From the sequence record NC_048170.1: a stretch of 64,000 nucleotides of DNA. One strand, written 5' to 3'. Both the position numbers and the translations under genes were made by a program. This DNA comes from Escherichia phage vB_EcoM_Goslar. The notes under the pieces were generated by a model. It had not been told where the DNA came from. It saw only the letters and a list, made by a program, of their open reading frames with translations, and did not search any database. This document shows, in pieces, positions 1 to 64,000 of this stretch. Every line of letters begins with the position of its first letter. The first letter of the stretch is position 1.

Positions 1-1081
1 TACGCTGATCGCCAGTAAACGTGATCTTCGCTTTAAAGATCAAACCGAATAACGACGTCATGGGATCATACGCAATACAACCGTGATCCAGCGTATCCGT
101 TGTCCGCCATTCTATCCCGACCAACCCGTTAGCGGTATGGCATCGCATATACGCATTAAGGACCATGTCTTCACTGACAACCGCGAAGTTCTCTGTTGAC
201 TGACCGTTGATAATCCAATACATCGGTTGCCAGAGGTTACGCGTACCTTTTGCGTAGCGGTAGGTTGGTGCGCCTTTAGGGTTGCCATTATTGAGATGGA
301 ATACGGCAGTACCTTGATAATGGTCGTTCGTATTAATCGGAACACTGTAAGCATCACCGAGATCCGTACGTTCCACCTTCGTGACTGTTGCGTTTTCAAA
401 CAACCCACGTAGCGCCGGTAAACCGATATCTTCAGGTGCGTTTTCTCGACGAATCGCATCCGCGATGCGGTGGGCTAAGGCGGGGTAAATGGCCTCACCC
501 TGCTGTAGGTTTGCAAGACCTACAAAGCGATCGGGGTCGATGCCAGCAATCAATAACTCGACATCACCCTTCGTTCTATCGTCGTTAAGATATTTCAGTC
601 CGGTAAGGTCAAGATGCTGAATAAGCGACAACAGGTTGTATTTACGGTTTTCAACAGTTAGTACAAGATCGCCTGCCCAAACCAAACTTCCCTCATCCGC
701 TGTTACTTTAACGGATTGTCGGCCTGTGGTAGACGTTGTTGTCGTTTTATTTAATTGTCCTTGTAGGAAGTCGGTTGCGAGGTCAAAGGCAATGCCGTAA
801 CGGTCAGCGACCGCTTGCATGATTTCACGTAACTGGGTATCTTCTTCAATGATAATCTTGATAGGTATTCCCAAGAACGCTTTAGCGAGGTCTCGTTTAA
901 CCAACGAGACGAATACGGATTTGTAGTATCGGCTTCCATCTTTCCCTTTAAAAAGAATGGAGGTTGTTTCGGGTGCCGATAGAACACGTGCAAATTCAAC
1001 ATCGTCGAATGTAAGAGAAAGTCCGTTTTTCTCGTTGACCAATCTTAGTATTTCATTTTGCGCGGTTTCATGTAACTTCAT
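1..1081 (-). CDS. tail fiber / receptor-binding-like protein, partial (3' end beyond window); N-terminal module shared with 6868..7413 and 49134..50585
   Basis: Hand translation of minus strand from ATG at 1081..1079 (MKLHETAQNEILRLVNEKNGLSLTFDDVEF...VKRDLAKAFLGIPIKIIIEED...) checked codon by codon down to about position 360 with no stop and assumed open to position 1; absent from ORF track because no stop lies in the window; N-terminus aligns with the two paralogs. Confidence 0.6.
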   Translation of the reverse strand, partial: MKLHETAQNEILRLVNEKNGLSLTFDDVEFARVLSAPETTSILFKGKDGSRYYKSVFVSLVKRDLAKAFLGIPIKIIIEEDTQLREIMQAVADRYGIAFDLATDFLQGQLNKTTTTSTTGRQSVKVTADEGSLVWAGDLVLTVENRKYNLLSLIQHLDLTGLKYLNDDRTKGDVELLIAGIDPDRFVGLANLQQGEAIYPALAHRIADAIRRENAPEDIGLPALRGLFENATVTKVERTDLGDAYSVPINTNDHYQGTAVFHLNNGNPKGAPTYRYAKGTRNLWQPMYWIINGQSTENFAVVSEDMVLNAYMRCHTANGLVGIEWRTTDTLDHGCIAYDPMTSLFGLIFKAKITFTGDQR

Positions 1082-1103
1082 TAAAAACCTCTGCCCTTTA
1101 GAA

Positions 1104-1745
1104 TTAGATGTACTGCTTACCGCCCACGAAGGAAGTTAACCAGTTACCCGAAACAAGCTGCGAAGCCCAGCCAGGCACTGCCCTACCGTTCTGACTCATG
1201 ATGTTACCACACCAACCAGGGAATCCGGGACGGATGTAATAGAAAGTTAAATTGTAGAGATGGCAATTCCATACCGCAACGTTATGTTTACCAGAAACCG
1301 CTTTAAAGATAAATGCGACAGGTAACGGAGACGATAACAATTCGGTCACAGGGACGGCTGACCAGTTCGCATTCGCGTTCCATGGCTGCCAGGTATGGCT
1401 ACGCGAGTCACCGTTGACGTTACCGTTGCTACCGCGTCCGCCCGCGTTCCACCATAGCGACGGACTCATGTTCTTAAGTGAGGTAAATTGCTGCGGTGGA
1501 ATATTCGGAATGATAACAGGGTTGGTACCTTGTCCGTGTTTCTTTTCTTTTGCGTTCACATAGCCGTTTATCGATTCCAGGTATTTGACACCAGGATAAT
1601 TGTTCTGGACTTGTGTCGCAATATCACGAACGTCGAACGTCCAGCAGATCATGGTGTTGTAGTAAGCGTCGGTGTTATCGTGCCATGAGTTACCATCTTG
1701 TAAACGTGCGCCACTATTCGGTGTTTTATCTGTACTTATAGCCAT
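1104..1745 (-). CDS. hypothetical protein (213 aa, Trp/Asn/Gly-rich), tail-module associated
   Basis: ORF track; minus strand between lipoprotein gene and partial fiber paralog; no recognisable motif. Confidence 0.5.
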   Translation of the reverse strand: MAISTDKTPNSGARLQDGNSWHDNTDAYYNTMICWTFDVRDIATQVQNNYPGVKYLESINGYVNAKEKKHGQGTNPVIIPNIPPQQFTSLKNMSPSLWWNAGGRGSNGNVNGDSRSHTWQPWNANANWSAVPVTELLSSPLPVAFIFKAVSGKHNVAVWNCHLYNLTFYYIRPGFPGWCGNIMSQNGRAVPGWASQLVSGNWLTSFVGGKQYI

Positions 1746-1884
1746 GGTCTTGTCCTATATGTTGGTGGTTGAGGTGGCGGATATCGGATGCGTGCTGGAC
1801 GTGAACCCTATAGTTCGCGCTATCGCCATTTTCTACCTCGTTTCTATTCTCAAAAAGGAAATTTCATACGATGACGCCATAGCA

Positions 1885-1914
1885 GCTCCTCCTTCCCTGA
1901 CGGGTTGGAGGAGC
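1885..1914 (-). terminator. intergenic hairpin (8-bp stem GCTCCTCC/GGAGGAGC) downstream of lipoprotein gene
   Basis: Inverted repeat read directly; U-rich stretch follows on minus strand only after a spacer. Confidence 0.35.
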
Positions 1915-1922
1915 ATACTTAA

Positions 1923-2426
1923 TTACTTACTGATAACCTCAACGGAATTGGGATCAGCGATCAACGCACGATCGGTAGAACAATTGAAGAAGACCATGCC
2001 AACACCATCGCCGTTCGAGTTCAGGGTTGAACTTGCGTAAGACAATGTTGGTTTATTCATGCGGTAGAAGCGTTCGCTGGTTGCGGTATTGAACCCCAGA
2101 TCAACGTAGTCTTTCACCGTGGTATACAACTGGGTGGACTCGAAAACGGTTACCGGAGAGTCGACGGTAAACTGACTACCTTCATCCACAACCAGAACTT
2201 TATCGTTCCAGATTTCAGTGGTTGAAAACTTCGGTTTCCAATGTTCGAATTCCTGGGTTGCGCCCCAGCAGGAATACACAGCGAGATTGCTGTTCTTCTC
2301 AACAGGTTTCAACCCCACCAGTTGTGTCAGGTCTTTATCCAGGTTCGGTAAGCCTTCCAGCGTAGCGCACCCACCCAGAGAAAGCACCATCAACATACCA
2401 AGAATAATCGCGCAAAGTTTCTTCAT
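1923..2426 (-). CDS. putative lipoprotein (signal peptide with lipobox-like LSLGGC)
   Basis: N-terminus MKKLCAIILGMLMVLSLGGCATLEG: basic residues, hydrophobic core, Cys after LGG; directly downstream of tail fiber assembly gene. Confidence 0.6.
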   Translation of the reverse strand: MKKLCAIILGMLMVLSLGGCATLEGLPNLDKDLTQLVGLKPVEKNSNLAVYSCWGATQEFEHWKPKFSTTEIWNDKVLVVDEGSQFTVDSPVTVFESTQLYTTVKDYVDLGFNTATSERFYRMNKPTLSYASSTLNSNGDGVGMVFFNCSTDRALIADPNSVEVISK

Positions 2427-2470
2427 CGTCGGATTTCCTTATGTGTTAACGGAAGTGATTTCCATAGTAA

Positions 2471-2887
2471 TTACTTAGCAGCAGGAAATTCCGGCCAATC
2501 GATATTTGGTGCAGCATCGGTATCGACAGCCGACACCGCGTCAACGTAATCCAAAACGGCGTTAAGTCGGGTCGTTTCTTCCGGAGTCAGTTTTCGCCCA
2601 GCCCGTAATTTTAACTGAATAAGATCGATGGAAGCCAGCGAAGAATCAATCAAAGATTGTTTTATCTGTTCTGCCTCGGCGACAAGTTCTTCGTGTTGCC
2701 GCTCGGGTTCCGGAGGCGCGATAAACTCGCCGTTTGAGTATAACCAACCTATTCCAGGTGACACAGCTGCCGTATCGCTAATGCTAACCAGCTGCTGATT
2801 GTCGAATATATCGAGCTCTGCTTCACCATCGTAAACAATCGTGTTTACTACCACTCCATTTTCAATAACAGCGTATAATGTACTCAT
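2471..2887 (-). CDS. tail fiber assembly protein (Tfa-type chaperone)
   Basis: C-terminus ...LNAVLDYVDAVSAVDTDAAPNIDWPEFP resembles the conserved C-terminal motif of lambda Tfa / Mu U-type tail fiber assembly proteins; start chosen at ATG 2887 (MSTLYAVIENG) forming TAATG overlap with fiber stop; ORF track gives 2471..2911. Confidence 0.7.
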   Translation of the reverse strand: MSTLYAVIENGVVVNTIVYDGEAELDIFDNQQLVSISDTAAVSPGIGWLYSNGEFIAPPEPERQHEELVAEAEQIKQSLIDSSLASIDLIQLKLRAGRKLTPEETTRLNAVLDYVDAVSAVDTDAAPNIDWPEFPAAK

Positions 2888-5800
2888 TACATAAACTCCT
2901 CGATGATGCAAATCCCATTAGCACCACGCCCACCAGGCTTAGCGGTTCCTGAGTAAGAGTTATCGTAAGCACCACCACCACCCGAACCAGGCGCGAGGCC
3001 GTTATGGGCGGTGCCAACACCAGCGCGACCGCCACCGCCCCAATATGACGCACCCCCACATCCACCGACGGCAATAGTACCGGCTTGTCCATCGCTACCG
3101 TCTCCGCCCGGAATGCGTATATCCCCGGTAGCAGGTGCGCCCCCATAGCCACCGCCAGTGTTTGTGACAGTTGTTTTTCCTGCGCCTTGCCCGCCGGGAG
3201 CAGTTAGCAGGGATGCAAATTTACTATCCCCACCCCCGTTCCCAGACGTCGCCCCAGAGCCACCGGAACCACCAGAACCAATTATAACAGAATAACTAGC
3301 AGCTGTTACCGTTATAACCGAAATTACTGTTCCGCCAGCTCCTCCCCCAGCACCAAAAAACGTTTCGCTGTTGGAATAAGCCTGACAGCCACCGCCGCCA
3401 CCGCCGCCACCGGTTATTGTTACTCTAATCCGTTTTGTTCCTTGTGTTGGAGTGTACGTCCCTGACGATGTGAAAACACGCATGTTCAGTAAACGTCCGA
3501 CATATCCGCTAGAATCGGCTAAACCAAGATCTTTAGCTGCTAACGTGATATTAGCTGTACCATCGAAAGGTTTACCGTTAATCGTGCGCGCAGTTTGCAA
3601 CTTCGTCGCCGTGGCTGCGTTCCCTGATGTATTCTGGTTCCCCGCGACGTTAACACCTGGTAGATTGATGTTCGCACTACCGTCGAAAGACACCCCACCA
3701 ATGGTGCGGGCTGTTTTCAGTTTTGTCGCCGTGGCGGCATTCCCCGTAGTGTCTTGGTTTCCTGCTGCGTTAACACCCGGCAGACTGATATTTGCCGTAC
3801 CATCGAACGCGACACCGCCAATCGTCCTTGCCGTTTGTAGTTTTGTCGCCGTGGCGGCATTACCGGTTGTGCTTTGGTTACCGGTGGTGTTTACCCCAGG
3901 TAGGCTGATATTTGCTGTTCCGTCAAATGAAACGCCGCCAATCGTCCTTGCCGTTTGCAACTTCGTTGCGGATGCCGCGTTCCCCGTGGTGTTTTGGTTA
4001 CCTGTTGCATTCACACCAGGGATACTATCCTTAGATGTATAGATCTGTGCCCATTCCGACCAATTCGAATCGGCTGCATCCCGACGAGAACGAAGATAGG
4101 CTGGCGCATGCGCCCCCGATGTACCAGACCATCCAATAAGGATCTCACCTTCACCTACTGCGGTTGCGCCTTTAAGATGAATAATATTGCCGTACGCTGT
4201 AGGGTATCCGTTATTGTACGCTTCATACATCTGGATACCCGTATTGCTACCCTGGGTCGCATTAGCTAAAGCGGTGACCCGTCCCTTGGAAGCGAGCACG
4301 TTAATGCTAAAGCTAATATCAGTTGTACCGTCAAAGGCGACCCCATTAATCCTCCGTGCCGTTTGGAGTTTCGTGGCAGTAGCCGCATTACCAGAAGTGC
4401 TCTGGTTACCCGCTTTGTTCACACCCGGTAAATCAATGTTGGCAGTCCCATCAAACGACACACCCCCTATGGTTCTCGCCGTCTGGAGTTTTGTTGCTGA
4501 ACCGGCGTTTCCGGAAGTGCTTTGATTGCCCGCGGCGTTGACACCAGGTAGGTTAATGCTAGCAGAACCATCAAAAGAAACTCCACCGATCGTAATGGTC
4601 GTTTGCAACTTCGTGGCTGTCGCAGCGTTACCCGTCGTATTCTGATTACCAGCTGCATTGACGCCAGGTAATGCGATATCAGTTGTACCGTCAAAAGCGA
4701 CACCACCGATTTTACGGGCGGTCTGTAGCTTGGTTGCGCTTCCTGCGTTTCCGCTGGTGTCTTGGTTTCCTGCAGCGTTAACACCCGGTAGACTGATGCT
4801 GACCGAACCATCGAAACTCACACCACCGATCGTAACAGCGGTTTTCAATTTCGTGGCAGTAGCTGCGTTACCGGTTGTATTTTGATTGCCTGTCGCATTA
4901 ACGCCCGGTAATGCAATATCCGCTGTTCCGTCAAAGGCAACGCCACCGATTCTACGTGCAGTTTGTAGCTTGGTCGCTGTAGCGGCATTACCGCTGGTAT
5001 TTTGCGTGCCTGCTTTATTTACACCGGGAAGATCGATGTTAGCAGAACCGTCGAAGCTAACGCCACCTATCGTTCTTGCCGTAGCAAGTTTAGCTGCTGT
5101 AGCAGCGGCGTTACCGACTTTTAACCATTCGCCCCATGGACCATCCTGGCCGTTCCATGATGCCGTTAAACTACGTACGTAAATATTGCCGGTACGTACA
5201 GTGTAACGTTGTGTTCCACCGAATTGCCCGGTTGGGAGCACTTCAATGTAACCTGCGGCGTTTGCTTCAGGGAAATTGTGGGCGACGTCCGCGTTCGTCG
5301 TTATTGGTTTAGACCAAATACCCACAGATGCTTCGACTGGACCGAAGGTATTCAGATTTGCGTCCGTCGCCATAGCACCATTAAATTTCAGGTACGTCTC
5401 TGGCGATAATCCGATCGTTTTAGCAAACGCAACTTTATCTACGATATCACTACCGTTATTCCCTGCCTGCAATGCTGTCTTAGCTGCCTTTATGGTTTCT
5501 GTCAATCCAAGATACAGTAAGACCGCATCAACGCTTCCTTTGCTTAGCAGATTCAGACCTGTTGACGTTACGTTAGTTAGCCCGATTTGGTTCCGTCCAG
5601 TAAAATAAGGGAGTTTATTCGCATCTGTTGTTAGGTTAGACCACGCGGTCAGCAACGCGTTCAACGGTTGTTTACCCGCCAACGCATTGGTTACTGTCGT
5701 TGCGAAATTAGGATCGTTCCCTAAAGCTTGAGCCAGCTCATTAAGCGTATTTAGCGCTTCTGGAGACGAGTCGATCAGCGATGCGATAGCACGCATCACA

Positions 5801-6861
5801 AATTCCGTGTTGGCAATCTGTCGACTGCTATCGTTCTCTGCAGCCGTAGGCGCTGCCGGGATACCGGTGAACACAGGGCTATTAAGATCTGCCTTGAGAG
5901 CGATGAGACGTTTAAGTGCGTCGACATCGACTTTCAGGTTTTCCCATCCGATGAGAGAACCACCACTGGCGTTATGATAACGGTTGTACCAGAAGTCGCC
6001 GTTAACGCCAAAAAAGAATATACCTTTCTCTTCGTATTGTGGGCCAGAACTATTTCGTGATGTTTCGATATATTTGATTTCAATAAGACCGCTAAACACC
6101 ACTCCTGGGATTATATTGTTGTTTCCAGCTGACTGTGATACCTGGTAAATCCCCGGGGTTGCGGCTTTAACCCATGTTAAGAATTCTGTTACTCCAGCGG
6201 CACCGCTAAAATTCTTAACGTCGGTAAGTATCGCCCCATAACCGAACATACCGGGTAGAGCCACTCGTTCGCTGGTACGGTCACGAATATCTGTCGCAAC
6301 AACGGGCAATTGTTTACGAACAGCATTAACCGCTTTAGGCGTGGCCGATTTTGTCTCGTCGTCGCTATCGGTTTCATTACTTAGAATAGTTAAACCGCGT
6401 GTAGCAGTAGTTGCATCAGGAAGAAATGCGTTATCCAACACCTTAAGCTGTATTGCACTCGTATTACTAACAACGACATGCACCTGACAGTTAAGAACGC
6501 TGGTTGCGCCTTCGGCAGGCGTAGGCTTATATCTTTCTGGCGCACTGCAGACGGCAATCAGAACACCTTGGTCATCATACAGACCGATCTCACGTACCCA
6601 GAACCCACCTTGACCAGCGGGAATAATACCCTCAACGATAATCCTGGTTGTGCTATCACCATCCGCATGGATATTAGAAACTTCCCCACGATAAACTTCG
6701 TGAACAAGCGCTGTTTGGCTGGCGGTCGGGGTTGGGATCGAGCCGTTACCATCACCAACGGCAAAGTGTGTGATTTTTAGTTTCTCACCGTCGGGAAGTA
6801 ACGCAGCGGTGATACGTTCTGCTCCTTTATCGGTAACTACCGTTATATATGCTGTACTCAT
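2887..6861 (-). CDS. tail fiber protein (1324 aa): P2 gpH-like N-terminal domain, about 11 tandem 40-aa fiber repeats, glycine-rich C-terminal region
   Basis: N-terminus MSTAYITVVTDKGAERITAALLPDGEKLKITHFAVGDGNGSIP...GGFWVREIGLYDDQGVLIAV resembles P2 gpH N-terminus; repeats of the form TARTIGGVSFDGSANIDLPGVNxAGNQNTxGNAATATKLQ; C-terminal GGGGGGGG and GxGG runs. Confidence 0.85.
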   Translation of the reverse strand: MSTAYITVVTDKGAERITAALLPDGEKLKITHFAVGDGNGSIPTPTASQTALVHEVYRGEVSNIHADGDSTTRIIVEGIIPAGQGGFWVREIGLYDDQGVLIAVCSAPERYKPTPAEGATSVLNCQVHVVVSNTSAIQLKVLDNAFLPDATTATRGLTILSNETDSDDETKSATPKAVNAVRKQLPVVATDIRDRTSERVALPGMFGYGAILTDVKNFSGAAGVTEFLTWVKAATPGIYQVSQSAGNNNIIPGVVFSGLIEIKYIETSRNSSGPQYEEKGIFFFGVNGDFWYNRYHNASGGSLIGWENLKVDVDALKRLIALKADLNSPVFTGIPAAPTAAENDSSRQIANTEFVMRAIASLIDSSPEALNTLNELAQALGNDPNFATTVTNALAGKQPLNALLTAWSNLTTDANKLPYFTGRNQIGLTNVTSTGLNLLSKGSVDAVLLYLGLTETIKAAKTALQAGNNGSDIVDKVAFAKTIGLSPETYLKFNGAMATDANLNTFGPVEASVGIWSKPITTNADVAHNFPEANAAGYIEVLPTGQFGGTQRYTVRTGNIYVRSLTASWNGQDGPWGEWLKVGNAAATAAKLATARTIGGVSFDGSANIDLPGVNKAGTQNTSGNAATATKLQTARRIGGVAFDGTADIALPGVNATGNQNTTGNAATATKLKTAVTIGGVSFDGSVSISLPGVNAAGNQDTSGNAGSATKLQTARKIGGVAFDGTTDIALPGVNAAGNQNTTGNAATATKLQTTITIGGVSFDGSASINLPGVNAAGNQSTSGNAGSATKLQTARTIGGVSFDGTANIDLPGVNKAGNQSTSGNAATATKLQTARRINGVAFDGTTDISFSINVLASKGRVTALANATQGSNTGIQMYEAYNNGYPTAYGNIIHLKGATAVGEGEILIGWSGTSGAHAPAYLRSRRDAADSNWSEWAQIYTSKDSIPGVNATGNQNTTGNAASATKLQTARTIGGVSFDGTANISLPGVNTTGNQSTTGNAATATKLQTARTIGGVAFDGTANISLPGVNAAGNQDTTGNAATATKLKTARTIGGVSFDGSANINLPGVNVAGNQNTSGNAATATKLQTARTINGKPFDGTANITLAAKDLGLADSSGYVGRLLNMRVFTSSGTYTPTQGTKRIRVTITGGGGGGGGCQAYSNSETFFGAGGGAGGTVISVITVTAASYSVIIGSGGSGGSGATSGNGGGDSKFASLLTAPGGQGAGKTTVTNTGGGYGGAPATGDIRIPGGDGSDGQAGTIAVGGCGGASYWGGGGRAGVGTAHNGLAPGSGGGGAYDNSYSGTAKPGGRGANGICIIEEFM
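3520..4030. repeat. tandem approx 120-nt coding repeats (array 1, about 4 units) inside tail fiber gene
   Basis: Recurring ttgtcgccgtggcggcattccc... units at about 3600, 3720, 3840, 3960. Confidence 0.7.
4290..5110. repeat. tandem approx 120-nt coding repeats (array 2, about 7 units) inside tail fiber gene
   Basis: Recurring units at about 4370, 4490, 4610, 4730, 4850, 4970, 5090; separated from array 1 by a non-repeat insert. Confidence 0.7.
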
Positions 6862-6867
6862 GGTGTT

Positions 6868-7413
6868 TTATCCTGGATAAATAGTGATGATATCACCAAT
6901 GACGGTTGTGGCACCGGCGTAAAGATGAGCCGGAGATACATCGTGTTGGTTTGTCACAGTAAGATCCAATCGACCACGCCAAACCACGGAGGTATTCGCG
7001 ATGGGGATAGAAATCTTTTTGGATATATCGTCACGAAAATCAATAACAGTGGCAAGGGTAACCGCATCAAAATCAACGTCGGGGTCAAAGACGAACCCGT
7101 ATTGATCTGAAATCGCCCGAATAATCGCATGTATAGTTGTTGTCTCGACGGACTCTAAAACGATTTTTACCGGTATTCCTAAAAATGCCTTCGCGATATC
7201 GCGTCGAGCGTAAACGATAAAACTTTCACCACACCACTTTGTTCCTTCATTTGCTGTGACGATCACTTTTGCCCTGTTAGCACCAGAACTCCCATCCAAG
7301 GTTAATGTAAGATCGGAGTTGCTGAACACGCTACCGTTACGTTGGTTTATCAACGTAATCAGTTCGTCTTTCCATGGCGGGTAAAGTGAACGCATAAGCG
7401 CACCCTCCTCCAA
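6868..7413 (-). CDS. tail fiber-associated protein (181 aa) consisting of the shared N-terminal module
   Basis: MRSLYPPWKDELITLINQRNG...RRDIAKAFLGIPVKIVLES...YGFVFDPDVDF aligns with N-termini of 1..1081 and 49134..50585 proteins; immediately upstream of fiber gene. Confidence 0.6.
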   Translation of the reverse strand: MEEGALMRSLYPPWKDELITLINQRNGSVFSNSDLTLTLDGSSGANRAKVIVTANEGTKWCGESFIVYARRDIAKAFLGIPVKIVLESVETTTIHAIIRAISDQYGFVFDPDVDFDAVTLATVIDFRDDISKKISIPIANTSVVWRGRLDLTVTNQHDVSPAHLYAGATTVIGDIITIYPG

Positions 7414-7600
7414 TAATCAAATTAAAATGTAAAACGCCTCGAAACCGGAGTGCGATTCGAGGTAAACGTAAACAGTCCAGACGACCGCATAAAATTCCGC
7501 GCATATTGCCCCTCTACCCCGACAAAGCGAGATAGAGGGGAGGATAATACGATTATGCTACTACACTCCAAAGTTCATGGGGCGGTAATCGCCCCATCGG

Positions 7601-10600
7601 TTAAATTGTTGGTTTTACATCGCGTAATAGGGCGATATAATAGCCTAATCCTCGGAGGATCTCCCCGCTCCAGAAACCAAAATACATTCCGTCTCTGCCG
7701 AGATTAGCGCTATCTGGTGCAGGACTCCATCCACCATTCATTACGTCATCAACGGTGTAGCGGTTGATGTAGTTTTCAACGATTTCGTTATAAGCATTAA
7801 CCGCAACAGAATAGCCTTTATCGTTGGGATGTCCGTACAACATTGCTAACGACGCACCCGCCAACCATAATCCTGCCATATGACCAGTAAAGTCGTTCGG
7901 GATAAAAGCAGGAGGTTTATCCATCGGAAAATCCGTAGGTGATTGATAAGCGTTTTCCTGTTGATACGTAAACAAGAAATCAATCCAATGACTGATGTAA
8001 GTGGTTAACTTCTCAGGGACAGCCAAACCACGATCGAGCAGTCCAGCATAAAGCCTCACCGCTGAAAAGAAAGCCCTCGGCTGATAACCAGACCATGCTG
8101 TCTGATCGCCGAAATGGTACATCGTAAAATCATTAACTTTTGATCCGCTTGGCGCATCCCAACGATCCCACACGTACGCACTTGCCCCTGGCCCTAAAAC
8201 CCCGAATTTCTGATAATACCACTGCTGTGAGTCATACCAGAAATTCACAACATTCTGAATCATGAGGTCACGTCGTTCAGCCGATACGTCCATATCCAGG
8301 AAGACCCATGGATGCTGGTAGCCGGGATAAGGCTGACCGCGCCAACTGTCGAACGTCGGTGCGTTAGGGATATAGTTGTTAGAGAACGGAATAATACCCG
8401 GAGTATAAGGCAATGGATCCAGACGTTGGTTGACAATCGTACAATCGCCAACACGCAATGTGCCCTCTGCCTCAAAGATTGCTTTTAACGTAAACAGCAT
8501 GGTATATCCGTCATCCGTGGTGTAAGTTGACGGTGGATTGTTGATGGCGTAAAGCTTAAATACCCCTTCAGCGATATCGCTGCCATCAGGCAAGAACAGA
8601 ATTTCAGTTGAACCGTCGCCCCACACAGGTGCGGAAGGTTTAGGGTCAGTATCAGCATGGCCAGGTTGATACCCTGAGAGCCTCCATCCGTTCGCCGAAA
8701 GCGTCAATGTATTTCTTGCTGTGGTGGCCGGTAGCATATACCACCATCGCCAACCATTTGCATCTTCTACACGAACGTTGTAGTCAATCGACGCGAAATA
8801 ACTGACCTGTCTTACGATCTGTTTTGCGGTTGGATTGAATTCAAATTGCCCGCCTGCCGCAGTAAGCTGCGCTTTTAAGAACAACCCATCCCAGGAATCT
8901 TCCGCTGCTTCGCTGAATTCTGTTGTGATTGCGACATCGTCTTTCCAGCCGACTTTATCAGCCGATATCAACACAGAACCTGTAACAGCATCACCGGTTG
9001 GCGTTGAAACTTCATCAACCGCATCAGCAGGAATCAACGAGCCTATTTTGAAATCCCATCCTTTCGGTTCAGCGCTGGAAGGTAATACCAGCTTGTACGT
9101 TTTGGCTTTCGCTTCGGTTTTGTCCAAAGAAAGCGAAAGTGAAATCTCAACCGGAATTGCAATACCTGCCGTATCCTTACCTCCGCAGGTTACACGAAGA
9201 ATTGAATCACGATTGACGCGGAACGGAATGGCCTGCTGTTCAAGATAAATTTGTGCTGAAGATGCTTGAATCACGATCCAGCCATCGGCATCACGTGTGA
9301 TTGTGAACGGTGCTTTCGATGGATAGGTATACGTGTAAGCGATACCATCGGTGTCGTAACGATCGGTTCCTTTTACCTGACGGAAGAACTTATCGTTGGC
9401 GTCGATACGGGTATATTCTTCAATCGTAAACAAAGATGCCTTGTACGCTTTCTGATAACGCTCCTGCTGCGTTAAACGGTATAAGGTGTAGGCTGCTTCA
9501 CAAAACCACTGTTCAGCGTCTGACGCGTTTCCCATGTAGTCTCTGGTGACCGGCACCTGGATCGGTCGGTTATGCTGACACTCGTTCGTTTTGATGAGGT
9601 ATCCGCCATATTCGACAGGAACGCGGGGTGCCCACGCAACCAAATAAGAACCGCTGACGGATTTATCTTTGAGTACGATGGTACCTACCTCATCGTCAGT
9701 ACACGCTTCAAGATCGTCCCCGTCAGCACTTACGTAACGTTTTGTGCGTAACGCAACTTTCTCGATAGGGAACACCGTACCCTTTGTATCCCAGTCAATC
9801 GTCCCATCATCATTGGTTTTGAACACATCGGCGTTCAAATTCTGCCAGCCGAGTTTACCCTCATAGACCTGAACAACAAGATCCATGTATTCCCCGAACG
9901 TTGGTGCCCCATGTGTTATTTTCCCGATACCGTTGGTGAATGTAACCGCTGTGTCATGGAAACCCCCGTGTGTTGGGTAATCGTCTTTTGCAAGAGGATA
10001 ATGAGCCAACACCGGTTGCTTACCATTAACGATCCAGTTAGCGATCCAGCGTGTCGGTGTATCCGGTGGTTCAAGGCCTGCGTAGAACGCTTTTATATAC
10101 GCATCGAACGATGACTCTGCTAATGCGAGATAATGCGCTTTAAGCTTGGTATCATCCGTTGTATGACTGAATATACCCGCACCCAGAATTAACAACGACT
10201 GTCCTTCTGTTGTTGCGTCACCATCCGGTTGTGCTTCTTGTCGTGTTGCTGCAATGAAATGGCGGTTGTTTACCATCACCCCGCTTTCATTTAACACGTA
10301 ATGATCGGTTTCTGGATCGGTAAACGTTCCTGTGTTTCGGGTTAAGAATCTTGCATGACCATAACCAACGAAATTAACCGGCGACGCTGTAATCATCCAT
10401 TTACCGATAAGTTGAGCAACATCATTATAACGCTCGGATGCGGTGATTTGTTTCACGTACCAGTCTTTATGGTTAAATGTCCAAAGCAGGAAGTAATAAG
10501 TTGTATCGATTTCCATCACCGGGAACGTTGGTGTTAACGGCTCCAATGTTAAGTAGTTGCTCCAGTCAATCTGTCCGCCAACAACCGATGGGGTAATCTC

Positions 10601-11197
10601 TAATAACTGACACCATTCATAACGGTCCGGTACACTACTGGACGTTGTTGGTAAAGGTAACTTGTATACACCAGTACGATTCAGATTGAGTGCTTTTCTA
10701 GCCGATCCTAAATCAACATAAATGCTCGATGATACGCTTGCACTATATGCCCCCAAAGCACCTAGCGTTGACCGATACATTGAGATGAACAACGTATCTT
10801 TCCAGTAAGGGTTATCCTTGGTTGGTTCTAAAGCGATTTGTGCGGAGATGCTGTTCCATGTCCCTAACTGGTATGTTGCATTTAAAGATTCTTCCGTGAA
10901 ATAACTTTCTGCAATTGCCAGATGGAACCGCTCGTTCAATAATGCGAGTGCGGCGCGTCCTGAGATATCTTCATTACCCGTTTCCTTCTTCATGATTGCG
11001 CCGAATGGAAACAGTGTCGCGAATGACCGTTTTGGTTTATTAACCGTAACCGTCCCCGTGTAGTTTCCAACACCGTCAAGTTTTTGACTATCGCCAACAG
11101 CAGTGACTGCGATACCATCAACCGGGATATCTGTTTTGTTTAGTGTATTGAGTTGGTCAACCAGATCCTGCTTATCGTCAGGTAAGAATGTCGCCAT
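7601..11197 (-). CDS. large structural protein (1198 aa), putative tail fiber / baseplate component
   Basis: Long uninterrupted minus-strand ORF in tail module; product assigned by context only. Confidence 0.5.
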   Translation of the reverse strand: MATFLPDDKQDLVDQLNTLNKTDIPVDGIAVTAVGDSQKLDGVGNYTGTVTVNKPKRSFATLFPFGAIMKKETGNEDISGRAALALLNERFHLAIAESYFTEESLNATYQLGTWNSISAQIALEPTKDNPYWKDTLFISMYRSTLGALGAYSASVSSSIYVDLGSARKALNLNRTGVYKLPLPTTSSSVPDRYEWCQLLEITPSVVGGQIDWSNYLTLEPLTPTFPVMEIDTTYYFLLWTFNHKDWYVKQITASERYNDVAQLIGKWMITASPVNFVGYGHARFLTRNTGTFTDPETDHYVLNESGVMVNNRHFIAATRQEAQPDGDATTEGQSLLILGAGIFSHTTDDTKLKAHYLALAESSFDAYIKAFYAGLEPPDTPTRWIANWIVNGKQPVLAHYPLAKDDYPTHGGFHDTAVTFTNGIGKITHGAPTFGEYMDLVVQVYEGKLGWQNLNADVFKTNDDGTIDWDTKGTVFPIEKVALRTKRYVSADGDDLEACTDDEVGTIVLKDKSVSGSYLVAWAPRVPVEYGGYLIKTNECQHNRPIQVPVTRDYMGNASDAEQWFCEAAYTLYRLTQQERYQKAYKASLFTIEEYTRIDANDKFFRQVKGTDRYDTDGIAYTYTYPSKAPFTITRDADGWIVIQASSAQIYLEQQAIPFRVNRDSILRVTCGGKDTAGIAIPVEISLSLSLDKTEAKAKTYKLVLPSSAEPKGWDFKIGSLIPADAVDEVSTPTGDAVTGSVLISADKVGWKDDVAITTEFSEAAEDSWDGLFLKAQLTAAGGQFEFNPTAKQIVRQVSYFASIDYNVRVEDANGWRWWYMLPATTARNTLTLSANGWRLSGYQPGHADTDPKPSAPVWGDGSTEILFLPDGSDIAEGVFKLYAINNPPSTYTTDDGYTMLFTLKAIFEAEGTLRVGDCTIVNQRLDPLPYTPGIIPFSNNYIPNAPTFDSWRGQPYPGYQHPWVFLDMDVSAERRDLMIQNVVNFWYDSQQWYYQKFGVLGPGASAYVWDRWDAPSGSKVNDFTMYHFGDQTAWSGYQPRAFFSAVRLYAGLLDRGLAVPEKLTTYISHWIDFLFTYQQENAYQSPTDFPMDKPPAFIPNDFTGHMAGLWLAGASLAMLYGHPNDKGYSVAVNAYNEIVENYINRYTVDDVMNGGWSPAPDSANLGRDGMYFGFWSGEILRGLGYYIALLRDVKPTI

Positions 11198-11210
11198 TAT
11201 TTACTCCACC

Positions 11211-12041
11211 TTAATCGTAACTAAAATAAAGTTTGCTGCTGACGCCGCTATCGGAACGAGGTTTTAATACCAGAACAGAGCTTCCGAACGACGGAAGTAT
11301 TGGAACATCTAAATCGTTCGCATCGGCAACTTTTCCATTATAAACGACATTGGCTGTTGTGATGAGTTCCCAAGCTAAGGTATAACTCATTGAAATCAGC
11401 GACGAGGCTAAACGGAATGCGTTGTATCCTTCTGGAGTATCTCCAACCGACATCGAACGTATCGCATCTTGCGGCGGTAAATTTAGCTTGATGCCGTAGG
11501 TGCTGAATGTGTGGAAATCCCCTTGTTTACTATCTTCTGGATAATACGAGGTTAGCGGTTCTCGCACCGTAATCAGTTCGCTAATATCGGTACTTACATC
11601 TTTTCGTGCGAGGAATTGAAACGTACCGTGCCATGATGCCGACGCGTCAGAACGAACGGGAACAGATATGGTTTTCTCGCCGCTTTCAAATTTAACCTGT
11701 GACGCTAACGCTGAAGAATCAAAGATCGTTAAATCGATCTTCAACCCATACTTCTTAAACAGCTGCGTTAAGCAGTCTGCTATCGTCGTCTTATCAGCAA
11801 CGACAATAAAAGGTTGGTGTTTGATAAAGAGCTTATTAATGTCTCGACGTTGAAGATAAACCTGTACGGGGTCTTCGACGTAGTAAACCGATTGTGGTGC
11901 AGGGGCTATAGAAAGGCGTAACCGACCCGATGCACCATACCAGGCTGGCGTTAACGTAATGTCTGACAGGGACAACGGATGCTGGAGATAGGCGTTTATT
12001 TTAGATAACACTTCCTCCTGCCATGATGCTTCAGGATACAT
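11211..12041 (-). CDS. hypothetical protein (276 aa), tail-module associated
   Basis: ORF track; first gene after strong terminator at 12098..12161. Confidence 0.5.
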   Translation of the reverse strand: MYPEASWQEEVLSKINAYLQHPLSLSDITLTPAWYGASGRLRLSIAPAPQSVYYVEDPVQVYLQRRDINKLFIKHQPFIVVADKTTIADCLTQLFKKYGLKIDLTIFDSSALASQVKFESGEKTISVPVRSDASASWHGTFQFLARKDVSTDISELITVREPLTSYYPEDSKQGDFHTFSTYGIKLNLPPQDAIRSMSVGDTPEGYNAFRLASSLISMSYTLAWELITTANVVYNGKVADANDLDVPILPSFGSSVLVLKPRSDSGVSSKLYFSYD

Positions 12042-12097
12042 GCTGACCTCATAGATGATCGTTGATAGGAAAGAAACCTAATTCATACCATGGGAAC

Positions 12098-12161
12098 CTC
12101 AAAAAAAAAAACGAAAAAAAAAATAGGAAAACGGTGTTCATCCCTAAAAAGGATGAACACC
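12098..12161 (-). terminator. rho-independent terminator (11-bp perfect stem GGTGTTCATCC, 7-nt loop, long U-tract on minus strand)
   Basis: ggtgttcatcc-ctaaaaa-ggatgaacacc at 12133..12161, preceded on plus strand by A-runs 12098..12130 (U-runs in minus transcript). Confidence 0.75.
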
Positions 12162-12182
12162 GCGTACCGTTATATCGAACGA

Positions 12183-12761
12183 TTAGTAAGGAATCAGATC
12201 GTTAAGCTTTTCTTCTTCAATGACAAAGAAGTTGTTCTGGTCGTCTAAATCTGTTAACATGACTTGTCCGACAGTAAAGCACGTGCCGCCCTTCTTAGGC
12301 ATCCATACCGGCTCATTCGTTACCTTATCGGGATACCATTTGAAACGATTGGTATCCAAGAAGAACGCTGCTTTGTTCGCTTTATCGGTTGAACGATAGC
12401 TAACCAATGCAGGCCACTCAATCCAGGTATTCGTACACGGTACATGTAAAGGATACCAGGCACGCCAGCGTTTGCCTGGGTTGCTAGGATCAACCCAATA
12501 CTCGGCAGTCAATACAGCATCTTTATAGTGTTTCTGCATTAACATTTCGAGCACAAGCTCATTGCCTTTTGATGCATCTAAAGTCACTTCCGCCATATAA
12601 AGAGATTTAGGTAATCCAGACTGTTTTGCGGCTGGCGTTACAACACCGGTAACCAACGGTCTGCTCGGTTTACGTTTCTGTTCTTTCCGACGGGTGTAAA
12701 AGAATAGTCCGACAGATACGGCAACAAGTATAATAAACAACACTACCTTAATCCAATTCAT
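12183..12761 (-). CDS. membrane-anchored protein (192 aa, N-terminal transmembrane helix)
   Basis: MNWIKVVLFIILVAVSVGLFFYTRRKEQKRK hydrophobic N-terminal segment followed by basic stretch. Confidence 0.5.
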   Translation of the reverse strand: MNWIKVVLFIILVAVSVGLFFYTRRKEQKRKPSRPLVTGVVTPAAKQSGLPKSLYMAEVTLDASKGNELVLEMLMQKHYKDAVLTAEYWVDPSNPGKRWRAWYPLHVPCTNTWIEWPALVSYRSTDKANKAAFFLDTNRFKWYPDKVTNEPVWMPKKGGTCFTVGQVMLTDLDDQNNFFVIEEEKLNDLIPY

Positions 12762-13525
12762 TCGTCAATATCTCCTTCTACAAACAGAGTCAATTTGATT
12801 TCAGGGTCATAGAACATAGTAATCACATCATCCTGCTCTACTGAACGTTGCGCTGTCCATATTAACTGTTCATCCCGAATATCAAATTTATGTCGTTCGT
12901 CACTCACCACAGCTTCCGCATCAACGTAATGGTAAACTTCACCGAGAGGATTCTCAATCCAGCCGCGTACCATCAAACGTTCTTTTTGTTTACGTGTAAA
13001 GAAGCGATAAGGATCTTCGCACGTGCGCCATACATCCCCGTTCTCGTTAACCAGTTCATCATAAACTTTAGAGAGTTCGTCAGGTACCGGAATCAAAATG
13101 TTATCTTGATAGTTCGACCAGAAACGACGTACGTCTTGGATCAACTCATCGTCTGGGAGTTTAGTCGCTATGTTACTATAATCGATTTCAACAGTATCGA
13201 TATCAAGACGGGTAAACGGAAGAGCGTCTAGGTTTCCCACCATGACCTCGATATTATCATGATGAACACGAATCCATCCATCGAACCATCTGTACCCATC
13301 AGCTTGATATAACGTTGTATGATAAGTGACGACATTGATGTCTTCGAACGATTCTAATAAGGCTTTAGCTGCTAAAAGCGGTGAAAAGTTCTTCGATTGT
13401 CCTGGTTTACGTATTTCTTCTTTGATAAACAATTTACCAAGTATCGGGTGTTCGATAACAAAACCACAGGAAAGCATGATGCTTCCTTGATAACGTGCTT
13501 CTTGCATTTTCCATTCCTCAAACAA
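12758..13525 (-). CDS. hypothetical protein (255 aa)
   Basis: ORF track; 4-nt overlap with downstream gene. Confidence 0.5.
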   Translation of the reverse strand: MFEEWKMQEARYQGSIMLSCGFVIEHPILGKLFIKEEIRKPGQSKNFSPLLAAKALLESFEDINVVTYHTTLYQADGYRWFDGWIRVHHDNIEVMVGNLDALPFTRLDIDTVEIDYSNIATKLPDDELIQDVRRFWSNYQDNILIPVPDELSKVYDELVNENGDVWRTCEDPYRFFTRKQKERLMVRGWIENPLGEVYHYVDAEAVVSDERHKFDIRDEQLIWTAQRSVEQDDVITMFYDPEIKLTLFVEGDIDE

Positions 13526-13584
13526 AAGATTGTCTTTTACGCGACATGCTTACAAGTACACAGGTTACTGAATTTCTGTAAAAG

Positions 13585-14115
13585 TTAATTCTTGTTCTTT
13601 ACGATCTCTATCGCTTCCAGAATAGCGGTGTTTAATCGTTGACCACGTTCCTCCATTGTCCCGCCATCGCGATGTCTGAAGTTAACCGAGTGGATATCCC
13701 AAGCCCAATAGAGTGTCTCCGACGTGTCGTCTTCTCTGGTGGGATCGCTCAATCTGTTAACCCCAATTTGCCAAATATAATCAGCGGATTGTCGCTGCAA
13801 GCATTCTCCGATAGCGCTTATATAAGACAACCCTTCGGTCGTCACAGCGACGACAACATGTGGGTGTTTTTTGACTTCTTTGGTTGTTTGTTTGCCGTCC
13901 AATGTCACGCTGATCTTTTGAATTTCGTGCCCTTCACATGACCACATCGGTGCAATACCGGGCGCATCCAACAATGCCTGGCATGCGGGTAAAATTCCAG
14001 GTTCTATGATTTCTTCCTCTATAGCGGCACGCGCACGTGCTTTAAAACGGACTAATTGTTCTTCGGTGACAACAAAAGAAAACATGATTACTCCTTTCTG
14101 GTTCTTCCCCTCCAC
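13585..14115 (-). CDS. hypothetical protein (176 aa)
   Basis: ORF track; co-oriented with neighbours. Confidence 0.45.
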   Translation of the reverse strand: MEGKNQKGVIMFSFVVTEEQLVRFKARARAAIEEEIIEPGILPACQALLDAPGIAPMWSCEGHEIQKISVTLDGKQTTKEVKKHPHVVVAVTTEGLSYISAIGECLQRQSADYIWQIGVNRLSDPTREDDTSETLYWAWDIHSVNFRHRDGGTMEERGQRLNTAILEAIEIVKNKN

Positions 14116-14156
14116 AGCCTCAGGAAGAGAAGAACCGTTTGCTAAGTTGTTATGTA

Positions 14157-14414
14157 TTAAAATGCATTGATTGGACTGTTCAACGCTTTATCACGGATTT
14201 GAATCGCCGCCAGCATTGCTTTCTGGTACGAATCGTAGGCATCGACAGAAACAGTCGTATCAACCAATTCCTTTAATGCGGATTCAGCCGCTTTTACGCG
14301 GACGCGGAACTTGGTGATTGCGTTATCTTTGTTACGATAAACCGTGATGTGGTGCAGCGGTTGAACGTTAGTTTTATTGGTTTTAACAGATTTAGTTGCT
14401 TTGATCGTTTTCAT
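14157..14414 (-). CDS. hypothetical protein (85 aa)
   Basis: ORF track. Confidence 0.4.
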   Translation of the reverse strand: MKTIKATKSVKTNKTNVQPLHHITVYRNKDNAITKFRVRVKAAESALKELVDTTVSVDAYDSYQKAMLAAIQIRDKALNSPINAF

Positions 14415-14454
14415 GATGATTTCCTTCTTTATTAGGATGATTACATTTAGTCAG

Positions 14455-14493
14455 TTTAACAGCATAAACCCTTCCTGCGTAAGGCAGGAAGGG
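14455..14493 (-). terminator. rho-independent terminator-like hairpin (10-bp stem CCCTTCCTGC, loop gtaag, then UUUAUGCUGUU on minus strand)
   Basis: Inverted repeat at 14469..14493, just downstream of 14508..15005. Confidence 0.55.
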
Positions 14494-14507
14494 CGTACGG
14501 ATTTGTT

Positions 14508-15005
14508 TTACGTGTGTCGTCGTTTACCAAAGAAAATGTGGCTATCTACCACGGTGATATTGGTAGCATGTTTTCTGAAATGTTTAGGGCGAAGATGTTT
14601 CGCGTTAAAGAATACGGCTCCTCGTGTTGGGTCGGCTTTATGGTAAGCCGCAATGTCAGTATAACGTAATGTTGCGACCTCTCGTGCTATTGCTCTTGCT
14701 CGCTCAAAAGCAGCACGATCGCGTATGACAATACGCCTTTGTTTTGTCCAGGGGAATTGACCTCTTTGCAGTACGACGTCTTTGACGTTCGTAGGGAATC
14801 GGTAGTCCATAGATCGATTATGTATTAAAAACGCCACGGAGTATTGCCCTTTTACAGATTCGCCTCTGGCTTCCATATACACAGCACATGCGACGATCTC
14901 TTTCCGGCAATCGATTCTAGGTCCTGCGTTCACTGATGCTTGACTGAACGGTGTAATAAGCAACATAACAAGCCCTAAAATCAACGTGTGTAAAATACCT
15001 TGCAT
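14508..15005 (-). CDS. SleB-like cell wall hydrolase with N-terminal signal peptide (candidate endolysin)
   Basis: Signal-like N-terminus MQGILHTLILGLVMLLITPFSQASV; CAVYMEARGES...AFLIHNR...QRGQFPW matches SleB/CwlJ-type hydrolase motifs as recalled. Confidence 0.6.
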   Translation of the reverse strand: MQGILHTLILGLVMLLITPFSQASVNAGPRIDCRKEIVACAVYMEARGESVKGQYSVAFLIHNRSMDYRFPTNVKDVVLQRGQFPWTKQRRIVIRDRAAFERARAIAREVATLRYTDIAAYHKADPTRGAVFFNAKHLRPKHFRKHATNITVVDSHIFFGKRRHT

Positions 15006-15257
15006 CTTAATAACCTCACGATAAGGTGCTGTCCACTGGCGTCTTGATAACGCATCCCGTCATCGGGTTGTTCTATTCAGCGGGCAGCAGGTTAGCGTCA
15101 GATGTTTGCCCGACATCCACGACAGAAATAAACGGTACTGAAAATACGGTCTCCTCTGGTTTGGCAATAAACATAACGTTGGATAACAGAACCCATTTCC
15201 CGCATCCAACGCGGTAAAGGTGTACATCGTTTGAAGTCATATAGTTTCTCAAAGATG

Positions 15258-15578
15258 TTAACCTCTACCGTCGAGCCATAGGTTGTATTTATCCCGAAGG
15301 TATGGCTCACGATAAATACGTCGATAGACTTGATGCGGTATAAACTTACAATTTACGAGTTCGTCGCTTAATTTATGCCGTCGCTCCATACCGTTGTGAA
15401 TACGACGTATCTCCCGGATATTAAAGGTTGTTTTATTCAAGAGAATAGACATAATGGCGGATCGATGATCCAGATTAAAGATCGCCATCACGCTTCGTAT
15501 CTCGCGTAAAACAACTTCTCTATCGACAAGGATGCGACTGTTGAGCTTAAGATTCTCCGTGATACCCATAACCTTCAT
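15258..15578 (-). CDS. hypothetical protein (start uncertain)
   Basis: ORF track 15258..15662 overlaps upstream gene by 116 nt; internal ATG at 15578 reduces overlap. Confidence 0.3.
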   Translation of the reverse strand: MKVMGITENLKLNSRILVDREVVLREIRSVMAIFNLDHRSAIMSILLNKTTFNIREIRRIHNGMERRHKLSDELVNCKFIPHQVYRRIYREPYLRDKYNLWLDGRG

Positions 15579-15918
15579 CCTCGACACGACGACACATCGG
15601 TAAAAATAAACACCAGCTTGTTGCACTGAGGATCGCCGTTGCGATGATATTTGCGATATCACTCAGTCGAGCATCGACCTGCCACATAACAAGCATAAAA
15701 AGAACGTACGCGAACCCATACACGACAAACCGTTTTATGTTACGTGTCGACCATGTACAAATATACAAAAGGGGAAGCTGCCCTACAACACAAACGATGG
15801 TTCGGATAACGTAATAAACGCGTTCCGTCGATGTTTCAAAATCGATACCCACAGCAAAAATCCCAATCAGTATAAAAGTGATAAAGCAATAGATTTTTGC
15901 GTATTCTTTTAAACTCAT
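15547..15918 (-). CDS. small membrane protein (123 aa, multiple hydrophobic segments); holin candidate
   Basis: Hydrophobic runs FITFILIGIFAVGI and FAYVLFMLVMW; near SleB-like hydrolase. Confidence 0.5.
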   Translation of the reverse strand: MSLKEYAKIYCFITFILIGIFAVGIDFETSTERVYYVIRTIVCVVGQLPLLYICTWSTRNIKRFVVYGFAYVLFMLVMWQVDARLSDIANIIATAILSATSWCLFLPMCRRVEDEGYGYHGES

Positions 15919-15934
15919 AACTTTTCCTGTTCGT

Positions 15935-16168
15935 TTATTTGCGTTTTCCTACATTCCTCAACAAGGAAACGATAACGAATACCGCTATCATCAAAAAGAC
16001 GAACCATAACCCTACGTTAATTCGGGCAGCCGGTTCATCTACCATGAAGAACATCATTCCACAAAACCCAATCGCCATCCATGCTAAGACCATTCCTGTT
16101 AATCCCCGTAGTAGCATATGTCCCATCATGAACTCCTTCTTACTTTTTCTGATAAAGCGACGATTCAA
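15935..16168 (-). CDS. small membrane protein (77 aa, two hydrophobic segments)
   Basis: LTGMVLAWMAIGFCGMMFFMV and LWFVFLMIAVFVIVSLL. Confidence 0.45.
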   Translation of the reverse strand: MNRRFIRKSKKEFMMGHMLLRGLTGMVLAWMAIGFCGMMFFMVDEPAARINVGLWFVFLMIAVFVIVSLLRNVGKRK

Positions 16169-16310
16169 ATTTTAGAAACACCGCTAACGCGAGTGCGATT
16201 AATAACGCACGTACCCACATACCTCCTTGACAACTGTTATACAACATAAAGACCAGAGCGATGCCGCCCATATGCAGGCGGCACTTATCGAACAGTGTTG
16301 GTTTATACAT
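16140..16310 (-). CDS. small membrane protein (56 aa), below ORF-track length cutoff
   Basis: Hand translation from ATG 16310: MYKPTLFDKCRLHMGGIALVFMLYNSCQGGMWVRALLIALALAVFLKFESSLYQKK, stop TAA at 16142..16140. Confidence 0.35.
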   Translation of the reverse strand: MYKPTLFDKCRLHMGGIALVFMLYNSCQGGMWVRALLIALALAVFLKFESSLYQKK

Positions 16311-16530
16311 AAGAGATTAAACGTTGAATGATTTTTACTTTACCTTTACCTGGGCCTTTCTTGCAGCGATTCAACAGACGGATACGGGTTCGAGTTACCA
16401 CGTCGCCATCATAATCAGCCTGGAACTGTGATAAAAAAGCAGGCTGTATCGGATCGACACCAGGATTGCTATAGAAAGGATTGAGACTTAAAAGAGAGTT
16501 AGCTGGAATCATCGTATTGTCCTTACTCAA
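16303..16530 (-). CDS. small basic protein with K-K-G-P-G-K-G-K motif (family member 1)
   Basis: ...RLLNRCKKGPGKGKVKI; motif shared with 34696..34893, 34920..35126, 35116..35262. Confidence 0.45.
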   Translation of the reverse strand: MSKDNTMIPANSLLSLNPFYSNPGVDPIQPAFLSQFQADYDGDVVTRTRIRLLNRCKKGPGKGKVKIIQRLISYV

Positions 16531-16881
16531 TTATTTACCCAGATAGAGGTATTCACCACCCTGAACAACACCGGTTGCCGGATCGACAAGTATACGAACC
16601 CGTGCGTAGGTCTTGAAAGAGGGGTTGAAAACTTCGAAGTCTGCCACTTTCAATTTCACGCTGGGGTTGGTCGGGTTCTTAACTCCAGGGAGTTCTTTCG
16701 GGGTACCGAAATCAACACCGCATTCTTCAAGGTCTGCTGGTGTCATGCTCTCCATGGCCATGTAGATTGCTTTTGCTTTATCGTAAACTTCTGGGCTATC
16801 CAGCAATCCAGCCTGCGCTGAACCGACAACACTACCGAACAGAATAGCAACAGCAACAAACAATTTAGTTAACGTTTTCAT
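16531..16881 (-). CDS. secreted protein (116 aa, signal peptide)
   Basis: MKTLTKLFVAVAILFGSVVGSAQA-GLLD signal-like N-terminus. Confidence 0.55.
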   Translation of the reverse strand: MKTLTKLFVAVAILFGSVVGSAQAGLLDSPEVYDKAKAIYMAMESMTPADLEECGVDFGTPKELPGVKNPTNPSVKLKVADFEVFNPSFKTYARVRILVDPATGVVQGGEYLYLGK

Positions 16882-16917
16882 GATATTTTCCTCGAAAGTA
16901 AAATGTTACAATACCTA

Positions 16918-17340
16918 TTAACGTACGGCCACTACACTGTTAGCGCATGCCTGAATATCATCGGTATTTACGATGATGGTTTCGTTAAACGCACGAATAC
17001 GCGCACGACGTGCTTCTTTAAGGCTGGCGATTGCATTAGCAGCTTGATCTGTATTCGCAAGGCTAATAACCGGGATCAAACGCATGTCAGGACTACAGAT
17101 ATTCAATGCTTGGTATACACGTCCATTGATTCCTACGGTATCAGACATCGGATAGTGCGCACGGCATTGAAATTGACCCATGACAACAAGCGAACGATCG
17201 GAGATACCAATCTGATAACGACCGTCTTCGCTGTAGGCGTAGCAGTTATTCCCACGAGCCATCCAGTTAGCCTGTGCTTGCGTGCTAACAAAAGCCAGGG
17301 TGGTGACGATAGCGAATACGATATTTTTGAACAGTTTCAT
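16918..17340 (-). CDS. secreted protein (signal peptide)
   Basis: Start placed at ATG 17340 (MKLFKNIVFAIVTTLAFVSTQAQA-NW); ORF track gives longer 16918..17409. Confidence 0.55.
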   Translation of the reverse strand: MKLFKNIVFAIVTTLAFVSTQAQANWMARGNNCYAYSEDGRYQIGISDRSLVVMGQFQCRAHYPMSDTVGINGRVYQALNICSPDMRLIPVISLANTDQAANAIASLKEARRARIRAFNETIIVNTDDIQACANSVVAVR

Positions 17341-17398
17341 GATAAAGATCCTTATTGAAATAAAATCGGTATAAAGGCCCCCATTTAGGGGGACCTGA

Positions 17399-17716
17399 TT
17401 AGTTTGCACGTAAGAAATGACCCAGAACCGTTACGATTGGAAACAGCCCCGTAACAGTATTATCACCCGAAAACATCATCATTGTTCCGTTAACGGTGAT
17501 GAAACGGATGTCGGTTGCGGACCCATCGATAGCGACAAAACGCATCGAGTTCGGTGGAAGGTCCTCAACCACTTCCACGAGGTACTCGCGATTATCAAAG
17601 GCTTCTTTAACACGACGCATGAAACGAATCAAGGTTCCTTCCGCGTCAGCTTCCAAATGACCTAAGATATCGCGATTATTACGAATAGCAAATACAGCCA
17701 TTTTAAACATACTCAT
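17399..17716 (-). CDS. hypothetical protein (105 aa)
   Basis: ORF track; preceded by conserved 20-nt motif. Confidence 0.45.
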   Translation of the reverse strand: MSMFKMAVFAIRNNRDILGHLEADAEGTLIRFMRRVKEAFDNREYLVEVVEDLPPNSMRFVAIDGSATDIRFITVNGTMMMFSGDNTVTGLFPIVTVLGHFLRAN

Positions 17717-17782
17717 CTTGACATCCTTTTATATTGGATTGGTTGCTAATAATTCAAGGTGAAGCTGATTACTGCATTGCTT

Positions 17783-17806
17783 CACCTAAGTAATATAGCC
17801 GTGAAA
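17783..17806 (-). promoter_or_regulatory. conserved 20-nt intergenic motif (copy 1), candidate promoter element
   Basis: taagtaatatagccgtgaaa at 17787..17806, identical to 46790..46809; both 45-70 nt upstream of a minus-strand start; minus-strand reading TTTCACGGCTATATTACTTA contains TATATT. Confidence 0.35.
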
Positions 17807-17824
17807 ATTAATGTATTAACCCAT

Positions 17825-18778
17825 TCACGCTTTTGCTAAGTAGGGTTGGATCTCATTAATCCGTTTAACCACAACCTCAGGGAAAAGTTTGAGTATTTCA
17901 TCAGGTGGTATCGTACCTTCTGTCCAACGATAGCGTTCGACCATCTCGATGCGTGGACTCCCTCCGACATCAGCGATACGAAAGATACAGGCGATGCCTA
18001 AATCGAAGCATACGCTGTAAATATCTTCCGTACCTCCTTTATCAGCAAGTATTTTCGCAAAATGCTCGTTGTCAGGAAGAATGGCTAAATTACGGATACA
18101 CCAAACATTACTACCCATTTCTTCAAGTTTTGGGTAAGTTAAAGTGTGTCCGTATTGTGTTAACCATCGATGACTTTCGAGGTAGAAGTCCTTATCCCCT
18201 GGTCGATAACCCAATATCACTCCCGTGTAGAAGAGATTGGGCATATCGAGCAGTTCTCGAATCGTTGGGCCGGTATGCTCCCAGAGACAGATTTGTTTAC
18301 GGTCTATATCGTAATCTGTGACGTTACTCACCTCCCAACTTATCGTAAGTTCATCGGCAACACGCCAACCTAAAGCATGTTCGCCACCAAGCAGATTAAC
18401 AATGGCCGATATTTCATACTTGTCAAATACGCCTAAATTACGCGGTGGTTGCATCGTACGTAATGGCTCCCACAGCACACTGTAATCATAGAGCAAATGG
18501 CGACATAAACTTTTTGTTAGGGGTGTCTGTTCAGTGAAAAGTGGAAGAATCACCGTATCCAATAACGGGCGTAACGGATGATCGTTCGGTGGTAACGGGG
18601 CAGCCAGCCGACCTCCTTCTTTGGGGTAATCGAGACCAAACCCGTAACGCTCCGAAATAAGCGCAACCAGCACTTTTGCTACGCGGTTACGTAGCATGCG
18701 ATGGATATCATCACTGTAACTGAATTTCGGTTTATTTCCGCAAACGAAGGTGAAGTATCTAGGCGATAGCTTAACCAT
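17825..18778 (-). CDS. hypothetical protein (about 317 aa)
   Basis: ORF track 17825..18835; start moved to ATG 18778 (MVKLSPRYF) preceded by AAGGAAAAG and not overlapping upstream gene. Confidence 0.5.
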   Translation of the reverse strand: MVKLSPRYFTFVCGNKPKFSYSDDIHRMLRNRVAKVLVALISERYGFGLDYPKEGGRLAAPLPPNDHPLRPLLDTVILPLFTEQTPLTKSLCRHLLYDYSVLWEPLRTMQPPRNLGVFDKYEISAIVNLLGGEHALGWRVADELTISWEVSNVTDYDIDRKQICLWEHTGPTIRELLDMPNLFYTGVILGYRPGDKDFYLESHRWLTQYGHTLTYPKLEEMGSNVWCIRNLAILPDNEHFAKILADKGGTEDIYSVCFDLGIACIFRIADVGGSPRIEMVERYRWTEGTIPPDEILKLFPEVVVKRINEIQPYLAKA

Positions 18779-18788
18779 AGTCTTTTCC

Positions 18789-19235
18789 TTAATCCAGATA
18801 GTACGTGATGGATAGGTCTTTTCCATCGAATACAATATCCGTGCAGTCGTGGATGGTCGGTAATACCATTTTTGCTGCTATTGGGACGTATGCTTGCAAC
18901 TCCATGAAGTTATTCATACGGAACGCACGACGTACCATCAACGGCGTTAGTGTAAACGTTACGCTAACGTTACCGCTTGGGAGCAGGTGCATTATCGCAT
19001 GCCCGTGATCGCACCAGCAATGGTTTTCGATCCATCCGGTGTAAATCAGAATATCTTTATCTTCGTCGTAATAAGCAATACCGGTCTGCTTTAAGTGGCT
19101 GGTAAATCGAGAGGCTTGCTCGTAGCCTGCACGCAACATTCGAGCAACCAGTCGAGTATTGTTAGCGATTCGATTCTGTTCGTTGGTTTTTGTGGTTTTG
19201 AAAATTTCGATACGTTCTGCTTTTGTAATTTGCAT
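18789..19235 (-). CDS. hypothetical protein (148 aa)
   Basis: ORF track. Confidence 0.5.
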   Translation of the reverse strand: MQITKAERIEIFKTTKTNEQNRIANNTRLVARMLRAGYEQASRFTSHLKQTGIAYYDEDKDILIYTGWIENHCWCDHGHAIMHLLPSGNVSVTFTLTPLMVRRAFRMNNFMELQAYVPIAAKMVLPTIHDCTDIVFDGKDLSITYYLD

Positions 19236-19237
19236 GG

Positions 19238-19654
19238 TTACTGTCCTATTGAATTGTGTTTAAATAATTGGATAAATGGGGTACCAAATAAAGGGCTATA
19301 TGAATGTATTCGGTTCTCCTCCGATTCGTAATACTCGATAGGCCACGATATTGGTTTAGGTAGACGATCTAATGCTTGCAACACAGCGTGTTTAACATCA
19401 TTACTTTCGATCGGATACGGAAGTACCGTCGACGAACAGAACACGCGTGTTCGATGTAAATAAATGAGATGCTGCTGTAGCTTAGACAAACGCCTACGCT
19501 TGATTAAGAAACCGATTACGCGGCAATCGGGGTGATCGTAGTGATAACGTGCGCTATCGAAATAAGCCCGTTCCCCTTTAGCAATGAGATACTTTATCGC
19601 TTGCATGAAAGAGTAACGGCGTAATTCTCCATCAGCCAACATAACACGAATCAT
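19238..19654 (-). CDS. hypothetical protein (138 aa)
   Basis: ORF track. Confidence 0.45.
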   Translation of the reverse strand: MIRVMLADGELRRYSFMQAIKYLIAKGERAYFDSARYHYDHPDCRVIGFLIKRRRLSKLQQHLIYLHRTRVFCSSTVLPYPIESNDVKHAVLQALDRLPKPISWPIEYYESEENRIHSYSPLFGTPFIQLFKHNSIGQ

Positions 19655-20253
19655 TACTTAGGTTCCAGTGTTGGTCCGAACAACCAGAATGTCAGACGCT
19701 GGTAAACCTGTTCGATGACTGCGGCTTCTGTTTGCTCTTCTAGTGCTTTCCCTTTCTTATGTTGTATTTCTGGCGGGATGTCGCCGTTGTAAACATACTC
19801 TGTTGAGAAGTCCCACGCCAGCCGTTTACCGAAAGTGGGTAAGAACACCTCTTCGAATCGGAACGCTTTCGAATTCCAATGAAGCAGCTGATCGGATTCA
19901 ACATGTAAAGCTTTATTACGTTTGCTTGGCATGTTTCCGAAGTACTGAACGATAGCTGATTTCATAACCTGATCTGCGAAGTCTTTGGCTTCGGCCTCAT
20001 CGAGGGGAGGCAGACGATGCGACAGATTCAGCTTGCGTTGCTCAACATCGATCTTACGCATTGCTTTAATCAAATCACCAGGAACGATTTTACCCTTATG
20101 GCCTTCCTGTCGATGTACGAAACACCCCTGGAATAGCACGCAAAGTTCTTGAGGTGCGGTACTTTCCATTCGTCCGTAAGCAACGATCACCGATCGACGA
20201 CGATCGATAACTTCACGGATAAACCGCGGCTCAGTAATACTCACCACTGTCAT
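19654..20253 (-). CDS. hypothetical protein (199 aa)
   Basis: ORF track. Confidence 0.5.
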   Translation of the reverse strand: MTVVSITEPRFIREVIDRRRSVIVAYGRMESTAPQELCVLFQGCFVHRQEGHKGKIVPGDLIKAMRKIDVEQRKLNLSHRLPPLDEAEAKDFADQVMKSAIVQYFGNMPSKRNKALHVESDQLLHWNSKAFRFEEVFLPTFGKRLAWDFSTEYVYNGDIPPEIQHKKGKALEEQTEAAVIEQVYQRLTFWLFGPTLEPK

Positions 20254-20297
20254 TTAAAGCCCTCTTTATCTTTTTCCATTTCTCTTTACATAACCAC

Positions 20298-20984
20298 TTA
20301 AGACGTTGCCATCTTACCTTCCAGAGACTTCTTCGGTAAACCATGGATAACTCCTTCCGGGGTTAAGAACACACAGTCTGGATTCTGCGTTCGTGAACGG
20401 TCTTCTGGACTGTTCAACGAGAACAACAACGCAGAAATACCTTTTGTCCGATTTAACGTTGCGACGATCACATCAAGCTGCCGTAGCGCATCCGATACGG
20501 TTCGATGTGGAACGATTCGCGACTGTTTGAAGCTGGCTAACCGCCAAGTCTCGAACAAACAACGCAGTTTAAACACGTCGGACGGAATAGCTGTAGATCC
20601 CTGTTCGATAACCTCAACCCGATCAGCTTCAGGATAACCTACAGCAACCGCACTAAAGTGTCTTACCCCATTATGAAAATCATCGATAGACGCTTCAGCG
20701 TATTTACATACCGTACCAGAAACGACCATCACTTTTGCTAAACCGCGATAATTGATCGTTAACGGAATACGAAATACACGTAAAGCATGTTCCGGATTTA
20801 ATGAGACGTCATTCACTTTCGCAGATACCAGCGCACCTCGTTCATATCGAGCTTTGAACGGCAGCCCATTATAAACGGGATTGATCACAACGCCCCCTGG
20901 GGAGGCGTTAGCGTTAAGATGAGTGTTAAGCCAATCGGATACTTCCTGTCTGCTGGTTACGATCAACATAAAACGGTCCTCCAT
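20298..20984 (-). CDS. hypothetical protein (start uncertain)
   Basis: ORF track 20298..21104 overlaps upstream gene; internal Met (MEDRFMLIV) chosen. Confidence 0.45.
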   Translation of the reverse strand: MEDRFMLIVTSRQEVSDWLNTHLNANASPGGVVINPVYNGLPFKARYERGALVSAKVNDVSLNPEHALRVFRIPLTINYRGLAKVMVVSGTVCKYAEASIDDFHNGVRHFSAVAVGYPEADRVEVIEQGSTAIPSDVFKLRCLFETWRLASFKQSRIVPHRTVSDALRQLDVIVATLNRTKGISALLFSLNSPEDRSRTQNPDCVFLTPEGVIHGLPKKSLEGKMATS

Positions 20985-20994
20985 TTCTTTTCCT

Positions 20995-21645
20995 TCATTC
21001 ATGACGCATATCTTCCAAATCATCCTTTTGTTTTGTAAATTCTGATTGCTTGCGATAAACCGTCCATAAGTCGTATATACCGTGAAAGTTAAGATGGCGC
21101 GCATTTAAGTTAACGGTGAATTCTTCCACAGAGGCAAAATCCGAACGAAGCATCGAATGGAAGGTGTCATCTCCAGTGCAGCCTCCGTATCCTTCACCCT
21201 GATAGACCAAAAGCTGGTGAGGTTGGATACGTGCGGCAACCAATGCAGCTTGTGGTTCGTCGTAAGGCGGCCACGACAGTAGAATAACGTCGTACTGTGA
21301 AAGATCGATGTTTGTGTAGTCGGCTTGCTGGATATCATCAATAAACGGATGGGGATGTATTGCGGTGTCGTACGCGGTAACGTCCTCAACACCAAGTTTA
21401 CGTAACACGTAAGTCAGATAACCTGTCCCACAACCCAAGTCAGCGATGCGTCGTCCGTAACAGATGTTCGCTAACTGGAGCGCGGTATCCATGGTTAACA
21501 ACGACCATCCGATGTGCTGAGTGTATTCTTCACGCATATCCCATTGTTGTCGATACGGCATCGGTTCTAAGATAGCAGCAAGCTGCTGGTACGGCAACGG
21601 CATTTTGGTTTCGCCTTGCGTGAGTAATGCGATAACATCGTTCAT
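20995..21645 (-). CDS. class I SAM-dependent methyltransferase-like protein
   Basis: Motif I IADLGCGTG, acidic VTAYD, later SWPPY (atypical xPPY); start at ATG 21645 preceded by AAGGAAA; ORF track start 21693 would run through hairpin. Confidence 0.55.
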   Translation of the reverse strand: MNDVIALLTQGETKMPLPYQQLAAILEPMPYRQQWDMREEYTQHIGWSLLTMDTALQLANICYGRRIADLGCGTGYLTYVLRKLGVEDVTAYDTAIHPHPFIDDIQQADYTNIDLSQYDVILLSWPPYDEPQAALVAARIQPHQLLVYQGEGYGGCTGDDTFHSMLRSDFASVEEFTVNLNARHLNFHGIYDLWTVYRKQSEFTKQKDDLEDMRHE

Positions 21646-21660
21646 TTTGTTTCCTTTTAT

Positions 21661-21688
21661 CGGCATAAGCCCTCCCATGCCGGGAGGG
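21661..21688 (-). terminator. hairpin CCCTCCC-atgcc-GGGAGGG downstream of 21694..22122
   Basis: Inverted repeat 21670..21688; weak U-tract (CUUAUGCC) on minus strand. Confidence 0.45.
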
Positions 21689-21693
21689 TACAA

Positions 21694-22122
21694 TTATTCA
21701 TTTTCAATAACTTTAAGATTCGGTGTACCGAGCGTTTTCTTCACCAACGCTTCGGCAACACGTTTCTCGATGAAATCGGTTGCATTGCTTCCGTCTATCG
21801 TACGCATATCGCCACGGAAATTGCTGAAGACCATAAACAAGTCACAACCATCGATAGGTATCGCAAGATCATAACTGACTTGTGATGCTGTGAAATGGAC
21901 ACCCACGACAACGGCGGGAACGAATTTAACCGCTATGTTATCTCCTTCTTCTCCGGTTCCGAACGGAAGCTCAACACGATCACCGATAGAGAACTGTGAG
22001 ACATCATTAATCGCGTGAGTTAGTGCGATTCGTTGCATGTCGGCGATCTTTTCCTTATTCGCGTCGCAAGGTAGGTCCAAGACTTCTTCCAACGTGAAGA
22101 ATTTACGATCGAACCAGCTCAT
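21694..22122 (-). CDS. hypothetical protein (142 aa)
   Basis: ORF track. Confidence 0.5.
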   Translation of the reverse strand: MSWFDRKFFTLEEVLDLPCDANKEKIADMQRIALTHAINDVSQFSIGDRVELPFGTGEEGDNIAVKFVPAVVVGVHFTASQVSYDLAIPIDGCDLFMVFSNFRGDMRTIDGSNATDFIEKRVAEALVKKTLGTPNLKVIENE

Positions 22123-22123
22123 G

Positions 22124-22657
22124 TTAAGCTCCTTTGTGTTTTACGGACGATGTTAACCAGGACGATCTTACCGTGAAACCCTCAGACTCGTAGAACGCCT
22201 GGGCTTCGTCGTTATCAGCACGAACATCCAGACCGATAGAATGACCACCGCATCGGTAAGCGATGTTACGTGCTTCATTCATCAAGGCGTGGCCGATCCC
22301 GCGTCCACGGTATTCCGGTTTTACAATAATCGATGTAACATCGTGAATACCCATATGGCTCTCTGTATTCACTTCCAAGAGACCCACTGGTACTGAAGCG
22401 ATAGCATCGATCATAACGACCAACTTTGCGGTGTCTGGTAAACGCTTTTCTAATTCTAAAGCATCGTACTCGCGTTTTAAATCGGGGATATTCTCAAACA
22501 TAAACGTGGTAGCCCATGCCTCTGATTCTACATCGTCGAGAATACGGTACAGCTCACGAATCTGTCGTTTATGTGGGTAAAGGTGTGGATCGGCAGCCGT
22601 TGAGGCGATAACGCAATAGAACGGTCGTTCATTAATAACTACTGTTTTGATGCTCAT
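22124..22657 (-). CDS. GNAT family N-acetyltransferase
   Basis: Motif A ...IVKPEYRGRGIGHALM... and motif B ...AQAFYESEGF... Confidence 0.7.
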   Translation of the reverse strand: MSIKTVVINERPFYCVIASTAADPHLYPHKRQIRELYRILDDVESEAWATTFMFENIPDLKREYDALELEKRLPDTAKLVVMIDAIASVPVGLLEVNTESHMGIHDVTSIIVKPEYRGRGIGHALMNEARNIAYRCGGHSIGLDVRADNDEAQAFYESEGFTVRSSWLTSSVKHKGA

Positions 22658-23160
22658 GCTAAAATTCCCTCATTACCTAACAGTCGATTACGATGACGTC
22701 GGTACATTTGACAAAGTGTTGTGATTTGATAATGTTTGTTGTAACGTACCTCGATACGTTTTTGCACCTCTTTCCATGGAAGTTTATCGTATTGCCGATA
22801 ACGATGGATTTCATTTAACATACGAAGACGAGTAGGATCGGTGTTCTTTATCGTCGTGAGCTTCACACGTTGATATCCACGCTGTAGTCCCGATTCGGAA
22901 TACGTGACGTCAAACTCATCTTGAATGATGGTAATGATCTCCCGCCACCGACGGTTCTCGCCGTCACGTAAATGGACAACCCGTGATAAGATATCGTTCC
23001 GATTACGATGACTCAGTTTAATGTTAAGCATTGAAGCAATCGCGCTAATTGCTCTCTGACTCCGTCCTAACGCTTCACCTATTTCTTTCGATGTCATGAC
23101 GCCCGCGTTTCGGCGTATGAATGCGATTTCGGTTGTTGTGTATTCTTTACCTGCTGCCAT
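22654..23160 (-). CDS. HTH-like repeat protein, tandem paralog 6 of 6
   Basis: Module YTTTEIAFIRRN...SKEIGEALGRSQRAIS plus C-terminal W-x-EV...Q-YRR module shared with paralogs. Confidence 0.5.
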   Translation of the reverse strand: MAAGKEYTTTEIAFIRRNAGVMTSKEIGEALGRSQRAISAIASMLNIKLSHRNRNDILSRVVHLRDGENRRWREIITIIQDEFDVTYSESGLQRGYQRVKLTTIKNTDPTRLRMLNEIHRYRQYDKLPWKEVQKRIEVRYNKHYQITTLCQMYRRHRNRLLGNEGILA

Positions 23161-23624
23161 TTCTTACCACGTGTGTTATAATAGTAACGCTGACAAAGAT
23201 GTGTGTGATGGTACTCCCGTTTGAACTCGACGCTGATAATGCGAGCAACTTCTCTCCAGTTAACTCCTTCATGCCGGAGTGCTGTAATACGGTCTGAAAT
23301 TTTGCACCATTCATCTGGATCGTATCGTCGTAGCTTGAGTCGTCGTATTACGGAGGCGACACTCGCTCTCGATCGGCCAAGATGATTTGACAGTTGTTTA
23401 ACCGAGTATCTGTGGATATTGTCACGAATATAGGAAATCTCGTTGTTCGTATATGCCTCATTGGTTCTCGACGAAGGGAACAGCATATACAACTTATTCT
23501 TAATCGCGCTTTCTGTGCGTTGAAATACAGAAGCCAGCTCACTAACCGGTGGTCTGGGTATCTGGTCCGCGTAATTCTCGAGGCGTGAGAGTTCCTCATC
23601 TGTCCAGCGACGGTATTTGCGCAC
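23094..23624 (-). CDS. HTH-like repeat protein, tandem paralog 5 of 6
   Basis: RRWTDEELSRLENY...SELASVFQRTESAIKNK and second module YTNNEISYIRDN...VKQLSNHLGRSRASV; start proposed at GTG 23624 preceded by AAAGGAG (ORF track 23094..23726). Confidence 0.5.
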   Translation of the reverse strand: MRKYRRWTDEELSRLENYADQIPRPPVSELASVFQRTESAIKNKLYMLFPSSRTNEAYTNNEISYIRDNIHRYSVKQLSNHLGRSRASVASVIRRLKLRRYDPDEWCKISDRITALRHEGVNWREVARIISVEFKREYHHTHLCQRYYYNTRGKKWQQVKNTQQPKSHSYAETRAS

Positions 23625-24099
23625 GGGCAACTCCTTTGTTTTTCGTGTAGTAACACCAACGTTGATACAACGCATGTTTATTCGTCGTAATCCCAAATTT
23701 AACAACAACGTCGTATGTGATAACATTCCAATTTTGGGTAACGTTAAGTCGTTCCGCGATAAACGCGATAATCGCTTCCCGTTCTTGCTTTGTTAACGCA
23801 CGACGAATTCCATTAAGCCGTATAAACTGACGAACCGAGTCATACGAACGGTTTAAATCGTACGCAATCTCCCTCAACGATTTTTGTTTGATTACGGACT
23901 TGATGTACGCGCGTTCTTCTTCCGTATACGGTCGATGCTTTTGGCGTTGACGTATTCCCAAACGTCCCAGACGCGCGTCGATGCTGGCGCGTGTTCGTCC
24001 TGTCCGTTGTGCGATTTCATCAATCGTCAGCGACGTGTTCAAGTACAGGTGTATAACATCTTTTAACTCATCGTTACGCCACGGCCGAGGTCGTCCCAT
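23596..24099 (-). CDS. HTH-like repeat protein, tandem paralog 4 of 6
   Basis: PWRNDELKDVIHLY...IDEIAQRTGRTRASIDARL; YTEEERAYIKSV...LREIAYDLNRSYDSVRQ; C-terminal NW...FGITTNKHALYQRW. Confidence 0.55.
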   Translation of the reverse strand: MGRPRPWRNDELKDVIHLYLNTSLTIDEIAQRTGRTRASIDARLGRLGIRQRQKHRPYTEEERAYIKSVIKQKSLREIAYDLNRSYDSVRQFIRLNGIRRALTKQEREAIIAFIAERLNVTQNWNVITYDVVVKFGITTNKHALYQRWCYYTKNKGVARAQIPSLDR

Positions 24100-24577
24100 C
24101 TTGTATCCCTCTTTTCTTTCTATGATGCCACCAACGCTGATAAACAGCCTGCTTCGTACGTGTTATACCGAAATGCGCATTAACCCGTTCAGCAATGTGG
24201 TGCCAATCCTGTGTTTCTTCTAACAATGTATCAACGAAGGCTATGAAGATCTTAGTATCATCCTCGCTTAACCGCTTGAAACCATGACGGTGTGCTATCG
24301 TTCTAATACTGTTTGGATCCCTGTTTAAATCGCGTGCGAGTTGTTTGTAACTTTTGTGTTTGCAGTGCACTCTGATATATTCCAACTCATCGACACTGAA
24401 ACGTTTATGCGGTTTACGACGTTCAACATTTAAGTATATCAACCTCGATTTAATTGCACCGTACGTTGTTTCCATGATTTCTGCGATTTCACGGATTTTT
24501 AATTTCGGGTGACGATAGTACAATTCCAGCAACTGTTCATCATCCTTACGATTCCATCGTCGTACTGGAGGTTTCAC
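24074..24577 (-). CDS. HTH-like repeat protein, tandem paralog 3 of 6
   Basis: RRWNRKDDEQLLELY...IREIAEIMETTYGAIKSRL; FSVDELEYIRVH...YKQLARDLNRDPNSIR; C-terminal DW...FGITRTKQAVYQRW. Confidence 0.55.
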   Translation of the reverse strand: MKPPVRRWNRKDDEQLLELYYRHPKLKIREIAEIMETTYGAIKSRLIYLNVERRKPHKRFSVDELEYIRVHCKHKSYKQLARDLNRDPNSIRTIAHRHGFKRLSEDDTKIFIAFVDTLLEETQDWHHIAERVNAHFGITRTKQAVYQRWWHHRKKRGIQDGTTSAVA

Positions 24578-24590
24578 AACGAGATTTCTC

Positions 24591-25058
24591 CTATTCTACG
24601 CGTTTTAATGCTTGAGTGTAGTAGAGGGCATGAACACCGCTTAACGTGTAATGGGTGTTAAATTCGTTATTGATGATATTCTGTATTCTCTTCCAGGTGT
24701 TATTCTCTTTTCTAAGGGTGTGTATTCGATGATAGATCATCTCTCGACGTTGCGCTTTGCATGCAACAATACCGTAACGGTAGCAGAGTTTAGCGATTGC
24801 GTCCACGCTACGGTTGAACATCGCTGCAGCTTCTTTCACGCTATGTGTCTTAAGATAATCGGCTAACATCACACGTTCTTCGAAACAACAATAGCGGTGA
24901 CGCGACATGAGTTTCCAGCGCTTGCGATTGCGGTTAATTCGACCTTGAACAGAGCCTTCGGTTCGGTCAAGCCGTGCCGCAATCTCTTGCATCGGGATAC
25001 CGTTTCGGTACAGGGTAATCAATATCGCGTCTTCTTCGGGTGTCCAGTCCTTGACCAT
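24591..25058 (-). CDS. HTH-like repeat protein, tandem paralog 2 of 6
   Basis: KDWTPEEDAILITLY...MQEIAARLDRTEGSVQGRI; second module ...VKEAAAMFNRSVDAIAK. Confidence 0.55.
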   Translation of the reverse strand: MVKDWTPEEDAILITLYRNGIPMQEIAARLDRTEGSVQGRINRNRKRWKLMSRHRYCCFEERVMLADYLKTHSVKEAAAMFNRSVDAIAKLCYRYGIVACKAQRREMIYHRIHTLRKENNTWKRIQNIINNEFNTHYTLSGVHALYYTQALKRVE

Positions 25059-25070
25059 AGCGCCACCCCA

Positions 25071-25391
25071 TCAACGTCTTACTTTAAGCGTTATCTTGTT
25101 TCGAAAACAATAACACCGGATGGCGTGTACGCTACGATTCATTATTTCAGCAATCTCTTTTAGCGTATGTTTCTTTGCAAGCGTGGCAACCCTAACCCTT
25201 TCTTCTGGCGTGTATACTCCCCCGCGAGGTGGTAGATCACCCCATCGTTTCCTCAACTTGAGGTAACGTGCGCGAATAGAGCACGGTGTTCGATTCATGC
25301 TTCGCGCTACTTCTTTATAGCTCGCTTTTGGTGATGTACTAAGAATAAGCAGCAACGTTTCATCTTCTTTATCTGTCCAACGTTTACCCAT
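25071..25391 (-). CDS. HTH-like repeat protein, tandem paralog 1 of 6 (two modules only)
   Basis: KRWTDKEDETLLLIL...YKEVARSMNRTPCSIRARY; YTPEERVRVATL...LKEIAEIMNRSVHAIR. Confidence 0.55.
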   Translation of the reverse strand: MGKRWTDKEDETLLLILSTSPKASYKEVARSMNRTPCSIRARYLKLRKRWGDLPPRGGVYTPEERVRVATLAKKHTLKEIAEIMNRSVHAIRCYCFRNKITLKVRR

Positions 25392-25395
25392 TTTC

Positions 25396-28473
<3,078 letters not shown>

Positions 28474-28553
28474 AAAATTGTCAAAATGTACATCAGCATA
28501 ACGCCCGTGCCCGCCCGCGATGGGAGGGACACAGGCAATACGCTTTTATTTCG

Positions 28554-29186
28554 TCAAGACTTCACAACACATTCGACTTCGTCGTTCATATAAGCTTCGT
28601 ATAACGACAGCACTTCCTTCATTTTAATTTCAGGTAGCGCAACGGAACGAATCGCTTTCAGGATATTCCGTGTTTGATGGTGTTTAACCTTCGCTTCACG
28701 TAGTTTACAGAATTGACGGATGCAGGTATTAACCTTACCCCCTTCCGCACGTTCGAGGGCGACATGCAGTTTCAGGTCCAGTAATACTTCCGTGAGTTCC
28801 TGGGTGGCAGGATCGTTACGAATAAGCCGCACTGTACGTTCATCCGGATTCAGCATCTCGAGATACTGAAGCTTGATATGTTCAGGTACGGGTTTCGTGT
28901 TCATCATGATGGCATCAAGCTGTTCCTTAACACCCAACTCATTGAACACGTAACGTTCGATGTTTACGACGTGTGCTTTTCCTGACTCGCCATAAACCGC
29001 CATCGCACGATAGTCATCAAACAACACAGCATACAACAAATCCTGTTCCGGTCCGATGGTACCATCGATGAGCTTCGGCGCATGCTTCTTCAGGAAGCCA
29101 TAGCGAATCGCCTCATCCGGCATGAGCGTCCACGCATTAACGGGTTGCTTTACGAGTTCCATGTAACACCTCATCAAGATTATCAC
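28554..29186 (-). CDS. hypothetical protein (210 aa)
   Basis: ORF track. Confidence 0.45.
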   Translation of the reverse strand: MIILMRCYMELVKQPVNAWTLMPDEAIRYGFLKKHAPKLIDGTIGPEQDLLYAVLFDDYRAMAVYGESGKAHVVNIERYVFNELGVKEQLDAIMMNTKPVPEHIKLQYLEMLNPDERTVRLIRNDPATQELTEVLLDLKLHVALERAEGGKVNTCIRQFCKLREAKVKHHQTRNILKAIRSVALPEIKMKEVLSLYEAYMNDEVECVVKS

Positions 29187-29457
29187 TTACACCTGGCGGT
29201 ACCACGATACCGGTACGAATCACAGCAGCAACTTCCTGCATGCCTTTACCTTTCAACGCGTAGGTTTCATATACCGTATTACGTCGCGTCGTTAATCCAA
29301 CAAATTTACATACAACCATGTTGTTTTCTGAAAGGTAGGCGGTGTCGAGTTCGCCGTGCAACAATTCTTTTTCTTTGGTATCAATGCCTAATAACGCAAT
29401 TTGATAAGCAGAAAGTTTCCAATAGCGCATGTTATCACCCAAACTGTTAAGAAGCAT
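29137..29457 (-). CDS. hypothetical protein (106 aa)
   Basis: ORF track; overlaps neighbours. Confidence 0.35.
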   Translation of the reverse strand: MLLNSLGDNMRYWKLSAYQIALLGIDTKEKELLHGELDTAYLSENNMVVCKFVGLTTRRNTVYETYALKGKGMQEVAAVIRTGIVVPPGVSDNLDEVLHGTRKATR

Positions 29458-29863
29458 CCTGTTTAATGTCGATGACTATTTCCGTTCGAACCGGATTAGT
29501 CAGCACAGCACGCATGCGTTCAAGCATCATTGGGTTATCCGTAACCACCACATCGGCGTAACACAATGGATGACTTTCGAACGCTTCAGTGTCGCTTACT
29601 AACAGAACACCCATCACATTTACGTATTGCGGTATGCGTCCACGGATGCGTTGCCACATGTCTTGAGTAAGGTCTTCGTTTTCTAATGCGACCACGACAA
29701 CAGGACTGATGTTTACCGGGAAACGCGGGTGCACCGTACGACGAAATGTTACCCAGTTTTCGACGTGGGATAATGCAAGTTCAAGAGAACAGCATTTTGG
29801 AGAAATCTGTATGTTTATTTGCTGAATCAATGAAAGGGGGTTTTGTACAGTCGCTTCAGCCAT
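29447..29863 (-). CDS. hypothetical protein (138 aa)
   Basis: ORF track. Confidence 0.45.
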   Translation of the reverse strand: MAEATVQNPLSLIQQINIQISPKCCSLELALSHVENWVTFRRTVHPRFPVNISPVVVVALENEDLTQDMWQRIRGRIPQYVNVMGVLLVSDTEAFESHPLCYADVVVTDNPMMLERMRAVLTNPVRTEIVIDIKQDAS

Positions 29864-30841
29864 TTACTTTTTCCTGAAAATCAATGTCGGTAAGCCGTTT
29901 CTTACAGCATAATACAACACTAAGAGGTTAATCTTGCCTGCGGATACCGTAAGCATTTTACGACGACGTGGTAAACTAACCGGTACGGTAGATGCCATCG
30001 TTGCGCTGTTCTTGAACGTTTGGGAATAACGTCGCAGCGACGCTTCACCTAACAATGGAAGGAACAGATCCTCGGTAAGAATATCATCGCAGATATACGT
30101 AATCGCAAGTAACGGCGGATTCCACTCGTTCAGGAACTCGAAAATCTCGTTTGCGATACCCAACGCATTATTAGGAAGCGGAACCTCACGAACGTATTTC
30201 TGATTGCCTTTATCCAGCAGGATTCTTGACATACAGTAATCGTGGATTATACCCGCGACGTCATCCGCTGTTTCTGCGTTCTGCATCAACGCCTGTGCTT
30301 CTTCCCAGGTCAGCTGACGTTTTGTTTCGTAGTAGGTTGGTTTCAAAACCGCGTAAAAATCATGGATCAAACGACCAACATCCCCACGAGTTTTTGTTGC
30401 TAACGCGACTGCGTACGCTTTCTTCTCCGCATCCGTTAAGATCTGATTACGCCACAGTTCGTATTCGTCTAACAGCTCGGTGTATTTGGCTGTCCATTCA
30501 GAGGAAAGATAATAACCAATACTGTCAATCAATGCGTGCGTTAAAACACCCAGACGCTCGCGTCGGGGATCGACCGACGGCTCATAGACAAAAGGTAGCT
30601 TCGGTTTTTCAAAGCCATTGGCTACGACGGTATCTGAAAAAGCGTTAGCGAAAACACCCATCGGTTTCCATGACGTAAGGAGATCCTGATATAGCATTGG
30701 ATGAACGTTATTAATCGCTGTGAGTTTATCATCGAAAAGACTTACGCTTGGATGTTCGGCATTCGCAAGCTCAAAATAAATTCTTTCGAGCAACGCCTTT
30801 ACCGCATCGCGTGTCTTATCGATTGGGCCAACAGAAGCCAT
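29864..30841 (-). CDS. hypothetical protein (325 aa)
   Basis: ORF track. Confidence 0.5.
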   Translation of the reverse strand: MASVGPIDKTRDAVKALLERIYFELANAEHPSVSLFDDKLTAINNVHPMLYQDLLTSWKPMGVFANAFSDTVVANGFEKPKLPFVYEPSVDPRRERLGVLTHALIDSIGYYLSSEWTAKYTELLDEYELWRNQILTDAEKKAYAVALATKTRGDVGRLIHDFYAVLKPTYYETKRQLTWEEAQALMQNAETADDVAGIIHDYCMSRILLDKGNQKYVREVPLPNNALGIANEIFEFLNEWNPPLLAITYICDDILTEDLFLPLLGEASLRRYSQTFKNSATMASTVPVSLPRRRKMLTVSAGKINLLVLYYAVRNGLPTLIFRKK

Positions 30842-30855
30842 GTAAATTATCCTCG

Positions 30856-31122
30856 TTAAAAAGTACCCATGATCGATAGGGCAATATGGTCTTTGTTCAC
30901 ACGCGCATTTAACGACATATCGAGACCGCTTTTCTTAATATGCCAGCGTGCCACCAGTTCCGGTTGGTCAACGGAATACAGCCCTTCTCGATGTTGATTC
31001 AACCATTTAGCAATCGGATGCAATTTATCGGGATTGACCACACCCAATTCCAAGCCACCCGGGGTTAATGGTTTAGAATAAAAGTCAAGTGCGTTCCGTA
31101 AAAAGTCATCCTCGATACTCAT
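30856..31122 (-). CDS. hypothetical protein (88 aa)
   Basis: ORF track. Confidence 0.4.
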   Translation of the reverse strand: MSIEDDFLRNALDFYSKPLTPGGLELGVVNPDKLHPIAKWLNQHREGLYSVDQPELVARWHIKKSGLDMSLNARVNKDHIALSIMGTF

Positions 31123-31311
31123 CGCAGCATACCCACCATGCCGATTACGGCAAACAGTATACCGACCGCACTATACGCAAGCAGCGCTTTAGCAACCCAA
31201 GATTTTATTTCCGTATACTCTTCATTATTCACCATGTCTCACCTCGTTCGGTTATTGTCTGATCTCATACCTTTACTTAAGCATATCCCCGTCATTAAGA
31301 CGGGGTGTTTA

Positions 31312-31686
31312 TCACCAGAGACGATTACCTTCCTCGTCCCACCAAGCAATCGCTCGTGTCGACTCGAATGTGTTAGGGCGTAACGTCATGCCCTTGCGGT
31401 CAACGATTAACCGCAACTCAGTACCGAACCACTCAATCGAGATAAACAAACCCTTCCGAATGATTGCTTGATAACCTGATAGCCGCTCAAAGAGTCGTTG
31501 AAAGATCTCATCATGCCCACACGACACTAATGCTTCTGAATAGCGTCGCATCGATTTTGCATCGCTAGGTAAACGTGTTTTACAATCCCACCATAACACA
31601 GCGTACATCAGTGCGGCATTACGCAATCGTAACGATTGAACTGGTGTTAGCTGCCGTCCTTCAACATCATCGATAATAACATACAT
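31312..31686 (-). CDS. hypothetical protein (124 aa)
   Basis: ORF track. Confidence 0.4.
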   Translation of the reverse strand: MYVIIDDVEGRQLTPVQSLRLRNAALMYAVLWWDCKTRLPSDAKSMRRYSEALVSCGHDEIFQRLFERLSGYQAIIRKGLFISIEWFGTELRLIVDRKGMTLRPNTFESTRAIAWWDEEGNRLW

Positions 31687-31692
31687 CGCATC

Positions 31693-31947
31693 TTATTCCG
31701 CGCTTGTTTCCTTAACATGGACACATTCCGCATCGATAGTCACACCGGTAGAACGATGGGTCTCGTTGGTAGAATCAAATCCGCTGTTGAACAACACTGC
31801 GAATGTGTTATTATCCATACGAGCAAAGGTCTCCGCAATACGATCGGGATGAAAATCAGTGCGGCTGATGGTCGATTTCACAAAAACTCCTATAAACAAT
31901 TTAATTATTGGTATTAAGATTAAAGCAGGATCTGCGGACAGCAGCAT
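31693..31947 (-). CDS. hypothetical protein (84 aa)
   Basis: ORF track; overlaps upstream gene. Confidence 0.3.
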   Translation of the reverse strand: MLLSADPALILIPIIKLFIGVFVKSTISRTDFHPDRIAETFARMDNNTFAVLFNSGFDSTNETHRSTGVTIDAECVHVKETSAE

Positions 31948-32405
31948 GATTCGTAACCACCTTCATGCGGTAACGTATTGCTGGTGTCAGGCCAAACGAG
32001 CTGAATACCTGTAACTTTTTTACCATATCGAGCGAAAGCCGCTATCGCATACACTTCGTTGAAGGATTCAATATCCTCTATTTCACGCACGTCAAGACGC
32101 AAGGTTTCACCCGTACCTTTCAGAGTTAGATTGCCATCGAACGCGCCTAACGGGATGGTCTTTGCCTTCACCATGAAGTTACCCAGTTTGTTGATTGCTG
32201 AACCGAGAGCAGGGCAATAACCGGATACGAAGATTTCCGGCATTCCGTGTTCGGTTAGACCAACAGTATACATAAAGCCAGGCTCGTCGCTTCCCTCATC
32301 AGGAGCGACACTGATAATAGCCCACTGCTTTTTCTCGATATATTCTTCGATAAAATCGTCCAGTTTTGAAAAATTGTTTTCATTAAGTTTAACTGTGTTA
32401 CTCAT
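31920..32405 (-). CDS. hypothetical protein (161 aa)
   Basis: ORF track. Confidence 0.45.
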   Translation of the reverse strand: MSNTVKLNENNFSKLDDFIEEYIEKKQWAIISVAPDEGSDEPGFMYTVGLTEHGMPEIFVSGYCPALGSAINKLGNFMVKAKTIPLGAFDGNLTLKGTGETLRLDVREIEDIESFNEVYAIAAFARYGKKVTGIQLVWPDTSNTLPHEGGYESCCCPQILL

Positions 32406-32679
32406 GTTCTTTATCCTTTAATGCGTTTTCTAACCAGCGGACATAACTTTCACGATAAAGGTGAATATGTCTTTTACCGTCGCGAAAGTTAGGGTCAATA
32501 AGATGAATCGCAGCATGGGTTGAGGTCGTCGCATGCTGTAAATGTTTTCGTGTTAATCGCCCAAGTTTTACCCAACGTTGAATATACCGTGCGTCTGCCG
32601 CTAAACAGGTACGTTCATCGATGAAAGGTACCAATACCTGAACGATACTACCGTAATACACCATCGAACTGTTGAACAT
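32398..32679 (-). CDS. hypothetical protein (93 aa)
   Basis: ORF track. Confidence 0.4.
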   Translation of the reverse strand: MFNSSMVYYGSIVQVLVPFIDERTCLAADARYIQRWVKLGRLTRKHLQHATTSTHAAIHLIDPNFRDGKRHIHLYRESYVRWLENALKDKEHE

Positions 32680-32709
32680 CTGCGTCTCCGTGCAAATGGA
32701 TGGGGCGGA

Positions 32710-33018
32710 TTAGTGAAGAATTACCGTTTGCGATCCGTTCTCGTATTCGGTAAGTAACTCGTCGTACCGACGATCGACTGCCTTGATTGCATTATCAATC
32801 TCCGACGTGTCTGATACAACAGATCGTTTCGCTTCCAGTCGATATACTAACGCATCACGCATACCCTCGGCTGCAGCGAGTTCACAGGTTGCTTGATGTT
32901 TATTATCCGAAAAGACGAAGAATGGTTTGTTCTCTTCATCAGCCAAGAAGTAGTTACGAATCTCAACCAGCCTTTCATCTGGAACCAGGTTACAACTGTT
33001 TTCGTTCATTCTCATCAT
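32710..33018 (-). CDS. hypothetical protein (102 aa)
   Basis: ORF track. Confidence 0.4.
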   Translation of the reverse strand: MMRMNENSCNLVPDERLVEIRNYFLADEENKPFFVFSDNKHQATCELAAAEGMRDALVYRLEAKRSVVSDTSEIDNAIKAVDRRYDELLTEYENGSQTVILH

Positions 33019-33023
33019 CTCTC

Positions 33024-33356
33024 TTAAAGTTTTAACGTATTGACGCCGCTTATAAAGGCGTTGATTTCATTGTCGATGTTACCGGTTTGCTCGATAATCT
33101 TCTCCACCATCAATCTTGGTTTGTTATAAGCAATACTTACAGCATCGGGACCATTCCCATACATGCTCGCCACGTAAATTCGAAGTTCTTTTAAACGATC
33201 AAGTAACAACTGCGCGATTTCCAGAACTTCTTCTGTGGCGGTCTGTACATTGCATTCGCGTAACTTGTGCTCTAACAGCGATGTCGCGGCATCGAGCATG
33301 GATGTGTATTTACGGTAGTTATAAATATCAATTATAGCTGTCTGATTCATATACAC
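33024..33356 (-). CDS. hypothetical protein (110 aa)
   Basis: ORF track. Confidence 0.4.
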   Translation of the reverse strand: MYMNQTAIIDIYNYRKYTSMLDAATSLLEHKLRECNVQTATEEVLEIAQLLLDRLKELRIYVASMYGNGPDAVSIAYNKPRLMVEKIIEQTGNIDNEINAFISGVNTLKL

Positions 33357-33361
33357 GTTAT

Positions 33362-33730
33362 TTATTTATCGGGGTCTGGAAAATAGTAAAATCGCCAATG
33401 TAACATAGAAATCGCATTTCTTATTCGATTCGCACGAACACGACGTCCGAGAAAGGACTTGTAGCAAGAATCGCAATCCATAAACAACTCATGGCTCGAT
33501 TTCATCAGAACCACGATGTCTCTTATATACGAATTGCAGTACTCGATAAACGGATCTGTATCGTACGTATATTTCCTCGCACTACCTATCCCCAACTCCC
33601 TATTTAACTCACGACAATTTATCATGAGCTTCACATAACGGATAAGCCGAACGAAGTCACGTAAATTACGATTAAACCAATATCGATACCAAAATGACCG
33701 TATATCCCAAACAGTTCTATTTAACTTCAT
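33362..33730 (-). CDS. hypothetical protein (122 aa)
   Basis: ORF track. Confidence 0.4.
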   Translation of the reverse strand: MKLNRTVWDIRSFWYRYWFNRNLRDFVRLIRYVKLMINCRELNRELGIGSARKYTYDTDPFIEYCNSYIRDIVVLMKSSHELFMDCDSCYKSFLGRRVRANRIRNAISMLHWRFYYFPDPDK

Positions 33731-34361
33731 TGATACCTTCTATTAGTTGTACAGCAACTTCTTTTTCGGTGCTATAAAAGAACTTGCGGTGGAACTGAAC
33801 AAGAAGCTTTTCGAATTTACATTGAACGATCTTTTTGCGTTCGATGTGACCCAGGGAGAGCAAAGCACCCATGCAGCGTACCGCTTGTTCGAGAACCTGT
33901 TTCGCGGTATCGTGATCGTCCGGTAACGGTAAATCTTCCTCGTCATCTTTAGCGATAAGACGTCTAATGATATTATCGATACGTATCTCATCACCGTTAA
34001 TGAAAGCGCCTTTCTCCCATTCATCAAATCGTTGATGGATTCGACGTTGTAAGTTGGCCCTGTCTTCCATTAACTCTTTCAACTGGCTTTCTAAGTTGAA
34101 TACGGTACGGCGGTCGGTATCAGTGAAGTTTTCCGATTCTTTGTACCACCAATCATTACGCGCTTGTAAGTCACTAATGCGAGAAATCGTCCGACGACAC
34201 TCGTTAACAAACGCATCACCGTTCGATAGCTCCGTACCGAAATAGCATTTGTATTTATAACGCATAACGCGGATTAGACGTTTCGCTAGAAAACCTTGCT
34301 TTTCCAGTTTCTTCTTCAATTGCGTGTATTTCTCTTCTTTTGTTTCCGCGATATCTTTCAT
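33717..34361 (-). CDS. hypothetical protein (214 aa)
   Basis: ORF track. Confidence 0.45.
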   Translation of the reverse strand: MKDIAETKEEKYTQLKKKLEKQGFLAKRLIRVMRYKYKCYFGTELSNGDAFVNECRRTISRISDLQARNDWWYKESENFTDTDRRTVFNLESQLKELMEDRANLQRRIHQRFDEWEKGAFINGDEIRIDNIIRRLIAKDDEEDLPLPDDHDTAKQVLEQAVRCMGALLSLGHIERKKIVQCKFEKLLVQFHRKFFYSTEKEVAVQLIEGINEVK

Positions 34362-34708
34362 GCCATATTCTCCGTTATATGCTTTAAACTGTTACGTATA
34401 CTTTTCAATCGACGATTAAATCCGGAACGATAACATTTCCGTACAACCCTTGGCGCTCGCGCTTTATTCGCCTGGTGAAGCTGTTCATTCACCTGCGACG
34501 CTATACGTAAACGTTCTAATAAAGACCTCAACCGAACGACAACCAACGGTTGTTCTTTCACCTTCTCTAGTTTGAGTAAAGAGTCAATATGAAACTTTAT
34601 ATCGATAATCTGATTCCTGTTTTTGCGGTACTGATGAATATACCAGCATCGACGAAAATAGGTGATGCTAAGCATAGGGTGGATCCTCTTCAACGCTATC
34701 TCCAACAA
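34358..34708 (-). CDS. small basic protein (116 aa)
   Basis: ORF track; Arg/Lys-rich. Confidence 0.4.
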   Translation of the reverse strand: MLEIALKRIHPMLSITYFRRCWYIHQYRKNRNQIIDIKFHIDSLLKLEKVKEQPLVVVRLRSLLERLRIASQVNEQLHQANKARAPRVVRKCYRSGFNRRLKSIRNSLKHITENMA

Positions 34709-34893
34709 TACATCGGATTAGGTGCTTTATGGCATTTATAAATACCTACTTTCTTCTGTCTACCTTTACCTGGGCCTCGTTTAACGCGTTTGTTATAAAC
34801 ACGATCCAAATATCGAGTGGCGATAAATCGGGATGAATACACCGGGTCGATATATTCTAGCGTACCTGCTTCTGTCACTTCGAGACATTGCAT
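34696..34893 (-). CDS. small basic protein with K-R-G-P-G-K-G-R motif (family member 2)
   Basis: ...YNKRVKRGPGKGRQKKV. Confidence 0.4.
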   Translation of the reverse strand: MQCLEVTEAGTLEYIDPVYSSRFIATRYLDRVYNKRVKRGPGKGRQKKVGIYKCHKAPNPMYCWR

Positions 34894-34919
34894 TCGTAAC
34901 CTCTCTTTCCTCTAAAAAG

Positions 34920-35126
34920 TCAGTCCAACATAAGCCACGGCATCGCTTTCGCGATAGAATCCACCGCAGCATTTGCGATCCTTCGTTCAGTCGTTGGTAC
35001 CACATGCGCAACAAACCGTTTCCCTTTATTGCAACCTTTCTTGTGTTTTCCTTTGACTAAACGAACACCGATCATGTCGCTGATAACATGATTTAGTATG
35101 TGGCGCTGTAGAGAATTAATCATCAC
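34920..35126 (-). CDS. small basic protein with degenerate K-K-G-x-x-K-G-K motif (family member 3)
   Basis: ...LVKGKHKKGCNKGKRF. Confidence 0.35.
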   Translation of the reverse strand: MMINSLQRHILNHVISDMIGVRLVKGKHKKGCNKGKRFVAHVVPTTERRIANAAVDSIAKAMPWLMLD

Positions 35127-35262
35127 TTTTACTCCAGGCTGAGAAGATTCTCGGTTTTAGTTCTATCTGTCCACATATCCAGGTGTATCTCCATTTACCT
35201 TTACGAGGACCTTTCTTATTTTTAACACCTATCAGAATACGGTAGGGGTACGACCAAGTCAT
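35116..35262 (-). CDS. small basic protein (48 aa) with K-K-G-P-R-K-G-K motif (family member 4), below ORF-track cutoff
   Basis: Hand translation from ATG 35262: MTWSYPYRILIGVKNKKGPRKGKWRYTWICGQIELKPRIFSAWSKSDD, stop at 35118..35116. Confidence 0.3.
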   Translation of the reverse strand: MTWSYPYRILIGVKNKKGPRKGKWRYTWICGQIELKPRIFSAWSKSDD

Positions 35263-35291
35263 TCTAACCTCCTAAATAAATCTCAATGTTC

Positions 35292-35618
35292 TTAATGCAG
35301 TTGCTTCTTAAAACCTAATTTAAGAAGCGTCATTCTCTTGTCGATGGTATCTAATGCTTCCAGCAAGGATTCACGCTGTTCTTTCGTAAGCATATCGACG
35401 CGTAGACGTTCGTTAATTTCTGCTTTAAGCTGTATAGGAAGGGTTTGTGTAAGTATGCTATCAGCCTCCATCTCGTAACTATTTTTCGGTATGGGTAATG
35501 CTTCAGTAACACCAGTGAGATAAAAACCGATAGTGGTTACTCGTTCATCCATTGCTTCTAACAGTTCAGAACTTACTTCATCCACGATAGTCCTCCGTAT
35601 TAGGGTGGGCGTACCCAC
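35292..35618 (-). CDS. hypothetical protein (start uncertain)
   Basis: ORF track; first codon is GTG inside a hairpin; alternative ATG at 35552. Confidence 0.4.
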   Translation of the reverse strand: MGTPTLIRRTIVDEVSSELLEAMDERVTTIGFYLTGVTEALPIPKNSYEMEADSILTQTLPIQLKAEINERLRVDMLTKEQRESLLEALDTIDKRMTLLKLGFKKQLH

Positions 35619-35632
35619 CCTCAGTTGTTAAT

Positions 35633-36652
35633 TTACACCGCCACCTTAGCCTTGATAGCGGGGTGTGATTGATATCCGACGAACACAAAGTCTTCGTAAC
35701 GGTAATCCGTAATACTTTCTGGTTTACGTACGATTGTTAGCTTCGGTAATGGATACGGCTCACGACTAAGTTGTTCTTTAACCTGTTCGAAGTGGTTGTG
35801 ATAGATGTGACAATCTCCACCCGTCCACACGAACTCACCAACGTCCATATTCAGCTGTTGGGCAAGCATGTGTGTCAGCAGTGAATATGATGCGATGTTA
35901 AAGGGAGTCCCTAAAACTGTGTCCTGTGATCTTGCGAGTAGCATGCATGATAAGGCGCGTGTCGGTACGTTGTGTGTATTCAACCAAAGTTCCGTTTCAC
36001 TGTGTCGTACATCATCCGTAACCCACTGGGTTCTTAATACGTCGTTGCGTTGAACATAATCAACACGTTCATCGATCGTGAGCTCGTGGGTATAGAACTG
36101 ATAGAAACTGTGGCATGCGGGAAGCGCCATATCGTCTAAATCACCTACGTTCCATGCGCTAACGATGATCCGTCGAGAATCAGGGTCTTCTTTAAGCTGA
36201 CGCATCACGTTTGCGATTTGGTCGTGGTGTTTAACATACAAGAGATGTTTGACCATACCGGCGTCAACAACACCGCAATACTCATAGCCGCGTTGCATCA
36301 ACTCACGAGTACGTTCTGTATCGTGCGGAACAACCACTTTGTAGTCGATCCATTCCCGCCATTGTTTGCCGTAAATCGGTCCTAGATTCCCTTCTTCGTC
36401 AGCCCATTCATTCCAGATACGAACACCGTTATCTTGAAGATAAGCAACGTTTGTGTCGCCGTTAAGAAACCAGAGCAGTTCGTGGATAACGCTCTTAAGG
36501 TGAATCTTCTTGGTGGTTACCAGCGGGAATCCTTTCTTCAAGTCAAAACGCATCTGACGCCCGAATACGGAACGGGTCCCGGTGCCTGTACGATCAGCTT
36601 TATCGCGACCGTTATCCATGATGTCTTGCAAAAGGTCCAAATACTGTTTCAT
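35633..36652 (-). CDS. thyA: thymidylate synthase (ThyA family) with two insertions
   Basis: [15 protein letters not shown]...[59 protein letters not shown] (catalytic Cys), [25 protein letters not shown]; 339 aa versus about 264 aa for bacterial ThyA. Confidence 0.9.
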
Positions 36653-36852
36653 TTTAATCCTCTAAGTGTTTCAAGTAGTTCCTGAAATTTATAACGATAT
36701 TTAGGATCGCTTAACGTGTAGCAGCAACCATGTAACACGTTATACGCGTAATCGGCTTGTAAACCACGAACCTTCGGATCCAATGATAGATTCAACGGTG
36801 CATCATCAAAAATCCACGCTTCAATGTTCTTCTTGGATTCCTTCGTTAACAT
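36649..36852 (-). CDS. hypothetical protein (67 aa)
   Basis: ORF track; ATGA overlap with thyA start. Confidence 0.4.
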
Positions 36853-36972
36853 CGTTTTTCACCTCGTCGTAAAAGTAAATAGAGTTTTGTCGAGACGCCC
36901 TAATTACTTACAACGTCGGTTCTCCCGGCTTCAGAGAATTCTTAAAATCCGTTAGTTTTGATAGATAGGGTA

Positions 36973-37005
36973 AGACGGCATAAAAGCCTCCCATTACGGG
37001 AGGCT
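36973..37005 (-). terminator. rho-independent terminator (8-bp stem AGCCTCCC/GGGAGGCT, loop attac, UUUUAUG on minus strand)
   Basis: Inverted repeat 36985..37005 just downstream of 37018..37566. Confidence 0.6.
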
Positions 37006-37017
37006 CTATTAATCAGC

Positions 37018-37566
37018 TTATTTCACAAGAACAGCGAATTCGAGAACATGAATAGCTTCATCGTCCATCGGATTTGTCGTGGTATAACCGACGAAGCAAT
37101 AGCCCATATCCACGATAAACTCTCTAAGTTTATCGATGACTGATGCCCCGATACGATCGTCAACAGACAGGCGACATTTACGGGTTATGTTTTGCCCGCG
37201 AGGAACGCCAGCTAACACGGATAGGAAATGTACGATCCGGTTATTGGTTGCGAACTGCTTGAAATCATCGTAGTGCTTAAGGTCTTTCATCGCAGACTCT
37301 ACCGTCATACGACGACCAGGCGACACATACTCAGAATAAGAATAAGCTGCAATCGTGCGGCGGTCTTCAGTGAGGTAAGTATTCCCTTCGGGATGATAGC
37401 TCTCGATTGTTCCGTCTTCATAAGCGACGGTCACAACAGGTGCGCCGTACTCGTCGCGACCGAAATCAATTTTACATTTATCCGAAAGCGGTAGAACCGT
37501 GCAAGGTTTTGCGTTGTTCTCATCAGGGAGATCGTAACCACTCATCATTTTCAAGAACATAGACAT
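37018..37566 (-). CDS. hypothetical protein (182 aa), paralog of 37653..38186
   Basis: Shared MS.I.K.M...D.SD.NNAKP and ATYAYS motifs, similar C-terminal ending VLVK/VIVK. Confidence 0.5.
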   Translation of the reverse strand: MSMFLKMMSGYDLPDENNAKPCTVLPLSDKCKIDFGRDEYGAPVVTVAYEDGTIESYHPEGNTYLTEDRRTIAAYSYSEYVSPGRRMTVESAMKDLKHYDDFKQFATNNRIVHFLSVLAGVPRGQNITRKCRLSVDDRIGASVIDKLREFIVDMGYCFVGYTTTNPMDDEAIHVLEFAVLVK

Positions 37567-37604
37567 AATAGAACCTCATGATAATAGATAATAGAAATGA
37601 TAGA

Positions 37605-37642
37605 TAGTACAACAAATTGAGGGGGTATTATCCCACCCCCTC
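37605..37642 (-). terminator. terminator-like hairpin (stem GAGGGGGT/ACCCCCTC) downstream of 37653..38186
   Basis: Inverted repeat 37619..37642 followed on minus strand by CAAUUUGUUGU. Confidence 0.5.
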
Positions 37643-37652
37643 GTAGGGATTA

Positions 37653-38186
37653 CTACTTAACGATCACGATGATTTTTCCGCCCGCACCAGCGTAATATGC
37701 CGTTAAATTACCAGTAAACAACTCTTGTAAAAGACGATTTACGTGACTAACAAAGTTAGGATTGTCTGATTTTACAAACTCGATATTGCGCGTTTGTTTT
37801 ATATCACGATCGATTAAGCGTATTTCCAACAACGCACAAATAAGGCGATCGTCAAGTTTACCACTTGCATCCAGCACTTCTCCATACTTCGTAGCACGGA
37901 CGTCTGCATACATACGGTCAACATCATCCTTCCCAAAACCACAGGAATAGGCGTACGTTGCGATGGTATTACCATTGTCCATCACATAAACGTTACCGCC
38001 TGGGTAATCGATGAATCGTTGATCCTTATCACCATGAGCGACGAACTCCAGTGTCGGTCTACCTAGTGAATCGCGATTGAATTCGATTGTGGTCAAACGG
38101 TCAGGCACCACATGCAATGTAAACGGTTTCGCATTGTTACGATCGCTAGTATCGCAGTTAGCCATTACTTTTACAATAACACTCAT
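37653..38186 (-). CDS. hypothetical protein (177 aa), paralog of 37018..37566
   Basis: See paralog. Confidence 0.5.
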   Translation of the reverse strand: MSVIVKVMANCDTSDRNNAKPFTLHVVPDRLTTIEFNRDSLGRPTLEFVAHGDKDQRFIDYPGGNVYVMDNGNTIATYAYSCGFGKDDVDRMYADVRATKYGEVLDASGKLDDRLICALLEIRLIDRDIKQTRNIEFVKSDNPNFVSHVNRLLQELFTGNLTAYYAGAGGKIIVIVK

Positions 38187-38262
38187 GTTTATTCCTTAGT
38201 AGTCCTAGTAGTAGTAGTATTGAGGAATTTCACCTCATTAGATAATCAACTTTGGTAATGTT

Positions 38263-38595
38263 TTACTGAAACAAGACATTAAATTCGACGAGATACCCAT
38301 CGGATCTATCACCACGATATCTGTTGCAGAAAACACCGAATTTCATCAAGAACGCACATAACTCTTCGGCTTTGTATAGCGGAATACGATTTTCGTCGAG
38401 CAGAGGGCACTTATGGCTAACCCGCTCCGACGAATCAACGCAACACAAATAAAGAAGGAACCGAACGATAGCCCGGTTCTTAGTGAAGCTCTCGAATTCA
38501 CCTGCAGTTCTGAACTCATCGAGGAGCTTTGTCGTTTTCTTCAATCGTTCACGATCAAGCATGTTAACCTCAACACGAACATAACCCTCCTCCAA
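38263..38595 (-). CDS. hypothetical protein (110 aa)
   Basis: ORF track. Confidence 0.4.
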   Translation of the reverse strand: MEEGYVRVEVNMLDRERLKKTTKLLDEFRTAGEFESFTKNRAIVRFLLYLCCVDSSERVSHKCPLLDENRIPLYKAEELCAFLMKFGVFCNRYRGDRSDGYLVEFNVLFQ

Positions 38596-38626
38596 CCCGT
38601 AAGGGAAGGAGGAGGTGATTATGCTG

Positions 38627-38941
38627 TTATTCTGTTTTAGGTGATGAGCCGTTCTTCTTGAAGTCGGATTCGTATTTCACGTTAGAATCGAGAACCTCAC
38701 GAACGGTTTTATCCGTACAGCCACGAGCGATGTATGCATTAAGATCATCACGTAATTTACGCATCGTTGTTTTATCCGCATCAGAAATATCTGACTTGGT
38801 AAGACGGAATGCGATTGCATCACGAATTTTATTCAACGTTGCTGGGTTATTACGCTGCTCTACAAATACCGCTTTGATGAATGTACCGCTATCTTTCGAA
38901 GCGATGGCTGCATCAAGAATCTCAATATGCTTTTCAGACAT
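38627..38941 (-). CDS. hypothetical protein (104 aa)
   Basis: ORF track. Confidence 0.4.
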   Translation of the reverse strand: MSEKHIEILDAAIASKDSGTFIKAVFVEQRNNPATLNKIRDAIAFRLTKSDISDADKTTMRKLRDDLNAYIARGCTDKTVREVLDSNVKYESDFKKNGSSPKTE

Positions 38942-38992
38942 CTTCTTTCCTTTAATAAACGATCATCGTCATATTCATTGCGCAGGACGCTA

Positions 38993-40246
38993 TCACTTCG
39001 GAAGCTTAGAGGCCGCCATGCTTCGCGCCTTCGCAACGTCATACGCATCCATGATTGCATCACCGATAGCGGTATGACGGATCAACGGAATACCCATATC
39101 TGGATACTCTTTGGTACCTAAGATGGATACCGGTTTGTCTTGATATGCGGCAATCATCGAACGGATATCCTGAACCTGGTTATAACGACAAACTGGCTTA
39201 AAGCCTGCTTTACGGAACCAATGCTCTAATTGAGGCCAATCTGTTTCACCGCGAGCAAGATAATAGAAGGTATCCTTACCGTAGTAATCAGTAAACACTT
39301 CACGAATTGTGTTAATAAACTCGTTTACTTCGGCGATGGCTTCTTTATAATCCATCACTTTACTATGTTGAAAACAATAGTCACGCGCTTCCTTCGGTGC
39401 TTTGGTTTGCCACCATTCTACCGTTGATTCACTGATACGACCACCGTCGGCGATTTGACCGTGAACGTCAGGGAAGATATCTATACGTGGACCGTTAGCG
39501 ATGGATTCCGGATTAGCTAGATCAAAGAACACAATACCGATTTCCAGCAGTACCCCGTTCTTTTCCAGACTGAGATTCTCAACATCCAGACAAAAAGCGG
39601 GTTTCTCTACCGTTGAAAGATCAAAACGTCCCTCATATCGTGGTGCTGGCTCGGCACCAAGGAACGTCTCTCGGATGAACTGGGAGAATGTTATATTCTC
39701 TGCTACTAAATCAATACCCAATTTACTTAACAAAGGTATAAGTTCACGATCGTTCTGCTGAATTAGCAACATTACTTGGTCGTTGACACAACAACTAATT
39801 GAGTAAAAGAGATGAACGATATCTAACGGTTTGTACGGAGCCTCAAAAATATGTGTCTGGAACGATTGGGCTAGCGCCTTATGCGTTTCTTCACGATGAT
39901 TCATCAGTTGGAAAATAGCACAGCGCAGATAATGTCGAAGTGTTATCTCGTGAAGATGCGACGTATCTTCTTGAAATAACGTCATGAAACCGTGATACGT
40001 ATAATACTCTCCTCTTTTAATTTCTTCGTGGAGTTCTTTGTTCCCCTTTATTTCTTCTGGCGTTATCGGGTCGATCTGATCACGGATAATGTTGAGTAGA
40101 TCATCGCCGTGTACCTTAAACAGTTTTTCAACGTCAAGATTAGGTAATGTCGCAATCGCCGCGTACATTAATGTTTCTGCGGGATTAAGTTCTTTATTGT
40201 CGATTGTGGTGGTTAAAGCCATTTTATTATACCTCATCGAAATCAA
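38993..40246 (-). CDS. protein with C-terminal DEDDh-type 3'-5' exonuclease domain (DnaQ-like)
   Basis: Exo I-like FCLDVENLSL, Exo III-like IRHTAIGDAIMDAYD (H-x-A-x-x-D-A) in the C-terminal 200 aa. Confidence 0.55.
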   Translation of the reverse strand: MISMRYNKMALTTTIDNKELNPAETLMYAAIATLPNLDVEKLFKVHGDDLLNIIRDQIDPITPEEIKGNKELHEEIKRGEYYTYHGFMTLFQEDTSHLHEITLRHYLRCAIFQLMNHREETHKALAQSFQTHIFEAPYKPLDIVHLFYSISCCVNDQVMLLIQQNDRELIPLLSKLGIDLVAENITFSQFIRETFLGAEPAPRYEGRFDLSTVEKPAFCLDVENLSLEKNGVLLEIGIVFFDLANPESIANGPRIDIFPDVHGQIADGGRISESTVEWWQTKAPKEARDYCFQHSKVMDYKEAIAEVNEFINTIREVFTDYYGKDTFYYLARGETDWPQLEHWFRKAGFKPVCRYNQVQDIRSMIAAYQDKPVSILGTKEYPDMGIPLIRHTAIGDAIMDAYDVAKARSMAASKLPK

Positions 40247-40266
40247 ATTAGTTCAGTTCTGGTTTA

Positions 40267-40602
40267 TCATTCCGGTCTATCAGCAGTCAGACCAAGTCCA
40301 GTCAACATCACGTAGTCGTACCAAGCTTTTACTTTTGCTTTCGCCTCATCTAAACTGAATGCGTTGATGTGTGGAAACTCATCGTTGACTGGGAAAGGTA
40401 AATCGCAGTCGTAGCTTGTATAATCCTTCCAACCTTTCCACTCGATAGTTAGAGAACCAAAAACGGTCTCAGCGACAACATGGTTATAGCGACATTCTTC
40501 ACATGGCGAGCGCTCTTCCGACCAAACAAGCTCATGCTGCGCTAAAAGTTGTTGTATGACCGATAACGGTTGCTCTTCATTAAGTTCGATGCTGTCTATC
40601 AT
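40267..40602 (-). CDS. hypothetical protein (111 aa)
   Basis: ORF track. Confidence 0.4.
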   Translation of the reverse strand: MIDSIELNEEQPLSVIQQLLAQHELVWSEERSPCEECRYNHVVAETVFGSLTIEWKGWKDYTSYDCDLPFPVNDEFPHINAFSLDEAKAKVKAWYDYVMLTGLGLTADRPE

Positions 40603-41195
40603 CGCATACCCTCCTTTTCCTTATCGTAATCGCTGCAAATATTGACAAACGCAGTATTATCAGACAGCGTGGCGACCATCTGACGGATTGCGTCCAACGG
40701 TTCAAGTTTAGGATTGATTGATTCACCGGTCAACGCACTTATTGCTCGTGTGATCTCAACCAAATCGACGTTCGGGTCTTTGTCATCAATAATGAGTAAA
40801 CTCTTCGCCGGTTTCTGACGACGTTTGATAATTAACAGATACGTGATGAGATTCTCACGCCAAGCGTCAGAATCCAGATTGCGTATTACGGTTAACGCAC
40901 GACGTTCTTCCGCCCACGATGGTTTCTCACGGATAACAGGCATGTAAGATAACTGCTCAGCAAGCCCTTTCAAACTGACACGGTTGGTGCCACCGGGATG
41001 CTCACTAATCCGCAACATCTCGGCTAACAGACGGACATAGGCGGCTGTTGTCGAAACACCCCGCAGCGGCAGGAACACATTATGTCCTGGAACCCCATCG
41101 TGACTCAGCGGTGCGATATACGCCATGAATCGCCGAATATCATCATCGGTCTGTTCTCCAGCAACGAACTTAAACGCTTCACGTAAAACGCTCAC
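40599..41195 (-). CDS. hypothetical protein (198 aa)
   Basis: ORF track. Confidence 0.45.
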   Translation of the reverse strand: MSVLREAFKFVAGEQTDDDIRRFMAYIAPLSHDGVPGHNVFLPLRGVSTTAAYVRLLAEMLRISEHPGGTNRVSLKGLAEQLSYMPVIREKPSWAEERRALTVIRNLDSDAWRENLITYLLIIKRRQKPAKSLLIIDDKDPNVDLVEITRAISALTGESINPKLEPLDAIRQMVATLSDNTAFVNICSDYDKEKEGMR

Positions 41196-41481
41196 TATGA
41201 AGTCTCCTTAATGTTTCTTGCATACGTAGTCTCTTCGGCAGAAATAGACGTTTGTATAGATCAATTAACAGATAACGCATAACAGAAGCGACCACCAGGT
41301 ATTCACCTTCAGCTTCCGAATAACGTATCATGTTAATTGGGTAATTCAAATAAGAATAAGAAAAGAGATCATCGTTGGTAAGGTGATGATCTTCAAGATA
41401 CTGACGAAACAATTTTGCTAAGGCATCGTACTCCATTCCGTAGTAACACAACGACACCTGTCTTGCAGATAGTCGTTTCAT
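41179..41481 (-). CDS. hypothetical protein (100 aa)
   Basis: ORF track. Confidence 0.4.
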   Translation of the reverse strand: MKRLSARQVSLCYYGMEYDALAKLFRQYLEDHHLTNDDLFSYSYLNYPINMIRYSEAEGEYLVVASVMRYLLIDLYKRLFLPKRLRMQETLRRLHSERFT

Positions 41482-42320
41482 GCTGGGTTACCTTTTAGTT
41501 TTCCACGTATCATGTCGACAACGCGTGAGGGATCAGAAATAACACTGGCGATAAGATGATCGATAGGTAGGTCGAGAATGATATTCTTCAGCTGGAAAGC
41601 CGTATCTTTACGGCGCACGCCGTAGAACACGCCATCTTTAAACACAACCTCGTACGAAATGGGGAGCTGGCTAATAACCGTGTTAGCGTAATCACCCAAC
41701 CACATCGACCCCGCCATCAGATGCGCACAAACCGCATGACTAATACGCACATCTTTGTTCTTCCGGCTAACGTCTTTGGTTTTCGACATGGTAACCAGAA
41801 GCTCACCGATCTTACTCAGCATATCGTCGTATACCCCAAAGAACTTAATCAGTTGTCGGGCACCTAACGATATATATGTTTCTCGTGGTAAGACACAACA
41901 CACCTGCGGTAACGTTCCAACCCCATAGACACAACTGTGTGGTGATAATGGAAGCAAATCAGCAACCGCGTTCTTGATGTTGTTATACTCAACGATATCG
42001 TTGAACGGCGAAAGACCTTTCGTAATCGGTTTATCAATCGCCACATCGAACTCCGCGAACGTCCATGCTGCTTTACGTGGTTCCCCTTTCTGGTACGGTG
42101 GAGCCAGCACCGCGACAACACGAAGTCGATGTTCATGGGTATCACGTAGCTTAAGTTGGATACCCTCACCGTCACCCACACGCACAAGTGAGTAGCGGCT
42201 TGCGCAGTCATCACATACCACCGTTGGTTCGTGTTGACCGTATGCTGCAAGCATCGGTTTACTAAGATCTTTATCGCAGTGTTTACAGCGATGATCCTGT
42301 TCCTGATAACTGATTTTCAC
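41478..42320 (-). CDS. zinc-ribbon-containing protein (280 aa)
   Basis: N-terminal CKHCDK...VVCDDCASRY Cys pairs. Confidence 0.45.
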   Translation of the reverse strand: MKISYQEQDHRCKHCDKDLSKPMLAAYGQHEPTVVCDDCASRYSLVRVGDGEGIQLKLRDTHEHRLRVVAVLAPPYQKGEPRKAAWTFAEFDVAIDKPITKGLSPFNDIVEYNNIKNAVADLLPLSPHSCVYGVGTLPQVCCVLPRETYISLGARQLIKFFGVYDDMLSKIGELLVTMSKTKDVSRKNKDVRISHAVCAHLMAGSMWLGDYANTVISQLPISYEVVFKDGVFYGVRRKDTAFQLKNIILDLPIDHLIASVISDPSRVVDMIRGKLKGNPA

Positions 42321-42335
42321 ACCGAGACCCCTTTG

Positions 42336-43292
42336 TTAATGCAAGACACGATCTGCTGGAATTATCGAGGCATTGCTGTCGGACAGATTCGTCGCTTTAC
42401 GATCAGGACTGAATCGACGAGCGTTCTCTTCATGGTAGTTGACGGGGTTATCCTGTTTTAACAGTTCCATTGCCTCATCAAACGTTAGTTCCCGAAATCC
42501 TCTTGGATAGAGGAACAGGGGTTCATCAACATCCAACCCTTTAACAAACCCGTGCGACAACCAGACGCTACCATCAGCACTGTAAAGAACCGGCTCAACG
42601 TCATAATCCAAGACGTATTGATACCAATAATTAAACAGTTGGGCAATCCACCGATTACGTAATAAGTAATCGATCATAACCGCACTACGCACGCTGTGGC
42701 ACCAGCCGATCTTGCCATCAACTTTCTGCAACAACGTACCCTCATTTGCTTGATGAATAACCGCATTAAATAACCACGCGAGATCGGTTGCGAAAAGTGC
42801 GGCTTCTTGAATATCGCTAATGTAACGCACGGGTATCGTCAAATGTGTACGGTAATGCGACATCGCCTCTTCGTAGTTGTCTCCTTCGATGCAGAGAGTC
42901 CCGTTTGGTGACAGATGCCCCTGATTCAACGACTGACCAATATAAAGATCAGCGATCGCGTTAATATATTCGACGGTGCCCAAGGTTAACTCAGACATAA
43001 AACAATCGACATCAACAGCCATCGATGTACTGGAAACAAACGGATTGGTTGGGTGAGTTGTATTAGAGAAAATAATCGACCAAACCGCTTCATGTTTTTC
43101 ATCCGACGGCAAAAACGAAATATGGCGTTCTGCGCTATTATCGACAACAAATACCTTTACGGTTTTCAAACAGCTAGTACAAACATAGCACGTGTTCGGC
43201 AACGGCATATCCGAAAACATATCGTAACGAATCGATGCCAGCGAAATGTCATATCCGCAATGAGGGCATGTCGTATCAATAAGCGTTTTCAT
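42336..43292 (-). CDS. zinc-ribbon-containing protein (318 aa)
   Basis: N-terminal CPHCGY...CYVCTSC Cys pairs. Confidence 0.45.
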   Translation of the reverse strand: MKTLIDTTCPHCGYDISLASIRYDMFSDMPLPNTCYVCTSCLKTVKVFVVDNSAERHISFLPSDEKHEAVWSIIFSNTTHPTNPFVSSTSMAVDVDCFMSELTLGTVEYINAIADLYIGQSLNQGHLSPNGTLCIEGDNYEEAMSHYRTHLTIPVRYISDIQEAALFATDLAWLFNAVIHQANEGTLLQKVDGKIGWCHSVRSAVMIDYLLRNRWIAQLFNYWYQYVLDYDVEPVLYSADGSVWLSHGFVKGLDVDEPLFLYPRGFRELTFDEAMELLKQDNPVNYHEENARRFSPDRKATNLSDSNASIIPADRVLH

Positions 43293-43555
43293 TATTGAAT
43301 TCCTTTTGATAAGAATAACTGAATATCGGTAAACTGTTCTTCAGGAACATCGTCAGCGGCCGTTAGAACCTTAGGACCGTGTTCATTGAGGTAAGCTTCC
43401 CGTAGACAATGGTGACGTCGATTGGCCTCCTGGAACTCAGTGTCCGTCATGTAAACCAGCGTAAACTTCGAACGTTTATTCGGATTATATCTCTTATTAC
43501 GTTTCTTTGGTTTCTTCGCCATAATAGCCTCGTGAAGGTGGATGGATACACCCAT
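43292..43555 (-). CDS. hypothetical protein (87 aa)
   Basis: ORF track. Confidence 0.4.
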   Translation of the reverse strand: MGVSIHLHEAIMAKKPKKRNKRYNPNKRSKFTLVYMTDTEFQEANRRHHCLREAYLNEHGPKVLTAADDVPEEQFTDIQLFLSKGIQ

Positions 43556-43570
43556 CCACCTTCCTCCATG

Positions 43571-44092
43571 TTAAAGTGCGTTCAATTCTTCAGGTGTACG
43601 TACAGTACGCGTGTTGGGATCAACCATTGCTGGCACGCCCGCTGGGCATTTACGGACATCGATTCGCATCTCTGGTTCGATCGGACGAACGCGATAAGTT
43701 TTACCGTCGTCGGTTAACACCGAAATGGTCAACGCCTGATTCAATTCACTAACGAAGTTCACCAAACGCTGTTGTCCACCCTTCGACCAGAAGTTAAGAT
43801 CGGTTTCTCCATTGAAATAACTGATTCCATCAGCGGTTCCAATCGTGATTTTAACGATACCCGGATAGTCACGAAGAAGAGGTGCCTGATAACCTTCATC
43901 TTCCGTATCCAGTTTTACCCACGCGCCTCCCGTAGACAAACAGTTAACTTCCAGGGCGGTTGGTGCGCTGACTTCCGCCGATGACCAGGTATACATCGTG
44001 CCCAGTTTAGCGTGTCCGGTTTCCAGTTCGCTATAATCCCAAGCATGTGCTGATGCCGTAATAAATAAAGCCGCAAGAAACAACTTTTTCAT
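43571..44092 (-). CDS. secreted protein (173 aa, signal peptide)
   Basis: MKKLFLAALFITASAHA-WDYS. Confidence 0.5.
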   Translation of the reverse strand: MKKLFLAALFITASAHAWDYSELETGHAKLGTMYTWSSAEVSAPTALEVNCLSTGGAWVKLDTEDEGYQAPLLRDYPGIVKITIGTADGISYFNGETDLNFWSKGGQQRLVNFVSELNQALTISVLTDDGKTYRVRPIEPEMRIDVRKCPAGVPAMVDPNTRTVRTPEELNAL

Positions 44093-44147
44093 TCTTTTCG
44101 ATTCCTATTAAAAGTGACCGATTTCTGTGGTCGAGATTGCTAATAAA

Positions 44148-44609
44148 TTAATTCCGGTTTTGTTTCCGTATTGCACGGTTACGTTTACGTTCTTGGTCTT
44201 TGATGGCACCAAGAAACTTCTTTAATTCTGACGGTTCGAGCGTACCCTCACGTACCACACCGTTTTGTTCGATATGGTACGACCAATAACCAACTTCAGC
44301 CGTTAAGGATAACGTTGTCGGCTGCTCATCGGGTAACGATCTGGGTGAGAAAATAAAGAGTAATTCAAAAGGCGTTTCTCGGCTGATGGTGGGACGGATA
44401 CTAACGTCAAGCCCCTCCCATCGCTGAGGTTTAAATATTCCTCCAGCCGCGACGATTGTCTCCGAGCGTTGTTCTACAAGCTCGGCTAATTCACGATCGT
44501 CATTGAAATAAATATCGTGAAGGATATCCGTATCGATAAAAAACCCGCGATCCGAATCGTGACGAACAATGGAATTCTTCATTCTAACGCCTTTGTTGTT
44601 TGTTTTCAT
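44148..44609 (-). CDS. hypothetical protein (153 aa)
   Basis: ORF track. Confidence 0.4.
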   Translation of the reverse strand: MKTNNKGVRMKNSIVRHDSDRGFFIDTDILHDIYFNDDRELAELVEQRSETIVAAGGIFKPQRWEGLDVSIRPTISRETPFELLFIFSPRSLPDEQPTTLSLTAEVGYWSYHIEQNGVVREGTLEPSELKKFLGAIKDQERKRNRAIRKQNRN

Positions 44610-44656
44610 GTCCTATACGAACATGAAAAACCGTTAATTTTTACCATAGTCGTGTG

Positions 44657-44932
44657 TTAAAAATCCACACCGCGACCCGTCATCGACGAAGGAACCGCGC
44701 GATAATAGAAGTAGATGTAATGGTCACGATGGCTAAAATAGTTTTTGCAAGCATAGAACTCTCCAGATCCAATGAATGATTTAATACGTGTAACTTGAGG
44801 GTGTCGTGCGATTAACGCCCGTATAACGATTTCCATTTGGTGTGCGCTCAAGCCTGGTCGAGCGGCAACATGATAATGAAGCTCCCTAAGAAATTGTTTC
44901 CATGGGTCGGGGTGTGTCGATGATCGAGACAT
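44657..44932 (-). CDS. hypothetical protein (91 aa)
   Basis: ORF track. Confidence 0.4.
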   Translation of the reverse strand: MSRSSTHPDPWKQFLRELHYHVAARPGLSAHQMEIVIRALIARHPQVTRIKSFIGSGEFYACKNYFSHRDHYIYFYYRAVPSSMTGRGVDF

Positions 44933-44961
44933 CTTTATCTCCTTAACAGGTGCTGGTAACG

Positions 44962-44988
44962 CAGCATAAACCCTCCCCGAAGGGAGGG
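44962..44988 (-). terminator. terminator-like hairpin CCCTCCC-(UUCG loop)-GGGAGGG followed by UUUAUG on minus strand
   Basis: Inverted repeat 44971..44988 immediately downstream of 44999..45556. Confidence 0.55.
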
Positions 44989-44998
44989 CGGTTGGCGA

Positions 44999-45556
44999 TT
45001 ACTCCATCCATACTTCTTCGTCGTAATGATTCTCTATCGCATTACGCCAAAAACGCACGGTGTCCAAACTAATCGGTGCGTAAAAATGTTGGTCAACGCC
45101 AACGTTAAGTCCGTTGGCCTTCGCTAACATACAGCGATGAATATGCCCGAATAGATTAAAGTAACCTGGGTTTCTTTCGCTGGGCTTATGGCATAGCCAG
45201 TAGGATTCGTCATTGCTAATCGGCAACACCAACGGGTGTTCATAAACAGCAGCAAACCCCATACCGAGCAGTTTATCACGCCACGCTTCGAAGCTTAATC
45301 CTGTCGCTTTGTATGCGTCTTCGTCCCAATTCCCCATTACCAATTGAACCTGGATATCAGAACGAATGGCTTCCACGAACTCAAACTTACCCCAATCACC
45401 TAAATGCCATAACACACTGTTCTTTGGAAGCTTGTTGATGGCTTTCAGCATATGCTGGTTCATATCGGCGACGCTTGCGAACGGACGGCGTGAATACGTC
45501 CATGTACGCTCGCTATCAAAATGGGTATCCGACATAAAGAAGATGGGTGGGGTCAT
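44999..45556 (-). CDS. metallophosphoesterase (calcineurin-like phosphatase family)
   Basis: Ordered motifs SDTHF (D-x-H), GDWG, GNWDE, GHIH. Confidence 0.75.
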   Translation of the reverse strand: MTPPIFFMSDTHFDSERTWTYSRRPFASVADMNQHMLKAINKLPKNSVLWHLGDWGKFEFVEAIRSDIQVQLVMGNWDEDAYKATGLSFEAWRDKLLGMGFAAVYEHPLVLPISNDESYWLCHKPSERNPGYFNLFGHIHRCMLAKANGLNVGVDQHFYAPISLDTVRFWRNAIENHYDEEVWME

Positions 45557-46035
45557 TGATCTAATTGCTCCAGAAATGCACGACCCGATTTACTTGCTTT
45601 TAAATGCTGTTCTGCGGAAGTAAGCAGAAGATCGGTTGGCGTGTATGCAGCGCTACCTTTCCACTCTGTTTTCAGTTTACCCTCTTCGATACTGAACTGA
45701 ATCAGTTGTTGGGTGCCGAAGTTAAGCGTGTTCGTCGCAGCGCTAAATACACCACCCATCATGCTGTAACCAAAGACTTTCACGTCTTCCGTGTAGAAGT
45801 CATTGTCGATCAATTTGTTCTGGAGTTCGAGTTGGTCGGACGGCAGCAATCCCCCATCAAAGACGCTTAAAATACCCGCCAGGCGATACATACTCACCTT
45901 TCCTGAAACGCCCACCACGTAATTGCCGTACAGTGTCTCTTCCAGTTTAGCAACAACGGTGCGATCGTCGGAGGTTTTCATCGAAACCTCAATACCATCA
46001 CCAACTTCTGTTAACGTTAAATCAACGATACTCAT
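45553..46035 (-). CDS. hypothetical protein (160 aa)
   Basis: ORF track; 4-nt overlap with phosphoesterase start. Confidence 0.45.
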   Translation of the reverse strand: MSIVDLTLTEVGDGIEVSMKTSDDRTVVAKLEETLYGNYVVGVSGKVSMYRLAGILSVFDGGLLPSDQLELQNKLIDNDFYTEDVKVFGYSMMGGVFSAATNTLNFGTQQLIQFSIEEGKLKTEWKGSAAYTPTDLLLTSAEQHLKASKSGRAFLEQLDQ

Positions 46036-46057
46036 TCATTATTCTCCGCTTTCATGA

Positions 46058-46744
46058 TTAACACATGATTTCACCATGTTTCTTTTCAACATACGTATAA
46101 ACGTCATCCAAATAAGCAATGAGTTTATCACGATCCGCACAGAGCGATTTAATCACCGCAATCTCTTTCATATAAAGCTGCTGACCTAACGCCGGATATG
46201 TAATCCACGCGTAGCCGTCAGGCGCAAATTTAGAAATAAGATAATCAGCGGTTTCCTGTAATGCGAACTCTTTACTCATCTGGCCGTAACGATGTTCGAT
46301 TGCGCGGATACCAAAACGTTCGCTATCGAGACGGCCCATATCTGCCAGACGAAGCACCTGAGAAGCAACCGAACTACGTGGACCAGAGTACGAGGCACGA
46401 TGTTCAGCAATAAGTACGCGTATCTCCTCGATGTCCTCCGGTGTGAAAATATGCTGCTCGTTACGAAGCAGGATAACCGACGCACGAATACCCCCGATAA
46501 GGTGGTGGTATGTTCTGTTTTCGTGGCAAGCGATATCATGCATAAAAGCAGCGGTTAATAGACGACGACGTTCCGTGGGTCTGATGATCCCAACCACATC
46601 AGCAAGTTCATTTGCCAGTTCAACAACAGCAAGCACATGTTCTTCTTGATGTGCAAGATCGTTCTTCCGAATATTTTCAATTACTTCGGTGCGTGTTTCC
46701 GGAGATAAGAAATTTAAACAATCCAACGAATATAAAGATTTCAT
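46058..46744 (-). CDS. HD-domain phosphohydrolase-like protein
   Basis: LAHQEEHVLAVVELANE ... AAFMHDIACHE (H...H...HD pattern). Confidence 0.55.
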   Translation of the reverse strand: MKSLYSLDCLNFLSPETRTEVIENIRKNDLAHQEEHVLAVVELANELADVVGIIRPTERRRLLTAAFMHDIACHENRTYHHLIGGIRASVILLRNEQHIFTPEDIEEIRVLIAEHRASYSGPRSSVASQVLRLADMGRLDSERFGIRAIEHRYGQMSKEFALQETADYLISKFAPDGYAWITYPALGQQLYMKEIAVIKSLCADRDKLIAYLDDVYTYVEKKHGEIMC

Positions 46745-46785
46745 CGCACGTACCTCTTTGAATCTATTAATAAATTTTCTTTACT

Positions 46786-46809
46786 CACGTAAGTAATATA
46801 GCCGTGAAA
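46786..46809 (-). promoter_or_regulatory. conserved 20-nt intergenic motif (copy 2), candidate promoter element
   Basis: taagtaatatagccgtgaaa at 46790..46809, identical to 17787..17806; about 45 nt upstream of start of 46058..46744. Confidence 0.35.
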
Positions 46810-46888
46810 GGATTTGTGTTGGTCCGTCTCGATGCCCATCGTATTTTATGGATTGTCGAATGACGTCATTTTAAGGGACATCCCCGGC

Positions 46889-46923
46889 CTCCTCCCCAGG
46901 AAAGGTGTGGGGAGGAGTTTTTA
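46889..46923 (+). promoter_or_regulatory. terminator-like hairpin plus T5 run on plus strand, upstream of helicase gene (possible attenuator or boundary element)
   Basis: ctcctcccc-aggaaaggtgt-ggggaggag followed by ttttt; lies in divergent intergenic region. Confidence 0.4.
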
Positions 46924-46952
46924 TCATACATTCTATTAAATCGAGCGCGATT

Positions 46953-49034
46953 ATGTTGGATAGAATCAATCGTTTAATGAACCGAATAACGGTTAAAAAT
47001 CAGAGTAACAATAGCGTGCATATCGGGGGTATCGATGCCTGGCGTCTTTCAGATGACATTCAGCGAATATGGGGTACCTCCCGATTTATGAAACATATGT
47101 TTCGTAATTTCTCTTCTAGTGGACTCAGTCTCCACAACTTTTACCTTCTCGATTTCGTTTATATTCTCGAAACGATCGTCGAAGCAAAGAATACCCGCAG
47201 TAATAAACGCATGCTGAAACACCTTATTGAGGTACTGCTGCAGGAAACCTGGTTGCAAAATACCACAATCGAGCAACCTGCAATCCTCGATAAAGCACGC
47301 ATGAACAAAATGCTAACGCTCTCCCTGTTCGATTATCAAGATGAGTTTATCGACATCTATAACCGTAACGTACCTAAATATCGACTGAAAGGATACGTGT
47401 GTGCGATGGGTGCGGGTGCTGGTAAAACAATCACCGCATTGGCTTTAAGCGCCGCAATGAACGTCGACGTATTTGTGGTCTGCTGTCCTAAGAACACCAT
47501 GCGTTCAGCATGGCAATCCGATGTAAACAAAGCCATCGTTGACCTCGCGACAGAAACCGCATTCTGGTCAGATACAATGCCACCATCACAGCTGCAGAAA
47601 AGCGATAAGTATTATTTTCTGCATTACGAGTCGATGGGTTTATTAAACGATGTAATGATCAAGCATAAACGCACCGCGAAGCGCGTGTTGATCGTGGTTG
47701 ATGAAAGCCATAACTTCAACGACAAGAACAGCCAACGTTCCCAACGACTGGTTGATCTCGTACAGACGATGCGTCAGACCATGAATGCGGATGTGCATGT
47801 CTTGTTTATGTCGGGTACGCCCGTTAAACAGATGGGTTCTGAGATGATCCCCTGTTTAGGTTGTATCGATCCGATGTTCCAAGGACAAGTGGTCGATAGC
47901 TTCAAAGCAATTTACGGTTTAACCAGCAGTCGCGCTAACGATATCCTCAGACATCGTCTTGGGTTCATGATGCATGTCGTACCTAAAGAGGCTTACCGTA
48001 AAACCCGTCCGGAAGTTCAGGATGTTTACGTGAAGCTTCCTAATGGTAGCGATTATACCATCTCGAGTATCCGCGACGACATGGCGATATTTGTACGCGA
48101 TCGGGCGAAGTATTACAAGGATAACTGGGGGCATTACAGAAAGATTTTTGATGACGCCTTGGACTACTATCGCAAGACTATTCGTACCGATGGTGAACGT
48201 AAAGAGCTATCTCGATACGAATCGATTGTTGCTCGTTTCCAGAAAGGTTACGACCCCGTCAGAGACAAAGAAGATGCGATGTTCTGCAACGTGTTTGAAA
48301 AACGAGCGATCATGCCGGTTCTTCCTTCTGATTTAAGGGTTGCTTTCAAAGACGCCAAGAGCGTCATCAAGTACGTTGGGTTGAAAATTCAGGGTGAAGC
48401 GTTGGCGCGTGTTCTAGGTGCAGCCCGCATTCGGTGTCATGTCGACATGGTGGAGTACATCGACTTCGAAGGGTACATCAACAACGCTGAAGCCAAGGTG
48501 TTGATCTTCACGTCGTACGTTCAGGTGGTTGAGCGCGTCGACAACATGCTTCGTGATGCGGGTTTCTTACCTGAACCCATTTACGGGAAGACCAACAAAA
48601 ACATCAACCAGATACTTGCTCGTCTACGCGATGATCCTGACAGCGGTCCCGCTATCGCAACATTTGATAGCTTAGCTGAAGGGGTTCCGATGCTGATGTG
48701 TAACGTCGGCCTTTTCCTGAACAATCCATGGCGCTCATCCGATGAAATCCAAGCCATCAGCCGTCTCGACCGTGTCGGGCAAACGCAGCCTGTTCGGATT
48801 TATCGTTTCATGTTGGATACAGGAAGCGAGGGTAACGTTTCTACACGTAGCCACGAAATCATGGAGTTAAGTCGACAGCTTGTTGAAGAAATCACGGGTG
48901 TCAAATATGTAGTGAACAAGCAAGACGATGTTAACTTGCAAGAAACGTTGGCGATGGAAGGATACGATCAATACGTTACCGTAAACACCACGGAATACGA
49001 TATTAAACCGCGACCTGCATTCTTGGAATGGTGA
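46953..49034 (+). CDS. SNF2-like superfamily II helicase/ATPase
   Basis: Walker A GAGAGKT, DESH box IVVDESHNF, SGTP motif, motif VI QAISRLDRVGQTQPVRIYRF; start placed at ATG 46953 (ORF track start 46905 is GTG inside hairpin). Confidence 0.75.
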   Translation: MLDRINRLMNRITVKNQSNNSVHIGGIDAWRLSDDIQRIWGTSRFMKHMFRNFSSSGLSLHNFYLLDFVYILETIVEAKNTRSNKRMLKHLIEVLLQETWLQNTTIEQPAILDKARMNKMLTLSLFDYQDEFIDIYNRNVPKYRLKGYVCAMGAGAGKTITALALSAAMNVDVFVVCCPKNTMRSAWQSDVNKAIVDLATETAFWSDTMPPSQLQKSDKYYFLHYESMGLLNDVMIKHKRTAKRVLIVVDESHNFNDKNSQRSQRLVDLVQTMRQTMNADVHVLFMSGTPVKQMGSEMIPCLGCIDPMFQGQVVDSFKAIYGLTSSRANDILRHRLGFMMHVVPKEAYRKTRPEVQDVYVKLPNGSDYTISSIRDDMAIFVRDRAKYYKDNWGHYRKIFDDALDYYRKTIRTDGERKELSRYESIVARFQKGYDPVRDKEDAMFCNVFEKRAIMPVLPSDLRVAFKDAKSVIKYVGLKIQGEALARVLGAARIRCHVDMVEYIDFEGYINNAEAKVLIFTSYVQVVERVDNMLRDAGFLPEPIYGKTNKNINQILARLRDDPDSGPAIATFDSLAEGVPMLMCNVGLFLNNPWRSSDEIQAISRLDRVGQTQPVRIYRFMLDTGSEGNVSTRSHEIMELSRQLVEEITGVKYVVNKQDDVNLQETLAMEGYDQYVTVNTTEYDIKPRPAFLEW

Positions 49035-49133
49035 TTAAGAAGCTCTGCCTGACATCAGGCAGAGCTTCATGCTGTATTTGTTGCAAGATCGTATGACGTA
49101 TATGCGTCGTACTTATTTAATAGGACAGAATAA

Positions 49134-50585
49134 ATGAAACTCAAACAAAGCTGGAAAGACGAACTCCTTGCGCTAGTAAACAGCAAAAACAGCTTACAAC
49201 TGACGTTAGACGATGTAAAATTTGAACTGACGGCACCGGTAAGCGAAGTGCCTGGAACGGTTGTTGTTACGATCAAACCGAACGACGATAGCCGTTACTT
49301 TAACGAGCAATCTCTGACCTACGTTCGTCGAGACATCGCTAAAAACTTCACCGGGATCCCGTTACGGGTTATCGTTAAAAATGATACCGCCGTAAGGGAT
49401 ATCATCAATACGATCGCTGAACGTTACGGATTAGTATTTGACACAACCGTCGACTTCCTCGAATCCGAGCTGAATAAACAAATTACGTTCGCAGACACCG
49501 GTATTAAAGACATTACGGTTCCGGTTGCAAACACGTCTTATGTTTGGGCGGGTAATCTTCAGTTCAATATCGCTAACGATACGTTGAGCTTGATTACGAT
49601 CATCAAGCAAACCAATCTTACGAATCTGGTTTATCTGGATGGTGTTGAAGCTGACACATCGGGTTCGTTACTATTAGCAACAACCTCGGTTATCGGCGAA
49701 AACGGAAATGCCGAAACAACTGAAGGTGTCCTTGACGCCGCGTACTTCCAGAATATCCTGAACGTCATGGTTCGTTATGGTGATATTAACAGCGAACAAA
49801 TGCAACAAGCAATGCAGACAATTAACCAAAGCGAAGACGCTCGTAGAGTAGAAGTGCGGTCATACGGTGACGCCGAGTTACTGGTAACCACCAAGAAAGA
49901 TTGGGTTATCGGTAGCCTTAAGGGTGCTATGGTTGTTGGTCACGCTTCACCTAAACCGATCCAATACGTTCTTAAAACAAAAGGCGGCACCATTATATTG
50001 TCATTAGATGGTTGGACAAATGTCAATATCGATTGGGGTGATGGGAATAAGACGACGCAGGACTCAGGCGATAATGAATATCAGCACAATTATGCTGACA
50101 CTACAGAACGTACAATCGTCGCTACGGGTACCCCTACCAACACTGAAGATACAGACGTACAGCAAAGCTTCACCGGTGGTAACATCACTGAAATCGTTGA
50201 CTGGAACAACGGATTACCTAAGGCCCCATCATTCCTTGCGGCGAACAGTTTAATTAAGGTTCCCGATTATATCCCGGCATATTGGACGTCGTTAGAAAGT
50301 ATGTTTACGCGATGCAGCGCTATTAACGACGTGAGCATCACCAAATGGAACACCCGCAACGTTACTTCAATGAAGGACCTCTTCTACGGTTGCGCTACGT
50401 TCAACCAACCGATCGGTTCGTGGGATGTTTCGTCTGTTAAGAATGCAGACAATATGTTGTCTGGGTGCTTCGCGTTCAATCAGGATCTGAGTGGTTGGAC
50501 ATTCCCGGCAGGCACTTCACACATCAACTACGACGGCATGACCGCCGCATGGCAGCCTGATCACAAACCACGCTTCACCGAGTAA
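49134..50585 (+). CDS. receptor-binding-like protein: shared N-terminal module plus C-terminal DUF285-like repeats
   Basis: N-terminus MKLKQSWKDELLALVNSKNS...RRDIAKNFTGIPLRVIVKND...YGLVFDTTVDF aligns with 6868..7413 and 1..1081; C-terminus WNTRNVTSMKDLFYGCATFNQPIGSWDVSSVKNADNMLSGCFAFNQDLSGW. Confidence 0.6.
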   Translation: MKLKQSWKDELLALVNSKNSLQLTLDDVKFELTAPVSEVPGTVVVTIKPNDDSRYFNEQSLTYVRRDIAKNFTGIPLRVIVKNDTAVRDIINTIAERYGLVFDTTVDFLESELNKQITFADTGIKDITVPVANTSYVWAGNLQFNIANDTLSLITIIKQTNLTNLVYLDGVEADTSGSLLLATTSVIGENGNAETTEGVLDAAYFQNILNVMVRYGDINSEQMQQAMQTINQSEDARRVEVRSYGDAELLVTTKKDWVIGSLKGAMVVGHASPKPIQYVLKTKGGTIILSLDGWTNVNIDWGDGNKTTQDSGDNEYQHNYADTTERTIVATGTPTNTEDTDVQQSFTGGNITEIVDWNNGLPKAPSFLAANSLIKVPDYIPAYWTSLESMFTRCSAINDVSITKWNTRNVTSMKDLFYGCATFNQPIGSWDVSSVKNADNMLSGCFAFNQDLSGWTFPAGTSHINYDGMTAAWQPDHKPRFTE

Positions 50586-50606
50586 AAAAAAAAATAGTTA
50601 GCATAT

Positions 50607-50645
50607 CTTCCTCCCTACCCATAACGGGCGGGGAGGAAGGTTTAT
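50607..50645 (+). terminator. terminator between convergent genes (near-perfect 14-bp stem, loop ataac, then GUUUAU)
   Basis: cttcctccctaccc-ataac-gggcggggaggaag then gtttat; follows stop of 49134..50585. Confidence 0.6.
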
Positions 50646-50656
50646 GACGATTTAAT

Positions 50657-50995
50657 TTAGAACCAGAGTTCTTTCATGAAGTAGGCTTCCACATCGTAGA
50701 TAAGCCATTCGTCAGGGATTTCTAAAGGATCGTCTTCGGTTAAGGTCAGCATGTGTAAGGCGAACGCACGCTTAATATCGTTCAGCAGTTTCTCGTCGTC
50801 GTAACCTTCTGGTAGTTTACGGTCTACCAGCTGGGTTTGTTTATAGACATCGCGGAACGCTTCAGGGTTGTGTTTATCCATCGGGAATTGTTCAGCAGCC
50901 TGAACCATCGAAAGCGTCCAGCTTACAACATTGTAACGCTCACCGTTAATTTCACTGAACTGATCATCGATTAAACAAATTTGTTGTACGTTCAT
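50657..50995 (-). CDS. hypothetical protein (112 aa)
   Basis: ORF track. Confidence 0.4.
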   Translation of the reverse strand: MNVQQICLIDDQFSEINGERYNVVSWTLSMVQAAEQFPMDKHNPEAFRDVYKQTQLVDRKLPEGYDDEKLLNDIKRAFALHMLTLTEDDPLEIPDEWLIYDVEAYFMKELWF

Positions 50996-51912
50996 TCATT
51001 TTCTCCATTCTTATCTTGGTCGCAATCACACTCTTCGACGTCTTTCTTACTTAAACGTAAGACACTGAGTGCAGCACGCTTAAGTTCTTGCAACGCGCTT
51101 TTCAGCTGACCTTCTTCATCGAAATCAAAATACTTCTCGTTGTAGCTTAATGCTGGAATCATATTTACGAGAGGTTCGATGGCGGGCATCAGCATTTCAA
51201 TGACGACCTTAGGATCAACAAAGCGTTCGAACCCTTCAGGAAGTTTGCTCGCTACAACCTTATCGTTTTTGATGTAGAATTTGTTCTTGAACAAATCGTC
51301 AAGAATAGCATTCTCTTCATCCGTACGTTTTGCGTGAGGACGATCGATCATCTGCACAAACACATCGCTCAACGCTTCAGGCAACGTCGGATTTTCACGA
51401 AGATAAGTTCCGGCCGGAATTTCAATATCGATCTTCGTCCACTCAACAACCTGGTGGTCTCGCGTATAGATGACGTCAACTTCCCATGCCAGGCCATCAG
51501 CGCTTTCTACGGTGTAACGTGTTTTCGCCTGGCCTTCAGGAGCCATGCGCTCGATCGCGTCAAACATCTCGACTGGGATTTCGACTTCGCTTTCCGTTGC
51601 ATCACCTGGACCACGATACACCTTCGTGGTCATGATGTATTTCGGCTCTTCGTTATCGATCTGTATCGCACGTGCGCGCACCTGACCTTTCACACCACCA
51701 ACGGCTGTGTTATCAAACAACCATTGATGTTGCACCATATGTTCGATTTTTGATGCGACTTGACGAAGACGTTCAACACCGTCTTCAGCCAGTTTACCAA
51801 AGAAGACCAGCTCACGTTCCTGCTGTGTCTCACCACTTAACATCATTAGATTGGCGATTTGTTTCACGCCTCTTACTTGTGACATACATGCTCCGGTTAT
51901 AAGGGCCTGCAT
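50992..51912 (-). CDS. hypothetical protein (306 aa)
   Basis: ORF track. Confidence 0.45.
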   Translation of the reverse strand: MQALITGACMSQVRGVKQIANLMMLSGETQQERELVFFGKLAEDGVERLRQVASKIEHMVQHQWLFDNTAVGGVKGQVRARAIQIDNEEPKYIMTTKVYRGPGDATESEVEIPVEMFDAIERMAPEGQAKTRYTVESADGLAWEVDVIYTRDHQVVEWTKIDIEIPAGTYLRENPTLPEALSDVFVQMIDRPHAKRTDEENAILDDLFKNKFYIKNDKVVASKLPEGFERFVDPKVVIEMLMPAIEPLVNMIPALSYNEKYFDFDEEGQLKSALQELKRAALSVLRLSKKDVEECDCDQDKNGENE

Positions 51913-51953
51913 CTAGGCCCTTCATTGATTTTTGATTCCACCAAACGCTATCG

Positions 51954-53528
51954 TTACAATTCAAAATCTTCATCGATAACACGCTGGGTAAGCACCTTGT
52001 CGCTGAAGAACTCCACCTTGCGCTGATGGTATTTACGGTGCGCTTCGATAGATGTACATACCAGATACCAGAACGTTGGTGTCATTCCTTCGAACTTCCC
52101 TTTCAGCTGACGTAGGCGTCCCAATACCTGAATGTTACCGGTTCGTGACCCCATCGCTAACGTCATGAACGTCATCACCAAGTCAGGGAGGTCGATACCT
52201 GTACCTGCCGATTTCACCGTCGTAACGCTGATATCGTTATCCAACAAGACCATGAAATCTTCTTCAGCAGTATAAGGACCAATCTCTAACTCAGGAATAC
52301 GTTCACTGAGATAATGCGATAACGACTTACACATATCAACGGTTGCACAATACACCAGCATCTTCATGCCTTCCTGATACTGGTTCATGAAACCTTTGAT
52401 GATAACGGTATAGATAAAGTTGAAATAGGCGAGTTTGAGTTGCTTGTTCTTCATGATAGACTGTTCGAATATCGTGTGAGAATAAGAACCCCCAAAGCCT
52501 TTGTATCTGACTTTATCTGTACTGCGTAATCGATACGTTACCGCATTTACCGCAATGTATTTCTTGTATTCGCATTTCGCATAACGTGCTTCTTTCGGAT
52601 ACATCAAATACAACATCCGTTCGATGAACGGATCGTCGGACACTGCCGTTGCTGACAGATAGATGATTTCCGGAATATTCGCGTAACACTTCACTTTGAA
52701 CAAGAAATGCAATGCTTCGTGACATTCATCATGGATTAACAACCCAATGCCTGTTTTCTCCCAGAACTCGACAGGATGGAAAACATAAGGTGCGACACAG
52801 TTGTTCTTTTCATAATCGGTTATGTATCTCTGAAACATGTTCAGCGAGAATAACGCAATTTTGAAATCCAGCTCACCTTGTTCCACCAACGTCTGGAATT
52901 CCAGCATGCTGTAACGAGGAATGTCTGGATGTGGTGGGTCAGATTGAGCTGTGCCACGTATCTCGATAACATCGCCCGGTTCCATACCGAAGAAACTTAG
53001 CAGTGAGCTACGCCAACCAGGCATGTATCTCGGTGACAGGATAATACCCGTCCGTACACCGCGTCGGAAGGTGATCTCCTGCGACATGGCTGTTTTACCA
53101 GACCCCGTGCCTGCGGTGTTTAAGCTCATTCTGAAGGGGGTATCCTTACCCCCGTCCATGTACTCCAACCATTCTTGTTGATCTTCACGCCACGGAAACT
53201 TCCATTTCTTTACGAACTCCACTTCCTTACCTGGCACTGGATCGTGATAAACGATTTCCAACCACTCTTTTCGGATTCCTCGAGAGAAGATAAAATCCAA
53301 AAACGATTTCAACTGTTCGCGGAGTAAGTATACCTCGCTATAATCGCTTCTCGCTGCGGCATACGTGTTTATGGTATCGGTAACCATTCTCCGTGTACGA
53401 GGGTCACGCCGTTTCCTCAGATGCAAACAACGGTCTCGAAGGTAATGGCCGATAAGATGGGCAAATCGAAGTCCGTATCCGCTCAGCCTCATGCCATGCG
53501 AGAAGACGTCGATACGAGCTAACTTCAT
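51954..53528 (-). CDS. superfamily II DExH-box helicase
   Basis: Motif I GTGSGKT, motif II LIHDECHE, motif III LSATAV, motif V AGTGIDLPD, motif VI QVLGRLRQ. Confidence 0.65.
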   Translation of the reverse strand: MKLARIDVFSHGMRLSGYGLRFAHLIGHYLRDRCLHLRKRRDPRTRRMVTDTINTYAAARSDYSEVYLLREQLKSFLDFIFSRGIRKEWLEIVYHDPVPGKEVEFVKKWKFPWREDQQEWLEYMDGGKDTPFRMSLNTAGTGSGKTAMSQEITFRRGVRTGIILSPRYMPGWRSSLLSFFGMEPGDVIEIRGTAQSDPPHPDIPRYSMLEFQTLVEQGELDFKIALFSLNMFQRYITDYEKNNCVAPYVFHPVEFWEKTGIGLLIHDECHEALHFLFKVKCYANIPEIIYLSATAVSDDPFIERMLYLMYPKEARYAKCEYKKYIAVNAVTYRLRSTDKVRYKGFGGSYSHTIFEQSIMKNKQLKLAYFNFIYTVIIKGFMNQYQEGMKMLVYCATVDMCKSLSHYLSERIPELEIGPYTAEEDFMVLLDNDISVTTVKSAGTGIDLPDLVMTFMTLAMGSRTGNIQVLGRLRQLKGKFEGMTPTFWYLVCTSIEAHRKYHQRKVEFFSDKVLTQRVIDEDFEL

Positions 53529-55531
53529 AACGTGATTACATCCTCCGGTTTAGGTTCTTTACGCGGTAAAAGCATGTAGTCGATCGGATGATCCGGCTTC
53601 ATGGTTGGGATATAACTGTTCGGGTTTTGGAACGCATCCAGTTGCTCTTGGTGAGCGAACTTCATACTCAAGGAGCGCATGTTCATGTTCTTCTTGAAGG
53701 TACTGAAGTATCGTGTTGTTCCCTGTTTCGGCATGCGATAATCTTTCGTGTGTGGTGAACGAATCATGCTGGCGTAGAGAATAACATCGAGATGCGAAAG
53801 GTTCATTCGCAGACGCTGGGCACACAGACGATGCCAATAGTACAGCACGTTTGCAACTTCTTCCGGTGTCGCTTCGTCTTCCGAAAGGAATCCGGCACTG
53901 AAAGAACCTTTCCCGAATTTGAATTCACGTTCGATTTCTTTTGCGTATTCCATCATGTTTTTGTGGATTAACGGCATCTGGAATAACGTACGTGAATTGT
54001 CCCAATGTTTCAAGTCGAAAATCACAATCCCGTCAGACGTCACTTCCCAGCTATGGCGTTTAAGATAACGGATAAACGCTTTACTCGGGACAACGGGACG
54101 TCCACAGAAATCGAAATTGACTTTGAGCTTACGGTAGCTTTCATCTTTCCTGTCGTAAATCTCCATATCACAAAGCGTCATGTTAAACAGGCGTTGCGGT
54201 ATCAGCGAACTGATTTCTTCCGCTTCCGCTACATCGTACAACATGTTCGCAAGACCTAACTTCATCTTAATCAGCACGTGTTTACCTTTCAGCTCACGTG
54301 CGAGTTTGATGTCGTTCATATTCTGGCTGTAGCGAAGGATATGTTGATATTCCGGTGGGATTGGTGCTGTGGATACCGTTGACGAACCATCATGGTGTTT
54401 GGTAGAAAGAATGTTCTGCGTTACCTGTTGCGAACAGGTACGCGCTGCGCCATCGCCGACATTATCGGTTAGTGCGAAGTTATGACTTAATTCACCGTAA
54501 CACGTCGTACATACCCCAGCAGGATCGGGATGATGACAATAGTTAACGGAGCGCATACGCACTGTGGTGCCGATCAATTCTTTCATGTGTGGTTGTATCG
54601 CTACCAACGAACCGTCATCGCGAATAATGAATCGACCGTGGAAGCCACGCAGGTCGGTCTCATCACGGATTGGCATCGGGATGGTCTCTTTACTACCACA
54701 ATCTCCAGGATGGAGTCGTTGTACAACCGCTGTCGCTATCTGAAGTTCACGACCGAAATATTCAGACTTCTTGATCTGCTCTTTGTTGAACAGCAACGAC
54801 TTCGCCGCAGAACGACTTTCTTTCAAGCTGTCGGGAAGAGAGATCAAACCTGCCGCGTACGACCGCATTACTGGATCACGGAATATCTCGGAGTTAATAT
54901 CGGTCAAGAATCCACGCATCCCAATACACTGCAGCACCTGCCCAATCGAAACGTGTTCGGTTCGTACCGCACGCGCAATAGGGTTTGCGTGTAACGTTTT
55001 ATCGGTGCTCAGTACCTTGGTCAGTTTCTTGTATGCGCTTTCGATACCTTCACGGGTGGGTTCCGCTTCGGCGATGATTTTCTTAACTTCAGGATGTACG
55101 GTAATCTGATAAAAATCATCCGCGCAAATAGTCGTTACGTATTCCTCCAGCGCATACGTAAAGAAGTTATATACATTGTTAAACATATCGAACAATGCTT
55201 TCCAGAGAACCTCACGATTCTCTTGTGGATAAGCATACATGCATTGACGATACGCGGCGCTTTGCAACGCAACCGACGAACCAGCAGTAAACTTGCGTTT
55301 ATCGACCAGGTTCTCTTTTGTCAATGGTGTCTCAGGATACATGCGATGCACAGACCAGTGCATGTAACTAAAGAAAATGCGTCGCGCACGCAATTCATGA
55401 ACGCCATCGTCCATCTCGATATATACACGGTCATTAGGCTGTGCCCACTCGAATACTTCATCAACCGGCCAGTGCATAAGCTCGCGTGCCCTCACACGAC
55501 GTTTCGTGGTGGTCGTCTGTGTTATAGTCAT
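53525..55531 (-). CDS. multisubunit RNA polymerase beta-prime-like protein (C-terminal half homolog)
   Basis: VRMRSVNYCHHPDPAGVCTTCYGEL...AARTCSQQVTQNILSTKHHDG parallels E. coli beta-prime [22 protein letters not shown]...[22 protein letters not shown]; upstream IGQVLQCIGMRGFL parallels LNVLQYFISTHGAR; no NADFDGD motif, consistent with a split subunit. Confidence 0.55.
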   Translation of the reverse strand: MTITQTTTTKRRVRARELMHWPVDEVFEWAQPNDRVYIEMDDGVHELRARRIFFSYMHWSVHRMYPETPLTKENLVDKRKFTAGSSVALQSAAYRQCMYAYPQENREVLWKALFDMFNNVYNFFTYALEEYVTTICADDFYQITVHPEVKKIIAEAEPTREGIESAYKKLTKVLSTDKTLHANPIARAVRTEHVSIGQVLQCIGMRGFLTDINSEIFRDPVMRSYAAGLISLPDSLKESRSAAKSLLFNKEQIKKSEYFGRELQIATAVVQRLHPGDCGSKETIPMPIRDETDLRGFHGRFIIRDDGSLVAIQPHMKELIGTTVRMRSVNYCHHPDPAGVCTTCYGELSHNFALTDNVGDGAARTCSQQVTQNILSTKHHDGSSTVSTAPIPPEYQHILRYSQNMNDIKLARELKGKHVLIKMKLGLANMLYDVAEAEEISSLIPQRLFNMTLCDMEIYDRKDESYRKLKVNFDFCGRPVVPSKAFIRYLKRHSWEVTSDGIVIFDLKHWDNSRTLFQMPLIHKNMMEYAKEIEREFKFGKGSFSAGFLSEDEATPEEVANVLYYWHRLCAQRLRMNLSHLDVILYASMIRSPHTKDYRMPKQGTTRYFSTFKKNMNMRSLSMKFAHQEQLDAFQNPNSYIPTMKPDHPIDYMLLPRKEPKPEDVITL

Positions 55532-55676
55532 TATTGCTTTCCGATTTAAATGGTTTTATCATACGGTTTACCAAATCCGTTGGACTTTACTATCGTTGTG
55601 ATAGCATTGGGAATCCCTTCCCTTAGGTTATGTAGGTGTTAATATATCTCCACTGCTGACCTTTATGTCGGCAGCA

Positions 55677-56162
55677 TTATCCAGCTTTCTGTTGTAAAGC
55701 GTATGGATCCATAGCGTCTGACATATCCGCAAAAACGGTGAGAATAAACCCCTTTATCTGTCTCACCTCGGTTACACGAAGCCCTTTATCATTGCGATAT
55801 ACGTTTTCTTCACCGACTAACTTTGGTCGAATAACATAAACTCCATCAACAAGCGGGAATGTCGGATACGGATAAATACCAATACGAATGATGTTTGGGC
55901 GATCGCCTAGAAGGTCACGTCCAAACTTATCGACTCGACCATAAATCGCCCCATCCGCACCTTCCACCTCAATGAGATCGTTTCGAATATCCTGAAATAG
56001 CTGCTCTAACGTGTCGGCGGGATACGCATATGCGACGCCTAACGCTGGATCCTCAATGGTTTTGACACTGAATCCGTTAAGCCAAACAATCCGTTCATCC
56101 GCCCATGTTTCTTCATATACCGTTAATCCATCGCCGTATATGTTGGCGTGTGCTATCTCCAT
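55677..56162 (-). CDS. hypothetical protein (161 aa)
   Basis: ORF track. Confidence 0.45.
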   Translation of the reverse strand: MEIAHANIYGDGLTVYEETWADERIVWLNGFSVKTIEDPALGVAYAYPADTLEQLFQDIRNDLIEVEGADGAIYGRVDKFGRDLLGDRPNIIRIGIYPYPTFPLVDGVYVIRPKLVGEENVYRNDKGLRVTEVRQIKGFILTVFADMSDAMDPYALQQKAG

Positions 56163-56276
56163 AATCTCATTTCCTCTTATACGTTAGGATAGATGACATG
56201 TTTGATATACGTTGCCTTTGCATATATTGCTTTATTTCCGTCAGAAATAACGGAAAATAAAAACAACGACATAGTT

Positions 56277-56306
56277 CCCTCCCACCTCCACATGGGAGAG
56301 GGAGGG
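56277..56306 (-). terminator. hairpin CCCTCCC-acctccacatgggaga-GGGAGGG, U-rich 3' flank on minus strand
   Basis: Inverted repeat; loop shares cacatggg with hairpin at 57135..57163. Confidence 0.45.
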
Positions 56307-56319
56307 CTATTCGTGTTTA

Positions 56320-56682
56320 TTACTCTATGCTGTCTTCTTCAGCACAATCCTCTTCTGAACCATCGAACGTTTTCTGCACTGCAGTGGTATCCCAGTTGGC
56401 AGCGTAATCAGCCATCGCTTCGCGCAGTGCTTCCTCACCAGCATCACCGGCCAGGTCAAGTACAACCAAACCTTGCGCGACGTTTTGAGCGACAGTATCA
56501 ATAACGGTCGCATCTTCTTCAAAACTACGTACCGGTTCAATGGTGCCTACATCAACAGCATAGTTCGTGGTCGCTGTAAGCACGGCGACTTGTAGCGCAT
56601 CACTATCTTCATCGTGCAATGCTGCTTCAATACCGATTGGACGGGCCAGTTCTTGTAGTGTTAATTTGCGAATTAAGTTCAT
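56320..56682 (-). CDS. highly acidic protein (120 aa)
   Basis: Asp/Glu-rich throughout, ends ...DGSEEDCAEEDSIE. Confidence 0.4.
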   Translation of the reverse strand: MNLIRKLTLQELARPIGIEAALHDEDSDALQVAVLTATTNYAVDVGTIEPVRSFEEDATVIDTVAQNVAQGLVVLDLAGDAGEEALREAMADYAANWDTTAVQKTFDGSEEDCAEEDSIE

Positions 56683-56704
56683 TATGTTTTTCCTCAGGTG
56701 AATG

Positions 56705-57055
56705 TTAGCAATCGTTTAAAACTTTTTCGATACGATGGTTGACGAATTCATTGAACGACTCTTCGGCTTGTTCGATAATTTCATCAACATCGATATCTAA
56801 TTGTTGGGGTTGGATGACATGCTCTTTCATGGTTTCTAGCCAGTATTCGGCTTTAACCATAACGTTAGCGACTTGTTCGACCTGACTGCGTATGTCGACG
56901 ATCTGGCAATCAGGATTGTTAATATCGATGATGTGTCCGTGGTGTTTGATAAACCCTAACTTATTCGACGCCCTTACCGCATCGCGGGCAAGCTCTTGCA
57001 AGATTAAATTATTTACATAGTTCACTGCTATGGAACGACTTTCTTTATCACTCAT
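56705..57055 (-). CDS. hypothetical protein (116 aa)
   Basis: ORF track. Confidence 0.4.
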   Translation of the reverse strand: MSDKESRSIAVNYVNNLILQELARDAVRASNKLGFIKHHGHIIDINNPDCQIVDIRSQVEQVANVMVKAEYWLETMKEHVIQPQQLDIDVDEIIEQAEESFNEFVNHRIEKVLNDC

Positions 57056-57134
57056 ACCAGGGATCCTCTTTTAAGTGTTCACATTCTAGTGTTAAGCAGT
57101 TAAAATAAACCGTCCCTTTAATCAGCATAAACAT

Positions 57135-57163
57135 CCTCCTCCCACCACATGGGCAGGAGGAGG
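57135..57163 (-). terminator. hairpin CCTCCTCC-caccacatgggca-GGAGGAGG downstream of 57175..57585
   Basis: Inverted repeat; related to hairpin at 56277..56306. Confidence 0.45.
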
Positions 57164-57174
57164 CGTAATATGCA

Positions 57175-57585
57175 TCAGAAAGGAGGACGATCTTTAAATT
57201 CTAACAACGTGTCTTCGAAGCAAGCGATGAGTTCAGACTGTAATTCGGTACGGCCTTGTTCACCGAAGAGTTCCAGCAACATTAACCCCCGAGCGGTCTT
57301 CGTAGCAACCTCTTCGCAGATGCGGAGATCGTGAACTTCATCATCGTTGACATCTTTACGCAACTGTGCCGCAATGGGCTTAAGATTGCCGTTTTCATCG
57401 TGTTCGTCACGAAATGCATCATAAGCCGCATCGATGTTCGCGATCCGTGTCAATCCTTCAGAATCCCGCCAATCTCGATATAATCCAAGAAGACGATTAT
57501 GATTCTTCGTTTTGACGTTCGGTGCTGGAAGGTTGCGCAACAGATGTGGCGTAATCATTGCTATCACGCTATCCGAATGATTCAT
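57175..57585 (-). CDS. hypothetical protein (136 aa)
   Basis: ORF track. Confidence 0.4.
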   Translation of the reverse strand: MNHSDSVIAMITPHLLRNLPAPNVKTKNHNRLLGLYRDWRDSEGLTRIANIDAAYDAFRDEHDENGNLKPIAAQLRKDVNDDEVHDLRICEEVATKTARGLMLLELFGEQGRTELQSELIACFEDTLLEFKDRPPF

Positions 57586-57596
57586 CGTATACCTCG

Positions 57597-59765
57597 TTAG
57601 CTTTCGCAGTCATCTGCGTCGATGATTTGTCCGCCAGCAACGTTCAGCTGATGATACAGAATCCTCAACGCACGGTTGCCACCAATGGGATACTTCTCGA
57701 AGTTGGTTGCAATAGGAATCGCTGACGGCTTATCGGTCGCATAGATACTTTCAGTGATGCTATCCACCTGTTTTGGATTGTTCGCATAATCCATAAAGAC
57801 GCTTGCGAACCATCCGCCAGCAAAGGCGGTAACTTCGCGATGTTCAGATTCGCCACAGTAACGAGTTGGTTGCTCTTTACCCGGAGAACTGTATTTATCG
57901 CTATTACTGAGTTTCGACGGTAATCCATGCGCTTGCAATTTAGGAATACCCACAGCCGACCAATCGTTCGCCGTCTTCTCCAACATCATGATGTACGTGT
58001 CACCGATCGCAATATCGTTCTTGGTTGTCCGCCACTGCCCAGAACGCCCACGGTATCGTACAGGACCTTTCTTCAACGGGAACTCACGAATCAGATTCTC
58101 CATACGTTCTGAACCTGCTGCGATACTGTCCGTCGGGATATAAACTTCCGTACCGTGGCGTTGTACATACCGTAAATGATCCCATTTATCCTCATCCGTG
58201 ATACAGTATTTTTCAACAACCTGTTCCACGAATTCAGGACTGACGATATAGTAGTAACGCATTAGTGTGTTCCAAGCGGTCTCCAGATCGCCTGCATCCA
58301 TCACTGGTTTCAGTTCACGCATGATCTGATCGCCAACACCGTTGATGTAAGGTGCATTAACACGACTTAAACTCATCCTTTTGATTACCGTGCTATCGTC
58401 AAACATAAAGTCTGCAACGTTACCCCATTGGTCAACCGGCATCTCATCATCTTCCATGATGTCGGTTACGACGAATTTATCACCCGCCATACCAGTGAAT
58501 TTAAACCCGATACCTGGAACAACGTCGTACGTGTACGTGATGGTCACACGCCAATCATCGAGATTCTCTTTGCGGTAATCGCGGGTCGGTAACACATGAC
58601 GTAGCTGTCCATTAGGATTGCGGATATCAATACCATGTTCAGCATCAGCCAGGTTCAACCACCACATCACCGTTTGATGATGACGTATCGGCGTACCAAC
58701 GCGTTCACGTTCATACTTACGAACAGCATCCTGAATTCGGGTGTAAAGCAAACCGATTGCGTTCTCGTATTTCAGGAATTGACGATACGGAGGACGCATC
58801 TTCTCTTCCATCATAATCGCACGCTCGCGGGCTTGACGTCCAGAACGACGATGCCGGTCGCTGACAACATCGATATCCGTTACACGCGCATTCGGTTCAG
58901 CGTAAGTGAGGTCATCGTAAACATAATCCACACGCTGAAGATTACACGTCATCATGTCAACAACGCTGAGGATAGGATCTATTTCGCGTGTTGCTGCAAG
59001 TAACCCATCTTTACGAATACGCTCACCGTTCTCGGGTATTGCTTGATATACCTCATCATCGCCGTAGAGATTGATTGGGTATCGCGATTTACCTGATGTG
59101 ATTGTTCGCTTCTCAATGCCGGTACTGGTGAAATGTTTCAATACACCACGACGGGCAACACCACCATCCTCGATACACTGATAGAAGCTACCGAAACACA
59201 CTTTACAATCGCGACCGTAACCCCACTCGCGTGTTTCTTGATTGATCGCTGGGCTTTCCATCAAACGAGAATATCGCGGTACGATCTGGCCTCGACGGAG
59301 GGAATGGAACAAGTTGGTTGGTCGAAAACGGAAACCGTACTGCTGATGCATGATGTGATGCTCAGGCACTTCAAGCAAGCGTAGTTCGTGGCGGTTACCA
59401 TCCTCTTGGTTTTCATACAGCACGTAATGCATCGTGTTTGTTTTGATGCTGTTTGCTGTATGCCCCGGTTGGAAACGTGGGATGATATCTATGATGCGAG
59501 ATTCGACTGGAAACTCTACTGACCAAGTGTTCTGTCCGTACTGGTATTCAATCCCCGTCGTTAGTCGGGACGGTTTCGCATCTTTGATAACCAACGCTTG
59601 GCTAAGATGTCCACCAAACATCGCAGCGCGCTGTGCTGAGTTATAATGCAATAGCCCGTTAAGTCCAGTCCCTACGCCAGTATACTCCTGTTTAATGGGA
59701 ATGATTTTACCTTCAGCGATTGCCTGCTTCACAGATTCATAAAGAGGTTTTTCTTTATAATGCAT
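57597..59765 (-). CDS. multisubunit RNA polymerase beta-like protein (C-terminal half homolog)
   Basis: FKFTGMAGDKFVVTDIMEDDEMPVDQWGNVADFMFDDSTVIKRMSLSRV parallels E. coli beta [47 protein letters not shown]; also YIMMLEK versus YMYMLKL and a C-terminal segment parallel to GQRFGEMEVWALEAYGA; start placed at ATG 59765 preceded by AGGAAG (ORF track 57597..59930). Confidence 0.6.
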   Translation of the reverse strand: MHYKEKPLYESVKQAIAEGKIIPIKQEYTGVGTGLNGLLHYNSAQRAAMFGGHLSQALVIKDAKPSRLTTGIEYQYGQNTWSVEFPVESRIIDIIPRFQPGHTANSIKTNTMHYVLYENQEDGNRHELRLLEVPEHHIMHQQYGFRFRPTNLFHSLRRGQIVPRYSRLMESPAINQETREWGYGRDCKVCFGSFYQCIEDGGVARRGVLKHFTSTGIEKRTITSGKSRYPINLYGDDEVYQAIPENGERIRKDGLLAATREIDPILSVVDMMTCNLQRVDYVYDDLTYAEPNARVTDIDVVSDRHRRSGRQARERAIMMEEKMRPPYRQFLKYENAIGLLYTRIQDAVRKYERERVGTPIRHHQTVMWWLNLADAEHGIDIRNPNGQLRHVLPTRDYRKENLDDWRVTITYTYDVVPGIGFKFTGMAGDKFVVTDIMEDDEMPVDQWGNVADFMFDDSTVIKRMSLSRVNAPYINGVGDQIMRELKPVMDAGDLETAWNTLMRYYYIVSPEFVEQVVEKYCITDEDKWDHLRYVQRHGTEVYIPTDSIAAGSERMENLIREFPLKKGPVRYRGRSGQWRTTKNDIAIGDTYIMMLEKTANDWSAVGIPKLQAHGLPSKLSNSDKYSSPGKEQPTRYCGESEHREVTAFAGGWFASVFMDYANNPKQVDSITESIYATDKPSAIPIATNFEKYPIGGNRALRILYHQLNVAGGQIIDADDCES

Positions 59766-59796
59766 AGGACTTCCTATTATCGAATTGAGGTACGTC

Positions 59797-60150
59797 ATGT
59801 CTAACACGCCCCTGAACGACTTTCTTAAGACAAACCCCGATGACCTCATCCACGATCTTGATTTCAGGAACGTTGTTGAGATGCATCTGGAATATTTCAA
59901 AAATGCCGGACTGGTCTCTACGATAGACATACCACCCGAACGCGCCTACGAATTCGATGGTAACTTTTATGGATTGTGTCGTGTTCTGCTCGGCGAGGGT
60001 AGCGAACCAATGCACTGGATCACCCTGAGACTCAATGGTTATCGCGACCCTACGGAATACACCGCCGATGTTCTAACCATGAAGATTGTCGATACAAGCG
60101 CAATCAACACATTAAAACAACAGTACCGCACAATCCACTACAGCGCTTAA
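59797..60150 (+). CDS. hypothetical protein (117 aa), lone plus-strand gene
   Basis: ORF track 59785..60150; ATG 59797 preceded by GAGG; followed by hairpin. Confidence 0.4.
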   Translation: MSNTPLNDFLKTNPDDLIHDLDFRNVVEMHLEYFKNAGLVSTIDIPPERAYEFDGNFYGLCRVLLGEGSEPMHWITLRLNGYRDPTEYTADVLTMKIVDTSAINTLKQQYRTIHYSA

Positions 60151-60155
60151 GATAA

Positions 60156-60190
60156 CCCTCCCGCAACGTAAGGCGTAGGGAGGGCATTTA
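60156..60190 (+). terminator. hairpin CCCTCCC-15 nt loop-GGGAGGG then cattt, between convergent genes
   Basis: Inverted repeat read directly. Confidence 0.45.
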
Positions 60191-60215
60191 TGCCGTCGTT
60201 CGATGACTTAATACA

Positions 60216-61496
60216 TCAGAAACGATTTACAGTACGTCCTGTCCACGCGCTCAGGATGTTGTTACGTTCCATCTCAGCACGACGACGTAAACCGTTTGGC
60301 GACTGCGGTGCTGGCGGCATCCCCCATCCGGCAGGTTGCATGCCCATGCCCGGCCAAGCAGCATTATTGAACATCGTACCGTTACGTTCCGCAACACGGT
60401 TCATCAACGCATCAAACGTGCTATTACCTGCCGGTTGGTTACCACCACTTTCCCACTGATTAGGTTGGACAGGTGCGGTTTTACCTAACAGGTTATCGAT
60501 CACACTGCCTGTTGCAGCAGGACGCGGTTGCATACCTTCATGTGCGGCTGCCGATGGATTTGGCTTAACCGTCGGCTGTGGACGACTGTTCAGCGTTACA
60601 CCCATGTTGTATTTCGCTGGCGGAATCTGACCACGATGCTGATTAATCGGTTCAAAATCCTCGACCCAGGTAACATCGCAATAACCGTTCTCTTTACCGT
60701 CGTACTTATCACCAAACAGTTTGATGAGATTGTTCAGCGGTTCCATCAGCTTAGCGAAGCTGTGGATAAGACAGTCGAAATACGGAGCATGGGGATCGCT
60801 TGACCCAGCGTTGTACGTTTCGCTTACTTCACCCGCGTGCGGGATAACATACTCAACCAGGTTTCTCAGCATGTTAAGATCTTTCTTGGAAATCTCAACA
60901 CCACACCAATACGTTTTCTTATCTTTCGTGCTGATGTGTTCTTCTTCCATGAACGGGAAAGTAACGACCGCAACGCGGGTCATCTTCTTACCCATGTAGG
61001 TTGCACCAGTACGACGAAGATAAATTTTGGACAGCGTATACGGCGTATCACGTTTCAGCCAAACGGTGACCAGTTTGCCCAGGGTCGTTAGTGTTTTATC
61101 GCTGGCGTCCGCAAGGATGTTGAAGAACTCTTTTTGCTTCGGCCCGAAACGTTTTGCTTCTTTAGGATTGATTGCGGTTTCAACCATCCAAATCAGCATG
61201 GAGCATAGCGTGGCATTAAAACGAACAACCATCGCACGACGCAGGAACTGAAGGACTTCCGATTCGCCGTTCATCACGTCTTCACTTAGCGGATGGAACA
61301 ACACGCGTTCAGCTAACTGATTTCCGGTACGAACTTCAGAAACCGGCATCAACAACGGCATGCTTTCCACGGTAGCGGCAACTGCAACAACTTTACCATC
61401 CCCATCCGTAAAACGATATTCTAATTCGTGGGCGTCATTCTCAAAATAGTTAACGCTCTGTAGTGCTTTGCGATAAGCTTCGATAAGCTTCGACAT
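60216..61496 (-). CDS. hypothetical protein (426 aa) with Pro/Gly/Gln-rich C-terminal region
   Basis: ORF track. Confidence 0.5.
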   Translation of the reverse strand: MSKLIEAYRKALQSVNYFENDAHELEYRFTDGDGKVVAVAATVESMPLLMPVSEVRTGNQLAERVLFHPLSEDVMNGESEVLQFLRRAMVVRFNATLCSMLIWMVETAINPKEAKRFGPKQKEFFNILADASDKTLTTLGKLVTVWLKRDTPYTLSKIYLRRTGATYMGKKMTRVAVVTFPFMEEEHISTKDKKTYWCGVEISKKDLNMLRNLVEYVIPHAGEVSETYNAGSSDPHAPYFDCLIHSFAKLMEPLNNLIKLFGDKYDGKENGYCDVTWVEDFEPINQHRGQIPPAKYNMGVTLNSRPQPTVKPNPSAAAHEGMQPRPAATGSVIDNLLGKTAPVQPNQWESGGNQPAGNSTFDALMNRVAERNGTMFNNAAWPGMGMQPAGWGMPPAPQSPNGLRRRAEMERNNILSAWTGRTVNRF

Positions 61497-61551
61497 ATTG
61501 TATTTCCTTTTCTTTACGTCAACGGTCCCCCTACAACAGGGGACCTATGGA

Positions 61552-63138
61552 TTAGAAGTTGCCTTTGGTAGTTACCGCATCCACCAGGTTAAACAAATCA
61601 ACACTCAGCTTATACACCTCCTGCTGGCTACGGTTGAGCAGCGGGCTGTATGCGGATGGGTTGATGTTCGGCATGGTGTACGGAATAGGTGCAGAGCCGT
61701 CAACGCTGATCTTGAACTGGCTGTCCAGGAACAGGTTAATCGCGCCGCTCACCATAACCGCATTCGGGTTGTTACCCAACATGGAGGGTAGGATATTGGT
61801 AATCATGTCAGAACGCATTTGTTCAGCAGCACGGTTACAATCGTATCCTTTAATGAACGGTACAGCGTCGGTAACCGCAACCGCCCACTGACCAGGCATG
61901 ATACCGAGTTCTGGGTGACCATGGTTGTCAGCAATGAAACGGAACGACTCCAACATGCGATACGTCATCGCAGCAGGCATCATCGCAGCAAGCGATGAGC
62001 AATACAGCGTTGGATAATCGATCACGTCCCAGCTCTGGCTGTCGGTCGGCATCCAACCAAACTCGGTGGTTGCTGATGTACCACGACGAGCTTCCACATA
62101 CGGGAATAACGTTAAGACGTCACGGATATGTTCACCGAACATCCGTTTCATGTCAGCCCAACTCAGGCTGCCGCTGAAAGCGAATCCTTCATCACGCATA
62201 ATCGCACCGAATACCGGATGTGCAACCAGCGGTTCTTCACGAACAGCTTGAGCGGCTTCTACGTAAATATCCTCGTTCTCTGCGCTACCTGGATGAGACC
62301 CGCTTTCGTACGTCTGACGAATAGCCCCAACATTATCGAAGGCTTTTCTCAGATAGATGGTTGGGATGTTCGTATCGGCACTAGCTGGTTTGATTTTCTC
62401 TGTTGCGAAACACATTGCTGCTTCCACACCACGGAAAACCGGTTCCGGTTGCGGTGGGTAGGATGTACGATGAACCACGTCAGCGTAGGCGGGATCGAAC
62501 TGCTGCATTACGTTCTGCATGGCTGGGTCCATGAACTGGTTATCAAAACCACCATTGCCCACCCAACGTGCTGTCGATGCATAAGTCAGCGTATCCTGAA
62601 CACGAGTACTGAACTGAACATCGCGATTAACAGGGTCGTACGCACCGGTCAAAAGGTTCGTTGCGTCCATCGGGGTCGCGCGAACGATTTGCTTACCGAA
62701 CATGTCCGTTGTGGTTGTTTCGGTTACCTGGATTACGTTCGTGAAGAAGAACACCAGTTCATTCGGCAGATCGATAGCACGCGTTGTAAACGCATCGAGG
62801 CTTACAGAATGGTCGGTGTATCCAGAAATGTAATGGACACGCTTGGTTCCTGGTGCAAGGGCCAAGGATTCTTCTACAGCCATCATGAAATGGAAACGAC
62901 GTGTGCCCCAACCATTCGCAATCTCCGAAACCCCCTCAGGTTCTGCAGACTGCTGCAACAAACCGGTTGCAAGCTTATTGATTGCTGATGGTGTTGTTGC
63001 CGTACCGAACCGCGTCGTGTTAATAAAGTCTTCGATGCTACGCATGCTATCTGCGTGGAATCGTAGTGGACGACGTTGTACGTTGTTGTACGGTGCGGTT
63101 TCAACCATCAGTATTTCACGAACATTCATCGGGATCAT
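61552..63138 (-). CDS. hypothetical protein (528 aa)
   Basis: ORF track; long uninterrupted ORF. Confidence 0.5.
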   Translation of the reverse strand: MIPMNVREILMVETAPYNNVQRRPLRFHADSMRSIEDFINTTRFGTATTPSAINKLATGLLQQSAEPEGVSEIANGWGTRRFHFMMAVEESLALAPGTKRVHYISGYTDHSVSLDAFTTRAIDLPNELVFFFTNVIQVTETTTTDMFGKQIVRATPMDATNLLTGAYDPVNRDVQFSTRVQDTLTYASTARWVGNGGFDNQFMDPAMQNVMQQFDPAYADVVHRTSYPPQPEPVFRGVEAAMCFATEKIKPASADTNIPTIYLRKAFDNVGAIRQTYESGSHPGSAENEDIYVEAAQAVREEPLVAHPVFGAIMRDEGFAFSGSLSWADMKRMFGEHIRDVLTLFPYVEARRGTSATTEFGWMPTDSQSWDVIDYPTLYCSSLAAMMPAAMTYRMLESFRFIADNHGHPELGIMPGQWAVAVTDAVPFIKGYDCNRAAEQMRSDMITNILPSMLGNNPNAVMVSGAINLFLDSQFKISVDGSAPIPYTMPNINPSAYSPLLNRSQQEVYKLSVDLFNLVDAVTTKGNF

Positions 63139-63139
63139 T

Positions 63140-64000
63140 TTATTTTTTTCCTCTTAAATTTACTACGTGTTCATTTAATCGAACAACTAATTGCACAAGC
63201 TGCTGACGGATATCTGCTGGACAAAGCATCAATCCTTTACGGTCAGCTGGGACTTTCTCAAGGATTTCCGGGCCTGCTGCTGAAACATCCCAGTCCCATT
63301 CACAAAACGCATCGGCCACCATGTTAATACCGACAACCGGTAAAGTTGTACGTTCATCTTCATACATGGCGTGTGGATACAATTTATTGACAGTAATGAT
63401 CTCCTGTGGTTTTAATTGGTGGATAATCTGATAAACATCGTCGCGTTTAACCTGGATACCTACGGTCAGCGCTGCCAGTTGAGGAAAACCCCAATGGTCT
63501 AATAAGCAAGCTGCAATCGCTAACGCTTTTGCTTGATGCACGGCTTCAATCGGTGCCAGACTTCTCGCCGGAAGATGGCTATCAAGCAACCATTGTGCCA
63601 GTGCTCGGCATCCGCGGTTGATTGGTTTTAACTCAACGGTGTCATCATGTTTAGCGTACGTGTATCCGTCGTAACGTTTTGCGATACGCGCATACATGTC
63701 TTCAACTTTACCGTAAGGTGCTGTTTCGTCGACGTCGTGTAACACACGTTCCATCTGGGTAAGATACGCGATGTCAAGAATGAGTACACGCGGTGAACGT
63801 TTATCTTTCACCATCAACGCATCAATCACGCCTTGACTGTCTTCATCTTGCGCGTTCCCTCGTGGGGTTTTCTCACGAATCGGTCCGCTGAAACGTCGTT
63901 CCGTACAAAGGTTATTCACGTAGCTAAAGATCAGTGTTACCAGATGCGTACAACTCACCAACACCCCATCTTTAACGACAGGCTGTACGGCTTGGTCCAA
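63140..64000 (-). CDS. hypothetical protein, partial (5' end beyond window)
   Basis: ORF runs to window edge; first codon in window is TTG, so true start lies outside. Confidence 0.45.
   Translation of the reverse strand: MDQAVQPVVKDGVLVSCTHLVTLIFSYVNNLCTERRFSGPIREKTPRGNAQDEDSQGVIDALMVKDKRSPRVLILDIAYLTQMERVLHDVDETAPYGKVEDMYARIAKRYDGYTYAKHDDTVELKPINRGCRALAQWLLDSHLPARSLAPIEAVHQAKALAIAACLLDHWGFPQLAALTVGIQVKRDDVYQIIHQLKPQEIITVNKLYPHAMYEDERTTLPVVGINMVADAFCEWDWDVSAAGPEILEKVPADRKGLMLCPADIRQQLVQLVVRLNEHVVNLRGKK

Follow-up and report, generated by a model that had tools for sequence, protein, structure and literature searches.

A 64,000-nucleotide window of Escherichia phage vB_EcoM_Goslar carries on its minus strand (22654 to 25391) six consecutive paralogous ORFs, gp119 to gp114, here called g1 to g6. 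The array comprises six separately translated, cotranscribed early genes. In each encoded protein, short basic linkers connect two to three independent three-helix helix-turn-helix (HTH) domains; the pI is about 10, and profile comparison relates all six proteins to D5 of phage T5. By analogy with D5, we tentatively read them as early double-stranded DNA (dsDNA)-binding regulators of phage replication or of the temporal transcription switch, a reading whose probability falls a little short of even. The genes and their surroundings are listed below in the order of transcription.

28494 to 28536, minus strand: GC-rich hairpin followed by GTTATGCTG, upstream of gp122, the ligase, and the array
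26090 to 28165, minus strand: gp121, LigA, NAD-dependent DNA ligase (tblastn matches to phage ligases), upstream of the array in a common transcription unit
25396 to 26103, minus strand: gp120, 235 amino acids from a start at 26103, between the ligase and g1
25071 to 25391, minus strand: g1 (gp119), ORF of 106 amino acids, modules W-Y
24591 to 25058, minus strand: g2 (gp118), 155 amino acids, modules W-Y-C
24074 to 24577, minus strand: g3 (gp117), 167 amino acids, GTG start, modules W-Y-C, the protein used for the structure model
23596 to 24099, minus strand: g4 (gp116), 167 amino acids, modules W-Y-C, 26-nt overlap with g3
23094 to 23624, minus strand: g5 (gp115), 176 amino acids, GTG start behind AAGGAG, modules W-Y-C, 29-nt overlap with g4
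22654 to 23160, minus strand: g6 (gp114), 168 amino acids, modules Y-C-C, 67-nt overlap with g5
23144 to 25340, minus strand: hypervariable cassette, from about codon 18 of g1 to the end of g5 (blastn of the window against L004)
22124 to 22657, minus strand: gp113, GNAT acetyltransferase, directly downstream, its start overlapping the g6 stop by 4 nt
21661 to 21688, minus strand: hairpin ccctccc/gggaggg followed by CTTATGCCG in the sequence, just past the gp112 stop

The interval given in the preliminary description for a run of six HTH-like repeat genes extends exactly from the g6 stop to the g1 start. The start of g5 was read from the sequence as the GTG at 23624, which is preceded by the AAGGAG ribosome-binding site; an upstream ATG at 23726 is not the start. 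The calculated mass of LigA is 76,683 Da versus 76,684 Da for YP_009820806, and a mass of 26,912 Da matches gp120. gp120 is absent in the relatives L002 and L004 (an indel, by blastn) and had no family match in PHROG, PADLOC, NCBIfam, or Pfam searches. gp113, which scored 55.8 bits against Pfam Acetyltransf_1 (cutoff, 20.7), keeps its position in L002 and L004.

The upstream hairpin (fold energy, −33.5 kcal/mol; z = −5.0) is one of a set of similar intergenic elements and is kept in L002 and L004, which also carry the same element as the downstream hairpin. We infer that the two hairpins mark the upstream and downstream boundaries of the transcription unit. A scan for sigma-70 promoters and terminators inside the array yielded nothing above shuffled controls. 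Timing of expression, for which the preliminary description had suggested a transcriptome check, was taken from published Goslar RNA-seq, which places the array in the nucleus-independent (early) class. Under ChmA knockdown, the log2 fold change of gp114 to gp119 was −0.16 to +0.46, compared with −3 to −7 for late genes. Read density was even over gp112 to gp122 (0.57 to 1.02 reads per nt), with the array at about the level of the ligase. Our initial guess that the hairpin-TTATGCTG elements are late nvRNAP promoters was contradicted by these data for the array's unit.

The array and its paralogy were confirmed. The W-x2-E-E-D type of motif is represented in the array by WTDKEDE, WTPEEDA, and WTDEELS and the Y-T-x-E-E type by YTPEERV, YTEEERA, and YTTTEIA; EIAEIMNRS and EIAYDLNRS also are present, and W...FGIT...YQRW is found in g3 and g4. 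An artefact of composition was ruled out: blastp between array members with composition-based statistics (database size, 1e6) gave E values of 1e-24 (g3 versus g4) to 1e-3, and a profile from which g1 and g6 had been left out recovered them at 1.4e-27 and 3e-23, respectively. The two or three related modules initially described were found as W-Y-C in g2 to g5, but g1 lacks C, and g6 lacks W and matches the C part of the profile twice. W and Y are homologous modules (hhalign probability, 96.5%; E = 8e-10), whereas C is a separate module. In the 64-kb window, the array profile matched no further ORF below an E value of 0.05, and a search of the array for nucleotide-level repeats found none.

The AlphaFold model of g3 (mean pLDDT, 83) consisted of three separate three-helix bundles, the nine helices of which span residues 10 to 160 of 167; prediction from the single sequence gave a poor model (pLDDT, 47). 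In structural comparison, the model came closest to the GcrA DNA-binding domain, with Myb repeats second. Pfam Myb, Sigma70_r4_2, HTH_23, or HTH_28 scored above gathering thresholds in g1 to g4, and no Pfam domain other than HTH types was found in the array proteins. The Myb/SANT models (PF00249 and PF13921) scored 34.1 bits (Myb_DNA-binding; cutoff, 24.4) and 30.4 bits (cutoff, 22.9) in g1 and 27.3 bits (cutoff, 22.9) in g3, with g2, g4, g5, and g6 below threshold. Sigma70_r4_2 (cutoff, 25.7) scored 34.4, 27.6, and 28.0 bits in g2, g3, and g4, a likeness to the region 4 HTH at the domain level only; in g2, HTH_28 and HTH_23 also exceeded their cutoffs. Structure prediction and domain matches therefore bear out the HTH folds. 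All six proteins are strongly basic (pI 9.8 to 10.5; net charge, +12 to +16). Among the paralogs, helix 2 is the most conserved helix in modules W (0.40) and C (0.31), and the third (recognition) helices are the least conserved (0.20 to 0.25 identity). Since the paralogs differ most in these helices, different paralogs probably read different DNA sites.

Several known systems resemble parts of this architecture. The three-helix fold with an HTH that characterizes Myb/SANT proteins (c-Myb R1R2R3, SNAPc4, and Reb1) is present, as are the tandem arrangement and a conserved first tryptophan, and c-Myb R1R2R3 was matched in the PDB by sequence at 1.6e-4. However, the Goslar modules mostly lack the regular three-tryptophan spacing, with other hydrophobic residues instead, the W and Y modules, at about 45 amino acids, are shorter, and the proteins are from a bacteriophage rather than a eukaryote. 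The closest solved structure by sequence was that of archaeal Cbp2 (PDB 2lvs), a CRISPR repeat DNA-binding protein with two HTHs (E = 2e-9 across the W and Y modules). Like Cbp2 and Cbp1, the array proteins are small, basic, and made only of two to three linked HTH domains; unlike them, they have no CRISPR context and belong to another lineage, and NCBIfam Cbp1 scored 16 to 20 bits against a cutoff of 140. GcrA, the Caulobacter cell cycle regulator (PDB 5yiu), combines an N-terminal DNA-binding domain with a C-terminal sigma-70-interacting domain that the array proteins lack, and the Pfam GcrA match on residues 4 to 43 of g2 (E = 0.06) was under the cutoff, so they are not GcrA members. PADLOC assigned no defense or antidefense membership, with two marginal matches only (E = 0.003 and 0.01). 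A lead to T5 ORF55 and DRT4 was dropped, as the ORF55 fold is unrelated.

The family that accommodates all six proteins is that of T5 D5. Each matched PHROG 323, "D5-like transcriptional regulator," at E values from 8.4e-10 (g6) to 1.1e-18 (g1), with 7e-18 for g2, 1.4e-16 for g4, and 3.9e-18 for g5 (profile positions 92 to 251). Its namesake, T5 D5 (T5.118, YP_006946.1), matches the profile at 1.2e-71, and the direct match between the array profile and D5 was moderate (hhalign probability, 60%). At the level of sequence, these matches demonstrate homology of the six proteins to the D5 family. Three features of a D5-like protein were found, namely, the family profile match, a makeup of tandem HTH modules alone, and early expression in a replication gene cluster. 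D5 contains four repeated W/F-T-x-E-E...EIA...G(R/K) HTH modules of the kind seen in Goslar, and its gene follows the NAD ligase genes ligA and ligB, as the array lies downstream of LigA. D5 falls within T5 genes D2 to D15, which are of the early class, and the Goslar array genes likewise are early class by RNA-seq. The systems also differ. D5 is a single protein of 255 amino acids with a pI of 6.3; Goslar has six proteins of 106 to 176 amino acids, a C module of distinct type, and five genes in a hypervariable cassette. Transcription in T5 relies on the host RNA polymerase, whereas Goslar employs split RNA polymerases of its own and forms a phage nucleus. A note to NC_005859 and a passage of PMC12630848 citing McCorquodale 1979 describe D5 as an early protein that binds dsDNA cooperatively and on which replication, late transcription, and the shutoff of early genes depend.

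The preliminary description called such an expansion unusual. Although notable, it has precedents: a jumbo phage carries 1 to 15 transcription factors, and the Bacillus jumbo phage G has an expansion of Myb-like HTH factors proposed to diversify its transcription program (Iyer et al. 2021, PMC7824862). The phage G expansion likewise is lineage specific; it differs in belonging to an RsfA-like subfamily and in a phage without its own RNA polymerase, and no tandem hypervariable cassette is described there.

Comparison with a sister Goslarvirus divided the array in two. The g1 to g5 cassette had no detectable nucleotide similarity to the sister, while the flanks were 90 to 91% identical; the g1 to g5 proteins were 39 to 54% identical, and g6, the conserved member, was 90% identical at the amino acid level. 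Synonymous sites in the cassette were saturated (pS, 0.74 to 0.93; flank dS, about 0.38), and the deeply diverged alleles retain gene order and module architecture. dN/dS ranged from 0.055 to 0.235 across the six genes (g1, 0.18 against L002; g2, 0.09; g4, 0.24; g5, 0.15; g6, 0.07), values that show purifying selection acting on all six. One relative (P0012) is chimeric at a module boundary, with W 79% identical to one allele and Y and C matching the other at 88% and 82% identity; further relatives have an internal deletion (P0025), a W module-HNH domain fusion (P0036), or an allele at 75% identity (P0011). From these sequence comparisons, we infer that g1 to g5 can be exchanged as a cassette, with recombination at module boundaries. 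The only homologs recovered with g6 as the query were those of Goslarvirus relatives. When the region was compared by megablast with phages, plasmids, and E. coli genomes, nothing matched, the phage collection evidently being without Goslar; with g3 as the query, tblastn of 50,697 phages had no match at E ≤ 0.01, and IMG/VR scans with sister alleles P0016, P0012, and P0011 returned only two close contigs or nothing. Goslarvirus genomes now available number 237.

In the mechanism that we propose, the proteins would be made in the cytoplasm at the vesicle stage and then, by analogy with D5, would most likely act on phage DNA. The tandem HTH domains would bind dsDNA with one major groove per domain, so that one protein would read an extended site; tandem domains in major grooves are the binding mode of c-Myb R2R3, Pax, and Tc3. 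On phage DNA, the proteins may control replication or the switch from virion RNA polymerase (RNAP) to nucleus-dependent transcription by the nonvirion RNAP. Several findings count against such a role. If the targets were conserved phage promoters, conserved proteins would be expected; instead, g1 to g5 are strongly diverged between phage genomes that are 90% identical. T5 D5 is near neutral and has four modules, its direct match is moderate, and neither Serratia phage Moabite nor Aeromonas phage PhAER-1 showed the ligase-D5 linkage when checked. To our knowledge, phiKZ-type RNA polymerases have no established need for accessory DNA-binding factors. D5 homology and early-class expression are compatible with a temporal-switch role and with host takeover, both of which had been put forward at the outset.

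Host takeover, the foremost rival reading, we regard as somewhat unlikely. In that case, early basic HTH proteins would stay cytoplasmic, bind the chromosome or regulators of the host, and silence or reprogram host genes, with alleles tracking the host genus. The early, nucleus-independent expression of the array would suit this, and the strong divergence of g1 to g5 between conserved phage flanks fits targets outside the phage genome. T5 D5 alone is toxic to E. coli (bioRxiv 10.64898/2026.07.11.737809), and gp094 of Erwinia phage RAY, an HTH protein, coats host DNA much like H-NS. Relatives of the window's allele occur in an assembly labeled E. coli (P0007) and the sister allele in a Salmonella Panama assembly (P0189), but such host labels are indirect and amount to two data points only. 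D5, the characterized member of the family, acts on phage replication and transcription.

The variability of the cassette may alternatively reflect an arms race, in which host defenses sense D5-type HTH proteins and in which duplication, cassette swapping, and module shuffling escape or saturate the sensors while the DNA-binding job is kept. The HTH fold of T5 D5 naturally triggers the type IX retron-Kva2 (bioRxiv 10.64898/2026.07.11.737809), and the hypervariability with saturated synonymous sites, the chimeric relative, and the internal-deletion variant agree with such a history. However, the retron study holds that the fold rather than the sequence is recognized, which weakens escape by sequence divergence. 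Within-lineage dN/dS indicates purifying rather than diversifying selection, and saturated dS points to recombinational import of an old allele rather than to fast adaptive change. On balance, this explanation is distinctly improbable.

The leading idea of the preliminary description, that the proteins are sigma-like promoter-specificity subunits that dock on the virion or nonvirion RNA polymerase and direct it to promoter classes, did not survive and now appears highly unlikely. Its premise that the phage encodes its own RNAP was correct, split multisubunit RNA polymerase subunits being present, and Sigma70_r4_2 is above its gathering score in g2, g3, and g4. phiKZ-like phages have no known sigma factor, and a beta flap partner has been postulated (PMC7824862). 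The likeness is of the region 4 HTH type only. Because region 2 is absent, the proteins are not sigma factors; region 3 also is absent (Pfam), NCBIfam sigma models scored 16 to 22 bits against cutoffs of 43 to 212, and Myb, HTH_23, and GcrA match the same residues equally well or better. The array genes are themselves early and so cannot direct early transcription, and swapping has affected five of the six among phages with conserved RNA polymerases and intergenic motifs. Scarcely credible is the view that the genes are decayed homing-endonuclease remnants or free-standing DNA-binding modules of selfish elements, useless to the phage: PHROG HNH families with the same N-terminal HTH modules (phrog_1891, phrog_8446, and phrog_7545), the W module-HNH fusion, endonucleases among BFVD matches, and a variable location with adjoining indels speak for it, but the PHROG matches are confined to the HTH part of those profiles, none of the six has a nuclease domain (Pfam), so that they are not HNH, GIY-YIG, or LAGLIDADG homing endonucleases, the HTH modules fill nearly the whole length, and all six are under purifying selection, keep order and architecture between diverged alleles, and are transcribed at the ligase level.

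Replacement of a cassette between near-identical Goslarviruses suggests that the locus is under unusual evolutionary pressure, and the finding that T5 D5 triggers a retron (bioRxiv 10.64898/2026.07.11.737809) adds to that suggestion. An unlikely extension is that the gp119 to gp115 cassette together with the conserved gp114 regulates the chimallivirus early-to-late program or host shutdown, with allele swapping and module shuffling driven by immune sensors such as type IX retrons; were this true, the array would serve as a hub of regulation and at the same time be a target of immunity. If the proteins are merely ordinary accessory regulators, six genes labeled "hypothetical" will at least have received a tidy annotation. 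Goslar, a jumbo phage, serves as the E. coli model for phages that form a nucleus, and a 2025 review of nucleus-forming phage biology nowhere mentions transcription factors. Six early, D5-related, predicted DNA-binding proteins provide concrete candidates, easy to test, for the switch from virion RNAP transcription in the early vesicle to nucleus-dependent transcription.

The preliminary description listed six consecutive genes at 22654-25391, and the ORF listing bears this out, with all six back to back on the minus strand. We refer to these genes as g1 to g6 (the array).

25071-25391, minus strand: g1, ORF of 106 aa
24591-25058, minus strand: g2, ORF of 155 aa
24074-24577, minus strand: g3, ORF of 167 aa with a GTG start
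23596-24099, minus strand: g4, ORF of 167 aa
End coordinate 23624 at the putative GTG start, minus strand: g5, 176 aa (the listed ORF extends to 23726)
22654-23160, minus strand: g6, ORF of 168 aa

The GTG at 23624 is a plausible start for g5, judging from the AAGGAG located 6 bases before it and the conserved RRW motif after it. A Shine-Dalgarno-like sequence was read before every gene, and neighboring genes either share 26 to 67 nt or leave gaps of 12 to 13 nt between them. Every repeat motif quoted in the preliminary description was found in the g1 to g6 sequences. Their paralogy is not a compositional artifact, since it was recovered by both pairwise blastp and profile search. The blastp E values, computed for a nominal database size of 1e6, ranged from 1e-24 (g3 versus g4) to ~1e-3, and a profile that combined g2 to g5 with their relatives but left out g1 and g6 retrieved g1 at 1.4e-27 and g6 at 3e-23. 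With this profile, no other ORF in the rest of the 64-kb window scored better than an E value of 0.05. No nucleotide repeats were found within the array, which indicates that the duplications are old.

Protein masses calculated from the window agreed within 1 Da with those of the RefSeq Goslar proteins in the virion proteomics table.

LigA (gp121): 76,683 Da from the window, 76,684 Da in the table
gp120: 26,912 Da from the window, 26,912 Da in the table
gp123: 23,232 Da from the window, 23,232 Da in the table
gp126 (collar protein): 36,966 Da from the window, 36,967 Da in the table

In a BFVD Foldseek search with the g3 model, the top matches were Goslar proteins of 155, 176, and 106 aa, the lengths of g2, g5, and g1. 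The agreements in mass and length identify g1 to g6 as HOV27_gp119 to gp114 of the 237,307-bp Goslar genome (PMC6563267). The six array proteins were absent among the entries listed in the virion proteomics table, and none of the papers searched discussed gp114 to gp119.

The array proteins are comprised of three kinds of module, N-terminal (W), middle (Y), and C-terminal (C): g1 is W-Y, g2 to g5 are W-Y-C, and g6 is Y-C-C. Analysis with hhalign revealed that W and Y are homologous (probability 96.5%, E = 8e-10) and that C is distinct from both. The modules match the Pfam families Myb_DNA-binding, Myb_DNA-bind_6, Sigma70_r4_2, HTH_23, and HTH_28, with gathering thresholds passed in g1 to g4. 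An AlphaFold model of g3, made with a 27-sequence alignment (a single-sequence run was poor), has a mean pLDDT of 83 and nine helices forming three 3-helix bundles; its pTM is low (0.48), as expected for a beads-on-a-string arrangement. These bundles, together with the Pfam HTH/Myb matches in g1 to g4, support the HTH folds proposed earlier. A Foldseek search of the whole g3 model against the PDB fell below significance, and its top matches were all multi-HTH DNA binders. The solved structure closest in sequence is 2lvs, a two-HTH CRISPR repeat-binding protein (E = 2e-9), followed by c-Myb R1R2R3. All six proteins are strongly basic (pI 9.8-10.5, net charge +12 to +16). Among the paralogs, identity is lowest in the third (recognition) helices (0.20-0.25) and, in modules W and C, highest in helix 2 (0.40 and 0.31, respectively). 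DNA binding by the tandem HTH domains is predicted, with strong support from fold, family, and charge.

Each of the six has a match to PHROG 323, "transcriptional regulator, D5-like" (E = 1e-10 to 1e-18), the family that phage T5 D5 matches at an E value of 1.2e-71. D5 has four modules resembling one another; matched to it directly, the array profile gave a moderate match only (probability 60%, E = 8.5e-5). According to its annotation, D5 binds DNA, is needed for replication and late transcription, and is involved in early shut-off (NC_005859; PMC12630848). In T5 its gene comes right after ligA and ligB, the genes for the NAD-dependent ligase. The Goslar array likewise lies downstream of an NAD-dependent ligase, with gp120 in between, and in relatives without gp120 the HTH array directly follows the ligase. 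The linkage is not general, as it was found in neither Moabite nor PhAER-1, both of which were examined. gp120 (25396-26103) is a 235-aa ORF without a match in PHROGs, Pfam, NCBIfam, or PADLOC. It is missing in two relatives, a 92% identical Goslarvirus (L002) and a sister Goslarvirus lineage (L004), which points to a recent insertion or deletion. L004 also carries, upstream of the ligase (L004:1410-2237), a D12-class N6-adenine DNA methyltransferase gene (PF02086) that the window lacks.

A profile search of 1.84 billion representative proteins placed the W-Y unit in a very large superfamily (15,735 matches at E <= 1e-3), many of whose members are 300-900 aa long with 4-10 copies of the unit. 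Such proteins, built of tandem W-Y HTH units, make up a class of thousands of uncharacterized proteins (P0042-P0186); one is encoded on a 392-kb contig, and some end in a C-terminal domain common to the 268-aa proteins P0030 to P0034. A tblastn search with g3 against 50,697 phage genomes gave no match, and a homolog search found g6 homologues in Goslarvirus relatives only.

The array belongs to a unit in the order gp122, ligase, gp120, g1 to g6, GNAT, and gp112, bracketed by two elements that are kept in relatives.

28494-28536, minus strand: hairpin element on the gp122 side, GC-rich hairpin followed by (G/C)TTATGC(T/C)G
21661-21688, minus strand: hairpin element on the gp112 side, GC-rich hairpin followed by (G/C)TTATGC(T/C)G

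No promoter-like or terminator-like signal inside the array exceeded shuffled controls. Intergenic GC-rich hairpins occur on the minus strand at 7485, 14460, 16242, 21661, 28494, 36976, 44962, and 57123, with TTTATGCTG or close variants directly 3' of them. The 9-mer that follows the hairpins has 39 copies with at most 1 mismatch, versus 15.5 expected, and those on either side of the ligase-array unit are kept in L002 and L004. These elements look like combined terminators and promoters or processing elements, but RNA-seq puts the unit between the two flanking copies in the early class.

Expression was taken from a published RNA-seq table for knockdown of the nuclear shell protein ChmA at 30 mpi (bioRxiv 10.1101/2023.09.20.558163, Supplementary Table 2), a transcriptome that its authors equate with early infection. 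Upon knockdown, gp114 to gp119 changed by -0.16 to +0.46 log2 units, whereas late genes, such as that of the major capsid protein gp041, were down 4 to 7 log2 units. The near-zero change places the array in the nucleus-independent, early class. Read density was even from gp112 to gp122 (0.57-1.02 reads per nt), consistent with cotranscription. Every gene from gp106 to gp159 (window ~16000-64000) was unaffected by the knockdown; one of these encodes gp126 (29864-30841), the collar protein of the virion, which puts a structural protein in the nucleus-independent class. Three genes downstream of the array, gp111 (20995-21693) contains the motifs DLGCGTG and SWPPY, matches Pfam methyltransferases below threshold only, and matches PHROG 19090, a family without an assigned function; it may be a methyltransferase acting on DNA or RNA. 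Elsewhere in the window, 2887-6861 encodes a mosaic tail-fiber protein of 1324 aa that resembles E. coli phage fibers, its middle and C-terminal parts being 45-69% identical to P1, 9g-like, and HdSG1 coliphage fibers.

Compared with L002, g1 to g6 have dN/dS values of 0.055-0.235, near those of their neighbors, indicating that each is a functional gene. In L004 (a 248-kb ENA contig), the order is ligase, five HTH genes (156, 171, 169, 154, and 169 aa), and GNAT. Conservation between the window and L004 is as follows.

Flanking DNA: 90-91% nucleotide identity
Ligase: 93% amino acid identity
GNAT: 90% amino acid identity
g6: 90% amino acid identity
Cassette, 25340-23144 (g1 codon ~18 to the end of g5): blastn similarity undetectable
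Orthologous pairs of g1 to g5: 54%, 48%, 39%, and 48% amino acid identity

Synonymous sites of g1 to g5 are saturated (pS 0.74-0.93, versus a flank dS of ~0.38), which argues that the cassette is an old divergent allele imported by recombination and not merely fast-evolving. Three further findings agree with this. First, L004 has one HTH gene fewer than the window, where g1 and g2 both resemble the first L004 HTH gene. Second, in P0012, a related protein, two cassette alleles meet at the W/Y boundary to form a chimera. Its W module shows 79% identity to the g3-type allele versus 54% to the sister allele; Y and C are closer to the sister allele (88% and 82%) than to the g3-type (56% and 39%). 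Third, P0025 is a g4 variant in which an internal deletion has taken out Y and part of C. Goslarviruses are known from 237 assemblies of E. coli, Salmonella, and Shigella (PMC12768965). The assemblies in which the two alleles were found bear the label E. coli for the window-type allele and Salmonella for the sister allele.

The cassette bears on what the array might do. Regulators of conserved promoters should not be replaceable by 39-54% identical alleles, which is the main argument against the role considered most likely, regulation of phage replication or of a temporal switch. Host takeover, with targets outside the phage genome, fits this divergence of the g1 to g5 alleles. More speculatively, pressure from host sensors may shape cassette replacement; the same divergence fits, and the idea is made concrete by a 2026 preprint showing that the HTH fold of T5 D5 is what sets off a type IX retron (bioRxiv 10.64898/2026.07.11.737809). 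The window does encode split multisubunit RNA polymerase subunits, one homologous to phiKZ gp71, as anticipated for a phage with its own RNAP. The reading as sigma-like promoter-specificity factors fails a defining test, with no region 2 and scores far under family cutoffs. The reading as homing-endonuclease remnants fails on the absence of a nuclease domain and on purifying selection.

The preliminary description called the expansion unusual; it is real, but HTH and Myb expansions are already known in jumbo phages (PMC7824862), as are the HTH domain and the PHROG 323 family. What is new is that Goslar gp114 to gp119 are placed in the D5 family, that they have a three-module architecture and are expressed in the early class, and that five of the genes form a hypervariable cassette with sharp boundaries and recombination at the level of modules. 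The most likely role of the array is early, D5-like, dsDNA-binding regulation of phage replication or of a temporal switch, in which the paralogs would read different DNA sites.

Follow-up and report, generated by a model that had tools for sequence, protein, structure and literature searches.

The three short genes that lie back to back on one strand of the Escherichia phage vB_EcoM_Goslar genome, within the 64,000-nt stretch of record NC_048170.1 analysed here (the window), are real protein-coding genes. Together with a fourth paralog 18 kb away, they constitute a so far undescribed, Goslarvirus-restricted family of early mini-proteins; the family is not a new kind of system. Goslar is a nucleus-forming chimallivirus with ChmA as its nuclear-shell protein (preprint 10.1101/2023.09.20.558163). 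It is a main model of nucleus-forming phages on E. coli, and most of its early genes lack an assigned function. Four such anonymous genes are brought here into one family with a conserved loop, a predicted β-ribbon, early expression and a nucleic-acid-binding hypothesis, which we regard as a solid but modest, annotation-level result.

The first-pass annotation of the window had described three back-to-back small open reading frames encoding basic proteins of one motif family. Their limits proved to be exact when compared with the open-reading-frame listing, and all three are on the minus strand (Table 1). As it had also claimed, they are close to a 60-residue cutoff: c, with 48 residues, is below it, and a and b are slightly above it. 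Each of the genes is preceded by a Shine-Dalgarno sequence, namely AGGAGG at 5 nt 5' of the ATG of c, GGAG upstream of the start of b, GAGAGG at 6 nt 5' of the ATG of a, and AAGGA for d, which also has a GC-rich hairpin at its 3' side. The start of b overlaps the stop of c (GTGATGATTAA) in a typical coupled arrangement, and an alternative GTG start at 35126 would extend b to 68 residues (34920..35126). Every gene around the cluster is encoded on the same strand as the cluster itself. The computed isoelectric points of 9.8-10.7 confirmed that all four proteins are basic.

Table 1. Members of the family in the window and the additional member found in a related contig.
Feature	Length	Inferred Goslar gene	Position	Strand	Source	Sequence
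Gene c	48 aa	gp139	35116..35262	minus	ORF listing	MTWSYPYRILIGVKNKKGPRKGKWRYTWICGQIELKPRIFSAWSKSDD
Gene b	67 aa (ATG at 35123)	gp138	34920..35123	minus	ORF listing	MINSLQRHILNHVISDMIGVRLVKGKHKKGCNKGKRFVAHVVPTTERRIANAAVDSIAKAMPWLMLD
Gene a	65 aa	gp137	34696..34893	minus	ORF listing	MQCLEVTEAGTLEYIDPVYSSRFIATRYLDRVYNKRVKRGPGKGRQKKVGIYKCHKAPNPMYCWR
Gene d (fourth paralog)	69 aa	about gp102	16303..16512	minus	motif scan	...ADYDGDVVTRTRIRLLNRCKKGPGKGKVKIIQRLISYV
Fifth, divergent member, between b and a			L014:2725-2877			MREGKGERRLIRYLKESWLPYIIGGRFKTAKYKKGCNKGKVYTIRVFKPR

All four proteins share the motif [KR][KR]G[PC]xKG[KR], flanked by two hydrophobic strands. A six-frame scan of the window for [KR][KR]G..KG[KR] matched only a, b, c and d. 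The same motif occurred 0.015 times on average, and once at most, in 200 dinucleotide-preserving shuffles of the window, against the four occurrences observed, three of which fall within 570 nt on one strand. A family HMM recovered a, b, c and d from all six-frame segments of the window with E-values between 4e-25 and 4e-20 and detected no fifth copy there, the next best segment having E = 1.2.

We assigned the genes to the Goslar numbering by protein mass and gene order. Five proteins encoded in the window have masses within 0.5 Da of those of gp107, gp135, gp141 (thymidylate synthase), gp143 and gp144 as given in the accessible part of the virion mass-spectrometry table (Table S4) of preprint 10.64898/2026.04.21.720040, in which the gp numbers and the accessions rise in step. 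Between gp135 (33717..34361) and gp141 there is room for exactly five genes, gp136-gp140, from which we infer that a, b and c are gp137, gp138 and gp139, respectively; counting genes places d at approximately gp102. Moreover, c is 100% identical to the 48-residue Goslar protein A0A482GIH2 (UniProt), retrieved by the BFVD fold search, and gene callers had called a, b and c in most of the public contigs examined. The suggestion that these genes are easily missed by annotation could therefore not be upheld: with slots gp137-gp139 in the RefSeq numbering, the cluster has not been overlooked. The thymidylate synthase of the window is only ~60% identical to the versions of SPN3US and Erwinia jumbo phages, and the window also carries split RNA polymerase β subunits of the phiKZ type.

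Coding status was assessed on 14 related loci, which were retrieved by exact-sequence and homology look-ups on contigs of up to ~250 kb. The gene order thyA, 97-residue gene, c, b, a, 105-residue gene is retained in most of them. Against relatives, c had a pN/pS ratio of 0.00-0.28 and b one of 0.08-0.39; for a, compared with relatives that had been retrieved independently, it was 0.35-0.43. Synonymous divergence from the window was as high as 0.58, and third codon positions are enriched among the variable sites of the cluster genes in related genomes. Orthologs of a are 73-94% identical; those of b are 61-96% identical and share 23 invariant residues, among them the last nine (KAMPWLMLD). Within the motifs of b and a, codons vary synonymously among relatives (GGG/GGA, TGC/TGT, AAA/AAG and GGT/GGC) and the peptide is unchanged. 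The pN/pS ratios below 1, summarised as 0.04-0.43 for related genomes, and the synonymous changes in the motif codons together identify a, b and c as protein-coding. Conservation in related phages had been named in the first-pass annotation as the check on the cluster, and a non-coding region with no conserved frames as the outcome that would speak against it; the retention of both the cluster and its frames, at pN/pS below 1, rules out the latter.

The same data bear on two other explanations of the open reading frames. They could be decaying pieces of a larger repeat-containing gene, or non-functional frames that are still open. The overlap between c and b is what a frameshift split would be expected to leave, the genes are tiny, some relatives do without a, and the similarity among the copies is limited to the motif. 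However, a pN/pS well below 1 in all three genes at the synonymous divergence reached here, an own ribosome-binding site for each gene, the three-gene layout kept in most Goslar-like genomes examined and the invariant residues of b, including its C-terminal end, make decay highly improbable. Alternatively, the conserved entity might be a regulatory, recombination or RNA element at the nucleotide level, of the form AAAGGNCCNGGTAAAGGTAAA, with the peptide motif as a by-product. In line with this idea, a and d have 16 identical nucleotides in common (GGCCCAGGTAAAGGTA), the motif DNA of c is nearly invariant across relatives, and N-terminal parts have been swapped upstream of the motif, which could thus serve as a recombination anchor. 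Nevertheless, the motif peptide remains fixed in b and a while its codons vary, which argues that selection acts on the protein and not on a nucleic-acid element. The motif is encoded by different codons in the four copies, an Rfam search of the window and three related loci returned no match, and the sole DNA repeat in the cluster is the motif-coding stretch of 17-33 nt at 73-82% identity. We consider a nucleotide-level element to have next to no probability.

The first-pass annotation had read the cluster as a local tandem duplication, and this reading stands in part. The three genes are adjacent and on the same strand, and their motif is shared beyond chance, but the similarity extends only over the motif, amounting to 12-22 columns at the protein level and 33 nt of DNA at 73% identity. 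Pairwise profile comparison by hhalign gave no significant alignment spanning the larger part of the genes for any pair among a, b and c (b-c, E = 2.6e-3 over 13 columns; a-c, E = 0.012 over 18 columns; a-b, E = 0.15 over 22 columns). The best-supported pair is not formed by tandem neighbours: a and the distant copy d align with E = 2.4e-5 over 35 columns, including a second common element, IDPxYLSRF in one and IQPAFLSQF in the other. The remaining pairs with d gave E = 1.5e-4 over 21 columns (c-d) and E = 8.8e-3 over 12 columns (b-d). Because a, b and c are adjacent, tandem duplication would be the most economical explanation and is plausible from the sequences, but it would be ancient, as the mostly motif-limited similarity of the copies suggests, and the shared ancestry may not extend to the entire genes. 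A circular permutation relating the C-terminal AKAMPW of b to the AKAMW preceding the hairpin of the long form of c was also considered and dropped, since BLASTP aligned the motif alone.

We searched for the family outside the window. An exhaustive HMMER profile search of 1.84 billion representative proteins returned seven hits, all from Goslar-like phages, and word-indexed searches of 5.8 billion proteins found only orthologs on Goslar-like contigs. The sources of the relatives include metagenomes and isolate assemblies of E. coli, Salmonella, Shigella and Enterobacter, in agreement with the report of one phage isolate and 59 'persistent' Goslar-like phages in Enterobacteriaceae assemblies (10.1101/2024.12.31.630880). 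Megablast of the region had no match among INPHARED phages, PLSDB plasmids and complete E. coli genomes, in copies of these databases that evidently do not contain Goslar, and tblastn of c and d against phages had none either. The stretch downstream of thyA in Salmonella phage SPN3US holds no family member. Pfam, PHROGs and NCBIfam yielded nothing better than E = 0.1 for any member. A literature search retrieved no paper on Goslar gp137-139 and no genome-wide Goslar fitness screen, and the string GPGKGK led only to irrelevant papers.

Among close relatives, the family varies by losses, an additional paralog and exchanged N-termini. The a gene is absent from L012, and in L016 a deletion fuses b to an out-of-frame a, which is thereby disrupted. 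L014 carries the fifth, divergent member (Table 1), which has its own ribosome-binding site and a DNA sequence without similarity to the other copies. In L011 and L013, c carries an N-terminal extension of ~45 residues. The orthologs of d are conserved in the C-terminal 38 residues and possess two unrelated N-termini, resulting in forms of 69 and 96 residues. Some relatives bear extra genes beside thyA, and thyA itself contains an endonuclease insert or an intein. By these sequence comparisons, the family is confined to Goslar-like phages and differs among them in gene number and N-terminal parts.

Expression was taken from the RNA-seq data of Supplementary Table 2 of preprint 10.1101/2023.09.20.558163, in which Goslar was sampled 30 min post infection in control cells and under ChmA knockdown, a state whose transcriptome resembles early infection according to that study. 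In the three control samples, gp137 (a) had 174, 222 and 190 reads, gp138 (b) 191, 219 and 201, and gp139 (c) 62, 92 and 77; the corresponding knockdown counts were 87, 83 and 116 for gp137 (log2 fold change of +0.21 to +0.41), 100, 97 and 121 for gp138 (about +0.4), and 16, 15 and 48 for gp139 (-1.0 to +0.4). Structural genes (gp5-13 and the major capsid gene gp41) dropped by 4-7 log2 units under the knockdown, and gp98-104, the range holding d, changed by about +1 log2 unit (10.1101/2023.09.20.558163). The near-control transcript levels under ChmA knockdown, with log2 fold changes of gp137-139 of about 0 to +0.5 overall, place the family in the early, nucleus-independent class. Read densities of gp137-gp139 are near those of gp140 and gp141 (thyA) in the same dataset, and the three genes appear to be co-transcribed with thymidylate synthase in the early gene set. 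The proteins listed in the accessible part of the virion Table S4 of 10.64898/2026.04.21.720040 include gp135, gp141, gp143 and gp144 and do not include HOV27_gp136-gp140, a comparison to be read with the caveat that tiny lysine-rich proteins give few tryptic peptides. Within that part of the table, nothing points to a DNA-packaging role for the cluster.

To describe the fold we relied on AlphaFold models, the underlying alignments of which are shallow and drawn from a single clade. The model of c, based on the merged alignment, has a mean pLDDT of 76, rising above 90 for residues 11-30, and consists of a strand (3-14), the loop KKGPRKGKW, a second strand (24-35) and a short helix of seven residues. 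According to sequence and model, one face of this ribbon is aromatic and aliphatic (Y4, Y6, I8, I10 and V12 on one strand; W23, Y25 and W27 on the other). The b model, of low confidence (pLDDT 63), places the same hairpin, of strands 21-26 and 36-41, between two helices. Each protein is predicted to be built around a two-stranded β-ribbon tipped by the invariant basic Gly/Pro loop K-K-G-P/C-x-K-G-K/R. On its own, a two-stranded ribbon with 12-residue strands would probably lack stability, so that the proteins may in fact assemble into oligomers or complexes.

Foldseek comparison of the b and c models with the PDB gave nothing significant (E > 0.7), and the BFVD viral structure set returned the Goslar self-match only. 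The top PDB fold matches of c, all non-significant, were methyl-CpG-binding (MBD) domains with E-values of 0.77-3, TM-scores of 0.31-0.40 and an r.m.s.d. of ~10 Å. When the merged family profile was compared with PDB sequences, the motif aligned with both GRF fingers of NEIL3 (7omk_A; RVVRKDGENKGRQFYAC and KIGPNNGKNFFVC) at E = 0.14 and 6.6-7.9 bits per repeat. The NEIL3 GRF (E = 0.14) and MBD (E ~0.8) matches are weak pointers towards nucleic-acid binders. A match of b to residues 41-87 of GluRS in the PDB profile search (E = 0.054) is probably due to chance. Ribosomal protein S21 (PTTER...) as a counterpart of b, and AP2/integrase-arm domains as counterparts of c, had no support from the searches and were dropped. 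A Walker A (P-loop) reading of GPGKGK has the wrong spacing, lacks Ser or Thr and is followed by a strand instead of a helix. We also rejected a precursor peptide of a post-translationally modified natural product, because no modifying enzymes are encoded nearby and the loop is devoid of Cys, Ser and Thr.

With their basic charge, ribbon shape, Lys/Gly/Pro tip and aromatic face, the proteins may bind nucleic acid through the hairpin. Our tentative reading, in which our confidence stays somewhat short of even, is that of an early-acting family that would bind nucleic acid via a β-ribbon arm. The ribbon might engage a groove or a single strand, with phosphates contacted by the loop lysines, the Gly-Pro-Gly tip lodged in the groove or wedged between bases and, in c, the aromatic face stacked on exposed bases, in a mode likened to HU/IHF arms, Cren7/Sso7d loops, MBD hairpins and GRF zinc fingers. 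The targets of the proteins would be DNA or RNA of the phage or the host at an early stage of infection, and the divergent flanks may give each paralog its own partner or specificity. On the other side, basic loops mediate protein-protein contacts too, the alignments behind the models are restricted as described above, and the b model is of low confidence; searches of Pfam, PHROGs, NCBIfam and, with Foldseek, the PDB found no significant sequence or fold match to characterised nucleic-acid-binding families. A more specific version, which we hold to be unlikely, is that gp102 and gp137-139 are HU-arm-like mini-proteins that coat, bend or chaperone the injected genome or the early transcripts in the early-infection vesicle or young nucleus, as a minimal virus-specific chromatin or RNA-chaperone system. 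Both compartments exclude host nucleoid proteins, and the system would consist of a single β-ribbon diversified by tandem duplication. If phage DNA or RNA were indeed bound in the vesicle or nucleus, the family would be relevant to the organisation of a genome that host nucleoid proteins cannot reach.

The genes might alternatively be accessory genes for host takeover or counter-defence whose products bind proteins instead of nucleic acid: an acidic host factor or defence sensor would be the docking site of the basic hairpin, and the turnover of genes and N-termini would reflect an arms race. The genes are transcribed early and found only in Goslar-like phages, and their content changes between close relatives, with a lost or disrupted, a fifth paralog present in L014, and alternative N-termini in c and d. 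Furthermore, the cluster lies in a variable region, given the extra genes by thyA and the insertions in thyA itself, and the invariant tail of b resembles a docking peptide. Yet a Lys/Gly loop between strands is more typical of phosphate-backbone binding, and a counter-defence role is compatible with nucleic-acid binding, which may hold alongside it. The known anti-defence proteins, moreover, tend to be acidic mimics of DNA. Restriction to the clade and turnover of the genes suit counter-defence and nucleic-acid binding equally, and we regard the former as the main rival, somewhat less likely than the latter. If counter-defence is their role, the way the genes come and go across the ~60 Goslar-like 'persistent' phages of Enterobacteriaceae isolates would be informative.

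Another possibility is that the family consists of remote homologs of a known β-hairpin domain that have lost the zinc ligands. The best candidate would be a zinc-less GRF single-stranded DNA-binding finger; otherwise AP2/integrase-arm or MBD domains come into question. The zf-GRF domain (PF06839; APE2, NEIL3 and TOP3A) binds single-stranded DNA and has a core of a hydrophobic strand, a K-x-G-P-N-x-G-K/R loop and an aromatic strand, to which KKGCNKGKRF of b can be compared. Where GRF fingers show GRxF, b has GKRF with an invariant phenylalanine (F37) and c has GKWRY. The sheet of GRF fingers has three strands and a basic groove for DNA, with F/W residues on the last strand (PMC9369019); a and c end in an aromatic-x-W sequence (YCW in a, FSxW in c), resembling the β4 F/W residues described there, and d has neither feature. 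A precedent for zinc-less derivatives of zinc-ribbon DNA-binding repeats is provided by bacterial topoisomerase I (PMC9369019). In contrast to the four zinc ligands (CHCC or C4) of zf-GRF, ortholog alignments revealed no invariant Cys or His in any subfamily. The cysteines C3, C54 and C63 of a are replaced by Y, S or R, C29 of c by Y, the loop Cys of b by Y or V, and C50 of d by R. Having no conserved Cys or His, the family members are not zinc fingers. The models are two-stranded instead of three-stranded, the Pfam zf-GRF HMM, run with a threshold as permissive as E ≤ 10, picked up no member out of 20, the NEIL3 alignment has the marginal score given above, and the GRF fingers in Pfam are eukaryotic (PMC9369019). 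Such a derivation is very unlikely, and binding of nucleic acid by the ribbon arm remains our preferred reading.

HU/IHF proteins (PF00216) similarly have long, two-stranded, antiparallel basic ribbons with a Gly/Pro turn at the tip, whose proline is wedged into the minor groove of the DNA. The c model has such a proline-tipped basic ribbon, with 12-residue strands and a KKGPRKG tip, which is an analogy of shape and not of membership: unlike HU/IHF, the Goslar family has no helical dimerisation body and no Pfam match, and its tip is KKGPGKGK instead of RNPxTG, with Cys, Tyr or Val at the proline position in b. The MBD hairpin, Cren7/Sso7d and the AT-hook are also small modules that touch DNA with a basic loop, containing glycine and set between strands. 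For MBD, the fold matches of c (E ~0.8-3) come without a Pfam match and give no evidence of homology, and the RGRP core of the AT-hook (PF02178) is absent from the Goslar motif, which has no Pfam match there either. In genomic organisation, the genes resemble the accessory clusters of small paralogs in jumbo phages, which are arranged in tandem on one strand, expressed early, lineage-specific and variable in copy number. The Goslar family differs from these clusters in being defined by one sharply conserved loop of eight residues.

Gene a, one of three tandem minus-strand genes (a, b and c) for small basic proteins of the KKGPxKGK-loop family, is dispensable in nature, because it has been deleted in one Goslar-like relative (L012, 2112-2211), where the 105-aa gene downstream has also been cut down to 72 aa, and because in another (L016, 2501-2740) a deletion has left only part of a, out of frame and fused with b. 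The cluster has also been found enlarged: in a single Goslar-like contig (L014), a fifth family member, which the annotation of that contig does not call as a gene, sits between b and a. We found no DNA similarity between this fifth member and the other family copies. Closer to thyA, some relatives carry an extra gene between thyA and the ortholog of gp140, the gene between c and thyA, and its C-terminus is helix-turn-helix-like (GMSGKEVAMRYGVTPPCVTQIV); this gene is absent from the window.

Features of the window and of loci in Goslar-like relatives
Feature	Location	Length	Remarks
Endolysin-like gene	window 14508-15005		~1.3 kb from d; PHROG 938, E = 4e-16
Protein adjoining d	window 16531-16881	116 aa	apparent signal peptide MKTLTKLFVAVAILFGSVVGSAQA
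thyA (thymidylate synthase)	window 35633-36652	339 aa	uninterrupted
Extra gene	L009:2038-2313; L012:1170-1454	91-94 aa	between thyA and gp140 ortholog
Fifth family member	L014:2725-2877	50 aa	KKGCNKGK loop; ribosome-binding site of its own

The final nine residues of b are invariant. When PDB was searched with a profile, residues 33-67 of b (window 34920-35020, KGKRFVAHVVPTTERRIANAAVDSIAKAMPWLMLD) aligned with the stretch ~41-87 in glutamyl-tRNA synthetases from bacteria; the E value of 0.054 is borderline, and this alignment is probably due to chance. In orthologs P0025, P0026 and P0029, which are 96-aa variants of the fourth paralog, d (window 16303-16512), a different N-terminus contains RERIRLLVDRKNSDNY; there the strand and loop NRIRLLNRRKKGPGKGK seem to have been copied internally, in degenerate form.

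The window belongs to Escherichia phage vB_EcoM_Goslar: protein c is identical (100%) to Goslar A0A482GIH2, and the masses of five proteins of the window agree with the published Goslar values. Megablast searches of phage, plasmid and E. coli collections nevertheless returned no hit; the copies searched seem not to include Goslar. The orthologs come mostly from isolate assemblies of E. coli, Salmonella, Shigella sonnei and Enterobacter hormaechei, and those from bacterial isolates sit on contigs of ~235-250 kb. This origin matches the reported persistence of Goslar-like phages in bacterial isolates (10.1101/2024.12.31.630880). Sigma-70-like promoter matches were depleted between 32000 and 38000 of the window (3 observed versus 13.8 +/- 4.5 in shuffles), a pattern that fits transcription by RNA polymerases which the phage itself encodes.

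In some relatives the thymidylate synthase gene is interrupted. In L007 (215-2260), an intein with a LAGLIDADG domain lies inside the enzyme, giving a product of 681 aa. In L005 (132-2260) and L013 (75-2202), thymidylate synthase is in two parts of 249 aa and 99 aa, divided by an I-TevI-like GIY-YIG/NUMOD3 ORF of 281-284 aa. No group I intron was obtained from Rfam at the gathering score. The location of this GIY-YIG/NUMOD3 ORF inside thyA recalls the td intron of phage T4.

Follow-up and report, generated by a model that had tools for sequence, protein, structure and literature searches.

Small metallophosphoesterases (MPEs) of the aq_1665/COG4186 subfamily and HD-domain phosphohydrolases resembling YedJ are widespread in large phages and have no known substrate; YedJ is also present in E. 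coli. The solved relatives of both groups come from structural genomics. Aquifex aeolicus aq_1665 (PDB 1XM7), like other members of the aq_1665/COG4186 subfamily, is described as a "predicted phosphoesterase" with no known substrate, and E. coli YedJ (PDB 3GW7) and a Thermotogales HD hydrolase (PDB 2PQ7) carry no assigned function. Our search of the literature on COG4186 and YedJ found no functional data. On the HD side, a study of Streptomyces PenF treats YedJ together with, and aligned to, two characterized enzymes: Bacillus subtilis YpgQ (PDB 5DQW), a nucleotide pyrophosphohydrolase, and PenF itself, a 5'-nucleotidase acting on nucleoside 5'-monophosphates (PMC11592144).

Two further groups of phage enzymes offer points of comparison. 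Cluster A mycobacteriophages encode an early-expressed calcineurin-like MPE (A10ZJ24 gp48, Bxb1 gp47) for which a counter-defence role has been proposed (PMC12287305). Acb1, Apyc1, and AcrIII-1 are phage enzymes that destroy cyclic-nucleotide signals and have 2H, MBL, and DUF1874 folds, respectively, unlike the HD and MPE folds.

We analysed a 64,000-nucleotide stretch (the window) of the genome of Escherichia phage vB_EcoM_Goslar (NC_048170.1). The window contains split multisubunit RNAP beta genes and a helicase common to 203 jumbo-phage records, which identify the phage as phiKZ-like. It also contains a block in which an HD-domain gene and an MPE gene flank an orphan gene.

Two intact phosphohydrolases flank a 160-aa orphan

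The original prediction, made from the sequence alone, described a three-gene block with two metal-dependent phosphohydrolases on either side of a 160-aa protein and a 4-nt gene overlap at one junction. Inspection of the open reading frames bears out this layout. All three genes lie on the minus strand, with the HD-domain phosphohydrolase gene at positions 46058-46744 (228 aa), the orphan gene at 45553-46035 (160 aa, acidic, pI 4.5), and the small MPE gene at 44999-45556 (185 aa). Between the HD stop and the orphan start is a 22-nt spacer that includes a GGAG, and the orphan stop overlaps the MPE start in an ATGA at 45553-45556. This overlap is absent in two relatives of the phage, where the orphan and MPE genes are separated by 20 nt (L009) and 10 nt (L013). 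Comparison with relatives of approximately 97% identity gives dN/dS values of 0.03-0.12 across the three genes, indicative of purifying selection, with the HD gene at 0.03. The same leftward gene run encodes thymidylate synthase, NAD-dependent DNA ligase, and an exonuclease, and the corresponding run in L009 encodes a dCTP deaminase/dUTPase.

The MPE matches PF12850 (E 3.3e-8; 34.1 bits, cutoff 27) and phrog_547 (E 1e-30). It has the beta-alpha-beta-alpha-beta sandwich fold of the calcineurin-like superfamily and all five of the superfamily's motifs (D10-T-H12, G53-D54-W-G, G75-N76-W77-D78, H123, and G137-H138-I-H140). Among 37 homologues, D10, H12, G53-D54, H123, G137-H138, and H140 are invariant and N76 is nearly so, while the non-ligand histidine of motif III is replaced by tryptophan in the window protein and by tyrosine in the family. 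Likeness to aq_1665/COG4186, in both sequence and structure, is specific and exceeds that to other MPE subfamilies. Motif III nevertheless reads GNHD in aq_1665, GNWD in the window protein, and GNYE in most phage members, and the phage phrog_547 proteins differ further from aq_1665 in carrying an additional invariant motif, NVGVD, and, at the C-terminus, a conserved helix (FYRNAIENHYDE).

Two other MPE groups were considered and set aside. PdeM, the ligase-associated MPE nuclease of the DNA-damage response (TIGR04123), scores 20.8 bits where the cutoff is 150, with the match confined to 30 residues around GHxH. The Cluster A mycobacteriophage MPE is likewise phage-encoded and has all five motifs, but it is longer (255 versus 185 aa), acts on DNA, and, in the case of Bxb1 gp47, adjoins replication genes; its alignment with the MPE of the block covers 17 columns around GHxH only (hhalign probability 0.9%, E 0.064).

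The HD protein has PF01966 as its sole Pfam match (E 5.6e-8; 33.5 bits, cutoff 22) and belongs to the jumbo-phage family phrog_3921 (E 3e-30). Searches with tblastn retrieved 91 jumbo-phage records, all at 34% identity or less. The metal site characteristic of the HD superfamily (H36, H69-D70, H80, H115, and D135) is invariant in 21 homologues, and the complete set of invariant residues in the family comprises D29, H32, H36, H69, D70, C73, R77, H80, H115, R116, S118, D135, and R147. The nearest solved relatives of the family profile are 2PQ7 (E 9.6e-11) and YedJ (3GW7, E 5.5e-10). D29-x-A31-H32-x3-H36 aligns with the same residues in both structures, which places the protein in a YedJ/2PQ7-like clade, and the common N-terminal D-x-A-H-x3-H is followed in all of them by HD, H-R-x-S, and A-D-R motifs. 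This likeness is limited to approximately residues 28-166, and the jumbo-phage family, unlike YedJ and 2PQ7, has its own C-terminal motif, K-F-G-x-x-G-Y-x-W-x-x-Y-P.

Comparison with the characterized enzymes is less direct. YpgQ and PenF have the H...HD...D metal site in common with the HD protein, and neither was retrieved by the HD family profile at E <= 1. In PenF, an essential arginine (R140) lies 12 residues past D128 and an H-x3-K pair is formed by H174 and K178 (PMC11592144). The invariant R147 of the HD family follows D135 at the same distance, a match by spacing only, and an arginine 12 residues past the last aspartate of 2PQ7 aligns with R147. Most members of the family also have an H-x3-K pair, H168/K172, again equivalent to that of PenF by spacing only; the window protein departs from most members in having tyrosine for histidine at 168.

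Loss of motif residues on careful alignment had been named as one finding that would count against the original prediction, and the alignments instead show the catalytic residues kept in the 37 MPE and 21 HD homologues. With Pfam scores above cutoffs, PHROG matches, and metal ligands in place, both flanking genes encode intact metal-dependent phosphohydrolases, and the family assignments therefore hold.

Promoter-like and terminator-like elements bound the block

Upstream of the HD gene we identified a phiKZ-type phage promoter motif, TTTCACGGCTATATTACTTACGTGA, at 46785-46809 on the minus strand, with its 3' end approximately 40 nt from the HD ATG. Only one other copy is present in the 64-kb window (17782-17806), and both copies are intergenic and on the coding strand. 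The motif agrees with promoters that a published study predicts for 201phi2-1 (WTTTRARR_BTATATTACDWHDGTG) and phiKZ (TATATTAC) (PMC7058600, Table 2), and conserved AT-rich motifs of this type mark early operons transcribed by the virion RNAP (PMC7598289). Its placement, with a conserved AT-rich element near -10 and upstream of the first gene, is that of a phiKZ-like unit, and the leader of approximately 40 nt is in line with the 31-40 nt of phiKZ 5'UTRs. The motif also precedes HD homologues in L009, L013, Erwinia phage RisingSun, and Salmonella phage SA002, for a total of five lineages. Many jumbo phages encode a member of the HD family, and several lineages have it as the gene directly behind a promoter of this type. 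A scan for sigma-70 promoters was uninformative, returning fewer matches than shuffled sequence.

At the other end of the block, a GC-rich terminator-like hairpin, GCCCUCCC-UUCG-GGGAGGGU followed by UUAU, occupies 44970-44989 on the minus strand and begins 10 nt past the MPE stop. Its predicted RNA fold has an energy of -18.9 kcal/mol (z = -2.7), and none of 200 shuffled sequences was equally stable. The equivalent hairpin in L009 is stronger (-24.9 kcal/mol, z = -5.0), and a further copy of the promoter motif comes after it, which delimits the HD, orphan, and MPE genes as one unit in that relative. From promoter motif to hairpin, the block thus looks like a single transcription unit, and the nature of the motif suggests that it is probably expressed early in infection. 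What appears to be new here is the recognition of the three genes as one such unit with promoter-like and terminator-like elements. We regard this as a sound annotation rather than a discovery, one that assigns an orphan and two accessory hydrolases to a defined and probably early unit.

The orphan and the arrangement are specific to one clade

With the orphan as query, exhaustive phmmer against 1.8 billion representatives returned close copies and two relatives only, at 39% and 35% identity. In both of these distant cases, the gene is flanked by an HD gene on one side and an MPE gene on the other, and the orphan was never seen apart from the two in this search. Two further matches were low-complexity repeat proteins and are regarded as spurious. 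No match to the orphan was found in Pfam, PHROG, NCBIfam, PADLOC, or the PDB, tblastn of phages at E <= 1 gave no homologue, and a word-index search gave close copies only. An AF2 model built from five sequences had a pLDDT of 49 and was unusable. The dN/dS of 0.10-0.12 nonetheless identifies the orphan as a real gene. It could conceivably regulate or partner the MPE, though this is no more than a guess. The small proteins encoded downstream of the HD gene in RisingSun and SA002 were considered as diverged orphans and show no detectable similarity; an SA002 "putative phosphohydrolase" (MGA_70) is unrelated to the MPE.

The notion that such HD/MPE pairs recur in phages did not survive a wider comparison. 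HD-orphan-MPE adjacency is limited to three lineages, all within this phage's own clade, with identity falling to 35-39%. At 20 other jumbo-phage HD loci, neither an MPE nor an orphan gene lies within 6 kb of the HD gene, and the arrangement is absent from approximately 90 other MPE loci. Clustering of MPE neighbours (1232 proteins from 91 loci, representing 56 MPE lineages) identified no fixed partner, in that no neighbour family is present in more than 3 of the 56 lineages, and the 20 immediate neighbours scanned against Pfam proved to be of diverse kinds. In large phages, the MPE thus behaves as a mobile gene that stands alone. Megablast searches against INPHARED phages, complete E. coli genomes, and PLSDB plasmids gave no match, and the sole DNA-level similarity extends over 140 nt, at 72% identity to the MPE of phage Yoloswag.

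Possible functions of the block

The explanation that we tentatively favour is that the block is a single, probably early unit of a phiKZ-like jumbo phage encoding two independent nucleotide-phosphate hydrolases and a clade-specific acidic protein. The unit would run from the promoter motif through the HD gene, the 160-aa gene, and the MPE gene to the hairpin. The HD and MPE proteins would be catalytically intact and, we infer, functionally independent metal-dependent phosphohydrolases, and the chemistry most likely for both would be hydrolytic cleavage of free nucleotides at phosphate ester or anhydride bonds. They may contribute to (d)NTP/(d)NMP turnover or to sanitation of the nucleotide pool soon after infection, working beside the phage's own genes for dTMP synthesis and DNA replication. 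In this clade, the MPE gene is found downstream of the HD gene along with that of the acidic protein.

With no characterized member in either subfamily, the substrate class is proposed from second-order relatives and from gene neighbourhood. Nucleotide dephosphorylation, one of the activities in the original prediction, is plausible on these grounds: YedJ is treated beside YpgQ and PenF, and MPE relatives adjoin genes of nucleotide metabolism (ThyX, NUDIX, MazG, dCMP deaminase, GTP cyclohydrolase, dNMP kinase, and NAPRTase, as well as HAD genes), with one relative fused to a nucleoside-deoxyribosyltransferase-like domain (Nuc_deoxyri_tr2). The heterogeneity of the MPE neighbourhoods counts against this reading, since other neighbours are nucleic-acid enzymes (RNase H, Thg1 with a CCA-adding enzyme, RNA ligase, RecA, and gyrase). 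If ordinary nucleotides are the substrates, models of how giant phages take over the nucleotide pool would be refined. Whatever the substrate, a single clear activity would annotate approximately 90 phage records for each enzyme family.

A role in nucleic-acid end processing, in which the MPE, possibly with the HD protein, removes 3'-phosphate or 2',3'-cyclic phosphate ends (for example, in repair of tRNA cut by host anticodon nucleases) or cleaves host or phage DNA as a nuclease, strikes us as unlikely. The scanned window ORFs include no RNA ligase or polynucleotide kinase, the MPE falls outside PdeM (20.8 bits for a cutoff of 150) and has no specific kinship with the mycobacteriophage MPE (hhalign probability 0.9%), and the characterized enzymes treated with YedJ, namely YpgQ and PenF, act on free nucleotides, YedJ and 2PQ7 themselves being functionally unassigned. 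We consider it somewhat less probable still that the HD protein, the MPE, or both act early in infection by hydrolysing second messengers of immunity or stress; at this same low level of probability, the signals in question would be the cyclic nucleotides of CBASS, Pycsar, or type III CRISPR, the ADPR derivatives of Thoeris, or (p)ppGpp. Degradation of cyclic nucleotides or ppGpp, with possible relevance to nucleotide-based host defences, was the other part of the original prediction, and none of the comparisons links either protein to it. The HD protein lacks the GYP motif (HHExxDGxGYP) and does not match PF13487; HD-GYP phosphodiesterases have only the generic H..HD segment in common with it, and HD-GYP structures (4MCW, 3TM8, and 5Z7C) align to the HD profile over that segment only (E 0.08-0.9). 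Neither enzyme contains a 2H, MBL, or DUF1874 fold or domain, neither resembles Acb1, Apyc1, or a ring nuclease, PADLOC matches no protein of the block, and specific kinship with the phage MPE of proposed counter-defence role is lacking. Were the substrate an immune signal, the enzymes would represent a new class in phage counter-defence. A more elaborate version, a dedicated early counter-defence cassette in which the hydrolases would eliminate a nucleotide signal of host immunity or stress, or the precursor of that signal, and the orphan would serve as a sponge, a specificity subunit, or an inhibitor of a host sensor, is improbable, though it would supply the first physiological substrates for the COG4186 MPE and YedJ-like HD families.

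Independence of the two enzymes, as assumed in the nucleotide-hydrolysis reading, is challenged by the conservation of the trio across lineages diverged to 35-40% identity, for which functional coupling, and not just general synteny, could be the reason. An obligate three-component system of this kind, in which the orphan would be the subunit coupling HD and MPE activities and would confer specificity, regulation, or inhibition, nonetheless seems a poor candidate, and there is similarly little to recommend the variant of sequential hydrolysis, in which the HD protein converts NTP to NMP and the MPE converts NMP to nucleoside. Both enzyme families are found on their own in many other phages, the orphan provides no usable structure or homology, and the ATGA that translationally couples orphan and MPE in the window is not kept in relatives. 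Moreover, synteny in these relatives extends over the entire region, so that conservation of gene order is no peculiarity of the trio. Coupling would fit the maintenance of adjacency and order within one promoter-to-terminator unit in all three lineages at 35-51% identity, as well as the restriction of the orphan to genomes where it accompanies both genes. It would also fit the repeated occurrence of MPE relatives beside another phosphohydrolase, whether a second MPE, a NUDIX, MazG, or HAD protein, or a NinI phosphatase.

The HD-orphan-metallophosphoesterase block is a set of constrained genes

The window belongs to a phiKZ-like jumbo phage of enterobacteria, as follows from two split genes for beta-type subunits of a multisubunit RNA polymerase (53525-55531 and 57597-59930), a SNF2/DEAD helicase with orthologues in 203 jumbo-phage records (≤39% identity), and a 237.5-kb IMG/VR contig as well as contigs of Salmonella and E. 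coli sequencing projects that carry the block in near-identical form. Megablast of the window DNA against 50,697 phage records, complete E. coli genomes and PLSDB plasmids gave no match. Other genes in the window encode tail proteins, an NAD-dependent DNA ligase, a thymidylate synthase and an exonuclease. The helicase gene adjoins the block and is divergently transcribed.

The three-gene block of the original prediction was confirmed. Three consecutive minus-strand ORFs encode an HD-domain protein (46058-46744; 228 aa), a middle protein to which no annotation could be assigned (45553-46035; 160 aa) and a metallophosphoesterase (MPE; 44999-45556; 185 aa). The expected 4-nt overlap is an ATGA at 45553-45556, where the stop of the middle gene meets the MPE start; the 22-nt spacer between the HD and middle genes contains a GGAG ribosome-binding site. 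The HD protein matches PF01966 (HD; 33.5 bits, gathering cutoff 22) and the MPE matches PF12850 (Metallophos_2; 34.1 bits, gathering cutoff 27), and their PHROG profiles, both at ~1e-30, are phrog_3921 (‘unknown function’) and phrog_547 (‘phosphoesterase’), respectively. The motif residues behind these assignments withstood careful alignment: D10, H12, G53-D54, H123, G137-H138 and H140 are invariant and N76 nearly so across 37 MPE homologues, and H36, H69-D70, H80, H115 and D135 are invariant across 21 HD homologues. Low dN/dS values relative to ~97%-identical relatives (HD, 0.03-0.04; middle protein, 0.10-0.12; MPE, 0.04-0.06) indicate that all three ORFs are real genes, constrained and presumably expressed.

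A phiKZ-type promoter motif and a terminator-like hairpin flank the block

A phiKZ-type promoter motif, TTTCACGGCTATATTACTTACGTGA, lies on the minus strand at 46785-46809, its 3' end ~40 nt upstream of the HD start codon. The only other copy in the window (17782-17806, minus strand) is near-identical, the two being described by TTTCACGGCTATATTACTTA[C/G]GTGA; both lie between genes, in coding-strand orientation. In the form TTTCA-N3-CTAYATWAC-N4-GTG, this motif also stands ahead of HD homologues in two diverged relatives that carry the trio (L009 and L013), in Erwinia phage RisingSun and in Salmonella phage SA002, and Vibrio jumbo-phage loci have it too, again on the coding strand. It agrees with the published predicted promoters of 201phi2-1 (WTTTRARR_BTATATTACDWHDGTG) and phiKZ (TATATTAC) (PMC7058600), and the ~40-nt HD leader is in line with phiKZ 5'UTR lengths (PMC8244752). 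Conserved AT-rich motifs of this type mark early operons transcribed by the virion RNA polymerase (PMC7598289). With the motif as a guide, the early regulon of these phages could be mapped.

At the other end, 10 nt past the MPE stop, is a terminator-like hairpin (44970-44989) with an 8-bp GC-rich stem, a UUCG loop and a short U-tract (-18.9 kcal/mol; none of 200 shuffles was as stable). From promoter motif to hairpin, the block is thus predicted to form one transcription unit, and the motif suggests that it is transcribed early. In L009, a fresh copy of the motif directly follows the equivalent hairpin, so that the trio is bounded as one unit there. The window has no new promoter downstream of its hairpin, and some read-through into the following orphan genes is therefore possible.

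A second conserved intergenic block, TCATTCGACAAYCC(C)ATAAAAT (46843-46863, minus strand), sits in the gap between the HD gene and the divergent helicase gene and is common to the three trio-bearing lineages. Read on the opposite strand, this block includes TTTATGG, possibly a TATG-type promoter (late or middle) of the helicase gene. A terminator-like hairpin on the plus strand (CTCCTCCCC...GGGGAGGAG then T5; 46889-46922) comes immediately before the helicase gene, with no plus-strand gene ahead of it; it folds only slightly better than shuffled sequence (z = -1.7). The probable start codon of the helicase is ATG 46953, which gives the 693 aa called in relatives, and not GTG 46905. The helicase orthologue of a related phage (L009 and L010, 1857-4991; 1044 aa) contains a LAGLIDADG_3 domain, representing an inserted intein or homing endonuclease that the window helicase (~693 aa) lacks.

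The arrangement is lineage-specific

Three lineages retain the trio, although their proteins are now only 35-51% identical (MPE 51%, HD 40% and middle protein 39% in the L009 lineage). The middle protein is acidic (pI 4.5), has no signal peptide or detectable domain, and gave no fold on structure prediction (pLDDT 49). When 1.8 billion representatives were searched exhaustively with phmmer, close copies and two relatives (39% and 35% identity) were all that emerged, both relatives being flanked by HD and MPE genes downstream of a divergent helicase. Such constancy might suggest that the orphan is a subunit of an obligate three-part system. Yet the whole region is syntenic in the trio-bearing relatives, so the kept trio is no specific evidence of coupling, and the ATGA overlap is not conserved. 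We consider an obligate system improbable.

Nor did the proposed hydrolase pair recur more widely. None of 20 jumbo-phage HD loci outside the clade has an MPE or orphan gene within 6 kb, and no family of neighbouring genes is shared by more than three of the 56 lineages to which 91 MPE loci belong. This marks the MPE as a mobile gene that stands alone, and the HD-orphan-MPE arrangement as lineage-specific.

Substrate leads favor free nucleotides

Searches with tblastn found HD homologues in 91 jumbo-phage records (≤34% identity; hosts include Erwinia, Aeromonas, Vibrio, Klebsiella, Serratia and Salmonella). Against known structures, the family profile matched 2PQ7 (9.6e-11) and E. coli YedJ (3GW7; 5.5e-10), with all others far behind, and both share the N-terminal D-x-A-H-x3-H signature of the jumbo-phage family. 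YedJ has been aligned with the B. subtilis nucleotide pyrophosphohydrolase YpgQ and the nucleoside 5'-monophosphatase PenF; PenF requires an Arg 12 residues past its last metal-binding Asp, and its activity also depends in part on an H-x3-K pair (PMC11592144). The phage family matches this spacing with R147, an invariant residue 12 positions after D135 that aligns with the Arg of 2PQ7. Most members also have an H-x3-K pair, but in the window protein Tyr replaces the His. These correspondences point to a nucleotide substrate for the HD enzyme, though only as a lead, since the profile retrieved neither YpgQ nor PenF.

The annotated genes around MPE relatives tend to belong to nucleotide and cofactor metabolism: ThyX (twice), dCMP deaminase, GTP cyclohydrolase and dNMP kinase, NAPRTase, a HAD hydrolase, an IMPDH-like gene, and a NUDIX-YacG-MazG run behind a second MPE. 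This run (L042, 4001-6475) has the order MPE, second MPE, NUDIX, YacG, MazG, with ThyX upstream. One relative (P0067, 321 aa; L040, 4001-4966) is fused to a nucleoside-2-deoxyribosyltransferase-like domain; fusion and run may hint at the substrates of the COG4186 MPE family.

The best-supported reading, to which we give slightly less than an even chance, is that the HD protein and MPE would be produced from a single early transcript as independent, catalytically competent binuclear-metal hydrolases, and would hydrolyse free-nucleotide phosphate esters or anhydrides during takeover of the nucleotide pool. Nucleic-acid enzymes are also found beside MPE relatives: RNase H, Thg1 with a CCA-adding enzyme, RNA ligase, RecA and gyrase. 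We regard a role in nucleic-acid end healing or as nucleases as unlikely. The original prediction had envisaged dephosphorylation of nucleotides or signalling molecules, with relevance to host defence. Its nucleotide chemistry is plausible from the HD residues and MPE neighbours; the defence link is unsupported. The HD protein lacks the HD-GYP signature, its profile gave only insignificant matches to HD-GYP or cGAMP phosphodiesterase structures, and degradation of immune or alarmone nucleotides seems quite unlikely. The main value of the locus lies in a defined, putatively early operon and two small proteins; a first substrate assignment for either hydrolase would carry over to many phage genomes.

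On a 218-kb metagenomic phage contig (L038, 4255-7567), the gene for an MPE of this family shares a 4-nt overlap with a Thg1-like (tRNA 3'-5' polymerase) gene and is close to one for a CCA-adding enzyme, a set that may be a tRNA-repair cluster.

Other genes of the window

The leftward gene run that holds the block also contains the thymidylate synthase, DNA ligase and exonuclease genes, and the equivalent stretch in L009 includes a dCTP deaminase/dUTPase. The thymidylate synthase (35633-36652, minus strand; PF00303, E 9e-114) has 339 aa against 266 model positions and therefore ~70 residues of insertions. From the MPE to the Rv2179c-like exonuclease, all genes (40599-44932, minus strand) are orphans (91, 153, 173, 87, 318, 280, 100 and 198 aa); none of the seven scanned (all except the 100-aa ORF) has a Pfam or significant PHROG match. 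Their homologues occur solely in the L009 lineage (23-67% identity), and the 91- and 153-aa ORFs lack one even there. The 173-aa orphan (43571-44092, minus strand; 43% identity in that lineage) has a signal-peptide-like N-terminus (MKKLFLAALFITASAHA) and is possibly secreted or periplasmic. Farther left, a 1324-aa tail-fibre protein (2887-6861, minus strand) gives internally repeated matches to many tail-fibre PHROGs, with up to 12 stretches per family.

Follow-up and report, generated by a model that had tools for sequence, protein, structure and literature searches.

What is a hairpin with the shape of an intrinsic terminator doing in front of a gene? The hairpin at position 46889 lies on the plus strand of a divergent intergenic region, and a preliminary description had remarked that there is no plus-strand gene upstream for it to terminate. 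The gene map agrees. Three options had been offered: it could be an attenuator in the leader of the downstream helicase gene, it could form the 3′ end of a small RNA from the plus strand, or it could act as a boundary element. We consider here what the structure, the conservation, and the surroundings of the hairpin say about each of these.

A terminator-shaped hairpin ahead of a helicase gene

The intergenic region between the HD gene and the helicase ATG measures 208 nt (46745-46952). In the window, by which we mean the whole 64-kb stretch of phage DNA that was analyzed, nearly all genes are on the minus strand, and the helicase gene and the gene behind it are the only convincing plus-strand genes. 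The locus is framed by these features:

46058 to 46744, minus strand: gene for an HD-domain phosphohydrolase, first of the divergent minus-strand operon (Pfam HD, E=5.6e-8)
46953 to 49034, plus strand: gene for an SNF2/DEAD-like helicase, homologue of PHIKZ203 (Pfam ResIII, DEAD, Helicase_C, and SNF2)
49134 to 50585, plus strand: second gene of the plus-strand unit, for a DUF7941 and DUF285 protein (Pfam matches)
50605 to 50641, plus strand: hairpin of the terminator family described below, closing the plus-strand unit 20 nt past the stop codon, with the tail TTATGACG

Matches to the helicase by tblastn were limited to phiKZ-like jumbo phages, at 34-39% identity and with alignments beginning at residue 1. 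Two beta-like proteins of a phage multisubunit RNA polymerase are encoded in the window (53525-55531 and 57597-59930). Judged by these two features, the phage is a phiKZ-like jumbo phage with its own multisubunit RNA polymerase. PHIKZ203 of phiKZ is annotated as a “structural protein,” that is, a virion protein. A tail fibre, a ligase, and ThyX are also encoded in the window. A search of cultured phages for near-identical DNA gave no match, and the similarity to phiKZ-like phages is at the level of protein.

Relatives were found by protein search and contig look-ups, all of them (L003, L005, L006, and L007 included) with the divergent HD/helicase synteny, and the DUF7941/DUF285 gene lies next to the helicase in relatives too. 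We refer to three lineages. The window lineage comprises L007 together with L012, L015, L019, L021, L024, and L028, the latter six coming from a metagenome scan that gave 21 matches, many due to chance and 7 of them true relatives. The second lineage (L003, L004, L006, and L229 to L235) has helicases 57-58% identical to that of the window, and the third, represented by L005, has a helicase 61% identical to it. One 237.5-kb IMG/VR contig carries an exact copy of the 46889 hairpin.

Whether the hairpin is coding depends on the start codon of the helicase. A GTG at 46905, inside the hairpin, had been listed as the start and was already suspected to be wrong; the comparison with relatives bears this out, and by the alignments the true start is ATG 46953. 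Homologues align from this ATG, with the conserved N termini MLDRINRL, MLDYINRL, and MLARINRL, and the in-frame stretch upstream of it is unconserved as protein. Moreover, L007, a relative with 99% identity, has T6 where the window has T5, an indel that would put an extension from the GTG out of frame. With the start at ATG 46953, the hairpin is noncoding. The Shine-Dalgarno sequence of the helicase is weak.

The hairpin itself consists of two parts:

46889 to 46917, plus strand: terminator hairpin of the family arm type, with a 10-bp stem (CTCCTCCCCA / TGGGGAGGAG) and a 9-nt loop; compensatory change in L021
46918 to 46922, plus strand: T-run, TTTTT, followed by ATC

On the plus strand, 46889-46923 reads CTCCTCCCCA-ggaaaggtg-TGGGGAGGAG-TTTTT-A. 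The hairpin and the five T's stand as they were first reported, except that the stem, put at 9 bp, has one pair more: the arms (46889-46898 and 46908-46917) form 10 perfect Watson-Crick pairs, 7 of them G-C. Folded alone, the hairpin has an energy of -19.6 kcal/mol, and in its 66-nt context it is the dominant structure, found in both the minimum free energy (MFE) and the centroid fold. A standard terminator scan passed over it, given a loop limit of 8 nt versus the 9-nt loop here. When we counted perfect stems of at least 10 bp with TTTT no more than 2 nt away, on both strands of the window, there were two such sites, this one and another on the minus strand (12162-12132), compared with a mean of 0.04 in 100 dinucleotide shuffles; a chance inverted repeat is thereby excluded. 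In the minus-strand reading, GCCGGGGATG comes after the stem and there is no T-run, so that the terminator signal is one-directional and belongs to the plus strand.

The arms are of a type used elsewhere by this phage. A scan for hairpins with T-rich tails brought out a family in which the 5′ arm is rich in C, the 3′ arm is rich in G, and the tail is (T)TTATGCYG. Its minus-strand members lie 6-32 nt past a stop codon of the same strand:

14493 to 14469, minus strand: family terminator
21688 to 21670, minus strand: family terminator
37005 to 36985, minus strand: family terminator
38615 to 38586, minus strand: family terminator
44988 to 44971, minus strand: family terminator
57163 to 57135, minus strand: family terminator
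60184 to 60156, minus strand: family terminator

In total, the window holds about nine hairpins of the family arm type besides that at 46889, with loops of 3 to 15 nt. The motif BCCYCCCCHWWDGGGRRGGBYTTATKYYGT has been reported for 61 mapped terminators of phiKZ (PMC10914365), and its 3′ half, GGGRRGGBYTTATKYYGT, occurs 11 times in the window with at most three mismatches, compared with 2.0 occurrences expected. The 46889 hairpin is not among the 11, having four mismatches to this 18-nt half-motif. It shares with the phiKZ terminators a C-rich 5′ arm of the CCYCCCC type, a G-rich 3′ arm of the GGGRRGG type, and a TTAT within the T-tract (GGAG-TTTTTAT-C). It differs from them in its tail (TTATCATAC as against TTATKYYGT; TTTTTATCAT in place of the TTATGCYGT of this phage), in its loop (9 nt rather than about 4), and in its position before a gene, not after one. 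It is the only family member whose sole reading as a terminator, the T-run being confined to the plus strand, has no gene of the same strand upstream. At 38586 and 60156, hairpins can also be read on the plus strand, and these are simply terminators located after stop codons of the minus strand, seen in reverse.

Predicted promoters and a predicted leader RNA

The intergenic region contains motifs on both strands that resemble the promoters of phiKZ-like phages:

46786 to 46809, minus strand: phiKZ-type early (virion RNA polymerase) promoter motif, reading TTTCACGGCTATATTACTTACGTG on the minus strand and facing the HD gene
46844 to 46863, plus strand: conserved block TTTTATGGATTGTCGAATGA, predicted promoter for the non-virion RNA polymerase, with TATG at 46847-46850 and the predicted +1 at G46850
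46850 to 46922, plus strand: predicted leader RNA of about 73 nt, from the +1 of the TATG to the end of the T-run
46851 to 46867, plus strand: small 5′-proximal hairpin P1, GA..GUC GAAU GAC..UC (RNAalifold prediction)

The early motif at 46809-46786 has the AT-rich consensus with TATATTAC followed by ..GTG, matching both phiKZ and the 201phi2-1 early-promoter consensus TTTRARR_BTATATTACDWHDGTG (table 2 of PMC7058600). In the form common to the three lineages, it reads CACsTArGTwATATAGsCGTGA on the plus strand, and there is a second exact copy at 17790-17804, upstream of another minus-strand gene. We take it to be the promoter from which the virion RNA polymerase transcribes the HD operon. Hairpins also stand at the beginning of this phage’s early transcripts.

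On the plus strand, the conserved block has the form TTTTATGG-N2-3-TGTCGAATGA, with both parts identical in the three lineages, and it stands about 39-40 nt upstream of the hairpin. The core recurs: TTTTATGGATTGT has a second exact copy at 59965-59977, in an intergenic region of the plus strand, followed by a small open reading frame (ORF) and the family terminator at 60156-60184, and TTTATGGATT occurs four times in the window compared with 0.19 expected. Two of these occurrences are minus-strand copies near gene 3′ ends, upstream of the next gene.

In phiKZ, TATG, with its G as +1, is the core of late promoters, which are used by the non-virion RNA polymerase (PMC4666361; PMC12809450). Each single substitution in it is deleterious, a beta-like subunit reads it on the nontemplate strand, and sequence downstream of it strongly affects activity (PMC4666361; PMC12809450); it is necessary, not sufficient, and promoter P119L has a downstream promoter element that works at the DNA level (PMC4666361). 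Here, the TATG at 46847-46850 is invariant among the window-lineage variants, in a phage that encodes RNA polymerase beta-like genes. A scan of 46745-46952 found no sigma-70-like promoter. From the match to the phiKZ core, the conservation and recurrence of the block, and the absence of a sigma-70-like promoter, we infer that transcription starts at G46850. No plus-strand promoter motif was seen further upstream of the block, and the 30 nt that lead from the T-run to ATG 46953 lack a TATG.

If transcription does start at G46850, the terminator lies between the start site and ATG 46953, with hairpin and T-run ending at 46922. For the window lineage, the leaders are predicted to measure 73-74 nt; those of the L003 lineage would come to 86-88 nt and that of L005 to 71 nt. 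P1, as read from an RNAalifold alignment that leaves out the L021 row, contains one covarying pair (A-U in the window lineage and G-C in L003, L006, and L005) and one G-C to G-U change; coming from three lineages only, these lend the predicted hairpin weak support. The 5′ hairpin motif UGUCGAAUGA is common to the three lineages.

Could the leader work like a classical attenuator? It resembles bacterial attenuators and riboswitches (trp-type, T-box) in having a terminator between promoter and start codon, with expression by read-through. It differs from them in that we found no conserved leader ORF with a ribosome binding site, no antiterminator helix, and no Rfam match, and in that transcription would presumably be by a phage polymerase. 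An ATG within the TATG does open an ORF of 8-9 codons, with the product MDCRMTSF (window lineage) or MGLSNDPNI (L003). We rejected it as a leader peptide, given that it lacks a Shine-Dalgarno sequence and that, owing to an indel, the lineages differ in its frame. In L005, this ATG is in frame with the helicase, an arrangement that is not conserved. No alternative antiterminator fold was obtained, the MFE and centroid structures keeping the terminator in all lineages. Rfam 15 gave no match at gathering score in the window and chance-level matches alone in 46700-47000 (E above 2), and no tRNA or tmRNA was found. Duplexes predicted by RNAduplex between the leader and the initiation regions of the HD gene, the helicase gene, and the next gene were, in three lineages, no better than those of shuffled leaders. 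With no leader peptide, antiterminator, Rfam family, or complementarity, any read-through would be either constitutive leakage, by which the dosage of a low-copy virion protein would be set, or controlled by a protein. Phages like phiKZ transcribe in a nucleus-like compartment, away from ribosomes. Such a compartment, if present in this phage, would argue against attenuation coupled to the ribosome.

Conservation across three lineages

All three lineages share one order of elements: early promoter, TATG block, hairpin with T-rich tract, 30-38 nt, and helicase ATG. The hairpins themselves are different. That of the window lineage has 10 bp, beginning CTCCTCCCCA.., followed by TTTTT, with T6 in L007 and TGTTTT in L015; that of the L003 lineage has 13 bp, beginning GCCTTCGGACGTG.., followed by ATTTCTTT (T-rich tract given as TATTTCTTT); and that of L005 has 7+2 bp, beginning GCCCCCT.., followed by the tract TCTTTTT. 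Within the window lineage, L021 has a change of A to G at 46898 paired with one of T to C at 46908, so that the loop-closing A-U becomes G-C, a compensatory change. What is kept between lineages, then, is pairing and a one-sided T-tract, while the stem sequence is not, and this points to a hairpin and terminator at the RNA level rather than to chance or an operator in the DNA.

The inverted repeat is symmetric on DNA alone and sits between two divergent promoters, and one could thus envision a palindrome that acts at the DNA level, as an operator or cruciform. The half-sites of such an element are unconserved between lineages, and the mirrored A-U to G-C change keeps pairing; we rejected a DNA operator on these grounds and regard a DNA palindrome or a chance inverted repeat as highly improbable.

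A second alternative is a structure within the untranslated 5′ region (5′ UTR) that does not terminate and that affects mRNA stability, translation, or processing of the helicase message, with the T-run incidental. Stable 5′ structures are common in phage mRNAs, and both the hairpins that begin the early transcripts of this phage and the weak helicase Shine-Dalgarno sequence would fit such a role. However, a T-rich tract follows the hairpin in 3/3 lineages despite their different stems, the arms are those of the phage’s 3′ terminators, and the hairpin ends 36 nt before the ATG, too distant to occlude the ribosome site. We think this explanation improbable.

The strength of selection on the element was estimated from 8 distinct window-lineage sequences, aligned and counted for variable columns:

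HD coding sequence: 22% of columns variable
Helicase coding sequence: 15%
HD 5′ UTR: 29%
Spacer between the early motif and the TATG block: 36%
30 nt after the T-run: 8/30, 27%
Early promoter motif: 1/26
TTTTATG, 46844-46850: 0/7
RNA body, 46851-46888: 1/39, the single change being an A that is inserted
Hairpin: 3/30, two of them the compensatory pair of L021 and the third the extra T of L007 at the T-run junction

Taken as a whole, 46844-46917 has 4/76 variable columns compared with 34/111 in neighboring noncoding DNA (Fisher p=1.3e-5). The second lineage gives the same picture. Between L232 and L235, there are no differences in the 92 positions from TTTTATGG to the end of the T-tract, versus 290/2085 (13.9%) in the helicase coding sequence, 18.6% in the HD coding sequence, and 23/107 in the intergenic DNA upstream. 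By these comparisons of sequences, the promoter-to-terminator unit is, in two lineages, under stronger purifying constraint than the flanking proteins.

Not all of this constraint need act on RNA. The near invariance from +1 to +38 could reflect a downstream promoter element at the DNA level, like that of phiKZ P119L, rather than a function of the RNA, and such an element would also explain a part of the invariance of the leader.

The element does not extend far beyond these lineages. We looked at 79 more distant relatives from IMG/VR, whose helicases are 32-39% identical, and all of them lack a TGTCGAATGA-like motif upstream of the helicase. A strict plus-strand hairpin was found there in 12 of the 79, and the minus strand of the same regions also gave 12. 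Apart from the source contig, a scan of IMG/VR for TATGG-N2-3-TGTCGAATGA returned chance matches only. As far as these searches reach, the leader element is specific to one clade of three lineages.

Proposed read-through and known leader terminators

The reading that we favor, and hold to be probably correct, is that of a promoter-proximal terminator of the phiKZ type in the 5′ leader of the helicase gene, one that yields an RNA of about 73 nt and leaves expression of the helicase to read-through. The leader attenuator and the 3′ end of a small plus-strand RNA, put forward separately at first, thus become one arrangement, and the TATG block, the hairpin in three lineages, the compensatory change, and the purifying selection all speak for it. 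We imagine that the non-virion RNA polymerase would start at G46850 of the TATG block and pass the small hairpin near the 5′ end, together with conserved sequence of about 39 nt, before meeting the 10-bp hairpin and U-run. Most complexes would release at the U-run, leaving the leader RNA of about 73 nt, and the fraction reading through would make an mRNA that encodes both the virion helicase and the DUF7941/DUF285 protein and ends at the family terminator (50605-50641). Such an element might determine how much of a low-copy virion protein is made, and possibly when, and would also yield a small conserved RNA that may act on its own.

We infer both the termination at 46918-46922 and the read-through fraction. 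In the window lineage, the 30 nt from the T-run to the ATG are free to vary and have no TATG, which leaves read-through as the only visible route to helicase mRNA. The L003 lineage is different in this respect, with a TATG (TTTATGCCGT) directly after the hairpin; in that lineage, a separate helicase promoter may lie downstream of the terminator.

That TATG bears on another explanation, in which the locus is a stand-alone sRNA gene: the RNA of about 73 nt would act in trans, the helicase would be transcribed from a separate promoter, and the terminator would have no control over it. The TATG of the L003 lineage could be that separate promoter, and the explanation is plausible there. Conservation of the whole RNA body beyond what a terminator needs also fits, and phiKZ and 201phi2-1 have intergenic sRNAs of similar size (PMC10914365; PMC11512511). 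In the window lineage, however, only 30 nt, 8 of them variable, separate the T-run from ATG 46953, with no TATG among them, and the duplexes of the leader with neighboring initiation regions did not rise above the shuffled controls in three lineages. On balance, we find a stand-alone sRNA gene unlikely.

The third of the original options, a pure boundary element, is less likely. As an insulator, the hairpin would stop stray plus-strand (antisense) transcription that leaves the early operon upstream, keeping it out of the late helicase unit, and the TATG block would be something else, for example, a regulator site. The position is suggestive: the 64 kb hold a single plus-strand gene pair, with the hairpin on its left border and the family terminator at 50605 on its right. 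Of the phage terminators that have been mapped, 9% are antisense (PMC10914365). Unexplained by an insulator are the 39 invariant nucleotides upstream of the hairpin, the match of the TATG to the non-virion polymerase core, and the recurrence of the block at 59965 before a small plus-strand unit with a terminator; nor was any plus-strand promoter motif seen further upstream. We consider this role quite unlikely. Neither the insulator nor any other rival explains together the TATG block, the invariant RNA body, the one-sided T-tract, and the family arms.

Returning to the leader terminator with read-through, is the leader RNA itself functional? The invariance of the whole segment (0/92 versus 14-19% in the flanking genes) and the presence of UGUCGAAUGA in three lineages are features that a functional RNA would be predicted to show. 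It might then be a termination switch that binds a protein or the polymerase, a conditional attenuator independent of the ribosome that would be in keeping with relatives whose transcription is set apart from ribosomes, or it might be a trans-acting sRNA; we put this forward tentatively, as a possibility on the doubtful side.

Leaders of this kind are known. Across six phages, 42 terminators were found in 5′ UTRs, and 17 noncoding RNA candidates were found in phiKZ (Putzeys et al. 2024, PMC10914365). In phiKZ, terminator T102 in the 5′ UTR of PHIKZ221 stops more than 90% of transcripts, giving an RNA of about 71 nt seen by northern blot (PMC10914365). Our own reading of the PHIKZ221 leader is a TATG, about 70 nt, an imperfect hairpin with GTTAT, a Shine-Dalgarno sequence, and the ATG. 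The two leaders are alike in layout (TATG-type promoter, a predicted one at our locus, about 70 nt, hairpin and U-rich tail, 20-35 nt, and start codon), in the length of the RNA (73 nt predicted here), in belonging to phiKZ-like phages with their own RNA polymerases, and in being conserved among close relatives. They have no sequence similarity, and the gene downstream is PHIKZ221 in the one and the helicase, homologue of PHIKZ203, in the other. Further, T102 has an imperfect stem with GTTAT, whereas the stem here is a perfect 10 bp followed by T5.

The sRNAs of 201phi2-1 offer a second parallel. Eight of 11 are derived from 5′ UTRs, and one of them, sRNA005, is conserved from one genus of giant phages to another (Poppeliers et al. 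2024, PMC11512511). Proposed roles for the 5′ UTR sRNAs are antitermination or control of dosage (PMC11512511). As at our locus, where the promoter is a predicted one, a terminator lies just downstream of a promoter before a structural gene, and related jumbo phages keep the RNA in the same position. sRNA005 differs in preceding a tail gene (gp182 family) and in crossing genera, whereas the helicase leader is confined to one clade and absent from the 79 distant relatives. Conservation of sequence upstream of the same gene in relatives, as is looked for in 5′ UTR noncoding RNAs, was found here in two lineages, and conservation of architecture in three. By this comparison, the helicase leader is a clade-specific case of the 5′ UTR-derived noncoding RNA candidates of phiKZ and 201phi2-1, and its kind is already known.

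What the locus adds is an independent case of a promoter-proximal terminator leader that is backed by evolution. The architecture in three lineages, the compensatory change, and selection on the leader above that on neighboring proteins argue that such leaders are functional and not transcriptional noise. The element at 46844-46922 is also compact and well delimited, which suits it to in vitro work with jumbo-phage RNA polymerases, and the corrected helicase start, together with the early promoter, TATG-type promoter, and terminator motifs, should help to annotate the rest of the 237-kb genome.

In phiKZ itself, the intergenic region between PHIKZ203 and PHIKZ204 does not have the TATG-block/terminator motif of the window phage. 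What it shares is the divergent early promoter (GTAATATA), and it also contains a hairpin of its own, AAAGGAGCCC-ctggt-GGGCTCCTTT.

A probable promoter-class core and a possible small plus-strand unit

The sequence TTTATGGATT occurs four times in the window, against an expectation of 0.19, and none of 100 shuffles reached this count. The copies are as follows:

33475-33484, minus strand, TTTATGGATT
46845-46854, plus strand, TTTATGGATT
57788-57797, minus strand, TTTATGGATT
59966-59975, plus strand, TTTATGGATT

Both minus-strand copies lie within the 3′ ends of genes, 5′ of the next gene. One class of vB_EcoM_Goslar promoters probably has TTTATGGATT as its core.

At 59965, in a 285-nt gap between two minus-strand genes, a second exact copy of TTTTATGGATTGT is the first of three features:

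59965-60196, plus strand, TTTTATGGATTGT copy, possible ORF, and a hairpin of the terminator family (C-rich and G-rich arms, (T)TTATGCYG tail)
60156-60184, plus strand, the hairpin itself, CCCTCCC(15-nt loop)GGGAGGG, tail caTTTATGCCGT

The possible ORF, also on the plus strand, spans 46 codons between the TTTTATGGATTGT copy and the hairpin (ATG 60010 to TAA 60150), with GAGGG 11 nt 5′ of its ATG. Together they may make up a small, hidden transcription unit on the plus strand. Since its minus-strand tail reads TTATCTTAAG, the hairpin may also be bidirectional.

Terminator-family tails and two-sided hairpins

TATG, the core of the phiKZ non-virion RNA polymerase promoter, is present within (T)TTATGCYG, the tail conserved across the terminator family, and likewise in the phiKZ consensus. 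Tails containing it in the window are:

14459-14476, minus strand
21660-21677, minus strand
36975-36992, minus strand
44961-44978, minus strand
60179-60196, plus strand

In addition, the G-rich 3′ arm followed by ATG looks like a Shine-Dalgarno sequence (SD) with a start codon. The family "terminators" may be terminator-promoter modules. The tail of the hairpin before the helicase gene is TTATC, that is, without the G of TATG.

Another hairpin carries TTATG-type tails on both sides, and its flanking genes are on the minus strand only:

38586-38615, both strands, CCTCCTCC-(14 nt)-GGAGGAGG, tails TGATTATGCTGT on plus and GTTATGTTCG on minus

It is possibly a bidirectional terminator or, alternatively, the end of an antisense transcript.

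Early-promoter motifs, possible 5′ stem-loops, and the divergent layout in phiKZ

The early-promoter motif TTCACGGCTATATTACTTAGGTG recurs exactly, with a hairpin directly 3′ of the second copy:

17786-17809, minus strand, second TTCACGGCTATATTACTTAGGTG copy
17760-17790, minus strand, adjoining hairpin GGTGAAGC-aatgcagtaatca-GCTTCACC

The 46.8-kb copy, too, is followed by a hairpin, CTTAC-gtga-GTAAG. Early transcripts of vB_EcoM_Goslar may start with a 5′ stem-loop.

In phiKZ (L031, NC_004629), the PHIKZ204-PHIKZ203 intergenic region (L031 2173-2234) has the same divergent layout as the region before the helicase gene in the window, and the early promoter GTAATATA faces PHIKZ204. An A-run and a T-run border the hairpin AAAGGAGCCC-ctggt-GGGCTCCTTT, which lies about 30 nt behind this promoter and has no plus-strand gene 5′ of it. 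The hairpin stands about 240 nt upstream of the PHIKZ203 ATG, and a TATG is found about 40 nt 5′ of that ATG.

Leader and helicase variation in other lineages

In the second lineage with this divergent synteny, the predicted leader RNA was seen to vary solely in the length of a poly-G tract (L003 3907-3913 and equivalent positions in L004, L006, and L232), which has 7, 6, or 5 G; slippage or assembly error may account for the differences. In L005, a further lineage, the ATG of the TATG motif is in the helicase frame with no intervening stop codon (1683-1795), giving a possible 39-aa N-terminal extension. As the other lineages do not share this arrangement and an SD is lacking, it is probably fortuitous.

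Several helicase homologues are about 1,030 to 1,060 aa long, versus ~690 aa, and contain a LAGLIDADG_3 (PF14528) domain. The long homologues with this domain are P0012 (L006 4001-7135), P0029, P0039, P0067, P0077, and P0095 (phage SL2; 969 aa). The domain together with the extra length points to insertion of an intein or homing endonuclease into the helicase of some lineages.
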